NCBI GenBank assembly: GCA_951813565.1
Contig: OX638351.1
Location: 1-64,000, forward strand
DNA length: 64,000 nucleotides
From: an uncultured Poribacteria bacterium
GTDB lineage: Bacteria > Poribacteria > WGA-4E > WGA-3G
Reading direction: 5' to 3'
How positions within the stretch are numbered: position 1 is the first letter of the stretch; each line of letters starts with the position of its first letter. Position numbers and translations under genes: made by a program. This document shows, piece after piece, positions 1 through 64,000 of this stretch. The notes beneath the pieces are model-generated. The model had not been told where the DNA came from, searched no databases, and saw nothing but the letters and a program-made list of their open reading frames with translations.

Positions 1-2
1 AT

Positions 3-560
3 CATCCGATTAGGACTATTGCAGATCTTAAATCGCCAAGCGTCAGGATGTGGGCACGGACAAGTGACAGAATTGCGCAAAGATTTTACAAAAGTGCACA
101 GATCGCAACTGTTCCCAGAGAGGTCACACAGGTCATGTCGTCACTCTATTCTGGACAACTCAACGCTGTAACTGCATCCCCTTATGTGACTGTGGCACTG
201 CAGTGGCACGATAAATTCAAGTATATGACAGATCTACCAGTAAGCGTTGGTGTTGGGGCAACAGTTATCACAAAGGAAAAGTTCGATCAACTTACGCCGC
301 ATCAGCAAAAGGTATTACGGGAAATAGGTGACAAGTATCAAACGAAAATGATTCTGGAAGTTCGGAAAGATAACGAAAGAGCGATTGAGGCACTCACAAA
401 GAAGGCTGGGATTCAGATTGTTAAGTTTGAAGATAAAGCGGTTGAAGCTTGGGATACCATTGCTGCTGAAACTCACAACGCACTTGTTGGGAAAATTTAC
501 TCTCAAGAGTTCCTTGATAAGATAAATATGCTGTTAAGTGAGTACCGAGAAAAGAAATAG
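3..560 (+). CDS. dctP: TRAP transporter substrate-binding protein (DctP family), 5'-truncated by window edge
   Basis: Frame open from base 3 (HPIRTIADLK..VRMW); motifs VMSSLYSGQLNAV and KEKFDQLTPHQQKVL typical of DctP. Confidence 0.8.
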   Translation, partial: HPIRTIADLKSPSVRMWARTSDRIAQRFYKSAQIATVPREVTQVMSSLYSGQLNAVTASPYVTVALQWHDKFKYMTDLPVSVGVGATVITKEKFDQLTPHQQKVLREIGDKYQTKMILEVRKDNERAIEALTKKAGIQIVKFEDKAVEAWDTIAAETHNALVGKIYSQEFLDKINMLLSEYREKK

Positions 561-584
561 TTTCGAAAATCCCAGTTAACTTCA

Positions 585-625
585 GAAATAGACGAGTTCT
601 TTTGGACTCGTCTATTTCCTTTTTT
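585..625 (+). terminator. Rho-independent terminator
   Basis: 13-bp stem GAAATAGACGAGT/ACTCGTCTATTTC followed by a T-run, between convergent genes. Confidence 0.8.
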
Positions 626-628
626 CCT

Positions 629-3600
629 TCACTGTTGAATTCCAACTTTCTCAAATATTAAATCTAAATATGATTGGGTTTTGTCGAATAGTTGACTCAT
701 AGACCCATTCTCTTTTTTATTGTGCCAATCCAAGCGAAGAATGTTATACGCCAATATATTTTTTTTAATCCAGTCAACGTCTTCTCCATTACCTAACTCA
801 GAACTATCCCGCAACAGAAGAAACGAATTAAGTTGAAATTTCTGGTCATGTTCAGCCTCTAACTGCTTTTCGAGCTTGGTAAGTGTTTGGTCTTCAGATT
901 TTTGTGCGATTTTAACTTTTGGATGATTCTTATAATCACCTCTTGTCCCGCCAATGATCTCCCGTTCTCCCTTTGGATCAGCAAAAAGGATATGTGTTAT
1001 CTCTTGTTCTCTATCAAGCACCCATAACACAAAATCGGGATAATAACTTCCTGCATCGCTTTCCAAATAGATGCCGATCTTCTGCACATTTCTCATCAGA
1101 TAGAATTCGTACCTTTCATTCTGGTAATAGGTTTCCTTGATATACTTTGTCAGGTCTTCAACAAATTTCTTTTCGCCTCTATTTAATCTATCTGGTGATA
1201 CTTTTAAATCACGGTACATGCTTTCTACATCTTCTTGAGGAAGTATAAGCGGTTTGTAGATGTGTCGGTGTCCTGGTTCTAACAATCGTCCTAATTCTCG
1301 CCGCATCAGTGCCTCAGGGTTTATACGTTCTGCCTTTGCTTTGTTACCTTCCTTTTCTGCATTCTTTATGTTCTTAAGAAACTCATCGTATTCATCTGGC
1401 TTCTCAAATTCCTTTGTCACTGTATACTGATAGATTAAATCATCTTGCTTCAAAGGTTCATAAACATAATTCGCACTATTGATATGTGCGTTGATACGGT
1501 TTTTCAGTTTACGGGTGCCATCAATTACGATTTGCCGATTAAGCCGATCTGTCCACGCAATTGGATCTTGCCCCGGTTTCTGATATTGAATTTCTCCGAC
1601 GAGTGATAAGTAGTCAACGATAGTGGGTTTATGATTTTCCTTGCTATAAAGTTGCAGCTGGTTCTTCTCGGCTTCACGATGAATAACGGTGGCAAGTTTT
1701 GCTCTATTCAGATAGCAAGCATACTTTTCATTATTTTGCCGTAGGTCTTCAAAAACATCTGGGGCACTTCTTTCCTTATCTGTTCGGTAATCTAACGTCA
1801 ATTTCCGCCAGTTACTGATAGTCCCAGGTTTTTCAGTACTATCATCAAGATAGGTATAGTGAATTTCATCTCCGTTGAGAAAAACTCGCTTGATGCCACT
1901 TCCTGCTGTGTTTCCCTGCTTAAAGATATGCAATTTTTGGCTATAGTCATCAAATTTAACTGACGTGTTACCATCTACTTTAAAAAGCATCGGGTTTACC
2001 TCAATCGTAAAAGTATGTAGAAGTGGAATACCACCCGCGTGCACTTCTTTAAGGAAATATTCAAGGTAACTACGCCGCAGACTGAAAACAGTTAACGTTT
2101 CCAACCGCCGAATATCATCTTTCTTATCATTTTTTCGTAGAAGATAGTAATTAGGGTTGTGCTCAATGTGTCGGCGTTTCCCGTTGCCACCTATTCCATG
2201 TAACCGAACACCGCGCCCAAAAATCTGTATAATCAGATTGCCTTTGGAACTACCTAAGTTAATTAGATCAATTACGGAAAGACGATAAGAATTCCACCCT
2301 TCCGCAAACTTACGACTTCCAATTAGGACATTTATTGGACTGGATTCATTGTCAAGGTTTTCAAATTGTAGGTTCGGATTAGCGAAAACTTCAACACGCG
2401 TTTCAATGCTGTCATTTGCAATGCTGTTGTAAAAACTCGTAGTATCCCCAACGTTAATCATGCCCCATTTTTCGCCATCACCATAAGAGAGAAGTAATTC
2501 GCTACTGTTTTCAGGGTTGCGTGCAACAACAAGCGGACCGATAATGTTGCCACCAAAAATGGATCTGAAATTTTGGCGTTCAACATCACTCAGCGCAGCA
2601 AAATAATCTAATACCTTTTGAATATCAGAAACTTCATCGTCTTTCCCTTCGTCCTGCGGTTTTTCGACTGTATGCCCCATAAACGCCATCAAAGGACGAT
2701 GCTTAGTCAGATCATCATCAAATTGTTCATCATTTTGGACTCTGTTGAATGTCTGTAACTTTTCCTCCATCACTCGGAGGCATTCGTCTAAATTTTCCTT
2801 GATTTCCCCGTCGGACTCAGCATCCACCGTATCTGCTGCTATTGGCTTAAAAAAGTGGTCTTTGCCGTATCCATCGCCATAAAATCGGGCGTAATCGTAT
2901 CGGTAGATGATAGCGTTATCGTATTCGTCCTTCAACTCTTTAGCGACGTTGTGGAAAGTAGCAGAATATTCAAATAGGAAGGAGTTACCTACATTGAGAC
3001 GGTTTCGAAGTTCTCTAAATTTACCCGCTTCTCCACTTGTCAAGCCGATGTGTGCTTCGTCAACTAAAACGAGTCGGCGGATTTCTCCGCCATCTGGTAA
3101 TTTAAAATAATCCTCATCTTTCTGTAAAAGCCCTTGTGTTGTGTCAATTATGAGTTCAATTCGATTATTATAGGTTTCATTGAGCTGACGCACATAAGGT
3201 TCTAACTCGCGTTCGTGCTGTTTAATTAGATTTGCCAAAGGGGTTGTTAGGAAGATTTGAAGGCGGGCATTGCTTTCTTTACAAAAATGGTGCAAATACT
3301 GAAGAATGTTAAGATGCATCACAAGGGTCTTTCCACTTCCCGTTGCCATCCAATACGCCAACATCCGTTGTTTATCTTGTCCATTATTCAGTTCAGGGCC
3401 AGTTGATAGTGTGTGGTCGGCAAAGAATTGCTCCGTAAAAAGCAGTGCTAACACTTGATAGTAACGGAGTTCAAAATTATTTCTTGTCAGATAGTTATAA
3501 TCGTCAAGAAATTTCCGAATCCGTTCCAGCGGCTCAATGGGTAATCGTAACATCTGGTCTGGATCGTAATACTCAATGTCACGTTTTGTTCCGTCATTGC

Positions 3601-3658
3601 TGATGTCAATTCCGTTTTCTTTTAGAATGCTTGCTTCGTATTCTTGATATAGTGCCAT
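629..3658 (-). CDS. res: Type III restriction enzyme Res subunit (SF2 helicase + PD-(D/E)XK nuclease)
   Basis: MATGSGKT Walker A, DEAH, SAT, KFAEGW, QIFGRGVR, C-terminal YYPDFVLW..LFADPKG; 1009 aa. Confidence 0.85.
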   Translation of the reverse strand: MALYQEYEASILKENGIDISNDGTKRDIEYYDPDQMLRLPIEPLERIRKFLDDYNYLTRNNFELRYYQVLALLFTEQFFADHTLSTGPELNNGQDKQRMLAYWMATGSGKTLVMHLNILQYLHHFCKESNARLQIFLTTPLANLIKQHERELEPYVRQLNETYNNRIELIIDTTQGLLQKDEDYFKLPDGGEIRRLVLVDEAHIGLTSGEAGKFRELRNRLNVGNSFLFEYSATFHNVAKELKDEYDNAIIYRYDYARFYGDGYGKDHFFKPIAADTVDAESDGEIKENLDECLRVMEEKLQTFNRVQNDEQFDDDLTKHRPLMAFMGHTVEKPQDEGKDDEVSDIQKVLDYFAALSDVERQNFRSIFGGNIIGPLVVARNPENSSELLLSYGDGEKWGMINVGDTTSFYNSIANDSIETRVEVFANPNLQFENLDNESSPINVLIGSRKFAEGWNSYRLSVIDLINLGSSKGNLIIQIFGRGVRLHGIGGNGKRRHIEHNPNYYLLRKNDKKDDIRRLETLTVFSLRRSYLEYFLKEVHAGGIPLLHTFTIEVNPMLFKVDGNTSVKFDDYSQKLHIFKQGNTAGSGIKRVFLNGDEIHYTYLDDSTEKPGTISNWRKLTLDYRTDKERSAPDVFEDLRQNNEKYACYLNRAKLATVIHREAEKNQLQLYSKENHKPTIVDYLSLVGEIQYQKPGQDPIAWTDRLNRQIVIDGTRKLKNRINAHINSANYVYEPLKQDDLIYQYTVTKEFEKPDEYDEFLKNIKNAEKEGNKAKAERINPEALMRRELGRLLEPGHRHIYKPLILPQEDVESMYRDLKVSPDRLNRGEKKFVEDLTKYIKETYYQNERYEFYLMRNVQKIGIYLESDAGSYYPDFVLWVLDREQEITHILFADPKGEREIIGGTRGDYKNHPKVKIAQKSEDQTLTKLEKQLEAEHDQKFQLNSFLLLRDSSELGNGEDVDWIKKNILAYNILRLDWHNKKENGSMSQLFDKTQSYLDLIFEKVGIQQ

Positions 3659-3762
3659 TAGTTTTCAACGGTAGATAGACTGAGGAACAGTATCCTTGTC
3701 TTACAGATGTACTCTCAGATCATTGCAAACGTTAACAGTACCGAGCACTTTTATGCGCTGTG

Positions 3763-4161
3763 TTACCAGTGTTCTGTCTGCAAAACTTCAACTTCATCAA
3801 AATGTGAGTCACGCGTGACAAGAATTAATCCATGCTGCATCGCAATTGCTGCAATCCAGATATCGTTATTCGGGATAGGACGACCTTTCCTTTGTAGCTG
3901 GTTCTTGATGATTCCATACCACCGTGCTGTTTCTAAGTTGCATGAATAGATTGGAAATCGTTGAGTCAACCTATCAATTCTTCGGATATTCTCTATAGGT
4001 TTTTCGGATTTCTGTGCACCGTAGTAAAGTTCACCGATTGCAGATGAAGCCAAGAACACTCTATCCGTATTTTGCATTTTTTCTTGAATTGCTTCGTCTC
4101 TGTTAAATAATCCGATGATAATATTGGTATCCAAAAGGTAACTACCATTCTGACGTATCAA
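3763..4161 (-). CDS. vapC: VapC PIN-domain toxin (start uncertain; TTG at 4161 chosen)
   Basis: YLLDTNII, GELYYGA, GRPIPNNDIWIAAIA, LVTRDSHF PIN motifs. Confidence 0.9.
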   Translation of the reverse strand: MIRQNGSYLLDTNIIIGLFNRDEAIQEKMQNTDRVFLASSAIGELYYGAQKSEKPIENIRRIDRLTQRFPIYSCNLETARWYGIIKNQLQRKGRPIPNNDIWIAAIAMQHGLILVTRDSHFDEVEVLQTEHW

Positions 4162-4372
4162 TCTGCCCACAGTCCTCCTCAATCGCTTGTTTTATCTGTT
4201 TAAGGTCCTCCGGCGGAAATAATCCTACAAATTCAAGGAGTTCTTTACCTGATATGCCCTTTGGTGATTCTCCCGACAGTTCCAGTATGAAATCTAAAAC
4301 CTGTCGCTGTTGTCCAAGTGAAAGTTTTTCTAACCGCTCTACAATTTCTTGAATAGCTGCCGATTTTTTCAT
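4142..4372 (-). CDS. Putative antitoxin of the VapC
   Basis: 76-aa acidic ORF directly upstream of and overlapping vapC; AAGGAG RBS. Confidence 0.75.
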   Translation of the reverse strand: MKKSAAIQEIVERLEKLSLGQQRQVLDFILELSGESPKGISGKELLEFVGLFPPEDLKQIKQAIEEDCGQIDTSEW

Positions 4373-4478
4373 GGTGCTGTCTCCTTACAGTTAGTTTATG
4401 ACGTAGGTTACACTTAAAAAACTTTCTGTATCAAGTTTATCATAATTGTACCCAGAAATCAATGCTTGATGTTCACCT

Positions 4479-5937
4479 GGGTGTGTAAAGTTTTTGGCAT
4501 GAAATTGAAATGAATGGAGTTCTTGTAGAAAATGTATATAACTGGTATCCTACCCTAATAATTATCACACTATTATAGGAGAGGATACCAATGCCAAGTA
4601 TATCATTAAGTCCTTGTGAAGGCAACGATTACAAAGCAGATTTTAACGAGTTTGTAAAAGAGATCAACGATCTTTATGTAGACATCAATTCTGACGAGGG
4701 TTTATCTTTAGGTGATGTTGAAGTCCGTGTTTCCGAAGCATTTTGTTCTTTTAAACAAAAGTTTTTAGAAATGTGTGTTTCTAAAAAGTCAAATAAGAAA
4801 GAGCGTGAACCAGTTGAATGTCCAGCGTGTCAAGAACTTTGTCGTCCATTGCGTATGCGTGCGCGTTATTTCACAACACTTTGTGGAAAAACAAGCGTAA
4901 ATCGTTGGGTGTATTGTTGTGAACAAGGACATCGTCACGCGCCGTGGGAGGTCAAACAGAAGTTATTGGGTCAATACACGCGTCGTGTTGCTGAAGCGAT
5001 GTGTCGTCTGTCTGCCCTTCTTGACTATAGAGAAGCGGCATCGGAGTTGTCGCATCAAGGTATAGAAGTCAGCCACACGACGCTCCAACACAAAGTGAGT
5101 GAATGGTCAGAAGATTTGAGCGTCTGTGAACAAGTGGCACCTCAAAAACTCGCAGAAAATGAGCGATGGCATGTGAGTTGTGATGGGTGTCATACCAACT
5201 CCCCTGATGGGTGGAAAGAGACAAAAGTTGGTAGTGTTTACAGAGATTATCCACAATGTGGTTCTGATGCGGTGTCAAGTGCGAGAGAGACAAGTATCCG
5301 TTATGTCGCAACGCGTAATGATGCGGCACATTTTGGTAAGGAGTTATATGCGTTAGCAACCAATAGTGGCATCTACCAAGAAGCGATAGATACGCAAGAG
5401 ATTGTGTTTCTTGGTGATGGTGCAGCGTGGATATGGAACTTAGCGGATGAATACTTCCCCAATGCTGTAGAGATTGTGGATTATATGCATGCGAAGTCTC
5501 ATCTATATGATGTTGCTAAAGTTGCGTTCGGAGAGACTGAAACAGAGGCGATACAAGACTGGGTAAAAACGACAGAACCTATCCTTTATGATGGCAACAT
5601 TACAGAAGTAGCCGCACGCATTCGTGGCTTAGACACACAGACCCCGGAAGTATCGGATATTTTAGAAAGAGAAGCGCGGTATTTCGAAAAACACGCGAAG
5701 CGAATGCAGTATAAAGCGTTTAGAGAAAAAGGGTATCAGATTGGCAGTGGTGTGATTGAAAGTGCGTGTAAACATGTTGTCGGACAAAGATGCAAACAAG
5801 CTGCTATGAGATGGGAGAAACCGGGTATCAATGCTGTGCTGAAGTGGAGGTGTTTGTTGAAAAATGAAGCATGGAATAATTATTGGTATACAAACACAAA
5901 AGCAGCGTGATATTCATGCCAAAAACTTTACACACCC
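4479..5937 (+). mobile_element. Complete insertion sequence, ISKra4/ISLre2-like (UPF0236-type transposase)
   Basis: Perfect 25-bp terminal inverted repeats GGGTGTGTAAAGTTTTTGGCATGAA at 4479-4503 and 5913-5937 enclosing a transposase; no flanking direct repeat. Confidence 0.9.
4591..5910 (+). CDS. DDE transposase (ISKra4/ISLre2-like)
   Basis: CPAC zinc knuckle, SCDG, LGDGAAWIW, VDYMHA, IGSGVIESACKHVV..R motifs. Confidence 0.9.
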   Translation: MPSISLSPCEGNDYKADFNEFVKEINDLYVDINSDEGLSLGDVEVRVSEAFCSFKQKFLEMCVSKKSNKKEREPVECPACQELCRPLRMRARYFTTLCGKTSVNRWVYCCEQGHRHAPWEVKQKLLGQYTRRVAEAMCRLSALLDYREAASELSHQGIEVSHTTLQHKVSEWSEDLSVCEQVAPQKLAENERWHVSCDGCHTNSPDGWKETKVGSVYRDYPQCGSDAVSSARETSIRYVATRNDAAHFGKELYALATNSGIYQEAIDTQEIVFLGDGAAWIWNLADEYFPNAVEIVDYMHAKSHLYDVAKVAFGETETEAIQDWVKTTEPILYDGNITEVAARIRGLDTQTPEVSDILEREARYFEKHAKRMQYKAFREKGYQIGSGVIESACKHVVGQRCKQAAMRWEKPGINAVLKWRCLLKNEAWNNYWYTNTKAA

Positions 5938-6009
5938 ATGATTGTCCATTGCGTTGCCCTTTTGGTTCAATTGCGATAGAGGATTCTATAACGCCAAAAT
6001 ACTAATATA

Positions 6010-6161
6010 ACGCAAGTTGCTACTTACAAAATTTTGAACAAAAAGACGATGTTTTTCCTAAAAAACAAGGGTTTTTCGTTGATTCTGGATGTCTTTTGTT
6101 ATAAATCGGGGTTAGAAACCCCTCCTACAAGAGAATTTACGAAATCGGTAGCAACTTGGGT
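6010..6161. mobile_element. 152-bp MITE with internal REP hairpin
   Basis: TIR ACGCAAGTTGCTAC / GTAGCAACTTGGGT (1 mismatch); 7-bp direct repeat TAATATA at 6003-6009 and 6162-6168; internal ATCGGGGTTAGAAACCCCTCCTAC. Confidence 0.8.
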
Positions 6162-6210
6162 TAATATAGGCAGTATAATACAAGTTGGATCAAGAAATCA
6201 ACCTCTTATT

Positions 6211-7662
6211 CTAAGCCTGCCTAAACTGCAAATACTCAGCAATTTTCAAATTTTCCTGTGCCGCCCATCTTTCTAAGAGGAATTTTTCTGTACGTGTTGG
6301 GAGTCGATTCCGCTTGCCCCGAACTTGACGGATAAGGTTTTCGGGTCGTGAAACCTCAACTGTCAAAACTTTGCTTCTTCCTTTTTCGTCTTCAGACTCC
6401 ATCGTCCAAATTGATGTCTTTCCGGTGTAGCAGGACTTCGCGTAAGTTCTGACACAGTGATTCATTTTTCTACTTTCATCAATCAGTTCGTTTGTACTGA
6501 GAAGTTCCCGAATATGCCAGTATTTCAAGTTGCGTTTCTGCTCGCTACCTTCTCGGAAATGGAATTCTCCGATTTCTGATGGAGTCCATTGGAAGTCTCC
6601 TCCTCTTGTTTCCCTGCCGAGTTGTCGATGCCATTCGTTCACTTGATGGAGCAATGTCTCAGGTGTTCTTCCTCTCATGCTGAAGTTGGGTTGTGCTGGT
6701 CCAATTTCTTCCGCGATACCCCTCTCAACAAATACCCGTTGATTTTCGAATTTCTGATTCCAAATATAGTCAATAATCGGATGCACATGACTAACGTCTA
6801 ACATCGGATTTGCAATAAAGAAGCGGATAACATTCAGCCAGAAATCATCGTTTCTGAAATTTCTGGTGAGGATTGTCCCGCGAAGTGCATCCATTAACCT
6901 TTTATCGCCTCCGAGTGCGTGCACTTGTCCCCAGCGGAGTGCTTCCTCAACGGTATACTGTTTAGGTGCTCTGAGGAAATGGTGCGCCATCTTTTTTGTG
7001 AGCGACACAGGTATATCTGGTGCGGTTCGAATGTTCTGGCCACTCCCGATATGCTTATACCAATTCTGATGCATTTCGTTTTCAGTAAACCAAACACGAT
7101 CCATGAACGACGGGATATCATAAGCCACAAATAAGTGGCGAAGAAGTTCAGAAAACTGCCGATCTCGATTATGTCTTTTAACCTGCCACGTCTCAATAGG
7201 ACGAATCCAACTTTCAGCGTGATTCGCTATAGTCTCAACACCCCTAATATAGGAAGTATCTTTTAAAAGATCCGAATTTTCCCCAAGGTACAATAAGAGA
7301 TGAAGTAGGACTTTCCGAGAATTACTCCTCTCAAATGCAAGCGTAATCTCTTTCGCAACTGGATTTCTTATTTCTTCACGCTGCAATTTACCATCATATA
7401 TCTTTGGAATAATCTCTTTCAAGTTGCGCGTTTTCTTCTCATTCGCCATTATTTTAGAAGCTTTAATTGTAGTTACGAGATCCAATTCGTTTCGGAGTTG
7501 TCGTGAATTTTTGTCCAATCCCCGACTGAAATTATGCTTACGACACCAAACTCTATAATCTTCAACCGTAGATAAGCCAAGTTGATGAATATGTGCCTGC
7601 ATTTCCAATGAACATTCTTCTATCGGTATTTTTGTTTTGGTTCTTTTTTTCTTTTGAGCCAT
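6211..7662 (-). CDS. PcfJ domain-containing protein
   Basis: C-terminal ELLSTNELIDESRKMNHCVRTY..IWTM..LTVEV..IRQVRGKRN matches the PcfJ-like signature; GGAGG RBS. Confidence 0.8.
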   Translation of the reverse strand: MAQKKKRTKTKIPIEECSLEMQAHIHQLGLSTVEDYRVWCRKHNFSRGLDKNSRQLRNELDLVTTIKASKIMANEKKTRNLKEIIPKIYDGKLQREEIRNPVAKEITLAFERSNSRKVLLHLLLYLGENSDLLKDTSYIRGVETIANHAESWIRPIETWQVKRHNRDRQFSELLRHLFVAYDIPSFMDRVWFTENEMHQNWYKHIGSGQNIRTAPDIPVSLTKKMAHHFLRAPKQYTVEEALRWGQVHALGGDKRLMDALRGTILTRNFRNDDFWLNVIRFFIANPMLDVSHVHPIIDYIWNQKFENQRVFVERGIAEEIGPAQPNFSMRGRTPETLLHQVNEWHRQLGRETRGGDFQWTPSEIGEFHFREGSEQKRNLKYWHIRELLSTNELIDESRKMNHCVRTYAKSCYTGKTSIWTMESEDEKGRSKVLTVEVSRPENLIRQVRGKRNRLPTRTEKFLLERWAAQENLKIAEYLQFRQA

Positions 7663-7948
7663 CTATTTCCTCCGTTTTAACCTATTTTGGACACACATTT
7701 TCATCTAAAATATCTGAGGACAGCAAATTAACACAAGTTAGATTGATAATAACCCATAAAATTTATATGCTGATGAGTTTCACAAATCGTAGGAGGGCTT
7801 TGTCCGCCTGATTTAGAATATACAGTGTTTGCAGTGGCACAATTATTGTGCGTTGCAGATTAGATTGATTTAGTGGTGTAAAACTACACCCCAATAGGAG
7901 ATGGTCGTATATTATAAAATTTTACAATAAGTATGGTGAGATAATCAA

Positions 7949-9262
7949 TTATTTTTTTACAGCACCGAAAGTGACACCGCGCAGTAGATGACTTCGCATC
8001 AAAAAGGTAAAAATCGCGACTGGCAGTAAAAAAACGAATGTTGACGCTGCAATTTTACCCCAATCCATGCCTGCCGAGCCAGTAGCACTTGTAATAGAGG
8101 GTGGTGCTGTCACAGCTCTTCCGCCAGTTTCGGTAAGGACAAGTGCAAATGCGAACTCGTTCCACGCGGTAATAAGACAAAATACTGCAGTTGCTGCAAT
8201 CCCTGTGACAGATTGCGGTAGAACAACTTTCAAGAAGGTCTGAAAACGTGTATATCCATCAACGAGAGCTGCGTCTTCATACTCCCTTGGGATTTCATCA
8301 ATAAACCCTTTCATAAGCCAAACAGCAAATGAAACGTTGAAAGTTGTGTATAGCAGTATCAAACCGAAATGTGTATCTCGTAGCCCAAGCCATGCATACA
8401 TCAGATAGATAGGAATTACGACGACAACCGGAGGAAGCATCCGGGTACTCAAAATAAAAAAGAGCAGATCATCCTTGCCAGCAATATTGAATCGAGAGAA
8501 AGCATACGCAGAAAGTGTGCCTAACCCTACAGCAAGGACAGTACTGCCTCCACCGATGATAATGCTGTTGAGCAACTGGTAGAAATACTTTGACCCGCCA
8601 TTTGCAAGAGCAATGCAAATACCAATTGTGGCTAAAATGATTGTTATGACAAATGCGAAAAGTTCTTTTTTGTCAATAGGCAAATTGCCACCAGAACTGT
8701 TGTTTGCTGCAGAGATCTTTTTTCTCCAAGGAACAAACAGGAGATAGGCTACTATGTCACAAACTATCAGTGTGAAAAAGTGAAAACGGACATCTGTTTG
8801 TGATCGACTCGGGATTGGCTGCGTGCTGAAAAAACCGTAGAGACATGTTAGGACAAAGATAATATTGCATATCAAACCGATGTTTCGCATCAGTACGGCA
8901 CGAGACATTATAGGTTTTGCTAATGAAAATAGGGCAAACAGAAGTATCCCCCCAAATGTCTGTGCTATTAAAAGATAGGTTACACTCGGCACATTTTCTG
9001 TCGGTAGTAACTTTCTATAGTTTTCCAATGAAATATTAAAAAAGAACTTTGGAATTTTGGTGTTAATATCTCCCGGTGATTTGAGCGAAGTTACTAAGAT
9101 CCAGTAAATAGGAAGCACATATACGATAACCGTGATGAAAATTAACACCATAATTATGAAAAATACAATCTTAGATCTATTGGATACGATGAAGGAACGG
9201 AACCGGACTAACAAAGATATAAGGAAGAATCCAACCTTTTTCCATTTTGGAAAGTTTGCCAT
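7949..9262 (-). CDS. Carbohydrate ABC transporter permease (MalG-like) with extra membrane insert
   Basis: EAA motif IPREYEDAALVDG; AWNEFAFA; 437 aa, longer than usual. Confidence 0.9.
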   Translation of the reverse strand: MANFPKWKKVGFFLISLLVRFRSFIVSNRSKIVFFIIMVLIFITVIVYVLPIYWILVTSLKSPGDINTKIPKFFFNISLENYRKLLPTENVPSVTYLLIAQTFGGILLFALFSLAKPIMSRAVLMRNIGLICNIIFVLTCLYGFFSTQPIPSRSQTDVRFHFFTLIVCDIVAYLLFVPWRKKISAANNSSGGNLPIDKKELFAFVITIILATIGICIALANGGSKYFYQLLNSIIIGGGSTVLAVGLGTLSAYAFSRFNIAGKDDLLFFILSTRMLPPVVVVIPIYLMYAWLGLRDTHFGLILLYTTFNVSFAVWLMKGFIDEIPREYEDAALVDGYTRFQTFLKVVLPQSVTGIAATAVFCLITAWNEFAFALVLTETGGRAVTAPPSITSATGSAGMDWGKIAASTFVFLLPVAIFTFLMRSHLLRGVTFGAVKK

Positions 9263-9268
9263 AACGTA

Positions 9269-10171
9269 TTATGCTTCCCCCTTTACACGATTTAGGTATT
9301 TTACATAGATATTGCTAAGCGCAACAATAATAATCAGCAGAATATATGCCATAGCACATGCTTTTCCAGTGTTAAAGTTCCGAAATGCAAGTTTATATAG
9401 GTTCATTGAAACAGTTTCGGTGACAGTACCAGGACCACCTTCGCGTGTTAGCACATAGACGATGTCAAACATCTTAAAGGCATCCATAGTCCTGAACAGT
9501 AGCGCAATAAGCAATAGCGGAGAAACTAAAGGTAGCGTAATCCATCTGAATTTGAACCATGCTGAGGCTCTGTCCACATCGGCAGCTTCATAGAGGTATT
9601 TTGGGACAGCACTCAATCCTGCTAACGCAATCAACATCATAAAGGGTGACCACATCCATGTATCAACAATGACAACAGCCAACATCGCTACTTTAGGATC
9701 TGTCGTCCATCCGATGGGTGATTTGAGAATAGGACTAAGAAAATAGTTTAACAATCCTGAATTGTCCGAGGCAAGGATAAACCGCCAAAAAAGCCCGACT
9801 ACTACAGGAGATAACATCATCGGGAGTAGGAGTAGCGTTGTGACAAATCCTTTTGCACGGAATTGGCGATTCAGTAAGAGAGCGAGTCCAAACCCAATAA
9901 AAAATTGAGCAGTTACCGCTAAAATTACAAAGTAGGCGGTGGTCCGGAAATAACCCCATATTTCTGGGTCACTGAGGAGTCGCGCGTAATTACGCGCACC
10001 GATAAATTTGGGGGCTGTTGGCATGGACGCTTTGTAGCGATGGAAACTCAAATAGAGCGACCACAAGAGAGGAAAGATGTTCATCAAGATGAGCAAAATC
10101 ATCGTCGGCATGATGAATGCCATCTTAAGTTGGTAGTCGCTCATTCCACGAGAGAAACGGTTAGTCTGCAT
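9269..10171 (-). CDS. Carbohydrate ABC transporter permease (MalF-like)
   Basis: EAA motif LYEAADVDRAS; DTWMWSPF; six predicted TM segments. Confidence 0.92.
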   Translation of the reverse strand: MQTNRFSRGMSDYQLKMAFIMPTMILLILMNIFPLLWSLYLSFHRYKASMPTAPKFIGARNYARLLSDPEIWGYFRTTAYFVILAVTAQFFIGFGLALLLNRQFRAKGFVTTLLLLPMMLSPVVVGLFWRFILASDNSGLLNYFLSPILKSPIGWTTDPKVAMLAVVIVDTWMWSPFMMLIALAGLSAVPKYLYEAADVDRASAWFKFRWITLPLVSPLLLIALLFRTMDAFKMFDIVYVLTREGGPGTVTETVSMNLYKLAFRNFNTGKACAMAYILLIIIVALSNIYVKYLNRVKGEA

Positions 10172-10248
10172 ATTCTTTTTTGTTTCGTCCGTGATACTTT
10201 GCAGGCACTAAAGCAGCAGCCCGTTATATCTCCAATGAAACTTCAAAT

Positions 10249-10351
10249 TATGGTGATTTATAAAAATAAATAGACACTTTCACCCTTGGGTAGACGAGGT
10301 TTCCTAACCTCGCTGGTGTAAAGTGTATAAATAATTCAGAAATCTACCATA
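10249..10351. mobile_element. MITE-like element with TA ends and internal REP
   Basis: Imperfect TIR TATGGTGATTT..AAATAAATAGACAC / GTGTATAAATAATTC..AAATCTACCATA; internal hairpin CGAGGTTTCCTAACCTCG. Confidence 0.55.
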
Positions 10352-10461
10352 ATTAGGTAATTTAATAGGTGAGCGTATTGGAAATGTCTAATTGACTGAA
10401 CGATTGTACGTGCATGGTGGAAAAGCGCGCTAACAAAGCGCGCTCACCCAAGAATCCAAAT

Positions 10462-10631
10462 TATAGTGAACTTGAAAAATAAAGGGACATATTTTCTGTA
10501 GGAGCGATCTCCGAATCGCGACGGAACTCACTGATAGTCGGGAATCGGAGTTCCCTCCCGCCAAATGCCAAACGCGCATTTGGCGTTGATTCACATCTCA
10601 AAATGTCCCGTTAATTCTAAAGCTTACTATA
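10462..10631. mobile_element. MITE-like element (TATAGT..ACTATA ends) with REP doublet and inserted hairpin unit
   Basis: ~28-bp imperfect TIR TATAGTGAACTTGAAAAATAAAGGGACA / TGTCCCGTTAATTCTAAAGCTTACTATA; internal GTAGGAGCGATCTCCGAATCGCGAC. Confidence 0.65.
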
Positions 10632-10651
10632 GTTATAAGCCTACAATTAAC

Positions 10652-11968
10652 TTAGTCATAGTAGCCTGCATCCTCAAAGATTTCCTCATGTTTGCGTGCG
10701 ATAGTATTGAGGGCATCCGTTGCAGATTTGATCTTAGAGATAGCTTCACTCCAATTTGTCTGACACACCTCTAACAGTTCAGCGTATTCCGGCACTGCCC
10801 AGAAATCACGAAGATAAGGGAAACTCTCCGCAAACGCTTCGTTAAAAGGTGTCGCATTTTTGAAGGTATCAGATTGTAATACCTCTTTATGCGGTGTGAA
10901 TCCACCCAATTTTGCCCACTTTTCTTGCACGGGTTTCTGCATAAACCATTTCATATATTGTTTGGCGATGTCCTGATTCTTAGAATATGCAGAAATGGAC
11001 ATCCCTTGTCCACCTATACTAATATAGTGGTCTCCTTTTGGACCAGCAGGAGCAATAAAGAATCCGCTCTTGTCATGAGAAATTGGATTAGTATCGGGGT
11101 TAACAATACCGGGGAAAAATGCAAAATAGTTCATTGCCATCGCAACCTTACCAGAAATGTAGGCGTTTAAGGTTTCTTGCCAATAGTAGTTAGGGGCATC
11201 TGGTGGTGCGAATTTGAGCAAATCTGTGTAAAATTCAAGCGCTTTGACAGCGTCTTTACTATTGATGTGTCCTTTAACTTTATATTCGTCCGGGTTTCCA
11301 TAAGAGGCACCAAAACTCCACATGACTTGTTGGAATCCCATCGTAATTCCGTCATATTCTTTGCTGTACCAAGTCGCAATACCGTATAGGTCTTGATCAG
11401 GACGCGTAAAGAATTCGGCTATATCGCGGAGTTGGCTATATGTCTTCGGAGGGGCAAGAGGATAACCGTACTTTGCTTGGAAAGCCTTCATTTCTTCCGG
11501 ATCCTCAAAGAGGTCTTTCCGATAAACATAACCTGCAGCATCTACTTCAGCTGGAAGTGCCCAATAATTAGCACTCCCTTTCGGATATTCTGCAAAGGCG
11601 GTCATAGCGGGGCCGTAAATTGAATCAACATCTATATTCTTTTTAATCCAATCGGTCATGTCAATGTAGTGTCCTCCAACAGAATTCCTACCGAGCCATT
11701 GGCTATCACCGATTACAATGTCATAGAGGTCGCTCTTGCCAACGAACGCTGTGAACACCTTATCCTGAAAATTACCCCACGGAATCTGTACAACATCAAC
11801 AGTTATGCCTGTTTCGGCGGTAAAGTCCTTAGACAGTTCCTGCAAATAATTTGCTGGGTCCCATTCTGCCCAAACAATAGTTAAAGATTTTTGCGCATTG
11901 ACAGGTAAAGGGGCGCAAATCATTATTAGCATTAGAACAAGGACTGCCCCTGAACATAAGTATTTCAT
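10652..11968 (-). CDS. Sugar ABC transporter substrate-binding protein
   Basis: Signal peptide, AETGITVDVV, YDIVIGDSQW, YVYRKDLF, SGKVAMA; upstream of two permeases. Confidence 0.92.
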   Translation of the reverse strand: MKYLCSGAVLVLMLIMICAPLPVNAQKSLTIVWAEWDPANYLQELSKDFTAETGITVDVVQIPWGNFQDKVFTAFVGKSDLYDIVIGDSQWLGRNSVGGHYIDMTDWIKKNIDVDSIYGPAMTAFAEYPKGSANYWALPAEVDAAGYVYRKDLFEDPEEMKAFQAKYGYPLAPPKTYSQLRDIAEFFTRPDQDLYGIATWYSKEYDGITMGFQQVMWSFGASYGNPDEYKVKGHINSKDAVKALEFYTDLLKFAPPDAPNYYWQETLNAYISGKVAMAMNYFAFFPGIVNPDTNPISHDKSGFFIAPAGPKGDHYISIGGQGMSISAYSKNQDIAKQYMKWFMQKPVQEKWAKLGGFTPHKEVLQSDTFKNATPFNEAFAESFPYLRDFWAVPEYAELLEVCQTNWSEAISKIKSATDALNTIARKHEEIFEDAGYYD

Positions 11969-12095
11969 TCTATAACTACTCCTTTTGAATTAATCTGGAC
12001 GCGCTACTTTAGGTATAGTGGCGGCCAGTTGTGTCAAATTTTAAATAAGGATTATAGCAAATTGCATAATTATTAGCAAGCGAATTTAATATAAG

Positions 12096-12216
12096 CAGGA
12101 CTTACGCAAATTTAGCAGAAAAGGGATATTTTTACTCAAAATATAGTTATTAAGGCGTTTTTAACCCCTTAATTCCTCCTTATCGGTGGAATTTTGAACC
12201 TATTGCGTAAGTCCTG
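12096..12216. mobile_element. 121-bp MITE, CAGGACTTACGCAA family
   Basis: Perfect 14-bp TIR; 5-bp direct repeat ATAAG at 12091-12095 and 12217-12221. Confidence 0.85.
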
Positions 12217-12243
12217 ATAAGGATGTGTAAGTATTCAGTCAGT

Positions 12244-12467
12244 TGTCTGAACCAGGATTTACAAATAAACGCTGTAGGTTGGGTAGAACGGAAACCCACA
12301 ATAAAAGCAGATGCTAAAGAAAGGTTCATGATCCATTTGAGATTGATATTTCCGAAAAATAAGTGAAACCCAACTCTTTATTCTTCCAAGACGGTTGATT
12401 TGGGTTTCGCTGCGCTCTACCCAACAATCTTGAAAATCCTATAATCTTGTAAATCACGGTTCAGACA
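12244..12467. repeat. Composite repeat: TGTCTGAACC..GGTTCAGACA shell containing a ~150-bp REP-based element
   Basis: Terminal inverted repeat with 8-9-bp period AATCYT subrepeats; inner 12274-12425 is homologous to the reverse complement of 58125-58269. Confidence 0.65.
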
Positions 12468-12546
12468 TTAAGGATGGCAGGGCTGCGCTCATAAGGAAGG
12501 ATTGCGATTAGGAAATATTAAAACTTATCTTCTTTTTGAACATCTA

Positions 12547-13944
12547 TTATCTATTGTTGTCCACATCACTACATTTTAGGTTAATATCCCCTCCAACGCT
12601 ACGAAGTGTGAGGAGAGGACCATCTCCGTTAATAATCCCTTGCAATTGCCATTCTTTGGCGGAATCTCGACCGACTCTAATAACCGGGAGTTCGGATGTA
12701 ATGTTGCCACCGATACTTCTGGCATCAAGCTTCGTTAAAATCTCCGAAATCAAAGAGACAGCGATATCACCACCGGATGACTCTAAAGTCCAATCATCTT
12801 GGAGCTGTTCCAGTGTCATGGCAACGATAGAACCTCCTACGGTTTTAGCCGTAACAGGGCCGTCGTTTTCCAGATGTATATTACCACCTGAAGTTTCTAC
12901 TATTGCGCCACCTTTGCAGCGGATTAGCTTAATGGTGCCACCAGATGTTTCAGCAGAAATTGGACCAAAAACATCGGCACATCGCACATTTCCCCCTGAT
13001 GTGATCATGTCAACTCGACCAATGTTACCGTTTACTTCAATGTTGCCTCCTGATGATTCAATACGAACATCACTATTACATTTAGTCAACTTGACGTTTC
13101 CAAAACCAGTGTGTCCAAAAACAGAACCTGTAACATTTTCAAACTGAAGTTCACCTTTACCTGTTATGCTCTGAACTATTCCGTTCATATCGGTAACAGA
13201 AATATTCCCACCTGCAGTTTTTAAAGAAACATCGTAACCGGTTTGTGGCACTGTAATTTCAAAATGGATATCTAAACGGTCGGCGATATTTTTCCAATTT
13301 CTTTTCCGATCTTTGAACTTTGCGTTGATATGAAGTTCTTTTTCTTTTTCGTCAAAGGTTACGTGGAAATCTTTAAGAATATCAGCAGCGTGTCTATCGG
13401 CTTTCAACTGAGCAGCGCGCCGAACGATGACGTTGATGACTTCACTTTCTGCTGTCTGAACGTCAATTGTCCCAATGTCTGTATCAAGAGTCAGTTTTCC
13501 ATCAGGACTTACCTTGAACGATTCTTCTATGTCATCTAAGATAGTTTGTGTCAAGAAGTCTGGCATAGATTTACGTATTAAAACACCTATCTTCCCTTCC
13601 TTTAATTCTCCGCCAATGTTTTCAATAAATTTTTTGCCAAGAATGTTGGTCATCATATTTTTTAGATCAGATGATATTCCCAATCCTTCGCTGAGATAAG
13701 CTGCGAGGTGGTGGCAGGCGATACTAATTTCACTAAAGGATACATTTTCTTGTAATGGCTCAAAGAGTCCCATGGGCACTGCGTCTATCTCAGTCAAACG
13801 TTCCAAGACCTTATTAAATTGGGAGACGCATCGGCTTTCTCCATCCTTATATGCTTGTGTCAATATTGCATCTTCTGCTATTTCTGCTGTCTGCTCTAAT
13901 ATCTGGAAGAGTCCTCGAATTTCGTTTTGTCGTTCTTGTTCCAT
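12547..13944 (-). CDS. DUF4097 family beta-strand repeat protein
   Basis: Repeated (T/S)xGGxI motifs; C-terminal INGDGPLLTLRSVGGDI; downstream of ECF sigma. Confidence 0.8.
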   Translation of the reverse strand: MEQERQNEIRGLFQILEQTAEIAEDAILTQAYKDGESRCVSQFNKVLERLTEIDAVPMGLFEPLQENVSFSEISIACHHLAAYLSEGLGISSDLKNMMTNILGKKFIENIGGELKEGKIGVLIRKSMPDFLTQTILDDIEESFKVSPDGKLTLDTDIGTIDVQTAESEVINVIVRRAAQLKADRHAADILKDFHVTFDEKEKELHINAKFKDRKRNWKNIADRLDIHFEITVPQTGYDVSLKTAGGNISVTDMNGIVQSITGKGELQFENVTGSVFGHTGFGNVKLTKCNSDVRIESSGGNIEVNGNIGRVDMITSGGNVRCADVFGPISAETSGGTIKLIRCKGGAIVETSGGNIHLENDGPVTAKTVGGSIVAMTLEQLQDDWTLESSGGDIAVSLISEILTKLDARSIGGNITSELPVIRVGRDSAKEWQLQGIINGDGPLLTLRSVGGDINLKCSDVDNNR

Positions 13945-14031
13945 GTGTGATACCTCTCAATGTTGCGTTCAATTTGTCTGTCTTATACCAAATTAACGGA
14001 ATTCGTCTTGTTTTTCCAGTGTTTTTTCTAC

Positions 14032-14136
14032 TCTTCCGCTCCAGCGGAGCGGTATGTTTATAGCACGTGGAGTTTTCTGTCTTCCGCTCCAGCGGAGCGG
14101 TATGTAAAGACGATGAATCAAATGAATTTGGTATTA
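14032..14136. repeat. Two tandem palindromic repeats CTTCCGCTCCAGCGGAGCGGTATGT
   Basis: Copies at ~14033 and ~14082; third inverted copy with shared ~30-bp tail at ~33395-33450. Confidence 0.8.
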
Positions 14137-14192
14137 GATCAGGTTTGGATGCGAATCTACCGATCAGTTTCAAACTGCTGAGTCGCCTTAAA

Positions 14193-14777
14193 TTATAATA
14201 TCTCTCCATATCCTCGTTTTTCTAAAAGTGATTTTAGCAAATCTTTTGCTTTGTGTAGTCGCCATTTTACCGTTGTTAACGGTAGCGACAGAAATTCTGC
14301 AATTCGTTTCTGTGGCATATCTGCCCAGTAATAGAGTTTGATAACCTCCTGAAATTCAGTGGGTAAGGCATCAATTGTATCTCTGATTGCTTCATGTGTG
14401 GATTCCTGAACCAGAATCTGTGCTGGGTCGGAAGAAGCAGGATCGGCTTCCACTTGCAATTCCGCGTCTATATCTTCGTGAAATTGAAACCTATTGGCGC
14501 GTCTCATGAATCGCAGGGCACGATTCCGTGTAATTGAATGCAACCATGCACCAAATCTATTCAGATTGTCAAGTTGAGGTAACGCTTCAAAAGCGAGGAG
14601 AAAAGCGTCTTGGACAATATCTTCTGCTTCCGTTGGATTCCGGACGATGTGTTGTGCCACTGTTAGCATCGCCCGCTGATACCGTAAAACCAATTCATCA
14701 AATGCTTTGAGATTGCCTGCCAGCACCGCAATTATTAGCTCCGCGTCTTCCGCATCTTTCAATTCTTCTACGCTCAT
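14193..14777 (-). CDS. ECF RNA polymerase sigma-70 factor
   Basis: AEDIVQDAFL, FGAWLHSITRN (region 2); TTVKWRLHKAK (region 4). Confidence 0.93.
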   Translation of the reverse strand: MSVEELKDAEDAELIIAVLAGNLKAFDELVLRYQRAMLTVAQHIVRNPTEAEDIVQDAFLLAFEALPQLDNLNRFGAWLHSITRNRALRFMRRANRFQFHEDIDAELQVEADPASSDPAQILVQESTHEAIRDTIDALPTEFQEVIKLYYWADMPQKRIAEFLSLPLTTVKWRLHKAKDLLKSLLEKRGYGEIL

Positions 14778-14972
14778 GAAACAATTTCTCCTTTTCCTAA
14801 TATATTAGAGACATTATAGTCCGAAAAGGATAGTGTTTTACGCAATTTAATGGAAGATGCGAAACTAAAATTAAAATTGCAGGATTTCAGATGTACCAAT
14901 AAATCCTGCAAACATTACCTTGGCAAGATTTTTCCCTACAGTTGAGTGATGTCAGTGGTAAACCTTTTTTTA

Positions 14973-15449
14973 CTAAGACCCAGGTTTGAAAAATGTCACT
15001 AAGCAACCGCCGGCCGCTGCAAGCAAAATGCCGAGAACAAATTGCCAACGGATAGCACCCCAGCCACCTTCAGGTGGATGTGAAAGTGTCGCGACAATAG
15101 CATTTACAATTGGCGCGCCAGCGAAAACAATGGACATCACAACAGCGGGTCTGCCTTTCGCACCGAAAGCAAGCAAAACACCAAAAGCACCGATCGCACC
15201 GACAACCCCTGCGAGAAAAGACCAAGATACCCCCTTCTCTGTAAAAGACCATTCAGCGCCATTTACCATAAGCATTACGGCAGAACCGATGACAGCTACC
15301 AAAAGATATGCAAGACCGACAAAAAGGAACGCTTTGTAACGCCCATGCACAGCATCTGCCATAGACAACTGACCTTTATGCAGAAAAACTCCGTAGAGTC
15401 CCCAAGATGCAACGGTCATAACAACAAAAACAATCCACGTTTTAACCAT
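14973..15449 (-). CDS. Small membrane protein (EamA/DMT-like half)
   Basis: 158 aa, about five Gly-rich TM helices. Confidence 0.65.
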   Translation of the reverse strand: MVKTWIVFVVMTVASWGLYGVFLHKGQLSMADAVHGRYKAFLFVGLAYLLVAVIGSAVMLMVNGAEWSFTEKGVSWSFLAGVVGAIGAFGVLLAFGAKGRPAVVMSIVFAGAPIVNAIVATLSHPPEGGWGAIRWQFVLGILLAAAGGCLVTFFKPGS

Positions 15450-15520
15450 AATTTATCTCCTTTCCTTTATCAACAAAGTACTTAATATCGTTCAAAATAG
15501 TGATAAATACCTACAATTTT

Positions 15521-16810
15521 CTAAAGATATTTTTCAAATACTTTCATGAGTTGCTGCGCTATAATTTCGTCGCTGAGCTTTTGATGCACATTTGTCTTTC
15601 CTGCTGCACCTAATTGCTTGCGTTTTGAAGGATCTCGGAATAATTGCAATATGCCTTCAGCCACAGCTTCTGAAGATTCGGGTTCCACCAAAATCCCACC
15701 TTCGGTTGCCTTAACCATTTCTGGAAATGATCCGTGTTGAGGTTGCACTACTGGCACCCCATTTGCAAGTGCTTCTAATATGGATAGACCTTTCGATTCA
15801 CGGTAAACTGTTGGTACAGAGAAAACATGGAGACGGTTAAGGAAATCTATCTTTTCCGAACGTGTCACTTCGCCGTGATGCACAAAACTATCTTGCAGAC
15901 CCCAAGCATGAATTTGATTAACCAACTCCTCAAAATACAGTTCATCTTTTTTACCAAGATACCCTGCGACATGTAGTTTAACGTTATCTGCCCCTAACTC
16001 TTTTGTCAGTGTGTAGAACGCACTAACTAAAATATGTAACCCTTTTTCGGGACAGATACGCGCCAGATAACCGATATTGAAGGGTGGAGGCTCTGGTCTT
16101 TCAATTGAATTTCCGTGTCCTTCCAAGTTCAAACCGAGCGGGACCACATCAATCTTATCAACAGGTACTTTTAGATATTCTTCTGCCATAAATTGAGCAT
16201 AATAATAGCATGGCGCCACAAAACCATCTGCGTCTATGGCACGCTCCGCCAATAGGGTTAAAGCTTTAGCTTTGTAAGGATCAATCAGGTCTCGCAAAAA
16301 GATGTCTTCACCTTGGAGCGCGCAGACAACCGGAACATTCAACGCATTTTTAATTTCTCTCGCGAAACCTACAAGCATGGAATTAGTTAAATAGACGATA
16401 TCCGGTTCGTTGTCTTCTCTAAGCCACTTGACCAACTTCGCCAATTCTTTCTTCTGTTTTCCCTGTTCTGCACTCAACATTGAAACTGTTAATTGACCCA
16501 AATCTCGTGCATCTGTTGAAGCACTGAACCGCGATAACCCGTTTAACAGTGATGGATTATCTAATATTCTATCTAACGCCCACGGCGTATGTCGAAAGAG
16601 TGCAAGTTTTTGTTGGAGATATACATTAATCCCTCCGTAAAAGATGCGGTTCAAACTTACATTTTCTTCATCTGTTCTGGTCGGGGTATATGTTGGAATT
16701 AATGCAACATTATGCCCCTGCTTTTTTAGCGCTGTTGCGACAGAATTGTCATGGATGCAAGTGCCGCAATACATTCCTGCAGCCCCAGCTGTGATATATG
16801 CTACTTTCAT
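15521..16810 (-). CDS. Glycosyltransferase family 4 (GT-B)
   Basis: YLARICPEKG and ESKGLSILEALANGVPVV (EX7E); N-terminal MYCGTC. Confidence 0.9.
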   Translation of the reverse strand: MKVAYITAGAAGMYCGTCIHDNSVATALKKQGHNVALIPTYTPTRTDEENVSLNRIFYGGINVYLQQKLALFRHTPWALDRILDNPSLLNGLSRFSASTDARDLGQLTVSMLSAEQGKQKKELAKLVKWLREDNEPDIVYLTNSMLVGFAREIKNALNVPVVCALQGEDIFLRDLIDPYKAKALTLLAERAIDADGFVAPCYYYAQFMAEEYLKVPVDKIDVVPLGLNLEGHGNSIERPEPPPFNIGYLARICPEKGLHILVSAFYTLTKELGADNVKLHVAGYLGKKDELYFEELVNQIHAWGLQDSFVHHGEVTRSEKIDFLNRLHVFSVPTVYRESKGLSILEALANGVPVVQPQHGSFPEMVKATEGGILVEPESSEAVAEGILQLFRDPSKRKQLGAAGKTNVHQKLSDEIIAQQLMKVFEKYL

Positions 16811-16866
16811 GTTTTAACTTTTCGCCAAGATTAATAAATATAAACTCGCAAATCTCCCTTAAGTTA

Positions 16867-18327
16867 TTAATTGGTGAAAAACTTTTCAATAGTATCTGAT
16901 GATGGCGGTTTTGTGAGTAGAGAAACAATTATCAAAGTTAATGAAGAAACAAAGATAATTACAGCAACAGGCATAATTCCGGTTCCGCCAACAGTATATC
17001 CAGAAATTTGCCAATTCTGTAAAAAGAAGGACAGCCATAATAGAATTACGCTGATGATTGATGTGAATACACCAAGTTTTGTACTGCGTTTCCAAAACAG
17101 TGCAGCAACTACAATCGGAAAGAGTCCTGAGAAACCTGTGAAAGACCAAATTGCAAGCTTAAAGATACTCGGTGTAGCAATTAGAGAAATGATATAGGTT
17201 ATGCTAAGGATACCAATCACAAATAAACGTCCATACCATACCTGTTGTTTTTCGGACATCTGTTCTTGTCCACGTTTTCTAAGGTACGGACGAACAATGT
17301 CGTGTGTAAACATGCTCCCGAGGGAAAGCGATTGTGAATCAAGGGACGACATAATTGCAGCAAAGACACCTGCTCCTAAAAAACCAGCCAAAACACCTGG
17401 CGCATGCTGGCGAATCATCTGGATTAGTACTGTGTTAACTTCTGGCCCCTTTAAGCTGGGAAAATCTACATTGCCTAATATTCCAAGCAGTACACTCGGA
17501 ACCCACACGATTGCAATACAAATCGGATAAAAGATAATCGGATAGCGGAACGTCCCAACATCTTTCGCAGTCAGGCAATGTGAAAATATATGCGGAAACA
17601 TACCAACAGAGAGCGGAATACAGGTGTATGTCAAAAGTTCTAACGGCTTAATATGGTCAGCCTGCATCAATAAGCTTGGGTCAACTTTTGAAAGCGCACT
17701 GGAAAATCCGCCCATGCGATTTATAATCACTACAAAGGTGACACCACCAAGTATCATGAAAATCAACGTCTGGAACGTGTTAACCCATGCTGTGCCACGC
17801 ATGCCACTATAAGTTACATAGCAGAGAACAACAACACAAATCAGTAGTCCACCTAACCACTGCGGGATTGTGCTTTCCGTTATTTTTGCTAACGTATCTC
17901 CACCACCCATTACGCCAATGAGTAAATACGGTATGAGAAGTAACACCAGCACAATGAAGAGTAGTAATCCCAAGCCGTTTGATTCCCAGCGGTCTCGGAA
18001 GTATTGCACCTGCGTCATATATCCAAACCGTTTCCCGAGTCGCCATAATCGGGTTCCGATAAAGAGAAACACACACGGTACGACGATAGCTGAAGAGGAT
18101 GCCATTAATGCAAAAACGCCAATCCCTCTATCGTAAGCTTCACCGGACGCGCCAAGAATAGAAAATGCTGTCATGTGTGTTCCGAAGAGAGACATCAACA
18201 GCATAAACCAATTAATGTTCCGACTCGCCACAAAGTAATCTTCACCAGTATTTTGGAAAAACTTATGACTTAGAATACCTATACTCAGTACCAAAGCCAA
18301 ATAGATTATAATAACCGTCAGGATCAT
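16867..18327 (-). CDS. Sodium:solute symporter (SSS) family protein
   Basis: EDYFVASR, GMRGTAW, FAAIMSSLDSQ; start moved to ATG 18327 (GGAGGG RBS, overlaps DUF3311 stop). Confidence 0.92.
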   Translation of the reverse strand: MILTVIIIYLALVLSIGILSHKFFQNTGEDYFVASRNINWFMLLMSLFGTHMTAFSILGASGEAYDRGIGVFALMASSSAIVVPCVFLFIGTRLWRLGKRFGYMTQVQYFRDRWESNGLGLLLFIVLVLLLIPYLLIGVMGGGDTLAKITESTIPQWLGGLLICVVVLCYVTYSGMRGTAWVNTFQTLIFMILGGVTFVVIINRMGGFSSALSKVDPSLLMQADHIKPLELLTYTCIPLSVGMFPHIFSHCLTAKDVGTFRYPIIFYPICIAIVWVPSVLLGILGNVDFPSLKGPEVNTVLIQMIRQHAPGVLAGFLGAGVFAAIMSSLDSQSLSLGSMFTHDIVRPYLRKRGQEQMSEKQQVWYGRLFVIGILSITYIISLIATPSIFKLAIWSFTGFSGLFPIVVAALFWKRSTKLGVFTSIISVILLWLSFFLQNWQISGYTVGGTGIMPVAVIIFVSSLTLIIVSLLTKPPSSDTIEKFFTN

Positions 18328-18518
18328 TTTTCCCTCCATACGAATTTGACTAAGGAGAACATAAGCAGGGATGCAGCGAGGCAGAACAAGATGTGATAAA
18401 GCAATCCTACCGGCAGTCCTAAAACAATTTGAGGTGTTTCCCAAAACCAGAAATCGTTGTGGAGAATGAATAGCAGTACTATCAAACTATAGAGGACAGG
18501 TTTAAGCATAGTTTTCAT
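18324..18518 (-). CDS. DUF3311 small membrane accessory protein of SSS transporter
   Basis: LHNDFWFW..LGLPVGLLYH; two TM helices; GGGAGG RBS before ATG 18518. Confidence 0.8.
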   Translation of the reverse strand: MKTMLKPVLYSLIVLLFILHNDFWFWETPQIVLGLPVGLLYHILFCLAASLLMFSLVKFVWREK

Positions 18519-20526
18519 GACTCGCCTCCCGTTTTCGCCAATTATAGTAAAAGACCAAACTACCTGCAAGTATTGCTATTACATGAATCCAGATGAGCCC
18601 CAATTTTGTAGGTATAAAAAATAGGATTACTACCGCAATAAACATTATACCGCGTTCCCACAGAGGGATTTCCGTGAAGGCGTATCCTACTATGCTTGAT
18701 GCAAAGATGACAGTCCCAACGAATGTCAATGACAGATTAAGTATAACAACCCATATTTCGGGGTTTCCACCATCCGCACTGAGCCAGAGAAGTTCTGGAC
18801 GCAGCACAAAGGCATAAGGCAACGCAAAGCCAACGAGCGCAAACCGAAAAGCAGCGAATGCTGTGCGCATTATGCTGGTATTTGCAATTGCAGCAGCAGT
18901 ATAAGCTGCCAACGCAACAGGTGGTGTGACCATCGACATCATTCCAAAATAAAAAATAAAAAAATGTACCGCAAGTGTCACTATTCCTAAGTCTACAATC
19001 ACCGGTCCCACTAAAATCGCCACCAACAGATAACAGACTGAGGAGGGAAGTCCCATTCCCAATATAATTGTAGAGACCATCAACGCCAAAAGTGCAAGTA
19101 TTAAATTAGTTTCCGCAAGAGGTAACAGGGCTGAAGCCATCTCAGTACCCACAGCGGTCAGGTCAACCACGCCTAAGATAATTCCGACACAAGAAGCGGC
19201 TGCTATCAGGGACACACCGCTATGTGCAGCGTTTTCCATGGATTTCAATATTCCAGAAATCCCGACACGGGTTTTGGGATGAAATAGACTTACAATCAGT
19301 ACAATAAGCAGACTCCAACTCACAGCGCGAAATGGTGTAGAACCCATCAATAGAAATGCGACCAATGTAAAAAACGCCGCAAAGAAAACTACGCCTTGCA
19401 TCTTGGGAAGTTTTTCTACTGGGGAGTTATCTTGGATGGTGTTGTGATCTTTGCTTGCATCTTGCTCAGAGTGATCCGGCATTGTGTTGCCGATTCGCTT
19501 CGCATAAAAATGAACGATGAATAACAGCGCGGTATAATAGAGAATTGCAGGAAGTAACGCTGCTTTGATAATTTCAAGATAGGTGACAGATGGCTCAACG
19601 ATTTCTAACATCATGTAGGCAGCTGCACCCATAATTGGCGGGACTAATGCCCCACCTGAACTTGCTGCTGCTTCTATTCCGCCCGCTATTGTTGGTTTAA
19701 AACCTACACTCCGCATTAACGGAATCGTGAACGTTCCGGTTGTTGCTGTGTTCGCAACTGCGGAGCCGGAAAGTGATCCCATCAATCCACTACCAATCAC
19801 TGCTACCTTTGCCGGGCTTCCTATGCTCCTTCCAAAAATTCGTCTGGCCAAATTCAAAATATAGCCTGTTGCTCCTGTCCGTTCAAGGAAAGTGCCAAAC
19901 AATACAAACAGAAATACATAGGTAAACATTACTCGCAGTGCAACACCGAATACACCACCGTGTAGATATGTTTTACTTATAATGCGCGACAAGGAATACC
20001 CGCGATGTTGAAATAACCAACTGGGCAGGAACTGACCGAAACTTGCATAGAGAAGGAACGCAATAGCGAGCAATGGTAGGGTTACACCAATCGCTCGACG
20101 GGATGCCTCAAGTATTAACATGAGTCCGAACCCACCGATGAAATAATCCAATAGATGTTCTGCTGACGCACGTTCACCGAGAAATACACCGTTCAACCAA
20201 AACTTTTCAAAAATGGGTTCAGTTTGGATTGCAACATAGCCGAAACAGATGATAACACTGCCCACGAGCACAAAATCAAGAATCTGACAAAATCGGTCAT
20301 CCACGAAGCGAGGATGGAGTGGATACTTCAAAAATACGACTATTAACCCCAACATCGCGAAGAGTGCTAACGATGACTGCGGTCTTAGCAACGGATAATT
20401 AACTTCGGCTAAGATAAAAAGGCTCAGCAGGACACCAACCGGAAGAATGAGGGTCTGTTTTAACTGTTTCAATAGATTAAACGAACCTATCCTTTCGTTG
20501 ACGGGTTTCGTTAAAGTTACGGCCAA
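18502..20526 (-). CDS. TRAP transporter fused 4TM/12TM permease
   Basis: GSPAKVAV, SGSAVAN, IEAAASSGG..PPIMGAAA, ILGMGLP, VTPPVALA. Confidence 0.92.
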   Translation of the reverse strand: MAVTLTKPVNERIGSFNLLKQLKQTLILPVGVLLSLFILAEVNYPLLRPQSSLALFAMLGLIVVFLKYPLHPRFVDDRFCQILDFVLVGSVIICFGYVAIQTEPIFEKFWLNGVFLGERASAEHLLDYFIGGFGLMLILEASRRAIGVTLPLLAIAFLLYASFGQFLPSWLFQHRGYSLSRIISKTYLHGGVFGVALRVMFTYVFLFVLFGTFLERTGATGYILNLARRIFGRSIGSPAKVAVIGSGLMGSLSGSAVANTATTGTFTIPLMRSVGFKPTIAGGIEAAASSGGALVPPIMGAAAYMMLEIVEPSVTYLEIIKAALLPAILYYTALLFIVHFYAKRIGNTMPDHSEQDASKDHNTIQDNSPVEKLPKMQGVVFFAAFFTLVAFLLMGSTPFRAVSWSLLIVLIVSLFHPKTRVGISGILKSMENAAHSGVSLIAAASCVGIILGVVDLTAVGTEMASALLPLAETNLILALLALMVSTIILGMGLPSSVCYLLVAILVGPVIVDLGIVTLAVHFFIFYFGMMSMVTPPVALAAYTAAAIANTSIMRTAFAAFRFALVGFALPYAFVLRPELLWLSADGGNPEIWVVILNLSLTFVGTVIFASSIVGYAFTEIPLWERGIMFIAVVILFFIPTKLGLIWIHVIAILAGSLVFYYNWRKREASHENYA

Positions 20527-20804
20527 GTTGATGCAAAACGTTTGTAAGTCTGCCCCTTAAGCGTCATTATGCTTACGCCCTACAATAAACTCGTTTAGTT
20601 TAGCAAAAGATAGGAAGGATGTCAAATGAAAAATGGGTTTCTACAGAGGCATTCAATTGTCGTGAAGCACCCTTATGGGTTTTGTAAATCTGATTCTTCT
20701 ATAGGAGTGAACTCCAACTCGCGACATCACCCTAAATCCGCGAACTTCACGTAATCCGCGATTCAGAAATTGTCAGAAACTTTATACACCTATTGCCGCA
20801 AAGC

Positions 20805-21438
20805 CAGGGTTATTCAGTTTTATAAATTCTTATTTTATCATGTTAACTGAAAGTTTAGGTTTTGAAGCGAGATATTTGATTGTATCAGAGATAGCTGTAT
20901 ACCCTGCAAATCGTCCTACCGATAATGCTGTATTACGCATTGCTGCCATGACTTGTGGTATAGCACCGCATCGGACAGGAGAGGCATCCTGTCAAATCGG
21001 GACGACTTTCTAACACGGTGTTTACCCATTTTGTTAGAGTTTCTTCTAATGCCTCAACATCTAACTTTTTCAATAGATCATGGATAGTTGAAGCACAAGG
21101 TGTTATCTTCTTTGTGAAACCGAGTGCTTTTGCGAGTGCTGGTTGTGAGCGTGCCCAAGTAGCGATTGATGTCCACCCTTTATGTCCGCACATCAATCCG
21201 ATGACGACAAGTGCGAGGGTTGATGTCAGCGGATGTCGTTTCCCTTTATTCTTGCGTGGGTCTTCAAGTTTTGCTAACATATCTATCAAGTGTCAAGATT
21301 TTCTTCTTGTCATTATTCACCTCAAAATAGGTCGTTTTAAGGTGAACTATAGCAGATATGGTGTAAAAAAACATGCTATATCTGCTTTTCATAAAAAATA
21401 AACACTTGTGAAAAAATTTCGAAAACTGAATAACCCTG
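20805..21438 (-). mobile_element. Internally deleted ISAs1-family element
   Basis: Perfect 17-bp TIR CAGGGTTATTCAGTTTT at 20805 and 21422-21438; N- and C-terminal transposase remnants inside. Confidence 0.85.
20830..21289 (-). pseudogene. ISAs1 transposase remnant (N-terminus joined out of frame to C-terminus; DDE core absent)
   Basis: N-term EDPRKNKGKRHPL..MCGHKGW..IATW; other frame IPQVMAAMRNTALS..KYLASKPK. Confidence 0.8.
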
Positions 21439-21456
21439 AATGCTTAGACAACCTTA

Positions 21457-21485
21457 TTGACTTAAACCGCTGTTTAGGGTACAAT
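21457..21485 (+). promoter_or_regulatory. Sigma-70 promoter of sulfatase
   Basis: TTGACT-17 bp-TACAAT upstream of AGGAG RBS. Confidence 0.65.
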
Positions 21486-21507
21486 CTTTGTCAAAACAGG
21501 AGTCAGA

Positions 21508-23115
21508 ATGAACAGAACAGATCGTCCGAATATCCTCTGGATATCTTTAGAGGATACAACGCCGCGATTCGGTTGCTATGGCGACCCAATCGCTCGCACA
21601 CCCAATATTGACCGCCTCGCTGCTGGTGGATGTCGGTTTCCGAATGCCTTTTCAACAGCAGGTGTCTGTGCGCCGAGTCGTTCCGCTATCATCACCGGTA
21701 TGTATCAAACCTCTATCGGGACACACCACATGCGGACAGCCCATACAAACCGCAATACACCAGACATGCCAACACCGTATTCTGCTGTTCCGCCTCCGTA
21801 TGTCAAAACCTTTACGGAATACCTGAGAGCTGCTGGCTATTACTGCACCAACAACAGTAAAACTGACTATCAGTTTACACCGCCTGTTACGGCTTGGGAT
21901 GACAATAGCAACCAAGGACATTGGCGAAATCGTGAGGCAGGACAACCCTTCTTTTCTGTCTTTAATCCTACTGTTACACACGAAAGCGGCATGTGGGAGA
22001 AGCCAGATCGTCCGTTGACCACGACAACAAATCCAGATGACGTAGAATTACCTCCCTATCTACCCGATACGCCTAAAGCAAGACAGGCATTGGCTCGCCA
22101 ATACGATAACCTCGCCACCGCTGATACACGGGTAGGTGAATTGTTAGATCAGTTGGAAGAGGATGGACTTGCCGAAAATACCATTGTCTTTCTGTGGAGC
22201 GACCACGGTGAAGGACTGCCACGCGGTAAACGGTGGCCCTATGATGCGGGGATTCGGATTCCACTAATTGTGCGTTGGAACGGAGAACTTAGTTTAGGAA
22301 GTGAAAGCGACCAATTGGTAAGTTTGATTGACCTCGGCCCAACTGTGCTCTCGTTATGTGGCGTGCAAACACCGCAGCACTTACAAGGACAACCCTTCCT
22401 TGGACCACAAACAGTTGAACGTGACTATATCTTTGCGACACGCGACAGGTATGATGAATCTTATGATATGATACGTGCAGTGCGTGATAAAAAATATAAA
22501 TATATTAGAAATTATTATCCCGAAAAACCTTATCTCCTCTGGATTCCTTACCGCAATCGACACCCAGTGATGCAGGAAATGTGGAGGCTTTATGCTGAAG
22601 ACAAGCTTGAGGGAGACCAATTGACCATGTTCCGTTCACGCCCAACAGAAGAACTTTATGATGTTGAAAATGACAAGTTTGAACTCAACAACTTGGCGGA
22701 AGATACAGCACATGCAAACGTGCTGGAACGGATGCAAGGTGCATTGGCGCAGTGGCAATCTGAATTCGGAGATATGGGAGATATATCTGAAGAGCAGATG
22801 GTCGCAAAGTGGTATCCTAACGGCACACAACCACAAACGGCACCACCACTTTTTATTCCGATTAACGCGTCCAACCCCGGTAGGGAACCTGCACAAGAGA
22901 ATGGAGAGTGGGATGCACCGCTGCTTTTACAACTCCACTGTTCCACACAAGGCGCATCAATTGCCTATACAACGGAACGGGGTGAAGATGTTGGATGGCA
23001 GTTGTATACCGAACCTTTACGTCTACCGAAAGGTGAGACAACTGTGAGAGCAAAAGCAATTCGTATCGGATATAAAGAAAGTGATGAGAATATCTTTCAC
23101 GCTGAAATTTTATAG
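21508..23115 (+). CDS. Sulfatase (Cys-type) with C-terminal chitobiase/FN3-like domain
   Basis: RPNILW, CAPSRSAIITG, SDHG, ELYD; C-terminal STQGASIAYT..YTEP..VRAKAIRIG. Confidence 0.93.
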   Translation: MNRTDRPNILWISLEDTTPRFGCYGDPIARTPNIDRLAAGGCRFPNAFSTAGVCAPSRSAIITGMYQTSIGTHHMRTAHTNRNTPDMPTPYSAVPPPYVKTFTEYLRAAGYYCTNNSKTDYQFTPPVTAWDDNSNQGHWRNREAGQPFFSVFNPTVTHESGMWEKPDRPLTTTTNPDDVELPPYLPDTPKARQALARQYDNLATADTRVGELLDQLEEDGLAENTIVFLWSDHGEGLPRGKRWPYDAGIRIPLIVRWNGELSLGSESDQLVSLIDLGPTVLSLCGVQTPQHLQGQPFLGPQTVERDYIFATRDRYDESYDMIRAVRDKKYKYIRNYYPEKPYLLWIPYRNRHPVMQEMWRLYAEDKLEGDQLTMFRSRPTEELYDVENDKFELNNLAEDTAHANVLERMQGALAQWQSEFGDMGDISEEQMVAKWYPNGTQPQTAPPLFIPINASNPGREPAQENGEWDAPLLLQLHCSTQGASIAYTTERGEDVGWQLYTEPLRLPKGETTVRAKAIRIGYKESDENIFHAEIL

Positions 23116-23167
23116 CCTACACTTCTTTCACAAAGTTTTAAAAGTACGTGTTTATAGTTAGTTAAGG

Positions 23168-23275
23168 CAGGACTTACGCAAATTGGGCAAAAAAGGAAAA
23201 TGGAACTTAAAAAGCCGTTATTTCGGTGTCTCAACCTCCTTATCAGGGACTTTAAGAAGAAAAACGTAAGCCCTG
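23168..23275. mobile_element. Degenerate copy of the CAGGACTTACGCAA MITE
   Basis: Left end CAGGACTTACGCAAATT, right end ACGTAAGCCCTG; internal CCTCCTTATC shared with the 12096 copy. Confidence 0.7.
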
Positions 23276-23304
23276 GTAGGCATACGTTTTTACGTGCGAT
23301 TTTC

Positions 23305-23334
23305 TTGACACCGATATTTTTAAAATGATATACT
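23305..23334 (+). promoter_or_regulatory. Sigma-70 promoter of the TA operon
   Basis: TTGACA-18 bp-TATACT with extended TG. Confidence 0.65.
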
Positions 23335-23349
23335 TAAACATATTTCCTG

Positions 23350-23706
23350 ATGTCGTTTTTTAGAGAGGAGGAATTTGATTTGAAAGCGCGGAATGAACAG
23401 TTAGAGACAGACGTATCCGAAATTGAAGCAGATGAAAACCTCACACCACATCGTCCTGAGAACTTAGGGCGTCCCTCAGGTCTCCCGCCTCTGAAATTAG
23501 CTGAACTGTTGGCACAAGAACCGGATAACACTCAGCATAATGAAGTTGCTGTCCCTTCTTCTCTCACGCCACATCGTCCTGAGAACTTAGGGCGTCCCTC
23601 AGGTCTCCCGCCTCTGAAATTAGCTGAACTGTTGGCACAAGAACCAGAAAATACTGATTCAGAAGAAATAAACACTGGTCCAGCAGTAGGCAATGAAGTA
23701 TGTTAA
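23350..23706 (+). CDS. MazE-like antitoxin with internal duplication (may start at TTG 23380)
   Basis: C-terminal LKLAELLAQ..PEN...EEINTGPAVGNEV resembles the MazE toxin-binding tail; overlaps mazF. Confidence 0.65.
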   Translation: MSFFREEEFDLKARNEQLETDVSEIEADENLTPHRPENLGRPSGLPPLKLAELLAQEPDNTQHNEVAVPSSLTPHRPENLGRPSGLPPLKLAELLAQEPENTDSEEINTGPAVGNEVC

Positions 23707-24062
23707 CGTTATCTCGGTATGACCAGAATTATATTCCTGTGCATGGGGACGTAGTGGATATTAACTTCAGTCCTCAAATAGGAAGAGAAATCTGGGATTG
23801 GCGTCCTGCCCTTGTTCTCTCCTCATGGGATTTCAACCGCACGAAAAATGTAGCAATTATCTGTCCAATTACTCGGACCACAAAAGGAAGCCGCTTTGAG
23901 ATTGAAATTCCGGAGGGATTAGAGGTACACGGTTTTATCCGAACAGATCAAGTCAAAAGTCTGGATTGGCAGGCAAGAAAAGCAATATTCTTGTGTGCAA
24001 TGTCTAATGAAACGGTGGTTACAGTTTCCAATACAGTCCAAGCAATTATATGGGGAATTTAG
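23700..24062 (+). CDS. mazF: PemK/MazF family toxin
   Basis: GDVVDINFSPQIGRE..RPALVLS..FN, ICPIT, DQVKSLDW. Confidence 0.92.
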   Translation: MLTLSRYDQNYIPVHGDVVDINFSPQIGREIWDWRPALVLSSWDFNRTKNVAIICPITRTTKGSRFEIEIPEGLEVHGFIRTDQVKSLDWQARKAIFLCAMSNETVVTVSNTVQAIIWGI

Positions 24063-24158
24063 CCGTTCGTATGGATAATTCCGAATTTGGAATGCCAAGG
24101 CCCCTTAAAAGTCATCTACTGGGTTTATGGATAGGTTTTTATAAGGAGAACATAACCA

Positions 24159-25253
24159 ATGGCTCAAGAGAATAATCAAGACTATTATGTTTACGTTGGC
24201 ACCTATACACATGGAGATAGCGAGGGCATTTACGTCTATCGCTTAGATAGTGAGACAGGTGCGTTAGAATATTCCAGTAAGGTAACAGGCGTAGAAAATC
24301 CTTCGTTTTTGGATATCCATCCAAGTGGTCGTTATCTTTATTCTGTAAATGAGATCGGTGAATTTGAAGGTAAAGCAAGCGGTGCCGTCACAGCGTTTTA
24401 CATCCATGGGAGTACGGGAGAGATTAGTTTCCTAAACCAGCGAGCCACTGGAGGCGGCGCACCTTGCCATGTAAGTGTAGACGCTACCGGTAAATATCTG
24501 CTTGTGGCAAATTACGGTGGTGGAAGTGTTGCTGCATTACCAATAGGGAAAGACGGTAGACTTGGTGAAGCATCTGATTTTGTGCAGCATCAAGGTTCCA
24601 GTGTCAACCCAGGGCGTCAATCGGAACCCCACGCGCATGCTATTATGATTGATGGCGACAACCGTTTTGCTTTTGCGCCTGACCTCGGGCTTGATAAAAT
24701 CCTTATTTACCAGTTGGATTTGGAAGAAGGAAAACTGATCTCTAACACACAACCGTGGGCAAGGGTGCATCCGGGAGCAGGTCCACGCCATCTTGATTTT
24801 CATCCGAATGGCAAATATACTTATGTGATTAATGAATTGGATTCTACCTTCACCGCTTTTCGGTATGACGCTAACGCAGGCACACTAACTGAAATCCAAA
24901 CAATTTCAACGCTTCCAGAAGACTTTGATGGTACCAGCCATTGTGCAGATGTCCACGTTCATCCCTCTGGCAAATTCCTTTATGGCTCAAATCGTGGGCA
25001 TGATAGCATTGTTATCTGCGCAATTGATGAAGAAACTGGAATGTTGAGTTACATAGGTTGTGAATCAACGCAAGGACAAACACCCCGAAACTTTAGTTTA
25101 AATCCTGCGGGGACTTTCCTCTTAGCTGCCAATCAACAGACAAATAACATTGTCACGTTCGCTGTTAATGCTGATACCGGTGAATTGACTGAAACAGGAA
25201 ACGTTGCAGAAGTGCCAAATCCGGTCTGCTTAAAAATGCTTGCATGTAGTTAA
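24159..25253 (+). CDS. pgl: Lactonase family beta-propeller (6-phosphogluconolactonase-like)
   Basis: YVGTYT, ANYGGG, RQSEPHAH, GAGPRH, SNRGHDSI, TPRNF. Confidence 0.9.
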   Translation: MAQENNQDYYVYVGTYTHGDSEGIYVYRLDSETGALEYSSKVTGVENPSFLDIHPSGRYLYSVNEIGEFEGKASGAVTAFYIHGSTGEISFLNQRATGGGAPCHVSVDATGKYLLVANYGGGSVAALPIGKDGRLGEASDFVQHQGSSVNPGRQSEPHAHAIMIDGDNRFAFAPDLGLDKILIYQLDLEEGKLISNTQPWARVHPGAGPRHLDFHPNGKYTYVINELDSTFTAFRYDANAGTLTEIQTISTLPEDFDGTSHCADVHVHPSGKFLYGSNRGHDSIVICAIDEETGMLSYIGCESTQGQTPRNFSLNPAGTFLLAANQQTNNIVTFAVNADTGELTETGNVAEVPNPVCLKMLACS

Positions 25254-25259
25254 TAACAT

Positions 25260-25299
25260 AAAAAACGGGCGGAAATTTATTATATCCGCCCGTTTTTTT
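25260..25299. terminator. Bidirectional rho-independent terminator
   Basis: AAAAAACGGGCGGA-loop-TCCGCCCGTTTTTTT between convergent genes. Confidence 0.88.
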
Positions 25300-25339
25300 C
25301 GAGTGTGCTGTTCCACAGTTCGTTTTACGCAAACAACAT

Positions 25340-26944
25340 TTACCTTTTTTGCCGACGCTGTCTACGATGTTCTCCGAGTTTATCCCAAGGATAAATAAAG
25401 CAGCGATTTGCCCAGTCTTGATACAAACCATCTAATTCCTTCACCTTTTGCGGATGCTTGTCAGCGATATCGTCAATTTCTGTCCGTTCTGCTTGCAGAT
25501 CGTAAAGTTCCCAATCCCCAGGAAATCTACAAACAAGTTTCATATCCCCTTGACGGACTGCGCAATTGCCTTCGTGCTCCCAAAAAAGGATGTCTTTCCC
25601 GTTGTCTTTATCATCAAAAATCGGGACTAAACTTGTTCCTTCCAACGGCAAAATCGGTTTGCTGTCGTGTTCTTCGGGATAGGTCGCACCAGATATCTCA
25701 AGGCATGTTGCCATTATATCAGGAAGTTGTCCGGGTTGATGTCGAAGTTCACCTGCTGAGTTGATGGCATCAGGCCAATGCGCTATGAGTGGCGTAGCGA
25801 TTCCGCCTTCATGCACCCAGTGCTTGTATAAGCGGAAAGGTGTATTAGAAAGATTTGCCCACGGAACCCCATAACTTTGATAAGTAGTTTCGGGGCCAGG
25901 CATAATGCTCGGATCGTTCCCACGATAAACAGTTTTTCCATCAGAGGTTGTCTGCGTGCTGATAAGTGAACCGCCGTCGCGTTTCGCTGGCGGTCCACCG
26001 AGTTCTTCCGCGCAACCACCGTTATCGGCTAAAAACAGGATGAGCGTGTTGTCTAATTGCCCTGTCTCTTCGAGCGTATTGATGATTCGTCCGATGCCTG
26101 CATCCATACGTGTGATTTGTGCAGCATAAACTTCCATCCTGCGTTGGTTCCACTCCTTATATTCTGCTTCGCTCCACGGTCGCTGTGACGGATCGCGGTC
26201 TGTCAATCGCCACGATTCATCCAAAATCTTCATCTCGCGCATTCGCGATAATCTTTCTTCCCGTAGTTCATCCCAACCTGCAGCAAAACGTCCGTTGTAT
26301 TCCGCGATGTCCTCTTCGTGTGCATGCAAGGGCCAGTGTGGTGCGGTGTATGCCACATAAGTGAAGAATGGACTATCAGCTTTTTTATCGTGGTGTTTCT
26401 GAATAAAATTCACCGCTTCATCACTGACGGCATCAGTAAAGAAATATCCTTCTGGTAGGTCGTCGCTATCAAGCCGCGTATTATCTCGTGTTAAGGTATT
26501 TGGTTTCCAAAAGTTGGCTGCACCCGTAATAATTCCATAGTATTCGTCAAAACCGCGCTGACACGGCCAACTGTGTTTGGGGCCATCTGGGCCTGTATGT
26601 CGGGAAATATGCCATTTACCGCTCATATAAGTGCCATAGCCTTCCGAACGGACAGCATCTGCAATTGTGATACAGCGGTCATTCAGGTCGCCGCGATAGC
26701 CTTCTAAACCATCGTCCCCCATCATATGTCCTACACCAGTTTGATGTGGATGAAGACCGGTGAGCATTGAGGCACGGGAAGGACAACACCTCGCTGTATT
26801 GTAAAACTGTGTGAACCGAAGTCCGCCAGCGGCAAGACGGTCTAAATTCGGCGTATGAACTTCTCCACCATAACATCCTAAGTCTGAAAAGCCCATATCA
26901 TCATTTAGGATAAGAACAATATTTGGTTTTCTGTTTTCACTCAT
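25340..26944 (-). CDS. Arylsulfatase
   Basis: KPNIVLILNDDMG, CCPSRASMLTG, GKWH, APHWPLHA, ADNG. Confidence 0.93.
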   Translation of the reverse strand: MSENRKPNIVLILNDDMGFSDLGCYGGEVHTPNLDRLAAGGLRFTQFYNTARCCPSRASMLTGLHPHQTGVGHMMGDDGLEGYRGDLNDRCITIADAVRSEGYGTYMSGKWHISRHTGPDGPKHSWPCQRGFDEYYGIITGAANFWKPNTLTRDNTRLDSDDLPEGYFFTDAVSDEAVNFIQKHHDKKADSPFFTYVAYTAPHWPLHAHEEDIAEYNGRFAAGWDELREERLSRMREMKILDESWRLTDRDPSQRPWSEAEYKEWNQRRMEVYAAQITRMDAGIGRIINTLEETGQLDNTLILFLADNGGCAEELGGPPAKRDGGSLISTQTTSDGKTVYRGNDPSIMPGPETTYQSYGVPWANLSNTPFRLYKHWVHEGGIATPLIAHWPDAINSAGELRHQPGQLPDIMATCLEISGATYPEEHDSKPILPLEGTSLVPIFDDKDNGKDILFWEHEGNCAVRQGDMKLVCRFPGDWELYDLQAERTEIDDIADKHPQKVKELDGLYQDWANRCFIYPWDKLGEHRRQRRQKR

Positions 26945-27025
26945 AAAATAGATACCTCTTTTAAAGTAAGTTAAGATGAAATCAAATCTGCCTATATAAG
27001 AATATGTACTCCGTTCATCAGGACT

Positions 27026-29755
27026 TTAGCGAAATCTTGAAGAAGCAGTACTATTGTTTCCTGTGTTTAGTAGTAAGCGACTACCATCTTCACTGGCAAG
27101 TCGACTAAATAATTGTTTTGCGTCTGCGTAAGCCGTAACAGGGATTGTCCGTTGCTCTAATGTAAAAGTTAGGTGATAAAGAACTAAGTTTTTATGTTGG
27201 CTATACCGTCTTTTCATTGCCCCAAAACTTGTAGTCCGTTCAAAATCAGATGGCAGTACAGCAGTCCAACCATCTGGTAGGTGAATCTGAATTATTTTCT
27301 CAAGTTTCATAGGATAACTAAAATCAAGCGGGTAAGTTCGTTCTGCTGCAGCAACAATTTCCGCATAATCCGAAAATTCATCAATTGGTAACGGCAGAAG
27401 CATTTGGTTTTTTAAATGTATAACATATTTTTCTACATGGAAATTGATTGTTATTTCGATCGGTATGTCAAGATTGTCTAACTCAGAGATGACAACAGAA
27501 TCCACGATAACGTTTGGAAATTGTTTGCTCAGTTCAGCTGCAAACGTATCTTTCCATTCAGCAGGAGGAATCTGCTGATATGTCCAACGTGCGTCAATAT
27601 TGTATTGTCCGGTCATGTGAATGCGAATTTTTCCATGGGCATCTCCGTTTCTATTTAACCATAATTCCGTTGTAGACGCGAGTTTGTTGGACTCCGCTGG
27701 ATAAATAGGTATATCCACAAAGGTCCCGTGTGTATCACCTATCAGTAGTCCTTTTCGTCCTTGGTCACTGGACGGCAAATCATCATAACTACAGGTACTT
27801 GAGGTCGGGTCCAGCCATACATAATTATCCTTGTCTTTAGGGATCGCTGCAATCATATGGTTAAACTGACTGATCGATGGCAAATCAATATCAATCCTTT
27901 CATACGGTGACATGCTGATCATGACTGGATACGCCCTTATGCCAACAAGGTCAAGCATTGAAATGAGCAACGTTGTTTTATCTTTACAATCGCCATACTG
28001 TTTCTGGAGGACTTCGGCGGCAGGAGAAGGTTGATATGCACTCTGTCCAAGTTCAATCCCAACGTAACGGATCTGTTTTGCGACAAAATAATATATTGCC
28101 CGAATCTTTGCCTCATCGGTTGTTAAATTTTCTGTAAGTTTTTCTACAGTTTTCTGTATGTGTTGGTCAGGCGCGTAACGACCTTTTGCAAGGTCTTTAT
28201 ACCATTTATAGACATCGTCCCACGACATAATGGAGGAAAAACTTAACCTCGGTGCAACGTCGTTGATGTGCGGCATACCTTCTTCCAACTTCAGCGCTGC
28301 CATCTTGCCAGATCGCCAAATATATAGAACAATTCCATTTTCCTCATAAGACACCTCTGGTTCAATTTCAAAGTTCTCAGTTTTCCATTGAATCTGCCAA
28401 TCTTGCGGCATTCTGAGCGCGTAAGTCGTCTCAAGTGTAACTTCTGAGGATTGAAAATTATATCCACCCGTAATCCAAGTTTTGCTGCCTGTTACCGTTT
28501 CTAATTTGTCTTCAAGTGTTACTTGATATTCAATACAGACCCCCGGCGATAGTCCTACCATGGAAATTACTCGCCACATCATATCAGAATAAAGATTGTA
28601 AGATAATAGACCAGGTGGTGTTACATCGTTGAATGCTTCATCCGGTGGTGTAAGCACCGTGCCATCTGCAGCGATTGTCCGTGCAATGTTGACTCCGATA
28701 TTTTGTGAATTCGGTTGGTATGGAATAGCAATATCCCCATATTTTTGAATACCTCTTTCGGTTAAAAGTTTAACTACCTGATGCGTGGTATAGCGCGACT
28801 GTCCAGTCGGCAAGACATCATGACTGAAATGGTTGAATAGAATAACGACATCAGCATTCGGATAATCGCTTGAAGTAGGCGCATTTGCAATGATTTGGGA
28901 AACGTCAGTATTTAGGATGGGAACAGGAGAAACTGTTACAGTTGGAGTCAGCGTAGGGGTCTGTTGTGAAAGTGCTTGCAACCGTGTCACAGCAAGTAGA
29001 TTGTCTGGGTCAACTTCCAGTAACCGCTGATATTGAAGTTGTGCTTCAAAAAAACGTTGGTGATCCTCGTAGAATGACGCAAGTCGCTGCCTTGCCCAAA
29101 TATCGTTTGGAAACAAGCGAATTGATTCACGCAGTTCTGCGATAGCATCACCGACTTCGCCCCGTTGCAGATGGATTAAACTCAAGTAATTATGTAAATT
29201 TTCGCATTCTGACTGTTTACAGTCTGGGTCAAGTGCTAATGCTTTACGGAGTTGTGCTTCGGCTTCATCAAGCCGATTTAATTGTTTATAGGCTAAACCA
29301 AGTTGGTTTAACGCATAAAGGTTATCTTTAGAAATTCTGAGGACTCGCTCATAGTATTGTGCTGCATTTTCATAATTATTCAGTTTTTCAAAAATGTATC
29401 CGACAGAGTTAAGCGCGACGATATGATTCGGTTCTAATACGAGAAAAGCAACAAACGCATCCCGTGCTTTTTCATATTCCTCAAGCTGGAGGTAAATTTC
29501 GGCTATTTTATATTGTGTTTCGGCTGAATTGGGGCGGATTTTTATAGCAGATTGGAAGGCAGTAAGTGCATCTTGTAGATGACCATGTTGCAGCGCGGTG
29601 TTTCCTACTTCAGTGTATTCGCTCCATTGACGGTTCCGCTCAATCAGTGGATCAACAATCACCGGTGAACTGGATTGTGTTTTGGGAAAAATGGTACAGC
29701 CACCAACGACAAAAAGGAGGGATAAAGCTAAAAACTGAAACCATCTATGAAACAT
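27026..29755 (-). CDS. Lipoprotein with TPR repeats, DUF3857 and transglutaminase-like domain
   Basis: Lipobox VGGC; TPR helices; GDCKDK, FNHMI, WLDPT catalytic C-H-D triad. Confidence 0.88.
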   Translation of the reverse strand: MFHRWFQFLALSLLFVVGGCTIFPKTQSSSPVIVDPLIERNRQWSEYTEVGNTALQHGHLQDALTAFQSAIKIRPNSAETQYKIAEIYLQLEEYEKARDAFVAFLVLEPNHIVALNSVGYIFEKLNNYENAAQYYERVLRISKDNLYALNQLGLAYKQLNRLDEAEAQLRKALALDPDCKQSECENLHNYLSLIHLQRGEVGDAIAELRESIRLFPNDIWARQRLASFYEDHQRFFEAQLQYQRLLEVDPDNLLAVTRLQALSQQTPTLTPTVTVSPVPILNTDVSQIIANAPTSSDYPNADVVILFNHFSHDVLPTGQSRYTTHQVVKLLTERGIQKYGDIAIPYQPNSQNIGVNIARTIAADGTVLTPPDEAFNDVTPPGLLSYNLYSDMMWRVISMVGLSPGVCIEYQVTLEDKLETVTGSKTWITGGYNFQSSEVTLETTYALRMPQDWQIQWKTENFEIEPEVSYEENGIVLYIWRSGKMAALKLEEGMPHINDVAPRLSFSSIMSWDDVYKWYKDLAKGRYAPDQHIQKTVEKLTENLTTDEAKIRAIYYFVAKQIRYVGIELGQSAYQPSPAAEVLQKQYGDCKDKTTLLISMLDLVGIRAYPVMISMSPYERIDIDLPSISQFNHMIAAIPKDKDNYVWLDPTSSTCSYDDLPSSDQGRKGLLIGDTHGTFVDIPIYPAESNKLASTTELWLNRNGDAHGKIRIHMTGQYNIDARWTYQQIPPAEWKDTFAAELSKQFPNVIVDSVVISELDNLDIPIEITINFHVEKYVIHLKNQMLLPLPIDEFSDYAEIVAAAERTYPLDFSYPMKLEKIIQIHLPDGWTAVLPSDFERTTSFGAMKRRYSQHKNLVLYHLTFTLEQRTIPVTAYADAKQLFSRLASEDGSRLLLNTGNNSTASSRFR

Positions 29756-29759
29756 TATC

Positions 29760-30119
29760 TTAATCCACGTTATCTTCTACAAGTTTCGGGTTTTTGATGT
29801 GTCGTTCCTTATCGCGGTCTGTTTTTTTCTGCATTGATTTTTTGAATGCTTCTTCAAGCTGAATGCCTGTTTGATTTGCCAAACAGATGAGGACAAACAG
29901 AATATCTGCCATTTCTTCTGCCAGGTCTAAATCTTTCTCATTCTCCTTAAAACTCTGATCCCCGTATTGACGTGCCATTATCCTGGCTAACTCGCCAACC
30001 TCTTCCATTAAAATAGCCGTATTGGTTAATTCTGAAAAATAACGTACACCGAAGGTGTTAACCCAGTCGTCTACAATTTGTTGGCAATTTTCGAGTGTCA
30101 AATCCATCAAGTTGTCCAT
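29760..30119 (-). CDS. MazG-like nucleotide pyrophosphohydrolase (start uncertain)
   Basis: LMEEVGELAR and LAEEMADILFVL motifs. Confidence 0.88.
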   Translation of the reverse strand: MDNLMDLTLENCQQIVDDWVNTFGVRYFSELTNTAILMEEVGELARIMARQYGDQSFKENEKDLDLAEEMADILFVLICLANQTGIQLEEAFKKSMQKKTDRDKERHIKNPKLVEDNVD

Positions 30120-30236
30120 TTCATTCATAGCATCTGTGATATTATAGCAGTATTCGCAACAGAAGTAAACTATTTTCCCTTTCAATTCGTTTGGTGACAT
30201 AGCTTTAGGATAGAAGAGTACGGCGCGTTTTCCACT

Positions 30237-30310
30237 GTAGGGGCGGGTCTCTGTGCCCGCTTGTTGTTTGGAAACATCAATTATGGCGAGGCACAGAGAC
30301 CTCGCCCTAC
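30237..30310. repeat. Inverted REP doublet (GTAG family)
   Basis: GTAGGGGCGGGTCTCTGTGCCCGC ... GGCGAGGCACAGAGACCTCGCCCTAC. Confidence 0.8.
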
Positions 30311-30386
30311 AATAAAATGTAATGTGCTCTCCGTAAATTGAATCTTTGTGCTTAAATAATCACACAACTCAAGCCAAGCAAATATC

Positions 30387-30415
30387 TTGATTTTTTTGAA
30401 AATTTGGTTTATAAT
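30387..30415 (+). promoter_or_regulatory. Sigma-70 promoter
   Basis: TTGATT-17 bp-TATAAT. Confidence 0.6.
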
Positions 30416-30450
30416 TCACTATAAATCTTAATTGAATTAAGGAACTTCAC

Positions 30451-31191
30451 ATGGGAATTACAGATAAAGAGATACAATTTTATGAAACGAACGGTTATCT
30501 TCTAAAAAAAGGACTCGTTTCCTCAGAAGACATAACGGAAATTATGGTAGAAATTGACGATATTCATAACCGTATGGCTGAAAAACCGACTGAGGGTATA
30601 GGGATTTCGTGGGAAGTATATGATGATCCTGATCATCCCCCGCTTATCAAGCAGTTAATGCATAGTGAGTTAGTGAGCCCTACGCTTAATAAAATCCTCC
30701 GTTCCGATGCGGTACTTGATGTGCTGGAGGCAATGATGGGCCCTGATATTTCACTGTATCATAGCAAATTGCTGCCGAAGGCTGGCGGTGACGGCACGGC
30801 TATACCATGGCACCAAGATTATGCCTATTGGAAAAATGATAACAACAAACCAGTGATGATTAATTGTCAATTGGCCATCAACGAGGCAAACCTTGAAAAT
30901 GGGTGTATTCAGTTTGTACCGGGAAGCCATAATTGGGGTTTGCAGGAGCATGAACGCAAACAGCAGACGTTTGGTGTATTTTTACCCGGACATTATCAGG
31001 AACGCGAGGATGCTGTTGCTGTGGAAATGGAACCCGGGGACGGTATCTTTTTTAATGCCCTTATCATTCACGGTTCAGCACCAAACAAGTCGAAAAATGA
31101 CAGGTTGATGAACACCTTTGCTTATAATGTTACCGGAAATGGCACATCGCAATCTCGAGAAGTATTGCGTGGCAAGGAGTTTAACACATGA
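30451..31191 (+). CDS. Phytanoyl-CoA dioxygenase (PhyH) family protein
   Basis: WHQD, NGCIQFVPGSH, IHGS..N...R facial triad. Confidence 0.92.
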   Translation: MGITDKEIQFYETNGYLLKKGLVSSEDITEIMVEIDDIHNRMAEKPTEGIGISWEVYDDPDHPPLIKQLMHSELVSPTLNKILRSDAVLDVLEAMMGPDISLYHSKLLPKAGGDGTAIPWHQDYAYWKNDNNKPVMINCQLAINEANLENGCIQFVPGSHNWGLQEHERKQQTFGVFLPGHYQEREDAVAVEMEPGDGIFFNALIIHGSAPNKSKNDRLMNTFAYNVTGNGTSQSREVLRGKEFNT

Positions 31192-32192
31192 GAAGCATAG
31201 GTTGTGCTTGGATTTTTCTCTGTTTTTTCGTTACTACTGTTATTACAGGTTGCGACATTGATGAACCAGGAAATAAGAATTTTGCCCCGGTAATTTCAGT
31301 CTTTGAAGCAGAATCAGAGATAGTTCCTCCAGGAGAACAAGTCTCTATCCGACTACAAGCCAATGACCTTGAAAATGATATATTGACATACACATGGTCC
31401 GCTGCTTACGGAGAAATAGAAGGTAGTGCCTCAGGGGCAATCTGGACAGCACCTGAAACTGAGCGCAAATATCAGATTAAGGTTGCAGTGAGCGATGGTG
31501 AAAAGACCACAACAAGCACACTTGATATCCATGTATGGCGGATTAGACCAGGTAACTATTATCCTTTAGCAGTAGGAAATATCTGGCGATACCGTGATGC
31601 AGAAGGCACCCAAATTATCTTTGAAATCATAGATACTATACAGATTCAGCTAAAAGGCGGAGAAACTGTTGAGAGTTTTGTCCTTCAAAAATCCAACACA
31701 GCAGAAGGTTTGGAGAACATTGTTGATTATTCTTACCTGGGAAATACTATTGACGAAGAAGGTAAGGTTTCAGCCGTTGTTCAGCATGCCACAAATGTCA
31801 CTCCCGGCTCAGAGGATACAATGATGTTTGTCCCATTTCTGCCTTTATACAAATTTCCACTCATTCCGGGTTGGAAATGGCGAGTCAATTTTGAAGGAAA
31901 ATTAGTTCCGGAACTTTTTCCATTAGGTGGAGGAATAGATAATTTTGAAGTGCTTTCAGAGGAAACGGTCACTGTTCCTGCGGGCACTTTTGAAAATGTC
32001 TTTTTAGTCCAAGAGTTGTTTCAGTGGGGATTTGATATAGGAAATCAGGATTTTTCTCTTGACACTACCGTTGTCCAAAAATGGGTTGCACCAGATGTTG
32101 GTATTATAAAATTTACGCAATCTCAAACACGGGATGGCGTAACAGTCGAAACGGAACTTGAACTTGAATCCTATGAACTCGTTAATAATTAA
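31188..32192 (+). CDS. Lipoprotein with Ig/PKD-like domain and C-terminal beta domain
   Basis: Lipobox ITGC; LTYTWSA..WTAP; YYPLAVGNIWRY; ETVTVPAGTF; WVAPDVGII. Confidence 0.7.
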   Translation: MRSIGCAWIFLCFFVTTVITGCDIDEPGNKNFAPVISVFEAESEIVPPGEQVSIRLQANDLENDILTYTWSAAYGEIEGSASGAIWTAPETERKYQIKVAVSDGEKTTTSTLDIHVWRIRPGNYYPLAVGNIWRYRDAEGTQIIFEIIDTIQIQLKGGETVESFVLQKSNTAEGLENIVDYSYLGNTIDEEGKVSAVVQHATNVTPGSEDTMMFVPFLPLYKFPLIPGWKWRVNFEGKLVPELFPLGGGIDNFEVLSEETVTVPAGTFENVFLVQELFQWGFDIGNQDFSLDTTVVQKWVAPDVGIIKFTQSQTRDGVTVETELELESYELVNN

Positions 32193-32215
32193 GGTTAGAG
32201 AAAAGGATCTAAGAA

Positions 32216-33235
32216 TTGAAAAACGCAACAAAAAGCCTGGAGATTTTAACCACGACGGTAGGTTCTTATCCGATTCCAGCTTGGCTTCACTCAATGCCTA
32301 CGGAACAAGCGCTGATTGATGCAACGCGCGTAGTCGTAGATATTCAGCGGCAACACGGTATTGATTTGCCTACTGATGGGGAATTATACCGCTTTGATGT
32401 GAACCATCCTGAAACGAACGGTATGATTGACTATTTTATCCGCCCACTTTCAGGTATCCGAGCAGAGGCAGGTCGTCAGGAATGGAATGAGTTTAGACAG
32501 ATGCATACCATGGCGTTTCGGGCAAAACCTGCCGGTGTTGTTGAGAGTGCATTAGGAGAAGGAACGTTAAACCTTGTTTCCGATTGTGAACGTGCTGTCG
32601 GTGTTGCAGGCACGGACATAAAATTTACAGTGACAAGTCCTTATATGCTTGCACGAACACTATTGGACAAACACTACGGTGACTTTGACACGTTACTTAC
32701 TGCATTGGCAGAAGTATTGTCTGCGCAGGTGCGGGAACTGGATTGTGCTTGCCTGCAAATTGATGAAGCAAATATACCGGGGAACCCTCAAGACGGGCCC
32801 CGTGCAGCTGAGGCGATAAATATAGTGCTTGATGCTTTTGACGGAGAGAAGGCTGTTCATTTCTGCTTTGGCAACTACGGAGGGCAAGTTATTCAAAAAG
32901 GGAGTTGGAGTTCCCTGATTGACTTTTTGAATATGCTTAGGTGTGACCATCTCGTTTTGGAATTGGCACATCGTCCTGATGCGGATCTTGAGGCACTCAA
33001 GGAAGTTTCTTCAGAGATTCGCCTCGGTATTGGCGTGATTGATGTGAAAGTTAACCCGGTTGAGACACCTGATGATGTTGCATCAAACATAGAAAAAGCA
33101 GAAAAGATGTTGGGAGCAGGACGTGTTGGTTGGGTGCATCCGGACTGTGGATTCTGGATGCTTCAACGTTCTGTGGTTGACCGAAAAATAGAAGCACTCG
33201 TGAAAGGCAGAGATAAATACCTCGCAATCGAATAA
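32216..33235 (+). CDS. Cobalamin-independent methionine synthase II family protein
   Basis: TVGSYP, TDGE, LQIDE, HFCFGN, PDCG zinc ligands. Confidence 0.88.
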   Translation: MKNATKSLEILTTTVGSYPIPAWLHSMPTEQALIDATRVVVDIQRQHGIDLPTDGELYRFDVNHPETNGMIDYFIRPLSGIRAEAGRQEWNEFRQMHTMAFRAKPAGVVESALGEGTLNLVSDCERAVGVAGTDIKFTVTSPYMLARTLLDKHYGDFDTLLTALAEVLSAQVRELDCACLQIDEANIPGNPQDGPRAAEAINIVLDAFDGEKAVHFCFGNYGGQVIQKGSWSSLIDFLNMLRCDHLVLELAHRPDADLEALKEVSSEIRLGIGVIDVKVNPVETPDDVASNIEKAEKMLGAGRVGWVHPDCGFWMLQRSVVDRKIEALVKGRDKYLAIE

Positions 33236-33394
33236 TAAAATATAGATATTAGAGAACATGATTTTCCAAAATTTGATCAAGGAACCTGCCATAGTAGGTA
33301 TGTGTGTCCTTTCAAACAAGAGTGCTTTTTAAGCAATGTGTTTGGTGGTGTGTGCTTAGAGACACGCACCCCTTTATTTTTTAGATAAAAAAAT

Positions 33395-33451
33395 AATACC
33401 AAATTAATTTGATTCATCGTCTTCACATACCGCTCCAGCGGAGCGGAAGAG
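33395..33451 (-). repeat. Inverted copy of the 14080-14136 palindromic repeat
   Basis: Reverse complement CTTCCGCTCCGCTGGAGCGGTATGTGAAGACGATGAATCAAATTAATTTGGTATT. Confidence 0.8.
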
Positions 33452-33463
33452 TGGAAGGAATAC

Positions 33464-33757
33464 ATGTTTGAATTTCATCCATCAGGATTAAAAAGGTATC
33501 AAAATATTGCCGGTATCGCTGGTGGCATAGGATTTGTACTCGGAACGGTTATCCCTGGCGTAGCGATACTCACACATAATTGGCACTGCCCATTTGGAGA
33601 TGGTATGCTTCAAACCACTGGTTTCTTGGCAATCACAGGATTCAGCAGTGCAATTGTCCTGGGCAACCTTGTTGCCTTTTTACTGGTTGGGATTGCCAGA
33701 TATCAGCACGGTTCACGTAAATCATCTCACAGAAAAGGAGACTCGGATGGGAATTGA
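33464..33757 (+). CDS. Hypothetical two-TM membrane protein
   Basis: AAGGA RBS; hydrophobic helices; overlaps next gene. Confidence 0.6.
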   Translation: MFEFHPSGLKRYQNIAGIAGGIGFVLGTVIPGVAILTHNWHCPFGDGMLQTTGFLAITGFSSAIVLGNLVAFLLVGIARYQHGSRKSSHRKGDSDGN

Positions 33758-34559
33758 AATTTTCGGTCTTGACATCTTGTATATTATCCTGCTTATGGGT
33801 GTGGGGATGTTTGCGGGCTTTGTCAACACTGTTGCTTTCGGTGGTTCACTATTAACACTTCCAGCCTTAGTCTTTGTGATGGAAGCTATTGGTGTTCCGA
33901 ACCTACCTGCTGGTACTAACGTAACAAGCACAGCCAATGGAACTAATAGGGTAGCAATTATCTTTCAAAACTTTAGCGCTATTTTGGGGTTTCGCCGCAA
34001 AGGTGTATCAGATTTTCGACACGCAATTGCACTTACAATACCAGCAGTTGTAGGAGCGAGTATTGGGGCGTTCATAGGAACCGAAATATCCGATAAGGCA
34101 TTTAAGCCGATTCTTGCTGTTGTAATGGTTACAATGCTCCTTTTAACCCTGTTTAATCCGACTGAGCGACTACAAGGGAAATTTAATCCGAGTGGTACAC
34201 AACATAAAATAATTACGACTGTCGCTCTCTTTTTTGTTGGAATATATGGCGGGTTTATCCAAGCAGGTGTAGGATTGTTGGTTATAGCTACCTTGCGGAT
34301 TCTTGATGGCGGTGATCTGGTCATTACCAACGCGCTCAAGGTGTTTATAATTTTCTTTTACACAATCATCGCTTTAGCTATTTTTGTTAGCAAGGGACAG
34401 GTCAATTGGGTTTTAGGCCTGACCTTAGCGGTTGGAAACGCCACAGGAGCATGGATCGGTAGCCATTTGGCAGTAAAGATGGGCGACAAATGGATTAAAG
34501 TGGTATTAGTTGTTGCCGTGATTGGTTCTGTGATAAAACTGCTATGGGATACCTTTTAG
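33747..34559 (+). CDS. Sulfite exporter TauE/SafE (TSUP) family protein
   Basis: AGFVNTVAFGGSLL, ANGTNR, GIYGGFIQAGVG; ATG 33747 with AAGGAG RBS. Confidence 0.9.
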   Translation: MGIEIFGLDILYIILLMGVGMFAGFVNTVAFGGSLLTLPALVFVMEAIGVPNLPAGTNVTSTANGTNRVAIIFQNFSAILGFRRKGVSDFRHAIALTIPAVVGASIGAFIGTEISDKAFKPILAVVMVTMLLLTLFNPTERLQGKFNPSGTQHKIITTVALFFVGIYGGFIQAGVGLLVIATLRILDGGDLVITNALKVFIIFFYTIIALAIFVSKGQVNWVLGLTLAVGNATGAWIGSHLAVKMGDKWIKVVLVVAVIGSVIKLLWDTF

Positions 34560-34617
34560 GAGTGTTCGCTCGTTTTAATATAATTCTACCTATATCCAAA
34601 CAAAACAGCAAATCAAG

Positions 34618-35232
34618 CTAAGGCTGGCTTTCTGTGGGAAGGTGAAAAGACTCTAATCGGTTAGCAATTAATTCTGTGCTTGATATCGTTGAGGCCTCTT
34701 GTAAGAGATTCAAAAGCTGCTGAGGTATGTCTGCCTGTTCGCAAACAATTTTGAGATTCTGTGACTTCAATTTCGACAGCGCTGTAAGTTCTTCCTTATC
34801 GGGTTTTACTATAACGCACCCATCCGCCCATCCAAGTTCCTTTAGAATAATATCGTTCCAATTGTAATTACCATCAAAAACCGTGATAATAGGTTGTGAT
34901 AATTTTAGTAGGTGTATTTTAGCGTTCTGAATCGCGGTGCCTAAAGTCAAAAAAGCATGATGTTGTGTTGTAGCAATACGTATGAGCGATAGATTCCACA
35001 ATACTACCGGTTTTTTGAGGCGTTGAGCAAGTGTGATTAACCGAAGCAGCCGCCTCCAATCAGCAGGTTGTTCAAGACTTTCGGTATTCCCTTTTAACAA
35101 AACGACCTTAACTTTTTTTAAATCCGCGAAACCCGCAAATTCAAAAATTCCTTGTCCGCCTGCTCTATCTCCGTAGAGTTGAATTGTCTTTTCAAACGGA
35201 GGATGTTCGGAATTAAAATTAAGTGATGACAT
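34618..35232 (-). CDS. Degenerate acetyl-CoA carboxylase carboxyltransferase alpha (AccA)-like protein
   Basis: LYGDRAG, RRLLRLITLAQRLKKPVV, AIQNA..LLKLSQPIITV, ELIANRLESF parallel AccA segments. Confidence 0.55.
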   Translation of the reverse strand: MSSLNFNSEHPPFEKTIQLYGDRAGGQGIFEFAGFADLKKVKVVLLKGNTESLEQPADWRRLLRLITLAQRLKKPVVLWNLSLIRIATTQHHAFLTLGTAIQNAKIHLLKLSQPIITVFDGNYNWNDIILKELGWADGCVIVKPDKEELTALSKLKSQNLKIVCEQADIPQQLLNLLQEASTISSTELIANRLESFHLPTESQP

Positions 35233-35246
35233 TGCTTGTCTACTAT

Positions 35247-35284
35247 AAAAAAAGCAGGGAAGAGCTGATACGCATCTTCCCTGC
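35247..35284 (-). terminator. Rho-independent terminator of the giant-protein operon
   Basis: Minus strand GCAGGGAAGA..TCTTCCCTGC followed by T7. Confidence 0.8.
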
Positions 35285-35306
35285 CTGAATGAATAATTGA
35301 AATTAC

Positions 35307-36170
35307 TTACTCGCCGCTACGTCCACCGATTGCGTTAATAGCAAACCATCCGATACCAGCAGCAACTGTTGTGATAAAAACAAGGGCGCGTTTAGTTGAA
35401 GAAACTTCTTCATGCACACCCTTTGCGTCCTCTATCATCATTTTCAGTTCGTTGATAGCTTTTTGATTTGTTTCAATCTGTGTCAACGCGGTTTTCACGT
35501 CCTCTTGAATACTTTTGTGATGCTCTTGCGTTCCTTTCAACTCCTTTTGGAGAGCAGTGAGCATTTCGTTTGAAGATTCAAGGTGACCGTGTAAATCTTC
35601 TAATTGCTTTTGAATAGCATTCCTGCTATTTCTGACGACTTTAGTAACATCAGCAGCAGCATCTTTATTTGCTTTCTTGACTGCGTCAATCACTTTTTCT
35701 TGGGATTTCTGGCTGGTTTCAAGTGCTTTAATTTGTTTTTGGAGCTTCGTCATGCTCTCACTTAAACTCTTAATCTCAGCCATTAATTTTTCCCGAGTTG
35801 CTTCAGATTCAGCGAGTTCAGTACGTAATTTCTCTAACTCTTCTGTTTGTTTAGCAAGATCTCCCTCAGCCATTTCTACAACGTCTTTAGCCATAGCTAA
35901 AGGAATACGCAGTTTTTCACCAGGATAGATCAAATGCGGATTAGTAAAATCGTTATATTTACTAAGCTCTCTCCATTGGAGAGGATCTTTCAAATGTTCC
36001 TGGCAGAGATCCCAAAGAGTGTCCCCTTTTTCAATGGTGATTAGCATGGTATCATCATCGCCTTCGTGCGGTGTGATCCTTGCCGAGGCAGATAAAGCAT
36101 ATATACCACTGAGTGCTACGCAGATATAGAGAATCAGTGCTAACTTTAGCGTGGATTTTATTATCTTCAT
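35307..36170 (-). CDS. LysM domain + long coiled-coil protein with C-terminal hydrophobic helix
   Basis: Signal peptide; IEKGDTLWDL..N..NPHLIYPGEKLRIP; heptad repeats. Confidence 0.85.
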   Translation of the reverse strand: MKIIKSTLKLALILYICVALSGIYALSASARITPHEGDDDTMLITIEKGDTLWDLCQEHLKDPLQWRELSKYNDFTNPHLIYPGEKLRIPLAMAKDVVEMAEGDLAKQTEELEKLRTELAESEATREKLMAEIKSLSESMTKLQKQIKALETSQKSQEKVIDAVKKANKDAAADVTKVVRNSRNAIQKQLEDLHGHLESSNEMLTALQKELKGTQEHHKSIQEDVKTALTQIETNQKAINELKMMIEDAKGVHEEVSSTKRALVFITTVAAGIGWFAINAIGGRSGE

Positions 36171-36190
36171 CAGTATTCTCCTCTTAAGTG

Positions 36191-37219
36191 CTAAAATTCA
36201 TAGGATACGGAAACATAGTGATTGCTTCCGGCCCCATTAATTTCCCTTGCCATACCATCTTGAATGGCGTAGTCAAGCTGCAATCCAGCAATGTTGACAC
36301 CAAATCCACCGAATAGGTTCTGAACGTCACGTGATGCTCTGATACCAGCGCGTAGAGAAAATTCGGTTGACCTATTAGTGAAAATCGTATATTCAACACC
36401 GCTACGCATGCTAAACGCACTCTCATCAAGGTTAACAAATTCTTGTTCAATATCTGCTGAGAATGTGACGACATTACCCATATATAGATCGTAAGCTACA
36501 CCAACATCAACAACCATCGGCACGGTGCCTTCTCCAAGAGAAGCGCCGAGGTATTTAGCGACAATACCGTAATGGAATGTTGGAACCTGTATATGTCCCT
36601 CATGCGCTTCATTTGAATGTGCGTGAAGGGCTTGTCCCATCATTTTTTCGGCAATATCTATGTGGAGTGCGTGTCCCATGATTCCGATATCTACACCACC
36701 GAAACCGCTTTGGTTTTCAACACTATCCACGCCGAAATTATCCATTAACATTCGACCTGTTAAACCGATATTGAAGTGTCCGACGGCAATGCCGTAAGAG
36801 AGAGAGTAAGCATTTGAACTGTAGTCAGATTTACCCCCATACTCACCTTGTGCGTCATACAAATCATAATCAGACACACCAAAATTTGTAGCTGCTAACC
36901 CAATAGACCCATAAGTTCCAAGCGCTTTTGTTAAAGCGATAAAATTGTGGCTTCTATCAAGAGACAGTCTCTGTGTAGAAAAATTAAGGCTTAAATCTGC
37001 CGCTGAACCGAGACCTGCTGGATTCCAGACAGTGGCTGTGGCATCTTCTGCAATTGCTGTGAAAGCACCGCCTAAGCCAATTGAGCGGGCACCTGCACCG
37101 AGACGTAAATGGGGCATAGCGTTAACTTCACCCTCAGCAAAACAGACAGGCGACACAGCAAGTATAAGAAGTAAAACGGGTATTACACCGCATAGCAATC
37201 TTTGCTTTGTGATAGACAT
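36191..37219 (-). CDS. PorV/PorQ family (FadL-like) outer-membrane beta-barrel
   Basis: GAGARSIGLGGAFTAIAEDATATVWNPAGL; terminal VSVSYEF. Confidence 0.85.
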   Translation of the reverse strand: MSITKQRLLCGVIPVLLLILAVSPVCFAEGEVNAMPHLRLGAGARSIGLGGAFTAIAEDATATVWNPAGLGSAADLSLNFSTQRLSLDRSHNFIALTKALGTYGSIGLAATNFGVSDYDLYDAQGEYGGKSDYSSNAYSLSYGIAVGHFNIGLTGRMLMDNFGVDSVENQSGFGGVDIGIMGHALHIDIAEKMMGQALHAHSNEAHEGHIQVPTFHYGIVAKYLGASLGEGTVPMVVDVGVAYDLYMGNVVTFSADIEQEFVNLDESAFSMRSGVEYTIFTNRSTEFSLRAGIRASRDVQNLFGGFGVNIAGLQLDYAIQDGMAREINGAGSNHYVSVSYEF

Positions 37220-37234
37220 TTATGTCCTCCTTCG

Positions 37235-37288
37235 TAGTCGCACCATCGGAAATTGGGAACAATACCCAATTTCCGATTTGCGGACTAT
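37235..37288. promoter_or_regulatory. Long intergenic stem-loop without U-tail
   Basis: TAGTCGCA..ATCGGAAATTGGG-loop-CCCAATTTCCGAT..TGCGGACTA. Confidence 0.55.
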
Positions 37289-37295
37289 CGTTTAC

Positions 37296-40200
37296 TTAGC
37301 GCGTCAGAGCGAGCTTAAGAATGGCGTATTCTGGCTCGAAACCATCTGTTACTTCTATCTGACAGTAATAGATGCCGCGAGCTAAGTCTTCGCCACCGCT
37401 GGTTTTTCCGTCCCAACCGATTCCGTTATTGCCAGTATAATCTCCAGCATTCATAACCACGTTATCCCGTAGGACTCGAACTGGTCGGAGCGTAGCGTCA
37501 TAAATGACAATACGAACCGTGGACATTCTGTTAAGTCCAAAGGAAATCCGTGTGTTATCCTTGAACGGATTGGGGAAGTTAAACGGTTTCATCAATATAG
37601 GTGCATCCGTATACTCAACGAAGAAACTGAACTGGTATACAGCTGTGTTAGCTTCGCGAGCTCCATCGCTTTCTTCAGAGACATTGCCCTGTTTTTGCGC
37701 GTTGTCGGATACCTCCAGTTTAACCACATGTTCACCAGGGGCAAGTCGATCAGTAAAGACAGGAGCCGCAGGTGTATAAACAACCTGTGTAGCTGACTTC
37801 TGCTTATCCGTGAGGTTAATCGGAGTCACTAAGGTTCCTCCACCCCATTTCGGTGCTTCTATAACAAGCTTGATAGAATCGACATTCACACCTGTTTCAG
37901 CATCGGCAAAAGTGATTGAGATGGTTGGTCTCGCTTCTTCGTCGTGCTTATACATCAGGCGTGCACCGTTCTGAGGTGAAGACGTTGTGATGATTGGTGC
38001 AGCGGTATCAAAATCAACTGTAAATACACCGCCACTTGTAGAGGAATTACCAAACGCATCTGTCGCACGAACTTCAATCGAGTAAGTACCCTCAGAAAGG
38101 GGTGCTTCAGGATGGAAGTCTAAGCGGGTGATACCTGCATTGGTTCTATCCTCATCGTCATCTGTAGTGTCACCTTTCACCTCTTCACCATTACTATCCA
38201 TTACGACGATAGCCATTTCTTCAACACCTGAGTCGTCGGTGGCACTCGCCGAAATAACCGGGAGTCCCGCATGAATAGTCCCAGCAGGAGTGATTGTGGA
38301 AATTATCGGAGGAGATTGATCTACCTCCAACGTGAATTGCCAACTAAACTCTCGTGTTCCACCTTCACTGGCCACTATGAGTTTAATGGTATGTGGTCCC
38401 GGTGTAAAGCTTTCTATAACCTCGAACTTGCTTTCAGCTCGTTCAACAGGATAAGAATTAGCCGGCAGTTGACCATCAATAACGTACTTCACACTTGATA
38501 AAGCAGATTCATCATCAGTGATCACAGCAGCGATGGTTATCGCAAAGTTTTCATCCAAGGTATTCTGCTTATTCAGTTGAACCACTCCAGATGGTGACAC
38601 TTCTGAAATGACAGGAGCCGTTGAATCCAACTTCACATTAAAGACAACAGTTGCCTGCGCTGTTTTATTATTTTCATCAGTGACTTCAACAAAGACGGCA
38701 TGTTCACCGTTACCCAAAACTGGGTCAGGCGTATAAGTGAACTGATTATCTTCGCTTATTTCTCGTTCAGCATCTTCACCGTTGACAGTAAATGTAGTTA
38801 CCTCAACATCTGTCATACCAGAAAATTCACCTCTGATAACAGGTCCACCGTGATCGTAGGTTTGACCTGGAGCAGGTGAAAGAATCGCTACTGACGGACC
38901 CGGTATATCCACCATGAAGTCAGTTGATGTCTTGGCGGTTCTGCCGTTAGCATCTGTGACAACAACAGTAACCACGTGTGGATCATCACTCAGCGCATCT
39001 GTTGGTGTGTAGGTGAATTCATTGTTGTCGCTACCGACTAACTCAACAGCTTCACCCTCATCAATAGAAAGTGTAACCTTTATAGGAGCAGCACCTGAGA
39101 AATCACCAGCGATAATCGGCATACCATGCTCATATACCTGACCAGCTGTAGGTGTTTGAATAGAGACTTTTGGAACCGGCAATCTTATGGAGAAGATTGC
39201 AGTCGCATCAGCACTCTTACCATTCACATCCGTGACTTTAGCAACGAGTGTATACTTGCCATCCTCTAACGCTCCATCATTATCGACATCTTTTTCAGGA
39301 AGCGTATACGCAAATTTGCTGCCATCGTCAGCGTCTGCTGAGACAACGTCACCATCAAGCGTAAGGATTAGTGAGTCAATATCAGCAACACCTGAATACT
39401 CACCTTGAATAACAGGATCACTAATATCATACATTTGACCTGCATCAGGCACATGGATCATAACCGTCGGACCCGGTATATCCACCATGAAGTCAGTTGA
39501 TGTCTTGGCGGTTCTGCCGTTAGCATCTGTGACAACAACAGTAACCACGTATGGATCATCACTCAGCGCATCTGTTGGTGTGTAGGTGAATTCATTGTTG
39601 TCGCTACCGACTAACTCAACAGCTTCACCCTCATCAATAGAAAGTGTAACCTTTATAGGAGCAGCACCTGAGAAATCACCAGCGATAATCGGCATACCAT
39701 GCTCATATACCTGACCAGCTGTAGGTGTTTGAATAGAGACTTTTGGAACCGGCAATCTTATGGAGAAGATTGCAGTCGCATCAGCACTCTTACCATTCAC
39801 ATCCGTGACTTTAGCAACGAGTGTATACTTGCCATCCTCTAACGCTCCATCATTATCGACATCTTTTTCAGGAAGCGTATACGCAAATTTGCTGCCATCG
39901 TCAGCGTCTGCTGAGACAACGTCACCATCAAGCGTAAGGATTAGTGAGTCAATATCAGCAACACCTGAATACTCACCTTGAATAACAGGATCACTAATAT
40001 CATACATTTGACCTGCATCAGGCACATGGATCATAACCGTCGGACCCGGTATATCCACCATGAAGTCAGTTGATGTCTTGGCGGTTCTGCCGTTAGCATC
40101 TGTGATTTCAACAGCAACCATGTGTTCACCATCACTCAGCGCATCTGTTGGTGTGTAGGTGAATTCATTGTTGTCGCTACCGACTAACTCAACAGCTTCA

Positions 40201-43200
40201 CCATCATCAATAGAAAGTGTAACCTTTATAGGAGCAGCACCTGAGAAATCACCAGCGATAATCGGCATACCATGCTCATATACCTGACCAGCTGTAGGTG
40301 TTTGAATAGAGACTTTTGGAACCGGCAATCTTATGGAGAAGATTGCAGTCGCATCAGCACTCTTACCATTCACATCCGTGACTTTAGCAACGAGTGTATA
40401 CTTGCCATCCTCTAACGCTCCATCATTATCGACATCTTTTTCAGGAAGCGTATACGCAAATTTGCTGCCATCGTCAGCGTCTGCTGAGACAACGTCACCA
40501 TCAAGCGTAAGGATTAGTGAGTCAATATCAGCAACACCTGAATACTCACCTTGAATAACAGGATCACTAATATCATACATTTGACCTGCATCAGGCACAT
40601 GGATCATAACCGTCGGACCCGGTATATCCACCATGAAGTCAGTTGATGTCTTGGCGGTTCTGCCGTTAGCATCTGTGACAACAACAGCAACCGTATACTT
40701 ACCATGACTTAATGCTTCTGCAGGCGTGTAAACGAATTGGTTATTGTCGCTACCGACTAACTCAACAGCTTCACCATCATCAATAGAAAGTGCAACCTTT
40801 ATAGGAGCAGCACCTGAGAAATCACCAGCGATAATCGGCATACCATGCTCATATACCTGACCAGCTGTAGGTGTTTGAATAGAGACTTTAGGAACCGGTA
40901 ACCTTACTGTGAAGATAGCTGTTGCTTTCGCCATTTTACCGTTAGCATCAGTTACTTCAGCAACGAGCGTGTATTCACCATCATCTAACGCATCAGTCGG
41001 CGTATAAGTAAACGTGTTATCGCCGGCTGCTGTGACAGCTGCACCGTTAAGGGTAAGACTTAGTGATACTGGAGCAGCAACACCTGAGAACTCACCATGA
41101 ATAACCGGTCTGCTGATATCATACATTTGCCCTGCATCAGGCACATGGATCATAACTGTCGGACCCGGTATATCCACTGTAAATTCAGTTGATGCTTGTG
41201 CCATGCGGCCGTTCGCATCTGTGACAACAACAGTAACCACGTGTGGATCATCACTCAACGCATCAGTTGGTGTATAAGTGAATTCATTACCACTTACTTC
41301 CATCACAGCTACACCATCAATGGAGAGTGTACCCGCTACCGGGTCTGCGCCTGAGAAATCACCTGTGATAATCGGCATACCATGCTCATATACTTGACCA
41401 GCTGTAGGTGTTTGAATAGAGACTTTTGGAACCGGTAGCCTTATTGTGAAAATAGCTGTTGCTTTCGCCATTTTACCGTTAGCATCAGTTACTTCAGCAA
41501 CGAGCGTGTATTCACCATCATCTAACGCATCAGTAGGCGTATAGGTAAACATGCTATCACCGGCTGCTGTGACAGCTGCACCGTTAAGGGTAAGACTTAG
41601 TGATACTGGAGCAGCAACACCTGAGAACTCACCATGAATAACCGGTCTGCTGATATCATACATTTGCCCTGCATCAGGCACATGGATCATAACTGCCGGC
41701 CCCGGTATATTTACCGTGAAATCAGTTGATGTTTCAGCAGTTCTACCGTTTGCATCTGTGACAACAACAGTAACCACGTGTGGACCATCACTCAGCGCTT
41801 CTATCGGTGTGTAGGTGAATTGGTTATTGTCACTACCGACTAACTCAATAGCTTCACCATTATCAATAGAGAGTGCAACCGCTATAGGAGTATGATCAGC
41901 ACCTGAAAAATCACCGGCGATAATCGGTTTGCCGTGATCATAGACTTGACCTGCAGCAGGTGTAGTAATTGTGGCTGTCGGAACTGGTAATTCTACTGTA
42001 AAGGTTAGAGATGTTTCAGCAGTTAGACCGCTACCATCTGTAACTTCAACAGCGACTGTGTAGTCTCCGTCACCTAACGCTTCGGTAGGCATATAAGTGA
42101 AGTTATTTTCATCTACTTCTGCAGTCATATCTGCATCGTTAATGGTAAACTTCGTAATGCTAACATCACCACCGCCGGTAAAGAAACCGGTGATTTCTGC
42201 CGGACTGTGATCAAAGTTCTGCCCGGAAGCGGGTGCGGTAATAATAACAATCGGATCTTCACCTTCAACAGCAAACGTTACTGCCTGTGTGCCTACGTTG
42301 CCAAGTCTATCTGAAACTTGGACTGTGAACATATAGGCGCCACCAGCAAGTTTGTCTGTGCGAGTATAGACGACAGAGTCTATATCCTGCTCAACCATAC
42401 TCTGATCAACAGGAATAGGAACTGCGTCCTGAACAACTTCTTCCGGACGGAGGCGATCTAATAAAACCTCAGCTGTATCCGCCATACTTACACCGCTACC
42501 CGATGGTTTAGTTGGATCAGTATCTCTTTCTGGATTCAGATCTATGAAACTTGCGAGGAGCGTTGGTAAGTCATTAACTGTAACCCCTTCCGTAGGTGTT
42601 TCAATAGTGATCGTTGGACCGGTGTTGTCCAAGTTAATCATCGCTAACGGGAAGGTCAAAAAACCGTTCCGTTTGGTTATGCGTCCGAGCGGTGTATACC
42701 ATCCGTCCGCTAATTCTGAAAGTTTATCTGCCATCAGTGAGAAAGCGTTCTCAGCATCACTGCCAGCAGTAAATGTTACTTCATGTCCATCAACGAGAAC
42801 ACCTGTAAGGTCTCCAACTGCTAATGAACCGTTATTAACATTGAAACTCACAGCAATTGATTCTTTGAGAGGGAACCTGCCTTGAAGTACTCCAACAGTT
42901 TCTTGGAGTACGTGCCTGTCTGGCGATTCACCATCCACTGCCGTTACAGTCAGGTCAGTAATGTCACTTAAACGGATGTTTAGAACATGAACGGTGATAA
43001 CTGGTGAAGGCATATCACCTTGCACCTGTACATTACCGAATTCATCAGCAACGAGCGCATGATACATATATGGACCATTTGCAAGAAGACCAACATCAAT
43101 TGTAATGCTTCCTTCTTCAAGACTACCATCTGTTTCAGTCACTGTTCCATCAGGAGCAGTTTGAACCAGAACAGTCTTTCCTCCGACATAAGTGTTCGGA

Positions 43201-46200
43201 TCAGCAGTCGGTTCAATGGTAAACGTAACATCCGTTGGATACAGAGCTGGATCATCAGCGATTAAACTGACAGTGTAGCTACCATCTTCATCCGCAGCAA
43301 TAGAACCTGCTACATCGGCAACATCAGTGATGTTTGTCGGACCGAGTGGCGGCACATCATCAACATTGTCTAATGAGAAGAAAGCTTCCACACCATCACG
43401 ATCGTGATATTCACGACCATCGCGCGGTGGTTCTTCACGTTGATTCATGTTCTGAGGTGTAAGCGAAATTGCACGCACCTCATACTGGTTATACTCGCGT
43501 GTATCTTTGGAAGCATCGCGTTCAGCAGCATCACCACGTTTAATTGTATCATCCAGTTTGATGGTTTCATCCGGTTTGTCGGTGCCTTCCAGTGCCAAAT
43601 GACGGGTATCCGCTCTAACAGACCATTTCTGATAGCCTGCAGGGATTCCAGGAATTCCTACTTCCGATTCCCCACCAGACACAGTGCCTGCCTGCGTGAT
43701 TCCGACAAGACCTCCAACGATACCTGCCAAATCGGATTCATCAACCATAACAGGTGGTTCAACGGTTCCAGTAATACGTTCCCAAGTTGTATCACCTCGA
43801 CGTCTTCTTACCTCAAACCGAACGCCTTCTGTTAGTGGTGAAGTCATACCGTAGGTATACGCTGTGAAAAGGAGGTCCCCTTGCGGTGCGCCGCTGTCAG
43901 GATTCGTTTCCGTTTCCGGATTCAAATTTTCAACAGTGATAGCTATCACACCTGGATCGTGTCTGTAGGAGTTCATAACATTCACTGTGGTTTTGTTTTC
44001 AACAGTGTCTATTATTTCACCACTTTCGGCACGATCATGGGTCTGATCATTCATGTCCGCGTCATAAGCCAGAGCGTGGACTTGGAACGTAAAGACTCCA
44101 CCTTTTGGATTCTCAAATAATTCCTCTGAATTTTCGATATAACTGTCTTCAATATATCTATCATTGTAGACCAATTCGTCAGCATCCATGAGTGTGCCAA
44201 CATCAATCGTTACAGTAAAGACACCGCTACCTTCGGCAGTTTCGGTGATGTCTCCGATAATAGCATCTTCAGGAAGAGTTGTTAGTAACTTCACCGATGC
44301 ATAGGTGTTACGTGCGGCTGTTGGTGTAATGGTGAATGTAACGACAGGAGAGTTGACTTCCGGATCGTATTTATCAACGAGACCACCAACTGTGTAAGTT
44401 CCGTCACCATTGTCTATAAAGACACTGGTATCCTCATACGCGTCAGTCATTGTTGCGACAATGTTCGTCGGGCCGAGCGGACCAACGTCATCAACGTTGT
44501 CTAACGAGAATTTCTCGGTAAACATGTCACCTTCAGCGACTCCATCTGCATCGTCACCATCACTGGTAACTGGGTATGCACGCACCATATAGCGGTTGCC
44601 ATCCAGGTCCACATACGTCATTCCCCCAGCATGCGCAGCATCGAGATTCTCTTTAGTGATGCTGTCTGGCAAACCCAAAGCAACGGTATCTAAATCAAGA
44701 GACCATTGGATGTAGCTGCTGGTGTCATGAATATGTAACATATCGTCTTTATAGACATCTGCTAAAGTGTTACCTTTAAACATAACAGCGGTTATCTTAT
44801 CGCCATCAATGCCATGTTCAGGTTCAGTCATTACTTCAACAGTGCCAACATCTGTCCACGTTTCGCCATCCATACTGACATCAACACGAATAGAGTTAGT
44901 TGCTGGAACTGTCCGACGTGCAGCATATCCGGTAAGCATGATATTGCCTCTCGGTGCGCCACTATCAGGACTCGTATCATCTATGATAGATGCATCATCA
45001 ACCTCAACAACTAAGACCTTCGGATCAACTGGGAAAACGTCTGGATCAAGCGTGATCGGGAACGGATCAGATTCAGACGTGAGTTGGAGACCGTTGGTTG
45101 TTACAGTACGAACCATTACGGCATCGCCTGCCAAATCAGCAGGGGCACTCCAATCAATTGTAAGCGGATCTTCGGTAGCACCTTCACCTTCGACTAAATT
45201 AAGTCCGCCGATATTCTGCCAAGTGCCAGCCGCGTCCATATACTGGACCATGATAGTTCCTGGATGGACTGTGCGTTCATCTTCATCGACTGTAACGGTT
45301 AGCGTTACATCTCTGGCATTCTCATAGATAGTACCGCTTTCATACGGGTCATCTTTACCATTATGGTTGATGTCACCCAAACTTGCCATGGTAACGCTCG
45401 CCCTATCATATTCAGGCGCAACGATTTTAAGATGCGTTGGAGCAACATGAGAACCGACATTAAAGAGTGTATCAATACCCATTGCACGTATCCCGAAATT
45501 ACCTTCTAAGAGCTCTAAATTCTCACCTTGAATAGGCATCATCATGACACGTGTCGTATCATAGGTTATCGGTATCAAATTAAGGTCTTGAACTGCAGCA
45601 CCTATTAAATCAACAAGCAACGCGCTTTGTTCCTCAGTAAGTTTTATTCCAAAGGGTTTCAAAAACGGATTTGCGAACTGTTGAACCAACTGGGCGTTTA
45701 ACAGAGTTAACACATCATCCAATTCTAACGCCGCGGCCGCCTGTAGAGCCGGATCGGACTGTCCTTCCAACTGTTCTCTGACAATCTTCCAGATATCCGA
45801 TGCTACCATAGAATTCTCAACCGTCAAACGCAACCACGTATCTGCCGGATCCGGTTTACCGTTTTCGTCCAATGGAATCATTTGATAAATAAGATACCCT
45901 TTACCCTCACCTACGTCAGAACTTGAACTTGTAATGTTCAAATAAGCAGCACCTGCGTTAGGAGACGTGGCAACCCAAGCACCTGCGGAATTCTGATAAC
46001 CGGTAACGTTTTCTCCGAAGTTATGTTCACCGTCTCCAAACATAATGTCTGCTGCAGGAGCAGTGGTGTCCACCTCAAAGTCAACCATAATCCGATCCAC
46101 AGGTTCGTTATTTGCATTATATACAACGGCTTCTAAGTTAGAAGCACCATCATAAATTGAATCAATATTAGCAAACCAAAATGAACCCGTTTCTATATCA

Positions 46201-47900
46201 ACTTCTGGCACACTGAAGACAGAGGCTAACAACGGATCGAAATTTCCACCGCGATATACTACGCCATTTTCATCAGGTTTGCCTTCAAAGGGACTGGTCA
46301 ACCTGTTGACATTGCGGAAGAACAGATTCTGGAGCTTATTGATTTCTCTTTGTGGAATTGCATTTGCAATCGCTGCACCTTCTATTGGTTCGCCAGCATA
46401 AGCAGCAGCAATAAGTGGCCTAACTTCAGGTAAATTCAGAAGCGTAAACATAGCGGCCTGTAAATCCGCATCAAATAATGCTTCAATGATACCACGTTCT
46501 GCCAATTGAAGGTTGCGCGGATCGGGCATTGACCAGTTTTGGATTTCATATACCTTTATGACGTCTGCAGTAGACGTTCCAGCAGCAGCAATTTGAATAA
46601 GCGCTTCAGGATTTATCACCTCTAACTTCACTGGATTGGTAAGTGTCACTTCAAAATAGTAAAAGACATTACCTTTCGGATAAATTCCGAATTCAAATTC
46701 CCAAACACCATCGCTATTTCGTTCCATAGGATGGGAATCAAAGTCCTCTCCGTCTACCGAATACCGGAGTACAACGCTTGAGAAGATTTCGGTATCTGAA
46801 CCTGGCCATGCGGGTAGGTTCGCCGCTGCAAGCGATTCGTCCAATCGGAAGGTATAAGGAATAGTATCCTGTTGAAATTCAACTGGTGTAATCCTTTTAC
46901 CCTCTACTGTCCGGCCATTAAGATTAAATTTAACATTCCCACCTTCAAGCACAGATGGAACGCGTACATAAACGTTCAGGTTATCACTTGTCAGGTATTT
47001 TTTAACGTCAAAATTGCCGGTGGAAATATCAGCAAAGTCTGAGATAACAAGACTGGGCGTAATAGCATTCCCAAAGTTCTCAAAATCTAACTGCGATCCC
47101 TTTCCTTCAGCAAAAACAGAAAAAGGTTGTTGAGAAGCTAAAATCTGTTTAATCACACCCTTGGGGAGAATCCCCTGCGGGATTTGCGCTAAAATAAAAT
47201 CAACTACAGGCTCCACTAACGGGTCTGCACTTGATGCGGGTAATCCAGCTGCTTTAACAATTTCTCGAACAAAAGCTCTTCCAGAAACTCTGTTAAGTGA
47301 AAGACCACCAAGCCGTGACAGACCATTTAGGTTTGAAGGGGGAAGATCAACTGGCGGTTCAACCGGTGGATCAACTGGCGGTTCAACCGGTGGATCAACT
47401 GGCGGTTCAACCGGTGGATCAACTGGCGGTTCAACCGGTGGATCAACTGGCGGTTCAACCGGTGGATCAACTGGCGTTGCAGCAAGCAGTCCCTGGAGTT
47501 CCTTAACTGCCTCTGTGTCCTGCAGCAAAGTCCGAACTTTTGGGGCCTCTAAAAGTGCTCGGATATCTTGGTCATTTGTGAGTAAACCTATTTGTTCGTC
47601 TGTCACATCCGGCGCAACCTGTCTTATCAGAACAGGAGTTGCCAGTACCAAATCTAACGCAGGACCAAGTCCACCGAGTGCAACAATGGTAGGATTCTGT
47701 AAAGTTGCAGGATCGCTCAGTGCTGTGAGAACTTGATCGACCAGATCCTTAAGATCCTCACGCAAAAGCGTATCGCTGTATTCATCATACACCTGTTGGG
47801 CTAAAGACGCGTCATCTTGCCCAAACACAGTGCCTGGAATTGAACTGTGAAATATACACAATGTAAAAATCAAAAAACAAACAAGTGTTCGTTTTTTCAT
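37296..47900 (-). CDS. Giant (3534 aa) secreted protein with Pro-rich linker, tandem Ig-like domains and FlgD/T9SS type-A-like C-terminal domain
   Basis: Signal peptide; (PPVD/PPVE)n; ~90-100-aa Ig repeats; C-terminal FNFPNPF..WDGKTSGGEDLARGIYYCQI; GAGGAGG RBS. Confidence 0.88.
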   Translation of the reverse strand: MKKRTLVCFLIFTLCIFHSSIPGTVFGQDDASLAQQVYDEYSDTLLREDLKDLVDQVLTALSDPATLQNPTIVALGGLGPALDLVLATPVLIRQVAPDVTDEQIGLLTNDQDIRALLEAPKVRTLLQDTEAVKELQGLLAATPVDPPVEPPVDPPVEPPVDPPVEPPVDPPVEPPVDPPVEPPVDLPPSNLNGLSRLGGLSLNRVSGRAFVREIVKAAGLPASSADPLVEPVVDFILAQIPQGILPKGVIKQILASQQPFSVFAEGKGSQLDFENFGNAITPSLVISDFADISTGNFDVKKYLTSDNLNVYVRVPSVLEGGNVKFNLNGRTVEGKRITPVEFQQDTIPYTFRLDESLAAANLPAWPGSDTEIFSSVVLRYSVDGEDFDSHPMERNSDGVWEFEFGIYPKGNVFYYFEVTLTNPVKLEVINPEALIQIAAAGTSTADVIKVYEIQNWSMPDPRNLQLAERGIIEALFDADLQAAMFTLLNLPEVRPLIAAAYAGEPIEGAAIANAIPQREINKLQNLFFRNVNRLTSPFEGKPDENGVVYRGGNFDPLLASVFSVPEVDIETGSFWFANIDSIYDGASNLEAVVYNANNEPVDRIMVDFEVDTTAPAADIMFGDGEHNFGENVTGYQNSAGAWVATSPNAGAAYLNITSSSSDVGEGKGYLIYQMIPLDENGKPDPADTWLRLTVENSMVASDIWKIVREQLEGQSDPALQAAAALELDDVLTLLNAQLVQQFANPFLKPFGIKLTEEQSALLVDLIGAAVQDLNLIPITYDTTRVMMMPIQGENLELLEGNFGIRAMGIDTLFNVGSHVAPTHLKIVAPEYDRASVTMASLGDINHNGKDDPYESGTIYENARDVTLTVTVDEDERTVHPGTIMVQYMDAAGTWQNIGGLNLVEGEGATEDPLTIDWSAPADLAGDAVMVRTVTTNGLQLTSESDPFPITLDPDVFPVDPKVLVVEVDDASIIDDTSPDSGAPRGNIMLTGYAARRTVPATNSIRVDVSMDGETWTDVGTVEVMTEPEHGIDGDKITAVMFKGNTLADVYKDDMLHIHDTSSYIQWSLDLDTVALGLPDSITKENLDAAHAGGMTYVDLDGNRYMVRAYPVTSDGDDADGVAEGDMFTEKFSLDNVDDVGPLGPTNIVATMTDAYEDTSVFIDNGDGTYTVGGLVDKYDPEVNSPVVTFTITPTAARNTYASVKLLTTLPEDAIIGDITETAEGSGVFTVTIDVGTLMDADELVYNDRYIEDSYIENSEELFENPKGGVFTFQVHALAYDADMNDQTHDRAESGEIIDTVENKTTVNVMNSYRHDPGVIAITVENLNPETETNPDSGAPQGDLLFTAYTYGMTSPLTEGVRFEVRRRRGDTTWERITGTVEPPVMVDESDLAGIVGGLVGITQAGTVSGGESEVGIPGIPAGYQKWSVRADTRHLALEGTDKPDETIKLDDTIKRGDAAERDASKDTREYNQYEVRAISLTPQNMNQREEPPRDGREYHDRDGVEAFFSLDNVDDVPPLGPTNITDVADVAGSIAADEDGSYTVSLIADDPALYPTDVTFTIEPTADPNTYVGGKTVLVQTAPDGTVTETDGSLEEGSITIDVGLLANGPYMYHALVADEFGNVQVQGDMPSPVITVHVLNIRLSDITDLTVTAVDGESPDRHVLQETVGVLQGRFPLKESIAVSFNVNNGSLAVGDLTGVLVDGHEVTFTAGSDAENAFSLMADKLSELADGWYTPLGRITKRNGFLTFPLAMINLDNTGPTITIETPTEGVTVNDLPTLLASFIDLNPERDTDPTKPSGSGVSMADTAEVLLDRLRPEEVVQDAVPIPVDQSMVEQDIDSVVYTRTDKLAGGAYMFTVQVSDRLGNVGTQAVTFAVEGEDPIVIITAPASGQNFDHSPAEITGFFTGGGDVSITKFTINDADMTAEVDENNFTYMPTEALGDGDYTVAVEVTDGSGLTAETSLTFTVELPVPTATITTPAAGQVYDHGKPIIAGDFSGADHTPIAVALSIDNGEAIELVGSDNNQFTYTPIEALSDGPHVVTVVVTDANGRTAETSTDFTVNIPGPAVMIHVPDAGQMYDISRPVIHGEFSGVAAPVSLSLTLNGAAVTAAGDSMFTYTPTDALDDGEYTLVAEVTDANGKMAKATAIFTIRLPVPKVSIQTPTAGQVYEHGMPIITGDFSGADPVAGTLSIDGVAVMEVSGNEFTYTPTDALSDDPHVVTVVVTDANGRMAQASTEFTVDIPGPTVMIHVPDAGQMYDISRPVIHGEFSGVAAPVSLSLTLNGAAVTAAGDNTFTYTPTDALDDGEYTLVAEVTDANGKMAKATAIFTVRLPVPKVSIQTPTAGQVYEHGMPIIAGDFSGAAPIKVALSIDDGEAVELVGSDNNQFVYTPAEALSHGKYTVAVVVTDANGRTAKTSTDFMVDIPGPTVMIHVPDAGQMYDISDPVIQGEYSGVADIDSLILTLDGDVVSADADDGSKFAYTLPEKDVDNDGALEDGKYTLVAKVTDVNGKSADATAIFSIRLPVPKVSIQTPTAGQVYEHGMPIIAGDFSGAAPIKVTLSIDDGEAVELVGSDNNEFTYTPTDALSDGEHMVAVEITDANGRTAKTSTDFMVDIPGPTVMIHVPDAGQMYDISDPVIQGEYSGVADIDSLILTLDGDVVSADADDGSKFAYTLPEKDVDNDGALEDGKYTLVAKVTDVNGKSADATAIFSIRLPVPKVSIQTPTAGQVYEHGMPIIAGDFSGAAPIKVTLSIDEGEAVELVGSDNNEFTYTPTDALSDDPYVVTVVVTDANGRTAKTSTDFMVDIPGPTVMIHVPDAGQMYDISDPVIQGEYSGVADIDSLILTLDGDVVSADADDGSKFAYTLPEKDVDNDGALEDGKYTLVAKVTDVNGKSADATAIFSIRLPVPKVSIQTPTAGQVYEHGMPIIAGDFSGAAPIKVTLSIDEGEAVELVGSDNNEFTYTPTDALSDDPHVVTVVVTDANGRTAKTSTDFMVDIPGPSVAILSPAPGQTYDHGGPVIRGEFSGMTDVEVTTFTVNGEDAEREISEDNQFTYTPDPVLGNGEHAVFVEVTDENNKTAQATVVFNVKLDSTAPVISEVSPSGVVQLNKQNTLDENFAITIAAVITDDESALSSVKYVIDGQLPANSYPVERAESKFEVIESFTPGPHTIKLIVASEGGTREFSWQFTLEVDQSPPIISTITPAGTIHAGLPVISASATDDSGVEEMAIVVMDSNGEEVKGDTTDDDEDRTNAGITRLDFHPEAPLSEGTYSIEVRATDAFGNSSTSGGVFTVDFDTAAPIITTSSPQNGARLMYKHDEEARPTISITFADAETGVNVDSIKLVIEAPKWGGGTLVTPINLTDKQKSATQVVYTPAAPVFTDRLAPGEHVVKLEVSDNAQKQGNVSEESDGAREANTAVYQFSFFVEYTDAPILMKPFNFPNPFKDNTRISFGLNRMSTVRIVIYDATLRPVRVLRDNVVMNAGDYTGNNGIGWDGKTSGGEDLARGIYYCQIEVTDGFEPEYAILKLALTR
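38895..40900 (-). repeat. 573-bp (191-aa, two Ig domains) near-identical tandem repeat, about 3.5 copies
   Basis: Identical shadow ORFs at 39187, 39760, 40333 (573-bp period); more diverged units continue to ~42000. Confidence 0.92.
47345..47475 (-). repeat. 24-bp perfect tandem repeat, about 5.5 copies (PPVDPPVE)
   Basis: GATCAACTGGCGGTTCAACCGGTG repeated. Confidence 0.95.
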
Positions 47901-48523
47901 TAACTTTTCCTCCTCGTTAAGTCTACGCGAAAACGAGACTAAATACTGAAGTTTTTAGAATGGGCAAGCAGAAACACGATAAAACGACAGGAGGTAGGTG
48001 TCTGCCCATCTAAATTAACATCCTACTACCAAGTATTAAATTTTTTCCGTATACGTAACTCAACCCTTAGGATATAGTATCATATATCCGTAATATCAAG
48101 TCAAAAGCAGGCAAAATTGGGCACCGAAGTTCTGTATTGACCAGCGGGGAATCTCTATGGAAGGTTCACATAACAGATTCGAGTGATTACGTAACATAAA
48201 TTTATTGACTTAAAGTTTGATCATAATATAAGAACATCTGTTATTTTAACAAAAATGACAAATTAAGCAAGCATTTTAATCGGCACGCGGCGTTTAATTT
48301 TAGAAATTTGGTAAATTTCCCCGCCTATTTGTTTATCATCGATTAAATTGCAATCGGCATTTAATATAATACCATAATTTTAAAAGTATGTCAAATCAAA
48401 TTGGGAACTTTTTATTTAAAATTTCGGGCATATTTGGACAAAAATTCAATTTCCGATTGACATAATACCAAAAAACGAATAAATTGTCAACAAAAAAGAT
48501 TTCTGTTAAAGGAAAATCTATGT

Positions 48524-49264
48524 ATGTTAACAATTTCTGAAAAGTCTCAACTCGACCAAAACGGTTTTCTGCTTTTGAAAGATGTGGTCTCTGTGTCCAC
48601 AGTATCTCAACTCCGAGAACGCGCTTTGGAACTTGCCATAGCGGAACAAAAGACAGGTAAAAGCCATACCTATTTGCCAAACGGAACCGCACAACGTGTC
48701 TGGAATCTAATTGACAAAGGCGAGATATTTGAAGAGGCTATCCAACACCCTCAAATGCTCAATGCCATGGAATATCTACTCGGTTCAGACTGCACGCTGA
48801 GTTCATTCACAGTAAACATTCTTTACCCAGGCGCACCAGATGCGGGGCTACATATTGACTATCCGTTATCCGCACTTCCGACACCACGTCCCAATTTCCC
48901 TATGGTTGCAAATAGCGTCTGGTTTTTAGATGACTTTACAACTGAAAACGGGGCGACCAGCTGTGTGCCGGGTAGCCATCGAAGACTTGAAGCATTACCA
49001 GAAGGCGGCGTTGAATACGAAGACGAACAGCAAATTTGTGGCATCCAAGGTTCAGTACTAATTGTGAACGGTGCAGCTTGGCACGGTTCCTCCGAAAATA
49101 GAAGTGATACACCAAGAGTTGCGTTACTTGGTTTCTTCTGCCGTTCTATTTTAAAACCTCAACAAGATCATCTGAAGATTGTATCGGATGAAGTCATTGA
49201 ACGTGCAACGCCGACATTAAAACGTTTACTCGGTCTGAATTCATTACCAAGTCTTAACGCGTAA
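48524..49264 (+). CDS. Phytanoyl-CoA dioxygenase (PhyH) family protein
   Basis: LHID, ENGATSCVPGSH, WHGS..N...R. Confidence 0.9.
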   Translation: MLTISEKSQLDQNGFLLLKDVVSVSTVSQLRERALELAIAEQKTGKSHTYLPNGTAQRVWNLIDKGEIFEEAIQHPQMLNAMEYLLGSDCTLSSFTVNILYPGAPDAGLHIDYPLSALPTPRPNFPMVANSVWFLDDFTTENGATSCVPGSHRRLEALPEGGVEYEDEQQICGIQGSVLIVNGAAWHGSSENRSDTPRVALLGFFCRSILKPQQDHLKIVSDEVIERATPTLKRLLGLNSLPSLNA

Positions 49265-49373
49265 GAACGGTTTTCGACTATCGCTTGCACAGTTCCCTAT
49301 TCTGCAGGCGCGCTATTCTACCCATTCTGTAAGCACGCTGTTTCAAAGTATCTGGATAATACCTTCTCAAATC

Positions 49374-50387
49374 TTACGGCGCAATCTTACTTTCTTCTGC
49401 CATAAGTATCCATTCAGGTTCAGATGTTTTTGGTGTAAGTTGATATCGAAGACGGGCCCTGAGTGTGTCACCACTGCTAACATTAAAAACAAACGTTCGC
49501 TTCTCATCAGGTTTAAGACGGTTTCGCCTTTTTTCAGAGATTAAAACCTGCTTTTTCTGATTCTGTGTCCCATTAGGCGCAAGGTGCATTACATCAAGAA
49601 CGATGATACGTAATGTCCCACCCGGTAAGAGGTGGCCCGCTTTGTTCTGAAGGGTCACAGTCGCTTTCTTATCCGCAAATTCAATTTTAAGTGCTGCAGC
49701 ATTTTTTAGCTGTGTGACGCTGCGGCTACCGCGCCACGTATGTTTCCTTCCAGTGATACTTTCGTAACTTGCTGTACTTTGTAACCGACTGACAAGCGGC
49801 ATGTGGCATGTAGCACAACTCTTGTTTTCAGTCGCGAATTTACTCTTGAGAAAACTGGATACCTGATCGTGTTCAGGGACGCTCGGTTGTCCATGACACG
49901 TAGCGCAAAGTTTTGTCGATTCTTTATAGATAGGGTTAGTTACATTTGCATGAAAATTGGTCTCGGCACTTGCCGGAGGACCTTGCATCGCACCATCCGA
50001 ATCGAGGTGGCACACAAGACATGAAACGCCAGAGTCACGTTGCACGTTACGCAATTTTGGCATTTTCCCAATACCTGTAACGAGGATTGGTTTTGGTGCA
50101 TGGCACGGATCACAACTTTTTTCTCTGCCAGCAACCTGTTTTGCTGCTTCCTGATATATTTCGTCTACCCATGCTTGCGCGTGTATCGATTTTTCCCATT
50201 CACGCCAAATTGCTGGGTGGCAACTTTTACACTTGCCATCCTTAAACGCTTGATACATCTCCTTATGTTGATTCTCATCACTCTCTACATCGGATATAAA
50301 GTTTCCGAAGAATACTAAAACACTCAATCCTAATAGAGATAGACACAACCCCAAGATGCATCGTCGAAAATTTAAAGTATAACGCAT
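49374..50387 (-). CDS. Membrane-anchored multiheme cytochrome c (5 CxxCH)
   Basis: CKSCH, CDPCH, CLVCH, CATCH, CATCH; N-terminal hydrophobic helix; WEKSIHA. Confidence 0.88.
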   Translation of the reverse strand: MRYTLNFRRCILGLCLSLLGLSVLVFFGNFISDVESDENQHKEMYQAFKDGKCKSCHPAIWREWEKSIHAQAWVDEIYQEAAKQVAGREKSCDPCHAPKPILVTGIGKMPKLRNVQRDSGVSCLVCHLDSDGAMQGPPASAETNFHANVTNPIYKESTKLCATCHGQPSVPEHDQVSSFLKSKFATENKSCATCHMPLVSRLQSTASYESITGRKHTWRGSRSVTQLKNAAALKIEFADKKATVTLQNKAGHLLPGGTLRIIVLDVMHLAPNGTQNQKKQVLISEKRRNRLKPDEKRTFVFNVSSGDTLRARLRYQLTPKTSEPEWILMAEESKIAP

Positions 50388-50396
50388 CTCTGTTCC

Positions 50397-51827
50397 CTAT
50401 ATTGTATCAAGTAGTTTCAATGCTGCTTGCTCACCGCTGTGTATACAATCTGGAATACCGATGCCGTGGTACGCATTGCCTGCTAAGGCGAGACCGGGCA
50501 AGCCTTTCGCGAGTTCATCAATTTCACGGACAAGTTTTTGGTGTCCAACCAGATATTGTGCCATCGCTTGTGAATGTTCACTAACAAGAAAAAAAAGAGG
50601 TTCCTTTTTGATTCCAAGCAATTTCGATACATCCTTTAATGCAGAGGAAACTAAATCTATTTGTGTCCTATTTTTATTCACATTATTTGAAAAAGTGTTT
50701 CCGCCTATAAATACGCGTAATAGCACGGAGTTCATAGGCGCGCGATTTTCAAATTTAACGCTGCTAAATGAACACCCAACGAGGTTAAGCTGTTCTGTGA
50801 TGGGAACAACAAACCCCATCCCATTGAGCGGGTGAGAGATATCCTCACGACGGAAAGCTAAATTAACTGTTGCAGATGATGTATAAGGAATCGCAGAGAG
50901 TTTTTTGGCAAGCGGCGGTGCAACCTCAGACAAAATATTGCTTGTTCGTGGTGCGGGCAACGCAATGCAGAGTAAGTCTGATTCTAACACTTCGCCATTT
51001 TCAAGGCAAACGCGCCACCCCTTTTTATTTTCTTTTTCTTCAATAGTGCCTACACAGGATAAAAAACGGATACATTCCGCGAGTTTTGCGGCGAGTGTGT
51101 CTACCAACGTCTGCATCCCGTCTGCAAAAGATAAAAATAGACTATAACGTGCCCCGCTTGTCCCACGGCTTGCTTGGGTGGCTTTCCGTTTTTGTGTTAA
51201 GAGTGCTTTGATAATGCTGCCGTGTTCTTGTTCCATTTCCAAGAATCTTGGAAACGTCGCTTTGAGACTTAGATTTTCTGCATCCGAGGTGTAGATGCCG
51301 CCTATCATCGGTTGTGCCATCCGCTCAAACGCCTCGTTTCCGAGTCTGCGTCTAACGAAATCTGCAACCGATTCATCATCTATACCGCTGCGAGGGGAAA
51401 TAAAAAGGTCAAGTGCTATACGGAGTTTACCCGGTAAACTGAAGATAGGGCTTTTTAAAAAAGGCCCGAACGATCCCGGTGCCATCATGTAAAAACCTTC
51501 AGGGACCGGTAGTAGTTTCCCTTTACGGAGGACAAAACTCCGTCTTACCTTTGGGTTAGTGCCTATCAGTTTATCTGTAAGACCGAGCTCTTCACACAAC
51601 GCTTTTGCCCACGGTTTTGTTGTGATGAAGGCATCAGGACCGTGCTCTATGATGAATCCATCTCGGTGTTCCGTTTGAATAACACCGCCTACTCTGTTGC
51701 TTGCTTCAAGCAGACTAATCTCAAGAGGAATCTCCCTATTTTCTGCTTCGCGTTTCAGACGATAAGCAGCAGCTAAACCTGTGATTCCGCCGCCGATAAC
51801 AATTGCACGTTTCTGCTCCTGCGCCAT
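50397..51827 (-). CDS. hemY: HemY-type FAD protoporphyrinogen/coproporphyrinogen oxidase
   Basis: IGGGITGL, EHGPDAF, GGIY, GNAYHGIGIPDCI. Confidence 0.93.
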   Translation of the reverse strand: MAQEQKRAIVIGGGITGLAAAYRLKREAENREIPLEISLLEASNRVGGVIQTEHRDGFIIEHGPDAFITTKPWAKALCEELGLTDKLIGTNPKVRRSFVLRKGKLLPVPEGFYMMAPGSFGPFLKSPIFSLPGKLRIALDLFISPRSGIDDESVADFVRRRLGNEAFERMAQPMIGGIYTSDAENLSLKATFPRFLEMEQEHGSIIKALLTQKRKATQASRGTSGARYSLFLSFADGMQTLVDTLAAKLAECIRFLSCVGTIEEKENKKGWRVCLENGEVLESDLLCIALPAPRTSNILSEVAPPLAKKLSAIPYTSSATVNLAFRREDISHPLNGMGFVVPITEQLNLVGCSFSSVKFENRAPMNSVLLRVFIGGNTFSNNVNKNRTQIDLVSSALKDVSKLLGIKKEPLFFLVSEHSQAMAQYLVGHQKLVREIDELAKGLPGLALAGNAYHGIGIPDCIHSGEQAALKLLDTI

Positions 51828-51874
51828 CAGAGTATTCCTTAGAATGCAAACAGGTTAGTACTTAAAACGTAATC

Positions 51875-52819
51875 CTACTTATCAGACTTTTCACACACAA
51901 AATCTGCTAACATATTAATGAATTTTGGATGGTCTCCAACAGTCCCAGCTCGAATAAAATCAATTCCGCATGCTTCCGCTGTTTCCTTTGCCTCCATATC
52001 TAAGTCATATAGAACCTCTACGTGGTCGCAAAGAAATCCGATGGGGGACGCTACGACAGTATCAACCCCTTCTTCTTTTTTGGCTTTAAGCCAATCGTTG
52101 ATATCGGGCTGTGTCCATGGGATAGGGCTATTTTCGACCTCGCTCTGGTATGCTAAACTGAATTGTCTTTTGCCTATCTTTTGTGCCACAGCTTCAGCTG
52201 TTTTTTCAAATTGTTTTGAGTAAGGTGAGGTATCCGCTGCTTTTTGCGGAATTGCATGTGCCGTAAAAACCAGTTCGGCACGGTCTAACTTGTCACTGCA
52301 TGCGGTTTTGATAATCTCAGCGATCGCGCCAACATATCCGTTATGGGTATACCATTGATCGAGATAGTCAATAGTCGGCTTTTCACCTTCAACTGCTTCA
52401 ATGCCTTTCTTGACGGTCTGTTGGTACCATTCCCAGCTAACTTTGGCTCGGTGGGGTGCCATAATAATACCAAGCATTTTGCGATGTCCCTTTTGTGTCA
52501 TTTCAGCGATGACTTCATTTAAATAAGGAGTCCAATGTCTGAATCCAGCATAAACAGGTAACGGTAAGTCACGCTGTTGCAATGCGTTTTGTAATGCTTT
52601 GGCTTGTTTGAAAGTCAATTCGTTAAACGGCGAAAAACCTCCTAATTTAACGTAATGGGTGGAGATGTCTTGGACGCGTTCTTTTTCAGATTCTGCTTCA
52701 CCGGCAATTCCTTCAACAAAGCAGTATGCCTCACCGGGGCAGTTTTTGGTATCATATTTTTTACAGCATCCAGGGGTTGGACCACCGAATGCTACAAGTA
52801 AAACGCTATCGTATTTCAT
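51875..52819 (-). CDS. hemH: Ferrochelatase with N-terminal four-Cys insert
   Basis: AFGGP, GGFSPFN, FTAHAIP, AYQS, WTQPD, PIGFLCDHVEVLYDLD. Confidence 0.93.
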   Translation of the reverse strand: MKYDSVLLVAFGGPTPGCCKKYDTKNCPGEAYCFVEGIAGEAESEKERVQDISTHYVKLGGFSPFNELTFKQAKALQNALQQRDLPLPVYAGFRHWTPYLNEVIAEMTQKGHRKMLGIIMAPHRAKVSWEWYQQTVKKGIEAVEGEKPTIDYLDQWYTHNGYVGAIAEIIKTACSDKLDRAELVFTAHAIPQKAADTSPYSKQFEKTAEAVAQKIGKRQFSLAYQSEVENSPIPWTQPDINDWLKAKKEEGVDTVVASPIGFLCDHVEVLYDLDMEAKETAEACGIDFIRAGTVGDHPKFINMLADFVCEKSDK

Positions 52820-52827
52820 TTTGCCTC

Positions 52828-54285
52828 CTATGCCATATTGGCAAATTGTGCGGGCATAAAACTCGGATCAACAGCAATTGCTTGTGCAAATGCCTCACGA
52901 GCAAGTGTCTCATCAGAATTTGTGCGATGTGCTAAACCGATGGAAAAGTAGGCTTGCGCAAGTTCTGTGCCCTCAATTCCACAGACTAATGCCTTATAGA
53001 TTGATTCCATACCGGGGGTGGGATCATCACCATTTCGGTAGGCAGAGAAAATGTAGTTGGACCCGCGCAAAAGGTGAGCTGGCGCATAATCGGGGTTCAA
53101 TTCAAGTGCGACATTGAGTGCATTTTTTGCCGCAAAGAAAAAATCACCTTTCTCAAGTACGCTCGACACAGTACGAGATGTTTGTATGAGTAGGTTTGCG
53201 TATTCTGTCCATGCTTCTGGAAGATTGGAGTATTTTTCAGTTGCAACTTTCAAAATGGCGATGGCTAATCCCAAGTCATTTCCTTCTGCGACTTCTTCTG
53301 CAGTTTCGCGATATGCCGCAAAGTCTTGCAGTTCCTGTATCCGTTGGTCAAGCACTTCTGTATCTACTGCCGGAATTGCGGACGGTTTGAAGTGTTGCCA
53401 TCCTGGTTCCGGGTCATCAATCAACCCACGATATACACGCAGAATAGCATAGCGAGGAGTTCCCCAGACTTCAGCAATATCGCGAATCCAGTTCGGCATG
53501 TTGGTTTCCATGTCAGTTAGCAATTCTGCTAAATACATGTCTTGTTCAACCCGTTTTCGGACTTCTGTTAAGAAATAGGATTCAATTTTGAGCAATAGGT
53601 CAATTTCGGCATCGTGTGCTAAAGGTCCGTGTCCGGGCAGCACATGATCTGGTGTGTATGTGCGTAGTTCTTGAATTGTATTTATCCAATCATGGTTTGC
53701 CATAAGTCCTTCATTCATTACGGGTTGTCCAAAAATAGGAAAACTACCTGTCATCACTGTATCACCAGAAACGATGCATCCCTCTGCTGGAATCCTGATG
53801 GCAGTCGCGTCATCTGTTTCTGCTTTTCCTAAATGAACGAGATGCAAAGGTTGATTACCTAAATCAAGTTCGGTTTCGTGGGTGAATGTCTGCTGTGGCA
53901 AAAATGGCGGATCGCCAAGGGTGAAACCACGAGAACGGAGAAAATCTTCTTGGCGCGGTGCTCTGTTCACCATAAAGTCCTTTGTCATCTCGCGTGCGAC
54001 AACAGTTGCACCTTCTTGGCGAAAAATTATGTTCCCGTTTGTATGATCCCAATGATAATGCGTGTTAATTGCATAGAGAATCGGCTTATCTGTGATAGTT
54101 CGAATTGCTTTGAGAAGTCGTCTCCCCATCATCTGATTTACCTGCGTGTCAATTACCGCAACCCCGTTATCTCCTATTATAATAGAAGAGTTGACAATAT
54201 TGCGAAACAGATATACTCGATCTGTCACCTTAACAAGTTGTCCATATTGACGTGGTGCGAAAGGGTTTTCTGAAATGTTTTGCAT
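52828..54285 (-). CDS. MBL-fold metallo-hydrolase with C-terminal TPR repeats
   Basis: THYHWDH, SGD, PGHG; TPR-like helices; ATG overlaps hemE stop (TGATG). Confidence 0.85.
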   Translation of the reverse strand: MQNISENPFAPRQYGQLVKVTDRVYLFRNIVNSSIIIGDNGVAVIDTQVNQMMGRRLLKAIRTITDKPILYAINTHYHWDHTNGNIIFRQEGATVVAREMTKDFMVNRAPRQEDFLRSRGFTLGDPPFLPQQTFTHETELDLGNQPLHLVHLGKAETDDATAIRIPAEGCIVSGDTVMTGSFPIFGQPVMNEGLMANHDWINTIQELRTYTPDHVLPGHGPLAHDAEIDLLLKIESYFLTEVRKRVEQDMYLAELLTDMETNMPNWIRDIAEVWGTPRYAILRVYRGLIDDPEPGWQHFKPSAIPAVDTEVLDQRIQELQDFAAYRETAEEVAEGNDLGLAIAILKVATEKYSNLPEAWTEYANLLIQTSRTVSSVLEKGDFFFAAKNALNVALELNPDYAPAHLLRGSNYIFSAYRNGDDPTPGMESIYKALVCGIEGTELAQAYFSIGLAHRTNSDETLAREAFAQAIAVDPSFMPAQFANMA

Positions 54286-55373
54286 CAACTATCCTGATAT
54301 GTTTTTGCGATATGGACGAAATGTTTGACGTTTTCAAATGGTGTATCTCTATGAAGTCCATGGCTAAGGTTTAAAATATGTCCTGTCTTTCCACCCTGTT
54401 TTATGCAAGTGCTTACTGCTTCTTGTATGTCAGCAAATGTGCCATCGCGAAGAATATCGTTATCAACGTTTCCCTGAAATGCTACGGAACCGCCTATTTC
54501 AGTTTTGGCTTTTTCAAGGTCTACACATTTTCCGATACTCAATACATCCGCTCCACTTTGGTGCATTAAATTAACGAAAGGACACTCTTTTGCAAAAAGG
54601 ATTCCTGGTGCATCTGAATTGAGTTCAGCGAAAATCCGTTGATGATATGGAAGCGCGAAATTTTCATACATCTGCCGCGATAGCACATCCGCTATTGACT
54701 CAAAAAGCTGCACAATCTGAGTACCTTGACTGATCTGGTAATTCAGATAGTTAATCGTCATTTCAGTTAATTTATTTAACAATTGGTGTAGAAGCTCTGG
54801 TGCGTCTTCCATCATTTCAAAGACAGGAGTTGCTTTTTCCGATATGCCAGCACCTCTTTTCATCGGGCTTTCTCCTGCTATCAAAAAAAAGGCGAGTGTT
54901 AATGGGGCACCCGCAAAACCGATAAGCGGCAGTTCTCCATTCAACGTCTCACGCAGTGAACGAATTACTTGTCCAGTGAACTCTAATTGTAGGTGTGGAT
55001 CATTCAGTGGTGTAAGTGCGTCTATCTGTGATTGTGTTCGTATCGGTGGGTTTAAAACTGGACCGGGTAAAAATCGGAAATAAGCACCCATCGGCGCAAG
55101 CGGTGTGAGAATGTCTTTATAAACAATTATAGCATCTACACCGATGCGCTTGGGAAGAAGTGAAATTTTTACTGCCCATTCTACATCTGTGTCCGACATC
55201 GGGGAGGGACAGGTTCGGAAGAGGCGTTCCAACGGAAGGTCAATTTTTTGTCGAATTTCCCGATAAAGGGGGTCCGATCTACCTGCTTGTCGCATCATCC
55301 ATACAGGCACACGTCCCACCGGCAAATATCTTGACGCGCGCAGAAGTAAGTCATTTTTTAATTGTTGTTCCAT
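54285..55373 (-). CDS. hemE: Uroporphyrinogen decarboxylase
   Basis: PVWMMRQAGR, PLIGFAGAP, QGNVD, HILNLSHG. Confidence 0.95.
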   Translation of the reverse strand: MEQQLKNDLLLRASRYLPVGRVPVWMMRQAGRSDPLYREIRQKIDLPLERLFRTCPSPMSDTDVEWAVKISLLPKRIGVDAIIVYKDILTPLAPMGAYFRFLPGPVLNPPIRTQSQIDALTPLNDPHLQLEFTGQVIRSLRETLNGELPLIGFAGAPLTLAFFLIAGESPMKRGAGISEKATPVFEMMEDAPELLHQLLNKLTEMTINYLNYQISQGTQIVQLFESIADVLSRQMYENFALPYHQRIFAELNSDAPGILFAKECPFVNLMHQSGADVLSIGKCVDLEKAKTEIGGSVAFQGNVDNDILRDGTFADIQEAVSTCIKQGGKTGHILNLSHGLHRDTPFENVKHFVHIAKTYQDS

Positions 55374-55398
55374 ATTAATAAGGAATAACTGCTTTACT

Positions 55399-56163
55399 TT
55401 ACCGTGTTTTTAAGCGGGCAAGTTCCTCTCGGAGTCGTGAGGCTTCCGCTTCAGCTTTCTGTCGCGCCTCAGCTTCATGTTGGACACGCGTTTCAGCTTG
55501 TTCGGCACGCGTTTCAGCTCGTTCAGCACGCGTTTCAGCTCGTTCGGCACGCGCTGTCGCTGCGTCAGCAGGAGTCTGCAGCTATTTCCCCGCAACCGGC
55601 TCGTAAACCCCAAGCCCATCATTCAGTAAATGAAAATTCAGGTTTAATACCTCAGAACGCAATCCATCATCAACGTCTGGGGAAACTTCAATATAAGCAT
55701 CCTCAACAAGTCGAAATCCCATCAAGGGTGTTGGTAAATAACGTCTATCAACATCATAGAGGAAGTACTCCGGAATTCCCATTGCAGCATAGTGCGCGAC
55801 TTTCCCCTCTAAATCATTTCGATAGGTGCGTTTGCTTGAAAACTCCATTACGAAATCAGGAGCCTTGCCTTCCTCCCATACCTTGTAGGTACGGCGTTCT
55901 TTCTGTCCTATCCCGAAAGAGACAAGAATATCGGGAAACACAGCAGTTCGAAGAGGGCCCTCAATGTCGTACATCATGATATTGCCGGAGATATAGACTT
56001 CCGGTCTCTGCGCAAAATGCCCCTCAAGGACTTGCCGCAGCCAGATTATCCACTGAATGTGGAGATCGGTATCAGCCATAGGTTTACCATCCGATTCAGG
56101 GTAGAGATCTGCCGTTTCTGTCGGTGCGTAAGGCATTTGGCGCACGTTTGGATAACTTTCCAT
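55399..56163 (-). pseudogene. Uma2 family endonuclease interrupted by in-frame TAG before its coiled-coil tail
   Basis: YPESDGKPM, PD, PDFVMEFSS, EYFLYD; TAG at 55582-55584 then the same frame continues LQTPADAATARAERAETRAE..LARLKTR*. Confidence 0.8.
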
Positions 56164-56257
56164 CGGTGTCCCTCCTAACCATAAGGTTACGTGATTCATC
56201 AAAAGTGTCTAACGTTACATGTAGACAATTTAGTTCTCGATTTTACGAGAGGTTCCA

Positions 56258-56599
56258 TCAAGATAAACCTCTCTTCTGACGCCGTTCCAAAAACTGCCGT
56301 AGTTTCGCAAAACTCTTAACGTTTTTCATAATTCTACCGCTTTCTCGCTCTTCAAGATAGAGTAAAAACCCCATGAGATAGAGGCTCACTAAAAACAGTA
56401 GAAAACCAGTTATGCACTGTGCAATCGCACGATAATTTAGTTTTAAACCGAGGTAAGGGGTGACAACTACGTCGTCGACGGTCGCAGCAGATGGGTTCTG
56501 CTCAGGCCACTCAACCGATACAAGGTCACCCCACCCCGTTATTCCGAGCGATAAAAAAACGATTGATAAGGCAAAAACGATAAAAAATGGGATACCCAT
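56258..56599 (-). CDS. Hypothetical two-TM membrane protein
   Basis: 113 aa, two hydrophobic segments, co-oriented between ADH and Uma2. Confidence 0.6.
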   Translation of the reverse strand: MGIPFFIVFALSIVFLSLGITGWGDLVSVEWPEQNPSAATVDDVVVTPYLGLKLNYRAIAQCITGFLLFLVSLYLMGFLLYLEERESGRIMKNVKSFAKLRQFLERRQKRGLS

Positions 56600-56615
56600 G
56601 TTAGATACCGAAATC

Positions 56616-57686
56616 TTAAGAAGAAACTTTTATCAATCCTTTGGTGCAGCGGTCTTCTCGATTACAAACCTTTGTGATTCCTTCAACAAGTGATTCAAGT
56701 GGAAATTCGTGACTAATGATTTTGTCCATGTTTACATCGCCACTGGAAATGAGTTGAACTGCCTCTTCCCATGTATCGGGTGCTAACCATGAGAACCTTA
56801 TGGTCTTATCCATAAGGATCGTGTCAAGAATTGGAACCTGCATTACATCTTTATCACCAGGAAGACCAAAAATAACGACAGTTGCGTGTCTCCCAGTAAC
56901 TTCAAGCGCAGTATGGATTGCATCAAGCGAGCTCGTGGCAGTAATAGCACGGTCAGCCAATTCACCGTTATTGAGTTCCTGAATTGTTGCGCCAAGGTCT
57001 TCAACGTAGTGTGGAGAGTTGGTATCGCTGACATTCACAACTAAGTCTGCACCGAGTTCCTTACCGCATTCCAAACGATAGTCGCGAGTTCCAACCAACA
57101 ACACGTTCTTCAAGCCACGACTTTTCAAAACTTGTACCATCATCAAACCGATGGGACCGGGACCGAAGACAACAGCAGTTTGTCCTTCTTCAGCATTAAG
57201 ATTGTTAACGGCGTACAATCCGCATGCGAGAGGTTCAGTGAGTGCTCCCTGTTCATACGTGACGTTTTCGGGTAGTTTTACCGTCCAACGGTAGTCAGAA
57301 ACAGCGTATTCCGCGAAGCCACCATCAACACCCACACCTAAGATACGTTTTTCGGGACATAGGTTGGACAGTCCTTTTTTGCTCCAAAAAGAATTCGGGT
57401 TGGATTGCACTGGATTCACAACAACTCTGTCGCCGACTTTAAATCCGCCTGTCTTTCCTGCTTCACTTCCTACTTCAACGACTTCGCCAGTAAATTCGTG
57501 TCCGAGAATAAGCGGTCCTTTGCCATCGTCTGTTTCAAGGGAACTATTACCGAAATAGTATGCTACATCCGAACCACAAATGCCCACTGAACGAACTTGA
57601 ACTAACAGGTCTGCGTCACCAGCTGTAGGCACTGGTCGATCTTCAAGACTCATTGATTCAGGTTCATAGAAAATTTGAGATTTCAT
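56616..57686 (-). CDS. Zinc-binding (MDR) alcohol/polyol dehydrogenase
   Basis: GICGSD, GHEFTG, EPLAC, GPGPIG; AGGAGG RBS. Confidence 0.92.
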   Translation of the reverse strand: MKSQIFYEPESMSLEDRPVPTAGDADLLVQVRSVGICGSDVAYYFGNSSLETDDGKGPLILGHEFTGEVVEVGSEAGKTGGFKVGDRVVVNPVQSNPNSFWSKKGLSNLCPEKRILGVGVDGGFAEYAVSDYRWTVKLPENVTYEQGALTEPLACGLYAVNNLNAEEGQTAVVFGPGPIGLMMVQVLKSRGLKNVLLVGTRDYRLECGKELGADLVVNVSDTNSPHYVEDLGATIQELNNGELADRAITATSSLDAIHTALEVTGRHATVVIFGLPGDKDVMQVPILDTILMDKTIRFSWLAPDTWEEAVQLISSGDVNMDKIISHEFPLESLVEGITKVCNREDRCTKGLIKVSS

Positions 57687-57785
57687 TATATACCTCCTTA
57701 ACTTTTATGAATACCGTTAGTTTAACGTGAGTTTGATAATTAGACCTAAATGTAGATGTCCGTTGGGTAGAGCGAAGCGAAACCT

Positions 57786-58122
57786 ATAGGCGTCAATTTA
57801 GTGCCTGATTTTCTTGTGGGAGGGCTTTCTAAGCCCGATATTGTGAGGCTCAAACCGTTATATCGGGGTTGAAAACCCGACAAATGCCAAAAAGCGCATT
57901 TGGCGTTGATTTGGCAGCATGCCAAACGCGCATGCTGCGTTGATTTGGACAAATGCCAAAAAGCGCATTTGGCGTTGATTTGGCAGCATGCCAAACGCGC
58001 ATGCTGCGTTGATTTGGACAAATGCCAAAAAGCGCATTTGGCGTTGATTTGGCAGCATGCCAAACGCGCATGCTGCGTTGATTCGCTCCCACAATAGGAT
58101 ATATTCTAAAATTGACGCCTAT
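57786..58122. mobile_element. Inner MITE (ATAGGCGTCAATTT TIR) inserted in a REP
   Basis: 14-bp perfect TIR; flanked by duplicated GTAGAGCGAAGCGAAACC (57767-57784, 58125-58142). Confidence 0.75.
57879..58083. repeat. Three perfect 69-bp tandem units, each made of two related hairpin+GTTGATT half-units
   Basis: Units start at 57879, 57948, 58017. Confidence 0.92.
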
Positions 58123-58349
58123 GAGTAGAGCGAAGCGAAACCCAACAATTCAACCGTCTTGGAAGTAATTTAAAGTTGAGTTTCACTCATTTTCCTGTTA
58201 TTTCGGCATCAAATGGAGAAAAAATCTCTCTTTTATGTCCGATTTTTTGTTTATTCCGTTCTACCCAACGGACAGTGGTTATTGAATTTTATTATCAAAC
58301 TCACGTTAGTTTAGCATAGCTACCTTAAATTTACAATAAATTAATAGAC

Positions 58350-58658
58350 ATTAGACATTATAACGTTTTAATTGTGAGTTATTGGTCTACGGAAAAATCT
58401 TATGTTTGTCCGTTGGGCAGATGAGGCATCGCGCGCAACTTTCTGAATCGCGGATTTATCGGATGACGCAGATGGCACGGATTATTGGATACTGGTAACA
58501 ACAAGTCGTTTTCATAATGTCCGGTCAATAACAGAAGGCGTGCATGCGTCCGTTGAATGTGCGGATACAAAGTTCTTAAAATCCGCGTCATCCGATAAAT
58601 CTGCGATAATCCGCGATTCTGACAACACAACGCAGATTAAATCATTATAATGTCTAAT
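58350..58658. mobile_element. MITE-like element (ATTAGACATTATAA.G.TTTAAT TIR) with internal 9-bp-period inverted repeats
   Basis: 21/23 TIR match; inner TCTGAATCGCGGATT..AATCCGCGATTCTGAC at 58441-58624. Confidence 0.6.
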
Positions 58659-59000
58659 ATAGACGTTCAAGAGATTCATCCATGAAAATGTGATGAAATT
58701 AATCCGGTCATTATTAGTGTCAGCTCCCTCATCTTTGATAATAGGAATAATCGTGACTCTTTTTGTATTGAGACCGTACGTGTTGTAAATACGTGGAAAT
58801 GGATATGTCCGGGTTCGTTTTGGAGTTTTCCATTGTGAGTATGCGATATTGTTTCCCGGAGTTCCAAAGTTAATCAACCCGTAAGCACCAGCTTTATTTA
58901 CATCAAATTGAGTAATATCGTGACACTTCAATTTCTCTGTACCCAAAAAGGGTGTGTATTTTACATTCTTCACAAACCCTTTTAAAGAGACTGTTTTCAC
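58655..59000 (-). pseudogene. Truncated gene, possibly a type II restriction endonuclease N-terminus
   Basis: GGAGG RBS + GTG; WKTPKRTRTYPFPRIYN..PIIKDEG..DRINF; frame runs into the MITE after NVYI. Confidence 0.45.
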
Positions 59001-59086
59001 AAAACGCCTCCGTGTAGAATCTTAGAAGGTTTCTGAATTTGTCTTATGAGTGAATGCTAAAAGTATATCACACATGGCTGCAATTT

Positions 59087-59950
59087 TCAAAAAATAAAAC
59101 GCATAGATAAAAACAGATACCGACTACAAAACTCACCCAAAAATACAGTAATTATTGCAATGAAAAGAAAACCTGTTGCTGCCCGCGTCGCCCCGATTTC
59201 ATCCTTAGCAACAGACTTTTCACGCAAACAATCCCAAGAAATAAAATACAGAACCAATGTGCCGCCAAACCCAATTCCTAACCGCATCCAAAATATGAGT
59301 TGGTAATGAAAATTAAATGGCGCAACATTTTCTGTTTGCGACCTAAAAAACATATTTATGCAGAAAAGAGAGATTGTTACAACCAATGTCCATAGTAAAA
59401 CAGTGTTAAATCGTCTCAGATAAGTCACAGGTAAATCAGGAATTACAAGATACCAGTGACCAAACCACATCCCACTATGGACTGCACCGAGTAGCACTGC
59501 TGACACTAAAAATTGGAATGGCAATATAAATGTTGCATCGGGAAACTGGACATTTTTGAAGTGGGGCAAAGCGCTAAATACAATCCACACGATACCACAG
59601 AGAATCCCGCTATAGAATAGTATCTGGGTAAGCAAAGACGATTTAAACCACCAACTCAGTGTATAAGCAAAAATGAGTAGAACGAAACTAATTACCAAAA
59701 CGGATTCGGTGTCGTGCCAGAATCCAAAAAAATTAAAAAAAGTAACCGGTTGCTGGCTTAGGTACAGGTTTGCACAACGTGCTAAACCACTCACAAGCAG
59801 GTAGATGCTTCCCATCAACCGATAAAAATTTGCACCGACCAAACCTTTCGGTATAAGGAGCATCGTTACAAACCCGCCTACAGCGAGTTGACTGAAAACA
59901 AGGTAAAAAATCTCTGCAATACTGAACATCTGTTGTAAGAAAAACCCCAC
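59087..59950 (-). CDS. Polytopic membrane protein (DmsC/NrfD anchor-like)
   Basis: About 8 TM helices; SQLAVGG, MWFGHWYL, ATGFLF..GE..SR. Confidence 0.6.
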   Translation of the reverse strand: MGFFLQQMFSIAEIFYLVFSQLAVGGFVTMLLIPKGLVGANFYRLMGSIYLLVSGLARCANLYLSQQPVTFFNFFGFWHDTESVLVISFVLLIFAYTLSWWFKSSLLTQILFYSGILCGIVWIVFSALPHFKNVQFPDATFILPFQFLVSAVLLGAVHSGMWFGHWYLVIPDLPVTYLRRFNTVLLWTLVVTISLFCINMFFRSQTENVAPFNFHYQLIFWMRLGIGFGGTLVLYFISWDCLREKSVAKDEIGATRAATGFLFIAIITVFLGEFCSRYLFLSMRFIF

Positions 59951-60030
59951 TATAGTTTAACACCATAATGGGGTTAGCGTCCGTTCACTTTGTTAAGCAT
60001 GCCTCCACAGTTTGAAGGCGAAAACACAAG

Positions 60031-60432
60031 TTAGACAATCTCAACGACTGCACCGACAGCTTCAAGTTGCTCTTTGGTTTTTTCAGCATCTTCTTTGCTG
60101 ATACCTTCTTGGATAACAACTGGTGCTGATTCAACCTTTTCTTTCGCTTCCTTCAAACCAAGCCCTGTAATGGCACGAACTTCTTTAATAAGCGGAATTT
60201 TCTGCCCACCAATCTCTTTGAGTTGGACATCAAATTCGGTTTGCTCTGCTGCTTCCTCAGCTTCAGCTTCCGATGCAGCGCCTGCTGCTGCTGGTACTGC
60301 TCCCGCTACTGCCATTGCTGGCATGGCAGAAGCACTTACACCAAATTTATCTTCAAGTGCTTTTACCAGTTCGGAGAGTTCCAGAACAGTCATCTCACTA
60401 ATTTCATCAATCAATTTTTCTATATCTGCCAT
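60031..60432 (-). CDS. rplL: 50S ribosomal protein L7/L12
   Basis: [35 protein letters not shown]. Confidence 0.98.
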
Positions 60433-60466
60433 TTTTACAATCCTTTCTTAATTTCAATAGTTATGC

Positions 60467-61027
60467 CTATTCGGCTGCTTTCTTCTGGTCAGCGATCTGT
60501 GTTAACACAGATGTCACCTGACCTATTGTATTACTAAGCACATTGACAAACCGAGTCATAGGTGACCCGTTATTTAAGACTCCGACAAGCCCATACAGCG
60601 GCGCACTGATGCCTCCGATAGCCTTACCAATCAAAACCTCTTTTGAAGGCATATCCTGTAGTGCTTTAACGCCGTTCGCGTCAACTACCTGTGTTCCAAG
60701 GATACCACCTTTAATTTTTAGGCTTTCATGTTCTTCGCTAAACTCAAAGAGGATTTTACTGGAGGTAGCAGGGTCATCGCTTGCCGCAAGAGCAGTGTTA
60801 CCTGTTAAGTATGGCGCAAGTCCATCAATTTCTCGTTCTTGCGCAACGACATTAATTAATGTATTCTTGCAGACTTTATACTGAATATTTGCGGCACGTA
60901 ACTGCTGCCGCAAATCGTTCACCTCAGCGACCGTAAGTCCCTGAAAATCTGCTAAAAGAATTACATCCGAACTTTCAAAAAGTTCACGAATTTGTCCAAC
61001 CTGCTGAATATTTGCTTCATTCGGCAT
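60467..61027 (-). CDS. rplJ: 50S ribosomal protein L10
   Basis: DFQGLTVAEVNDLR, VCKNTL, LKIKGG; upstream of rplL. Confidence 0.97.
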   Translation of the reverse strand: MPNEANIQQVGQIRELFESSDVILLADFQGLTVAEVNDLRQQLRAANIQYKVCKNTLINVVAQEREIDGLAPYLTGNTALAASDDPATSSKILFEFSEEHESLKIKGGILGTQVVDANGVKALQDMPSKEVLIGKAIGGISAPLYGLVGVLNNGSPMTRFVNVLSNTIGQVTSVLTQIADQKKAAE

Positions 61028-61068
61028 TGGTTAGCTCCTTTCACGTCTCGACTATTCCGCTCAGAAAT

Positions 61069-61210
61069 AGAAAAACCCCCAGAAACCTGGAGGCTTGACC
61101 TAACTACGGAAGTCAAAAAAACTGGCTTCGGTGCATAAACACGAAGTGTTTTCCAACCTTATCCGAGTCTCGGTAGGCAATTAAGCCAAAAGCCCCTACT
61201 TTCTACAACT
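61069..61210 (-). promoter_or_regulatory. L10 leader autoregulatory RNA with attenuator hairpin
   Basis: Minus strand AGAAAGTAGGGGC..GGCTTAATTGCCTACCGAG fits the L10-leader core; downstream AAGCCTCCAGGTTTCTGGGGGGTTTTT terminator. Confidence 0.75.
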
Positions 61211-61496
61211 CTATTCTATTTTATGGAATTTGTCGTTTGTTTCCTATAATATTTCAAGACCTTCACACAACAAGATAGTCTGCACACTTGTCATCCGGTT
61301 CAACGTTGATCTTGGCGATCTGTTCACAAAACGCTGGTGTCATCCACAGCCACGCATTAGAAATCTAATACACCAACGATTCGTTCATCAATACGCTTCG
61401 TTACGAAACATAGCAAGTTCTCGCCGTAACCGTCTATCTGCGCGGTCTGATTCTTGAAATGCTTCGCCTCATAGTTCAAGTAGTGAGGCCATAATA

Positions 61497-62024
61497 TCAA
61501 TATGAAAAAATGTTTGCGATTGTCCAAATAAAACTAATGAATCCAAATAAGGTGAATTGGGTCACGGATCCAATACGAATTATATGATAACGTGAGTTTG
61601 ATAAATAGTTAGAACTTCCACATTTCCTCTTAAAGTCCCTCTGATAAGGGGGATTTAGGGGGTTAAAAACGCCAAAATAACGATTTTTTCAGCAAATATG
61701 CCCGTTCTCTGTTCAATTTTTGCCTGTCCAGTTAATTATCAAACTCACGTTATGATAAGTAATTATTTGAACCAATATTTGACACACAAATGTGCCAACG
61801 CCTGCTAAAATAAGACCAATCCAACCTAACATCAATAATCCGTTAAGACAAGCAAGGGGCAAAGCCAAAAACATATACCATCTCATAATTGCAGATCCGA
61901 TGGCAGTTGAAGCCCACATTGGATTATATAATACACCTTCCCCTCTGATTTTATAATAATTCATTCTGGAAATACCATTATACGCGATGGAATGGACAAT
62001 TATAAAAATTATTAGAGGAAGCAT
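61497..62024 (-). pseudogene. Hypothetical membrane protein split by MITE insertion
   Basis: Removing 61590-61750 plus one TSD restores ..QIITYHIIRIGSVTQFTLFGFISFIWTIANIFSY*. Confidence 0.75.
61590..61750. mobile_element. 161-bp MITE (ACGTGAGTTTGATAA TIR)
   Basis: Perfect 15-bp TIR; 7-bp direct repeat TATGATA at 61583-61589 and 61751-61757; internal CCCTCTGATAAGGGGGATTTAGGGGG hairpin repeat. Confidence 0.9.
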
Positions 62025-62036
62025 TACACCCGCACC

Positions 62037-62402
62037 TTACTTTAATTTCGTTCGCCGACCACGAACAGGTGGTAATAACTCCCAGCCTCTATCTTCAAGT
62101 GATTTCTTTATTTGTTCATACTCTTCCATATCAGGTTTTATTTCAATTTGAGCGGGGAACTTGCCATTCTTGGGTTTCACAGACAGATGAATATATGATA
62201 AAGATTTATGACGGAGTATATGCTTTATTTCGCCATTGTTATCATACCAAGTAAATAAATCATGTGAACCTCTATTTAACACACTGGTTTCATAGTTTTC
62301 TGGTCTATCATATTGATTTAATTTTATACCTGTCTCCAAAACAGTTCTTTGTTTCGCTTCTTTTTCTATTGTTTCAAATAACTTTTGAAATATGTTGCTC
62401 AT
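62037..62402 (-). CDS. Hypothetical protein
   Basis: 121-aa ORF with GGAGG RBS, AT-rich. Confidence 0.7.
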   Translation of the reverse strand: MSNIFQKLFETIEKEAKQRTVLETGIKLNQYDRPENYETSVLNRGSHDLFTWYDNNGEIKHILRHKSLSYIHLSVKPKNGKFPAQIEIKPDMEEYEQIKKSLEDRGWELLPPVRGRRTKLK

Positions 62403-62456
62403 CTATACCTCCACTTTGAAATGTTTAGTCTCTTAATTCAAGTAGTATGCTATAAA

Positions 62457-62903
62457 TTAGATATTGTCTGGTATAATTGAACATACAGTCATGTAAAGAC
62501 GTTGTGATAAATAATTTAAATCCGCAGGTCTATTTGGAAATACCCAAGGAATGAGGTGTAAATGATTTAGATCTTCTAACACTACGGTATATGCAACCGC
62601 TTGGAATTTCAATTGCTGATTTTCACCCATTTCTAATTCTGCGGTAGTAAGGATACCATCAATTTCATCTTCCGTATACTCTTTATGGTGTGTTTGTAAA
62701 ACAATTTTATATAAATCTTCATGTGATAGATCAGGATGTGTTGATTTAGCACGATAATAAAAGAAAAGTAGATATTTTAGATGCTTTTTTATCACACGAA
62801 AAGCGAATGATCTACTAATAAGGTAATGCGGTCTTCTTAAAAATGGCAAAAAAATAGCAAATGGACCAATAATCTTTGAAGTGAGCCAAAGTAAACCACT
62901 CAT
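62457..62903 (-). CDS. Hypothetical protein with hydrophobic N-terminus
   Basis: 148-aa AT-rich ORF co-oriented with rplA. Confidence 0.65.
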   Translation of the reverse strand: MSGLLWLTSKIIGPFAIFLPFLRRPHYLISRSFAFRVIKKHLKYLLFFYYRAKSTHPDLSHEDLYKIVLQTHHKEYTEDEIDGILTTAELEMGENQQLKFQAVAYTVVLEDLNHLHLIPWVFPNRPADLNYLSQRLYMTVCSIIPDNI

Positions 62904-62998
62904 ATCCGAACCTTGAAGTTTCTATTCTGCCGCGCAATACGTTCTTTGCGTTGCTGCCGTTCATGCTCAAACCGACTGACACGCAATTCGCGAATCAC
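62900..62998 (-). CDS. Putative 32-aa Arg-rich small protein
   Basis: GTG overlaps rplA stop (GTGA); its TGA overlaps the next ATG (ATGA): [32 protein letters not shown]. Confidence 0.45.
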
Positions 62999-63693
62999 AG
63001 AAATTGTTGGGGATCAATTCGGATACCAACTCCCATCGTTGAAGAGATCGCAACACTTCTCAGGTAACGTCCTTTTGCTGATGCCGGACGTGCCTTCACG
63101 AGAGCATCCATGATGGTGTTGAGGTTGTCCTTAAGTTGATTTTCTTCAAACGAAACCTTGCCTATTGGTACATGTACAATACCGGAGTCTCGCTCAACAC
63201 GATACTCAATTTGTCCCGCTTTGATGTTCTGAATCGTCTCCGTGACATCCGTTGTCACGGTGCCAGCTTTCGGATTGGGCATTAAGCCTCGCGGTCCGAG
63301 TATCCTTCCTAACTTCGGCATGATGCTACGCATTAAATCCGGTGTTGCGATTGTTGCGTCAAAATCAAGCCAACCGTCAACAATTTTATCAACTAAATCA
63401 TCACTACCGACAAAATCTGCACCTGCTTCCTCGGCTTCCTGTGCCTTGTCACCTTCAGCAAACACAGCAACACGAACAGATTTTCCAGTGCCGTGCGGAA
63501 GCGCAACTGTACCGCGAATATTCTGTTCAGCAAGGCGCGCATCTACACCAAGACGCGAAGCTAAATCAACTGTTTCATCAAACTTTGCAGTACTCGTTTT
63601 TTTCAAGAGTGAGATAGCTTCGTCAACAGTGTAAAAATTTAATCTGTCAACATGCTGCTGAATATCGCTATAACGTTTTCCTTTTTTCGCCAT
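62995..63693 (-). CDS. rplA: 50S ribosomal protein L1
   Basis: [35 protein letters not shown]; start at MAKKGK after GGAG RBS. Confidence 0.98.
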
Positions 63694-63823
63694 TTTGCTC
63701 TCCAAGTTTTATAATACCATATTTAATTGATAAAATATCATAATAGCGTATAGGTCAGGTAGAACGGACGCGAAACCCGACATGGCACTATCCAGATTTT
63801 TTCCTAAATGGGTTAACTTAGGT

Positions 63824-64000
63824 TTAGTTAATATTTAAACCCATGCTCCGTGCTGTGCCTTCAACCATTCGGATTGCTGCTTCTATATTCTTGGTATTAA
63901 GATCAGGTAATTTCGTTTCAGCAATCTCGCGTATCTGATCCTTACTGACAGTGGCGACCTTATTCCGATTCGGTTCACCAGACCCTTTGGCAATTTTCGC
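63824..64000 (-). CDS. rplK: 50S ribosomal protein L11, C-terminal part (truncated by window edge)
   Basis: [40 protein letters not shown]. Confidence 0.96.

Follow-up and report, generated by a model that had tools for sequence, protein, structure and literature searches.

The genome under study (G000, from an uncultured Poribacteria bacterium) consists of one contig of 5.43 Mb with 43% G+C; the window referred to below is its first 64 kb. On the forward strand, positions 10559–10591 hold a unit composed of CG, an 8-bp stem, the loop CAAACGC, the second stem half, CG, and the tail TTGATT (10586–10591); its letters are CGCCAAATGC-CAAACGC-GCATTTGGCG-TTGATT, followed by CACA. As single-stranded DNA it is predicted to fold into a 10-bp helix of −11.2 kcal/mol (z = −3.6), a value equalled by one of 200 shuffled sequences. 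As stated in the preliminary description, this hairpin with its TTGATT tail interrupts the end of a REP (..CCCTCC^(T)ACA). The right REP arm, GTCGGGAATCGGAGTTCCCTCC (10537–10558, + strand, representing the iREP strand), ends with the CC after which the unit begins, and the remainder of the interrupted foot, CACA, follows at 10592–10595 (+); unit-free paralogues have TACA or TACG at this position, the T after the cut being changed to C. The unit splits the arm as GTCGGGAATCGGAGTTCCCTCC | (T)ACA, and paralogues without it read ..TTCCCTCC TACGTCTCAAAATG.. instead. The left arm, TGTAGGAGCGATCTCCGAATCGCGAC (10497–10522, +), is of the GTAG type and forms the inverted partner of 10537–10558/10593–10595; REPs of this class also lie on either side of RAYT-like genes at other places in the genome.

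Both arms and the unit lie in a 174-nt MITE-like repeat (10458–10631, +) that relatives lack in the orthologous spacer. Nine copies of this repeat in the genome bear the unit (90–100% identity), and further copies are without it. The two genes flanking the repeat are approximately 415 nt apart in G000 and, according to match coordinates, approximately 42–66 nt apart in six relatives (G040, G012, G002, G006, G046, and G050). The short spacers of these relatives contain a terminator-like hairpin, which G000 retains at 10419–10450. In the orthologous spacer of G006, a unit in opposite orientation was found in place of this hairpin, which at the replaced site is kept by G000, by L003, L004, and L006–L008, and by the more diverged L005. 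Considering the nine unit-bearing copies of the MITE and the short spacers of the six relatives, the copy at 10559 most likely arrived as a passenger inside the 174-nt repeat. It had been described as a solo mobile unit; for this copy, which is part of a fixed repeat, that description does not hold, whereas at the level of the family a mobile module is largely supported by the data below. The opposite picture, a unit always embedded in a longer fixed repeat with neither empty sites nor a preference for REPs, describes the 10559 copy in part, but not the family.

The second locus (57878–58083, +) is an array of six units in the order K-Q-K-Q-K-Q, where K denotes the CAAATGC stem and Q the CAGCATGC stem. 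It interrupts the REP hairpin TATCGGGGTTGAAAACC (57861–57877, +) in its 3' arm, which bears out the earlier finding of six units in a REP end; the intact REP proposed for comparison, ATCGGGGTTAGAAACCCCTCCTACAAGAG, is indeed present at 6105–6133 (+), is empty, and belongs to the same class as the array host. The array is bounded by ..GGGGTTGAAAACC on the left (GGGGTTGAAAACC|CC) and by C(G)CTCCCACA on the right. The sequence CGCTCCCACA at 58084–58093 (+) comprises two extra nucleotides (CG) and the resumed host end CTCCCACA, which is complementary to TGTGGGAG at 57815–57822. The previously given cut point, AAACC^GCTCC, is displaced by 1–2 nt; the junction reads cleanly as AAAACCC^CTCCCACA with G..TTGATTC(A/G) inserted, and the interruption of the REP end as such stands. 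Five of the six tails have the form TTGATTTGG, typical of units at a C^G step, and the last one has TTGATTCGC, typical of the CCC^CT host site. The surrounding composite MITE-like repeat extends approximately from 57764 to 58147 (no strand assigned), with outer arms GGGTAGAGCGAAGCGAAACC..GGCGTCAATTT and AAATTGACGCC..GTAGAGCGAAGCGAAACCC.

In the genome, the host of the array occurs in 143 copies in the empty form AAAACCCCTCCCACA and in 79 filled copies. Near-identical copies of the MITE subfamily bear one, two, three, or six units; paralogues have a single Q or K, and the second unit is added leftward (empty CCCGA CAAATGCC versus filled Q + K). Positions 57878–58083 correspond to 3.0 copies of a 69-bp period with 100% match, and because the three periods are identical, this array appears to have grown additionally by tandem duplication. 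The claim that units amplify into arrays is valid as far as arrays do form, but the 3 × 69-bp array does not look like the product of six transpositions. Public short-read contigs from four runs covering 44001–64000 all break at 57690–58366, so that they carry no information on alleles of the array.

Structure, abundance, and distribution of the unit

The consensus unit of 33–36 nt consists of CG, an 8-bp covarying stem, a loop C..GC, the second stem half, CG, and TTGATT; the tail CGTTGATT and the loop are constant, and the stems covary. The sequence GCGTTGATT was observed 742 times in the genome versus 44 expected, and GTTGATTTGG 562 times versus 12 expected. A hairpin adjoins 591 of the 6935 TTGATT sites; for three control hexamers, the corresponding numbers were 64 of 2772, 58 of 3470, and 63 of 3213. 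With canonical units defined by a stem of 9–10 bp and a loop of 7–9 nt that begins with C and ends with GC, the genome contains 405 units in 325 arrays: 274 single units, 37 doubles, 8 triples, two arrays of four, two of five, one of six (that of the window), and one of nine. The stem set CGCCAAATGC/GCATTTGGCG of the 10559 unit accounts for 69 copies, CGCAGCATGC/GCATGCTGCG for 51 (plus 56 counted as having a 9-bp stem), CACCGAATGC/GCATTCGGTG for 22, CGCTGAATGC/GCATTCAGCG for 11, and CGCCAAATAC/GTATTTGGCG for 7, and other covarying sets exist too. Units are distributed without bias over the chromosome strands (195 on the plus and 210 on the minus strand). With a GC skew too faint to locate the origin, a replication-strand bias that would mark single-strand transposition could not be discerned from these counts.

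Covariation was evaluated with 89 distinct units (3 from the window and 86 from other genomes), the four inner pairs being uninformative as they were fixed by the search pattern. Paired bases were found in 92.2% of the cells, and both sides had changed in 72 cells versus 22 in shuffled sets, none of 500 of which reached 72; the signal was lost when partner columns were slid against each other. The covarying stems with constant loop and tail that had been noted from the window are thus a property of the family. Stem mismatches were of the G.T and C.A types at a ratio of 39:12 in all copies and of only 20:10 over 130 distinct sequences, and so lean toward folding of the tail-bearing strand. When the whole window was searched with Rfam 15, no family reached the gathering score; the array gave only two mir-15 rows, both at chance level (E = 0.18).

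The tail GCGTTGATTTGG is present in all 40 genomes of the genus, between 1 and 357 times, whereas the reversed control occurs 0–2 times per strand. The extremes persist when only assemblies with one to four contigs are considered (1 in G048, 357 in G000). Apart from G000, 16 of 18 congeneric genomes contain the unit pattern, and none of 12 genomes from other families of the order does. In a scan with one genome per species, at least 114 stretches matched the pattern; of the 80 matches listed, 79 were titled Candidatus Poribacteria and one "uncultured bacterium".

Insertion sites and gain and loss of units

Long ORFs (≥150 aa) make up 80% of the genome; 315 of the 325 arrays are located elsewhere. 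A flanking 12-mer that is present at least five times in the genome was found for 291 of the 325 arrays versus 233 of 1000 random sites, confirming a strong bias toward repeats, and both flanks were unique for only 11 arrays versus 441 of the 1000 random sites. The left neighbor of the arrays is CC in 238 and GG in 20 of the 325 cases; on the right, TGG (128), CAC (90), CGC (29), and CCC (26) dominate. The 132 units examined from other Poribacteria genomes follow the same pattern, with CCC|G on the left in 97 cases and TGG (77), CAC (21), or CGC (11) on the right.

At least 12 repeat contexts that are unrelated to each other share the CC|CG left junction and have clean filled and empty junctions. 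The hosts of units include the GGGGTT..AACCCC REP on both sides, several GTAG-type REPs at their CTCC|TACA foot, GAGGCG|CAATGAATTGCGC, CAGTCCCG|TAGGGAC, GACCCCG|CCCTACAA, GTTTACACC|TATGGG, and the loops of other units. Different stem subfamilies were also found at one and the same site of a single host repeat. Altogether, 190 flank contexts were distinguished, and a unit-free paralogue was available for 93 of them; after removal of nine whose left flank was the tail of another unit, 84 remained. In 49 of these, the unit is a clean insertion (15 unambiguous, 34 with an ambiguity of 1–2 nt), and in 13 it replaces one nucleotide, mostly the T of CC-T-ACA; the remaining 22 differ more and are uninformative. 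The classes of junctions differ in what is inserted: G..CGTTGATTC(A/G) with 34–35 nt per unit at AAAACCC^CTCCCACA, G..CGTTGATTTG with 34–35 nt at (C/G)(C/G)C^G, CG..CGTTGATT with 33 nt at CC^TATG, and CG..CGTTGATTC with 34 nt in place of the T of CC-T-ACA.

No target duplication was observed at the unit junctions of the 84 paralogous filled/empty contexts. Together with the orthologous empty alleles described below, these contexts substantiate the claim of a discrete module with empty sites that inserts without target site duplication. The right junction contains 0–2 extra nucleotides (C, T, CA, CG, or TG), and the first nucleotide of the target is often lost; most targets are CC^CG and not CC^T. 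For the right junction, we found no cut-and-paste rule that fits all junction classes, and the notion of a single such rule was rejected. In GTAG-type REPs, the orientation CTCC|unit|CAC was found 22 times and the reverse never, although these copies are not independent of each other. With respect to flanking tandem genes, units showed no orientation bias (115 on the same strand, 94 on the opposite one).

A tree of the 222 host-repeat copies (143 empty, 79 filled) required 25 changes of state, whereas 200 shuffles of the labels never required fewer than 58 and averaged 65. This tree was calculated with FastTree from approximately 240 flank columns excluding the unit columns and is noisy, the 25 changes being a rough and rather upper-leaning count. 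The low number of changes relative to shuffled labels indicates that most copies descended together with their host repeat, yet many gains or losses are needed. Orthologous loci were compared with 800 kb of G006, the closest of the sampled relatives (~85–92% identity), and both flanks were found for 20 of the 325 arrays. The whole repeat cluster was missing from G006 in 12 of these, the unit alone, with conserved flanks, in one (2975078), and the unit was present in both genomes in one, with the other six being unalignable.

An exact empty allele was also found within a protein-coding gene outside the window. A 33-nt unit at 4444600–4444632 of G000 lies in frame near the start of an OGG-like gene, inserting 11 codons immediately ahead of the domain; the gene product has OGG_N (E = 1.3e-23) and HhH-GPD domains. 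In 14 aligned genomes, this gene contains the unit in 11, and exactly 33 nt are absent in G045, G003, and G049 (..AACGTCA^CAGATTTTAACC..).

Separately, a unit at 1281008, upstream of a member of a paralogous gene family, is common to G000 and G008; the upstream DNA of other genomes is unalignable, and a clean empty site was not obtained at this locus.

Candidate mobilizing enzymes and competing explanations

The preliminary description had pointed to HUH transposases and had proposed to look for a TnpA or RAYT gene flanked by the hairpin. Such a gene was not found: none of the ten Y1_Tnp matches in the genome is flanked by units, and among 88 neighboring unit pairs, there was no repeated coding element bounded by units and neither tnpA nor tnpB between them. 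The TnpA of the resident IS200/IS605-type element (1756 bp, multicopy, with ~25 copies containing tnpB only) was rejected as the mover, as the end hairpins of this element, CCCCTGCCTTTAGGTAGGGG / CCCCTACCTTTAGGTAGTGGG, and its left flank are unrelated to the unit. Three weaker Y1_Tnp matches represent RAYT-like genes. Those at 242008–242493 and at 3549545–3550027 (the latter with a TAG stop) are flanked by inverted GTAG-type REPs, the REP class that hosts units, and the REP upstream of the former is itself interrupted by a unit; the third, at 5070803–5071252, is flanked by inverted GGCGAGGTTTCC-type REPs.

According to the relevant passages of the work on E. coli TnpA-REP, the enzyme acts on single strands only, requires GTAG plus a hairpin, and cleaves at CC^T; the iREP-II cleavage site given there is (G/T)(G/T/A)CC^TAC(A/C/G), inside CTAC (PMC3333891). 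In GTAG-type REPs, including position 10558^10559 of the window, the unit sits at ..GCTCC^TACA and hence at the CC^TAC cut spot of the E. coli RAYT. A strong RAYT match was found in 20 of the 40 genomes of the genus, and these have a median of 37.5 tails versus 16 in those without such a match (Mann–Whitney p = 0.002, with related genomes not being independent); for assemblies of ≤30 contigs, the association had p = 0.03. None of the seven genomes with ≤10 tails has a strong RAYT match, as opposed to seven of the eight with ≥100 tails. G051 contains 206 tails and no strong RAYT match, and the RAYT copy of G040 has stop codons. The association is confounded, since the REPs that house the units are themselves products of RAYTs.

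The coincidence of the insertion point with the CC^TAC site and the higher number of units in RAYT-bearing genomes favor mobilization of the unit by an HUH enzyme, which we regard as plausible but unproven. The earlier HUH idea gains from both observations, but a flanking transposase was not found among the Y1_Tnp matches. The ends of the unit itself contain neither GTAG nor a CT dinucleotide, and in our reading, plain cut-and-paste at C^T does not yield the observed right junctions. A nick-primed copying step, as proposed for BIME amplification in the legend to Figure 7 of the same work (PMC3333891), would fit the fuzzy right junction.

On balance, we consider it probable that the unit represents a genus-wide Poribacteria family of tiny noncoding repeats that are likely self-mobile, probably as single-stranded DNA and possibly via RAYT nicks. 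Copies would spread by insertion downstream of CC^Y, with a single orientation in relation to the REP. At CC^Y, a RAYT would cleave the REP strand, and the resulting 3' end would be attached to a unit copy or elongated along it. Units would in addition be copied passively together with the host MITE, and arrays would grow by insertion at the CC^CG step, which each resident unit would recreate to its left, plus tandem duplication. A more far-reaching version may be put forward tentatively. It would have the unit as a minimal HUH substrate, a 33-nt "parasite of a parasite" that hijacks RAYT nicks at CC^Y, is copied in a strand-specific manner, builds arrays from its self-recreated CC^CG target, replaces terminator hairpins, and enters genes in frame; it would then be the smallest element shown to transpose.

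Spread by copy-choice without a dedicated enzyme is a rather unlikely alternative, which nevertheless accounts for several details of the junctions. A stalled 3' end at a hairpin foot ending with CC would anneal to the CC-CG edge of a distant unit, copy its hairpin and tail, and return via a microhomology of 1–2 nt, spread of the unit being a by-product of template switching. The left junction CC(CG) is as expected for such a process, and the varied right junctions can be read as donor flanks (TGG, CAC, or CGC) joined via one or two shared nucleotides, for example, from TACA to CACA, from TGTA to CGTA, from TATG to TATG, and from CGN to TGGN. It would also fit that resident hairpins are at times replaced and not interrupted (the G006 spacer and one double-tailed unit) and that the unit has no associated transposase. 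However, the constant loop and tail beside covarying stems suggest recognition by a protein over mere foldability, and the strict orientation relative to REPs (22 to 0) does not point to template switching either. Confinement to one genus and 300-fold differences in copy number are hard to reconcile with a general replication error.

That the units have no mobility of their own appears improbable. They would then have entered each of a few ancestral MITEs or REPs once, with amplification of the MITEs, gene conversion, and loss by slippage giving the patchy pattern. Consistent with this are the repeated flanks of 291 of the 325 arrays (versus 233 of 1000 random sites), the clustering of filled and empty states on the host tree, the 10559 copy as one of nine unit-bearing copies of a single MITE, and the comparison with G006, in which the entire repeat cluster differed in 12 of 20 cases and the unit alone in one. 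Single ancestral entries are, however, difficult to align with the CC|CG left junction shared by at least 12 unrelated contexts, with several stem subfamilies at the same site of one host, with units in the loops of other units, and with the 11 arrays whose flanks are both unique. The in-frame insertion of 33 nt into a single-copy gene, for which 3 of 14 genomes have the precise empty allele, also argues for mobility of the unit itself.

A selected functional motif, such as a terminator-like or protein-binding hairpin multiplied for the benefit of neighboring genes, is very improbable as the main explanation: the location of 315 of 325 arrays outside ORFs of ≥150 aa, the covarying stems, and the G006 unit with its T-rich tail (TTGATTT) in place of the GC hairpin plus TTTTCC found downstream of the gene in relatives would suit it, but the lack of orientation bias toward flanking tandem genes (115 versus 94), the lack of an Rfam family match, and the nesting in other repeats argue against an RNA or terminator role, as do arrays of up to nine units and the range from 1 to 357 copies among sister species.

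Relation to known small repeats

No description of the unit in Poribacteria was found in the literature searched, the coverage of which is lean for subscription journals. The closest known kind appears to be SDR1–8 of Nostocaceae, reportedly described by Elhai et al. in 2008 and said to have a length of 21–27 nt. SDRs are hairpins that nest and form tandem copies. The comparison is one by description, and it spans cyanobacteria versus Poribacteria and 21–27 nt versus 33–36 nt. As far as the source passages on these small dispersed repeats go (PMC3116915, PMC5861425, PMC4390886), the two share a very small size, noncoding nature, precise insertion into other repeats, and confinement to one lineage, which is a likeness of behavior and not of homology. 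SDR5 is stated there to insert between the third and the fourth base of HIP1, GCG^ATCGC, and hence after a CG, as is the case for many of the Poribacteria units. Unlike SDRs, the unit has the constant tail CGTTGATT beside a covarying stem, and it targets CC^Y at REP feet and not HIP1. None of the 80 matches listed for the unit pattern is titled as a heterocyst-forming cyanobacterium; a cyanobacterial origin, which HIP1-like motifs had at first suggested, was rejected in view of these titles.

With REP/BIME/REPIN sequences and their RAYTs, as depicted in the pertinent sections of PMC3333891 and PMC3116915, the unit has in common a short hairpin with a conserved flanking motif, a strand-specific single-stranded DNA substrate, the lack of a target duplication, tandem arrays, and an intergenic location. 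It differs in that its consensus contains no GTAG/CTAC, the flanks being CC and TTGATT, whereas its host repeats do have GTAG. Inverted pairs of units around a RAYT gene, as in REPINs, do not occur, and the unit, with about the length of a single REP, resides inside REPs.

The pentanucleotide of ISDra2, TTGAT, is contained in the tail of the unit. Like the ends of IS200/IS605 elements (IS608 and ISDra2; PMC3333891), the unit combines a hairpin with a short cleavage motif on its 3' side, and both have a left flank that is fixed and show no duplication. The unit differs in being a single hairpin, compared with the two different ends of an IS, and in the lack of tnpA or tnpB between units.

Palindromic elements of Rickettsia (approximately 100–150 bp) and mitochondrial GC clusters, which are organellar and have other targets, are small palindromic elements that can likewise be located in frame within protein genes. 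The likeness, again by description, lies in the placement in frame in genes, as observed for the unit in the OGG-like gene; units can thus lengthen a protein by 11 codons or, as in the G006 spacer, occupy the position of a terminator. The arrays do not qualify as CRISPR arrays: their units abut head to tail with a period of 34/35 nt and without spacers. The 300-fold differences between sister species make the units usable as strain markers, and together with their host MITEs, they break short-read assemblies of sponge symbionts.

The coincidence of the insertion point with a biochemically mapped RAYT cleavage site makes the mechanism testable, the question being whether REP transposases mobilize foreign hairpins. 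The hosts at 10458–10631 and 57764–58147 look MITE-like, whereas the unit does not qualify as a MITE: MITEs usually exceed 50 bp and have terminal inverted repeats and a target site duplication, and the unit is a single hairpin of 33–36 nt with an asymmetric tail and, in 49 of 84 contexts, clean junctions without duplication. If self-mobile, the unit would be among the smallest mobile DNAs known; 33 nt comprising a hairpin, a loop, and a six-base tail would then suffice for a mobile element, placing the size limit well below that of MITEs and REPINs.

Unit positions compared among relatives

The unit is a 33-nt module made of a hairpin and a TTGATT tail. At positions 10419-10450 of the window, a terminator-like hairpin (GGAAAAGCGCGC..GCGCGC, followed by TTTTCC on the minus strand) is conserved in the genome holding the window (G000) and in six relatives. 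In the orthologous spacer of the closest relative sampled (G006, locus L002), the position of this hairpin is occupied by a reverse-oriented unit (AATCAACGCCGAATGC..GCATTCGGCG). Outside the window, a gene for an OGG_N/HhH-GPD glycosylase contains an in-frame unit of 11 codons close to its N-terminal end (G000 4444600-4444632, locus L177:601-633). Among 14 genomes of the genus, 11 have this unit and three lack precisely these 33 nt. Among the orthologues, the unit of one genome (L200) carried a compensatory stem change.

Variants of hairpin and tail

At approximately 1460155-1460181 of G000, a 'double-tailed' unit was found (TGTG-AATCAA-CG hairpin CG-TTGATT-CACA), in which the unit hairpin seems to have taken the place of the whole REP stem, with a tail on either side. 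At window positions 6044-6085, a small hairpin with a stem unlike that of the unit (AAAAAC-AAGG-GTTTTT) lies beside the intact REP (6105-6133). Its tail, CGTTGATT, is identical to the unit tail, and the genome contains its 26-mer six times. This hairpin and tail may form a related module that is built on another stem.

Strain-variable stretches and tandem repeats of the window

A 1755-bp stretch adjoining a ribosomal protein L1-like gene (61239-62993) contains three small ORFs on the minus strand (103, 121, and 148 aa). It is a strain-variable cassette; a contig from public sequencing run X9 has 64 other letters in its place. The copy number of a tandem repeat with a 21-bp period (55485-55570, 3.3 copies) also differs among strains, since one 21-nt copy at 55505 is missing from contigs of runs X7 and X9. 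A perfect tandem repeat with a 24-bp period is located at 47345-47476 (5.5 copies).

Transposase-associated loci of the genome

An IS200/IS605-type element of 1756 bp with tnpA and tnpB was identified at G000 228254-230009; its left end starts with TTAGCAC, and its end hairpins are CCCCTGCCTTTAGGTAGGGG. Approximately 25 further copies are present in G000, many of them of approximately 1365 bp and devoid of tnpA. Downstream of a RAYT-like gene, a tandem run of approximately eight GTAG-type REPs, comprising GTCGCGAGCTGGAGCTCGCTCCTACAGGAAGA and a variant, was found at 242500-242830 (locus L022). This run resembles a BIME-like array adjoining its transposase.
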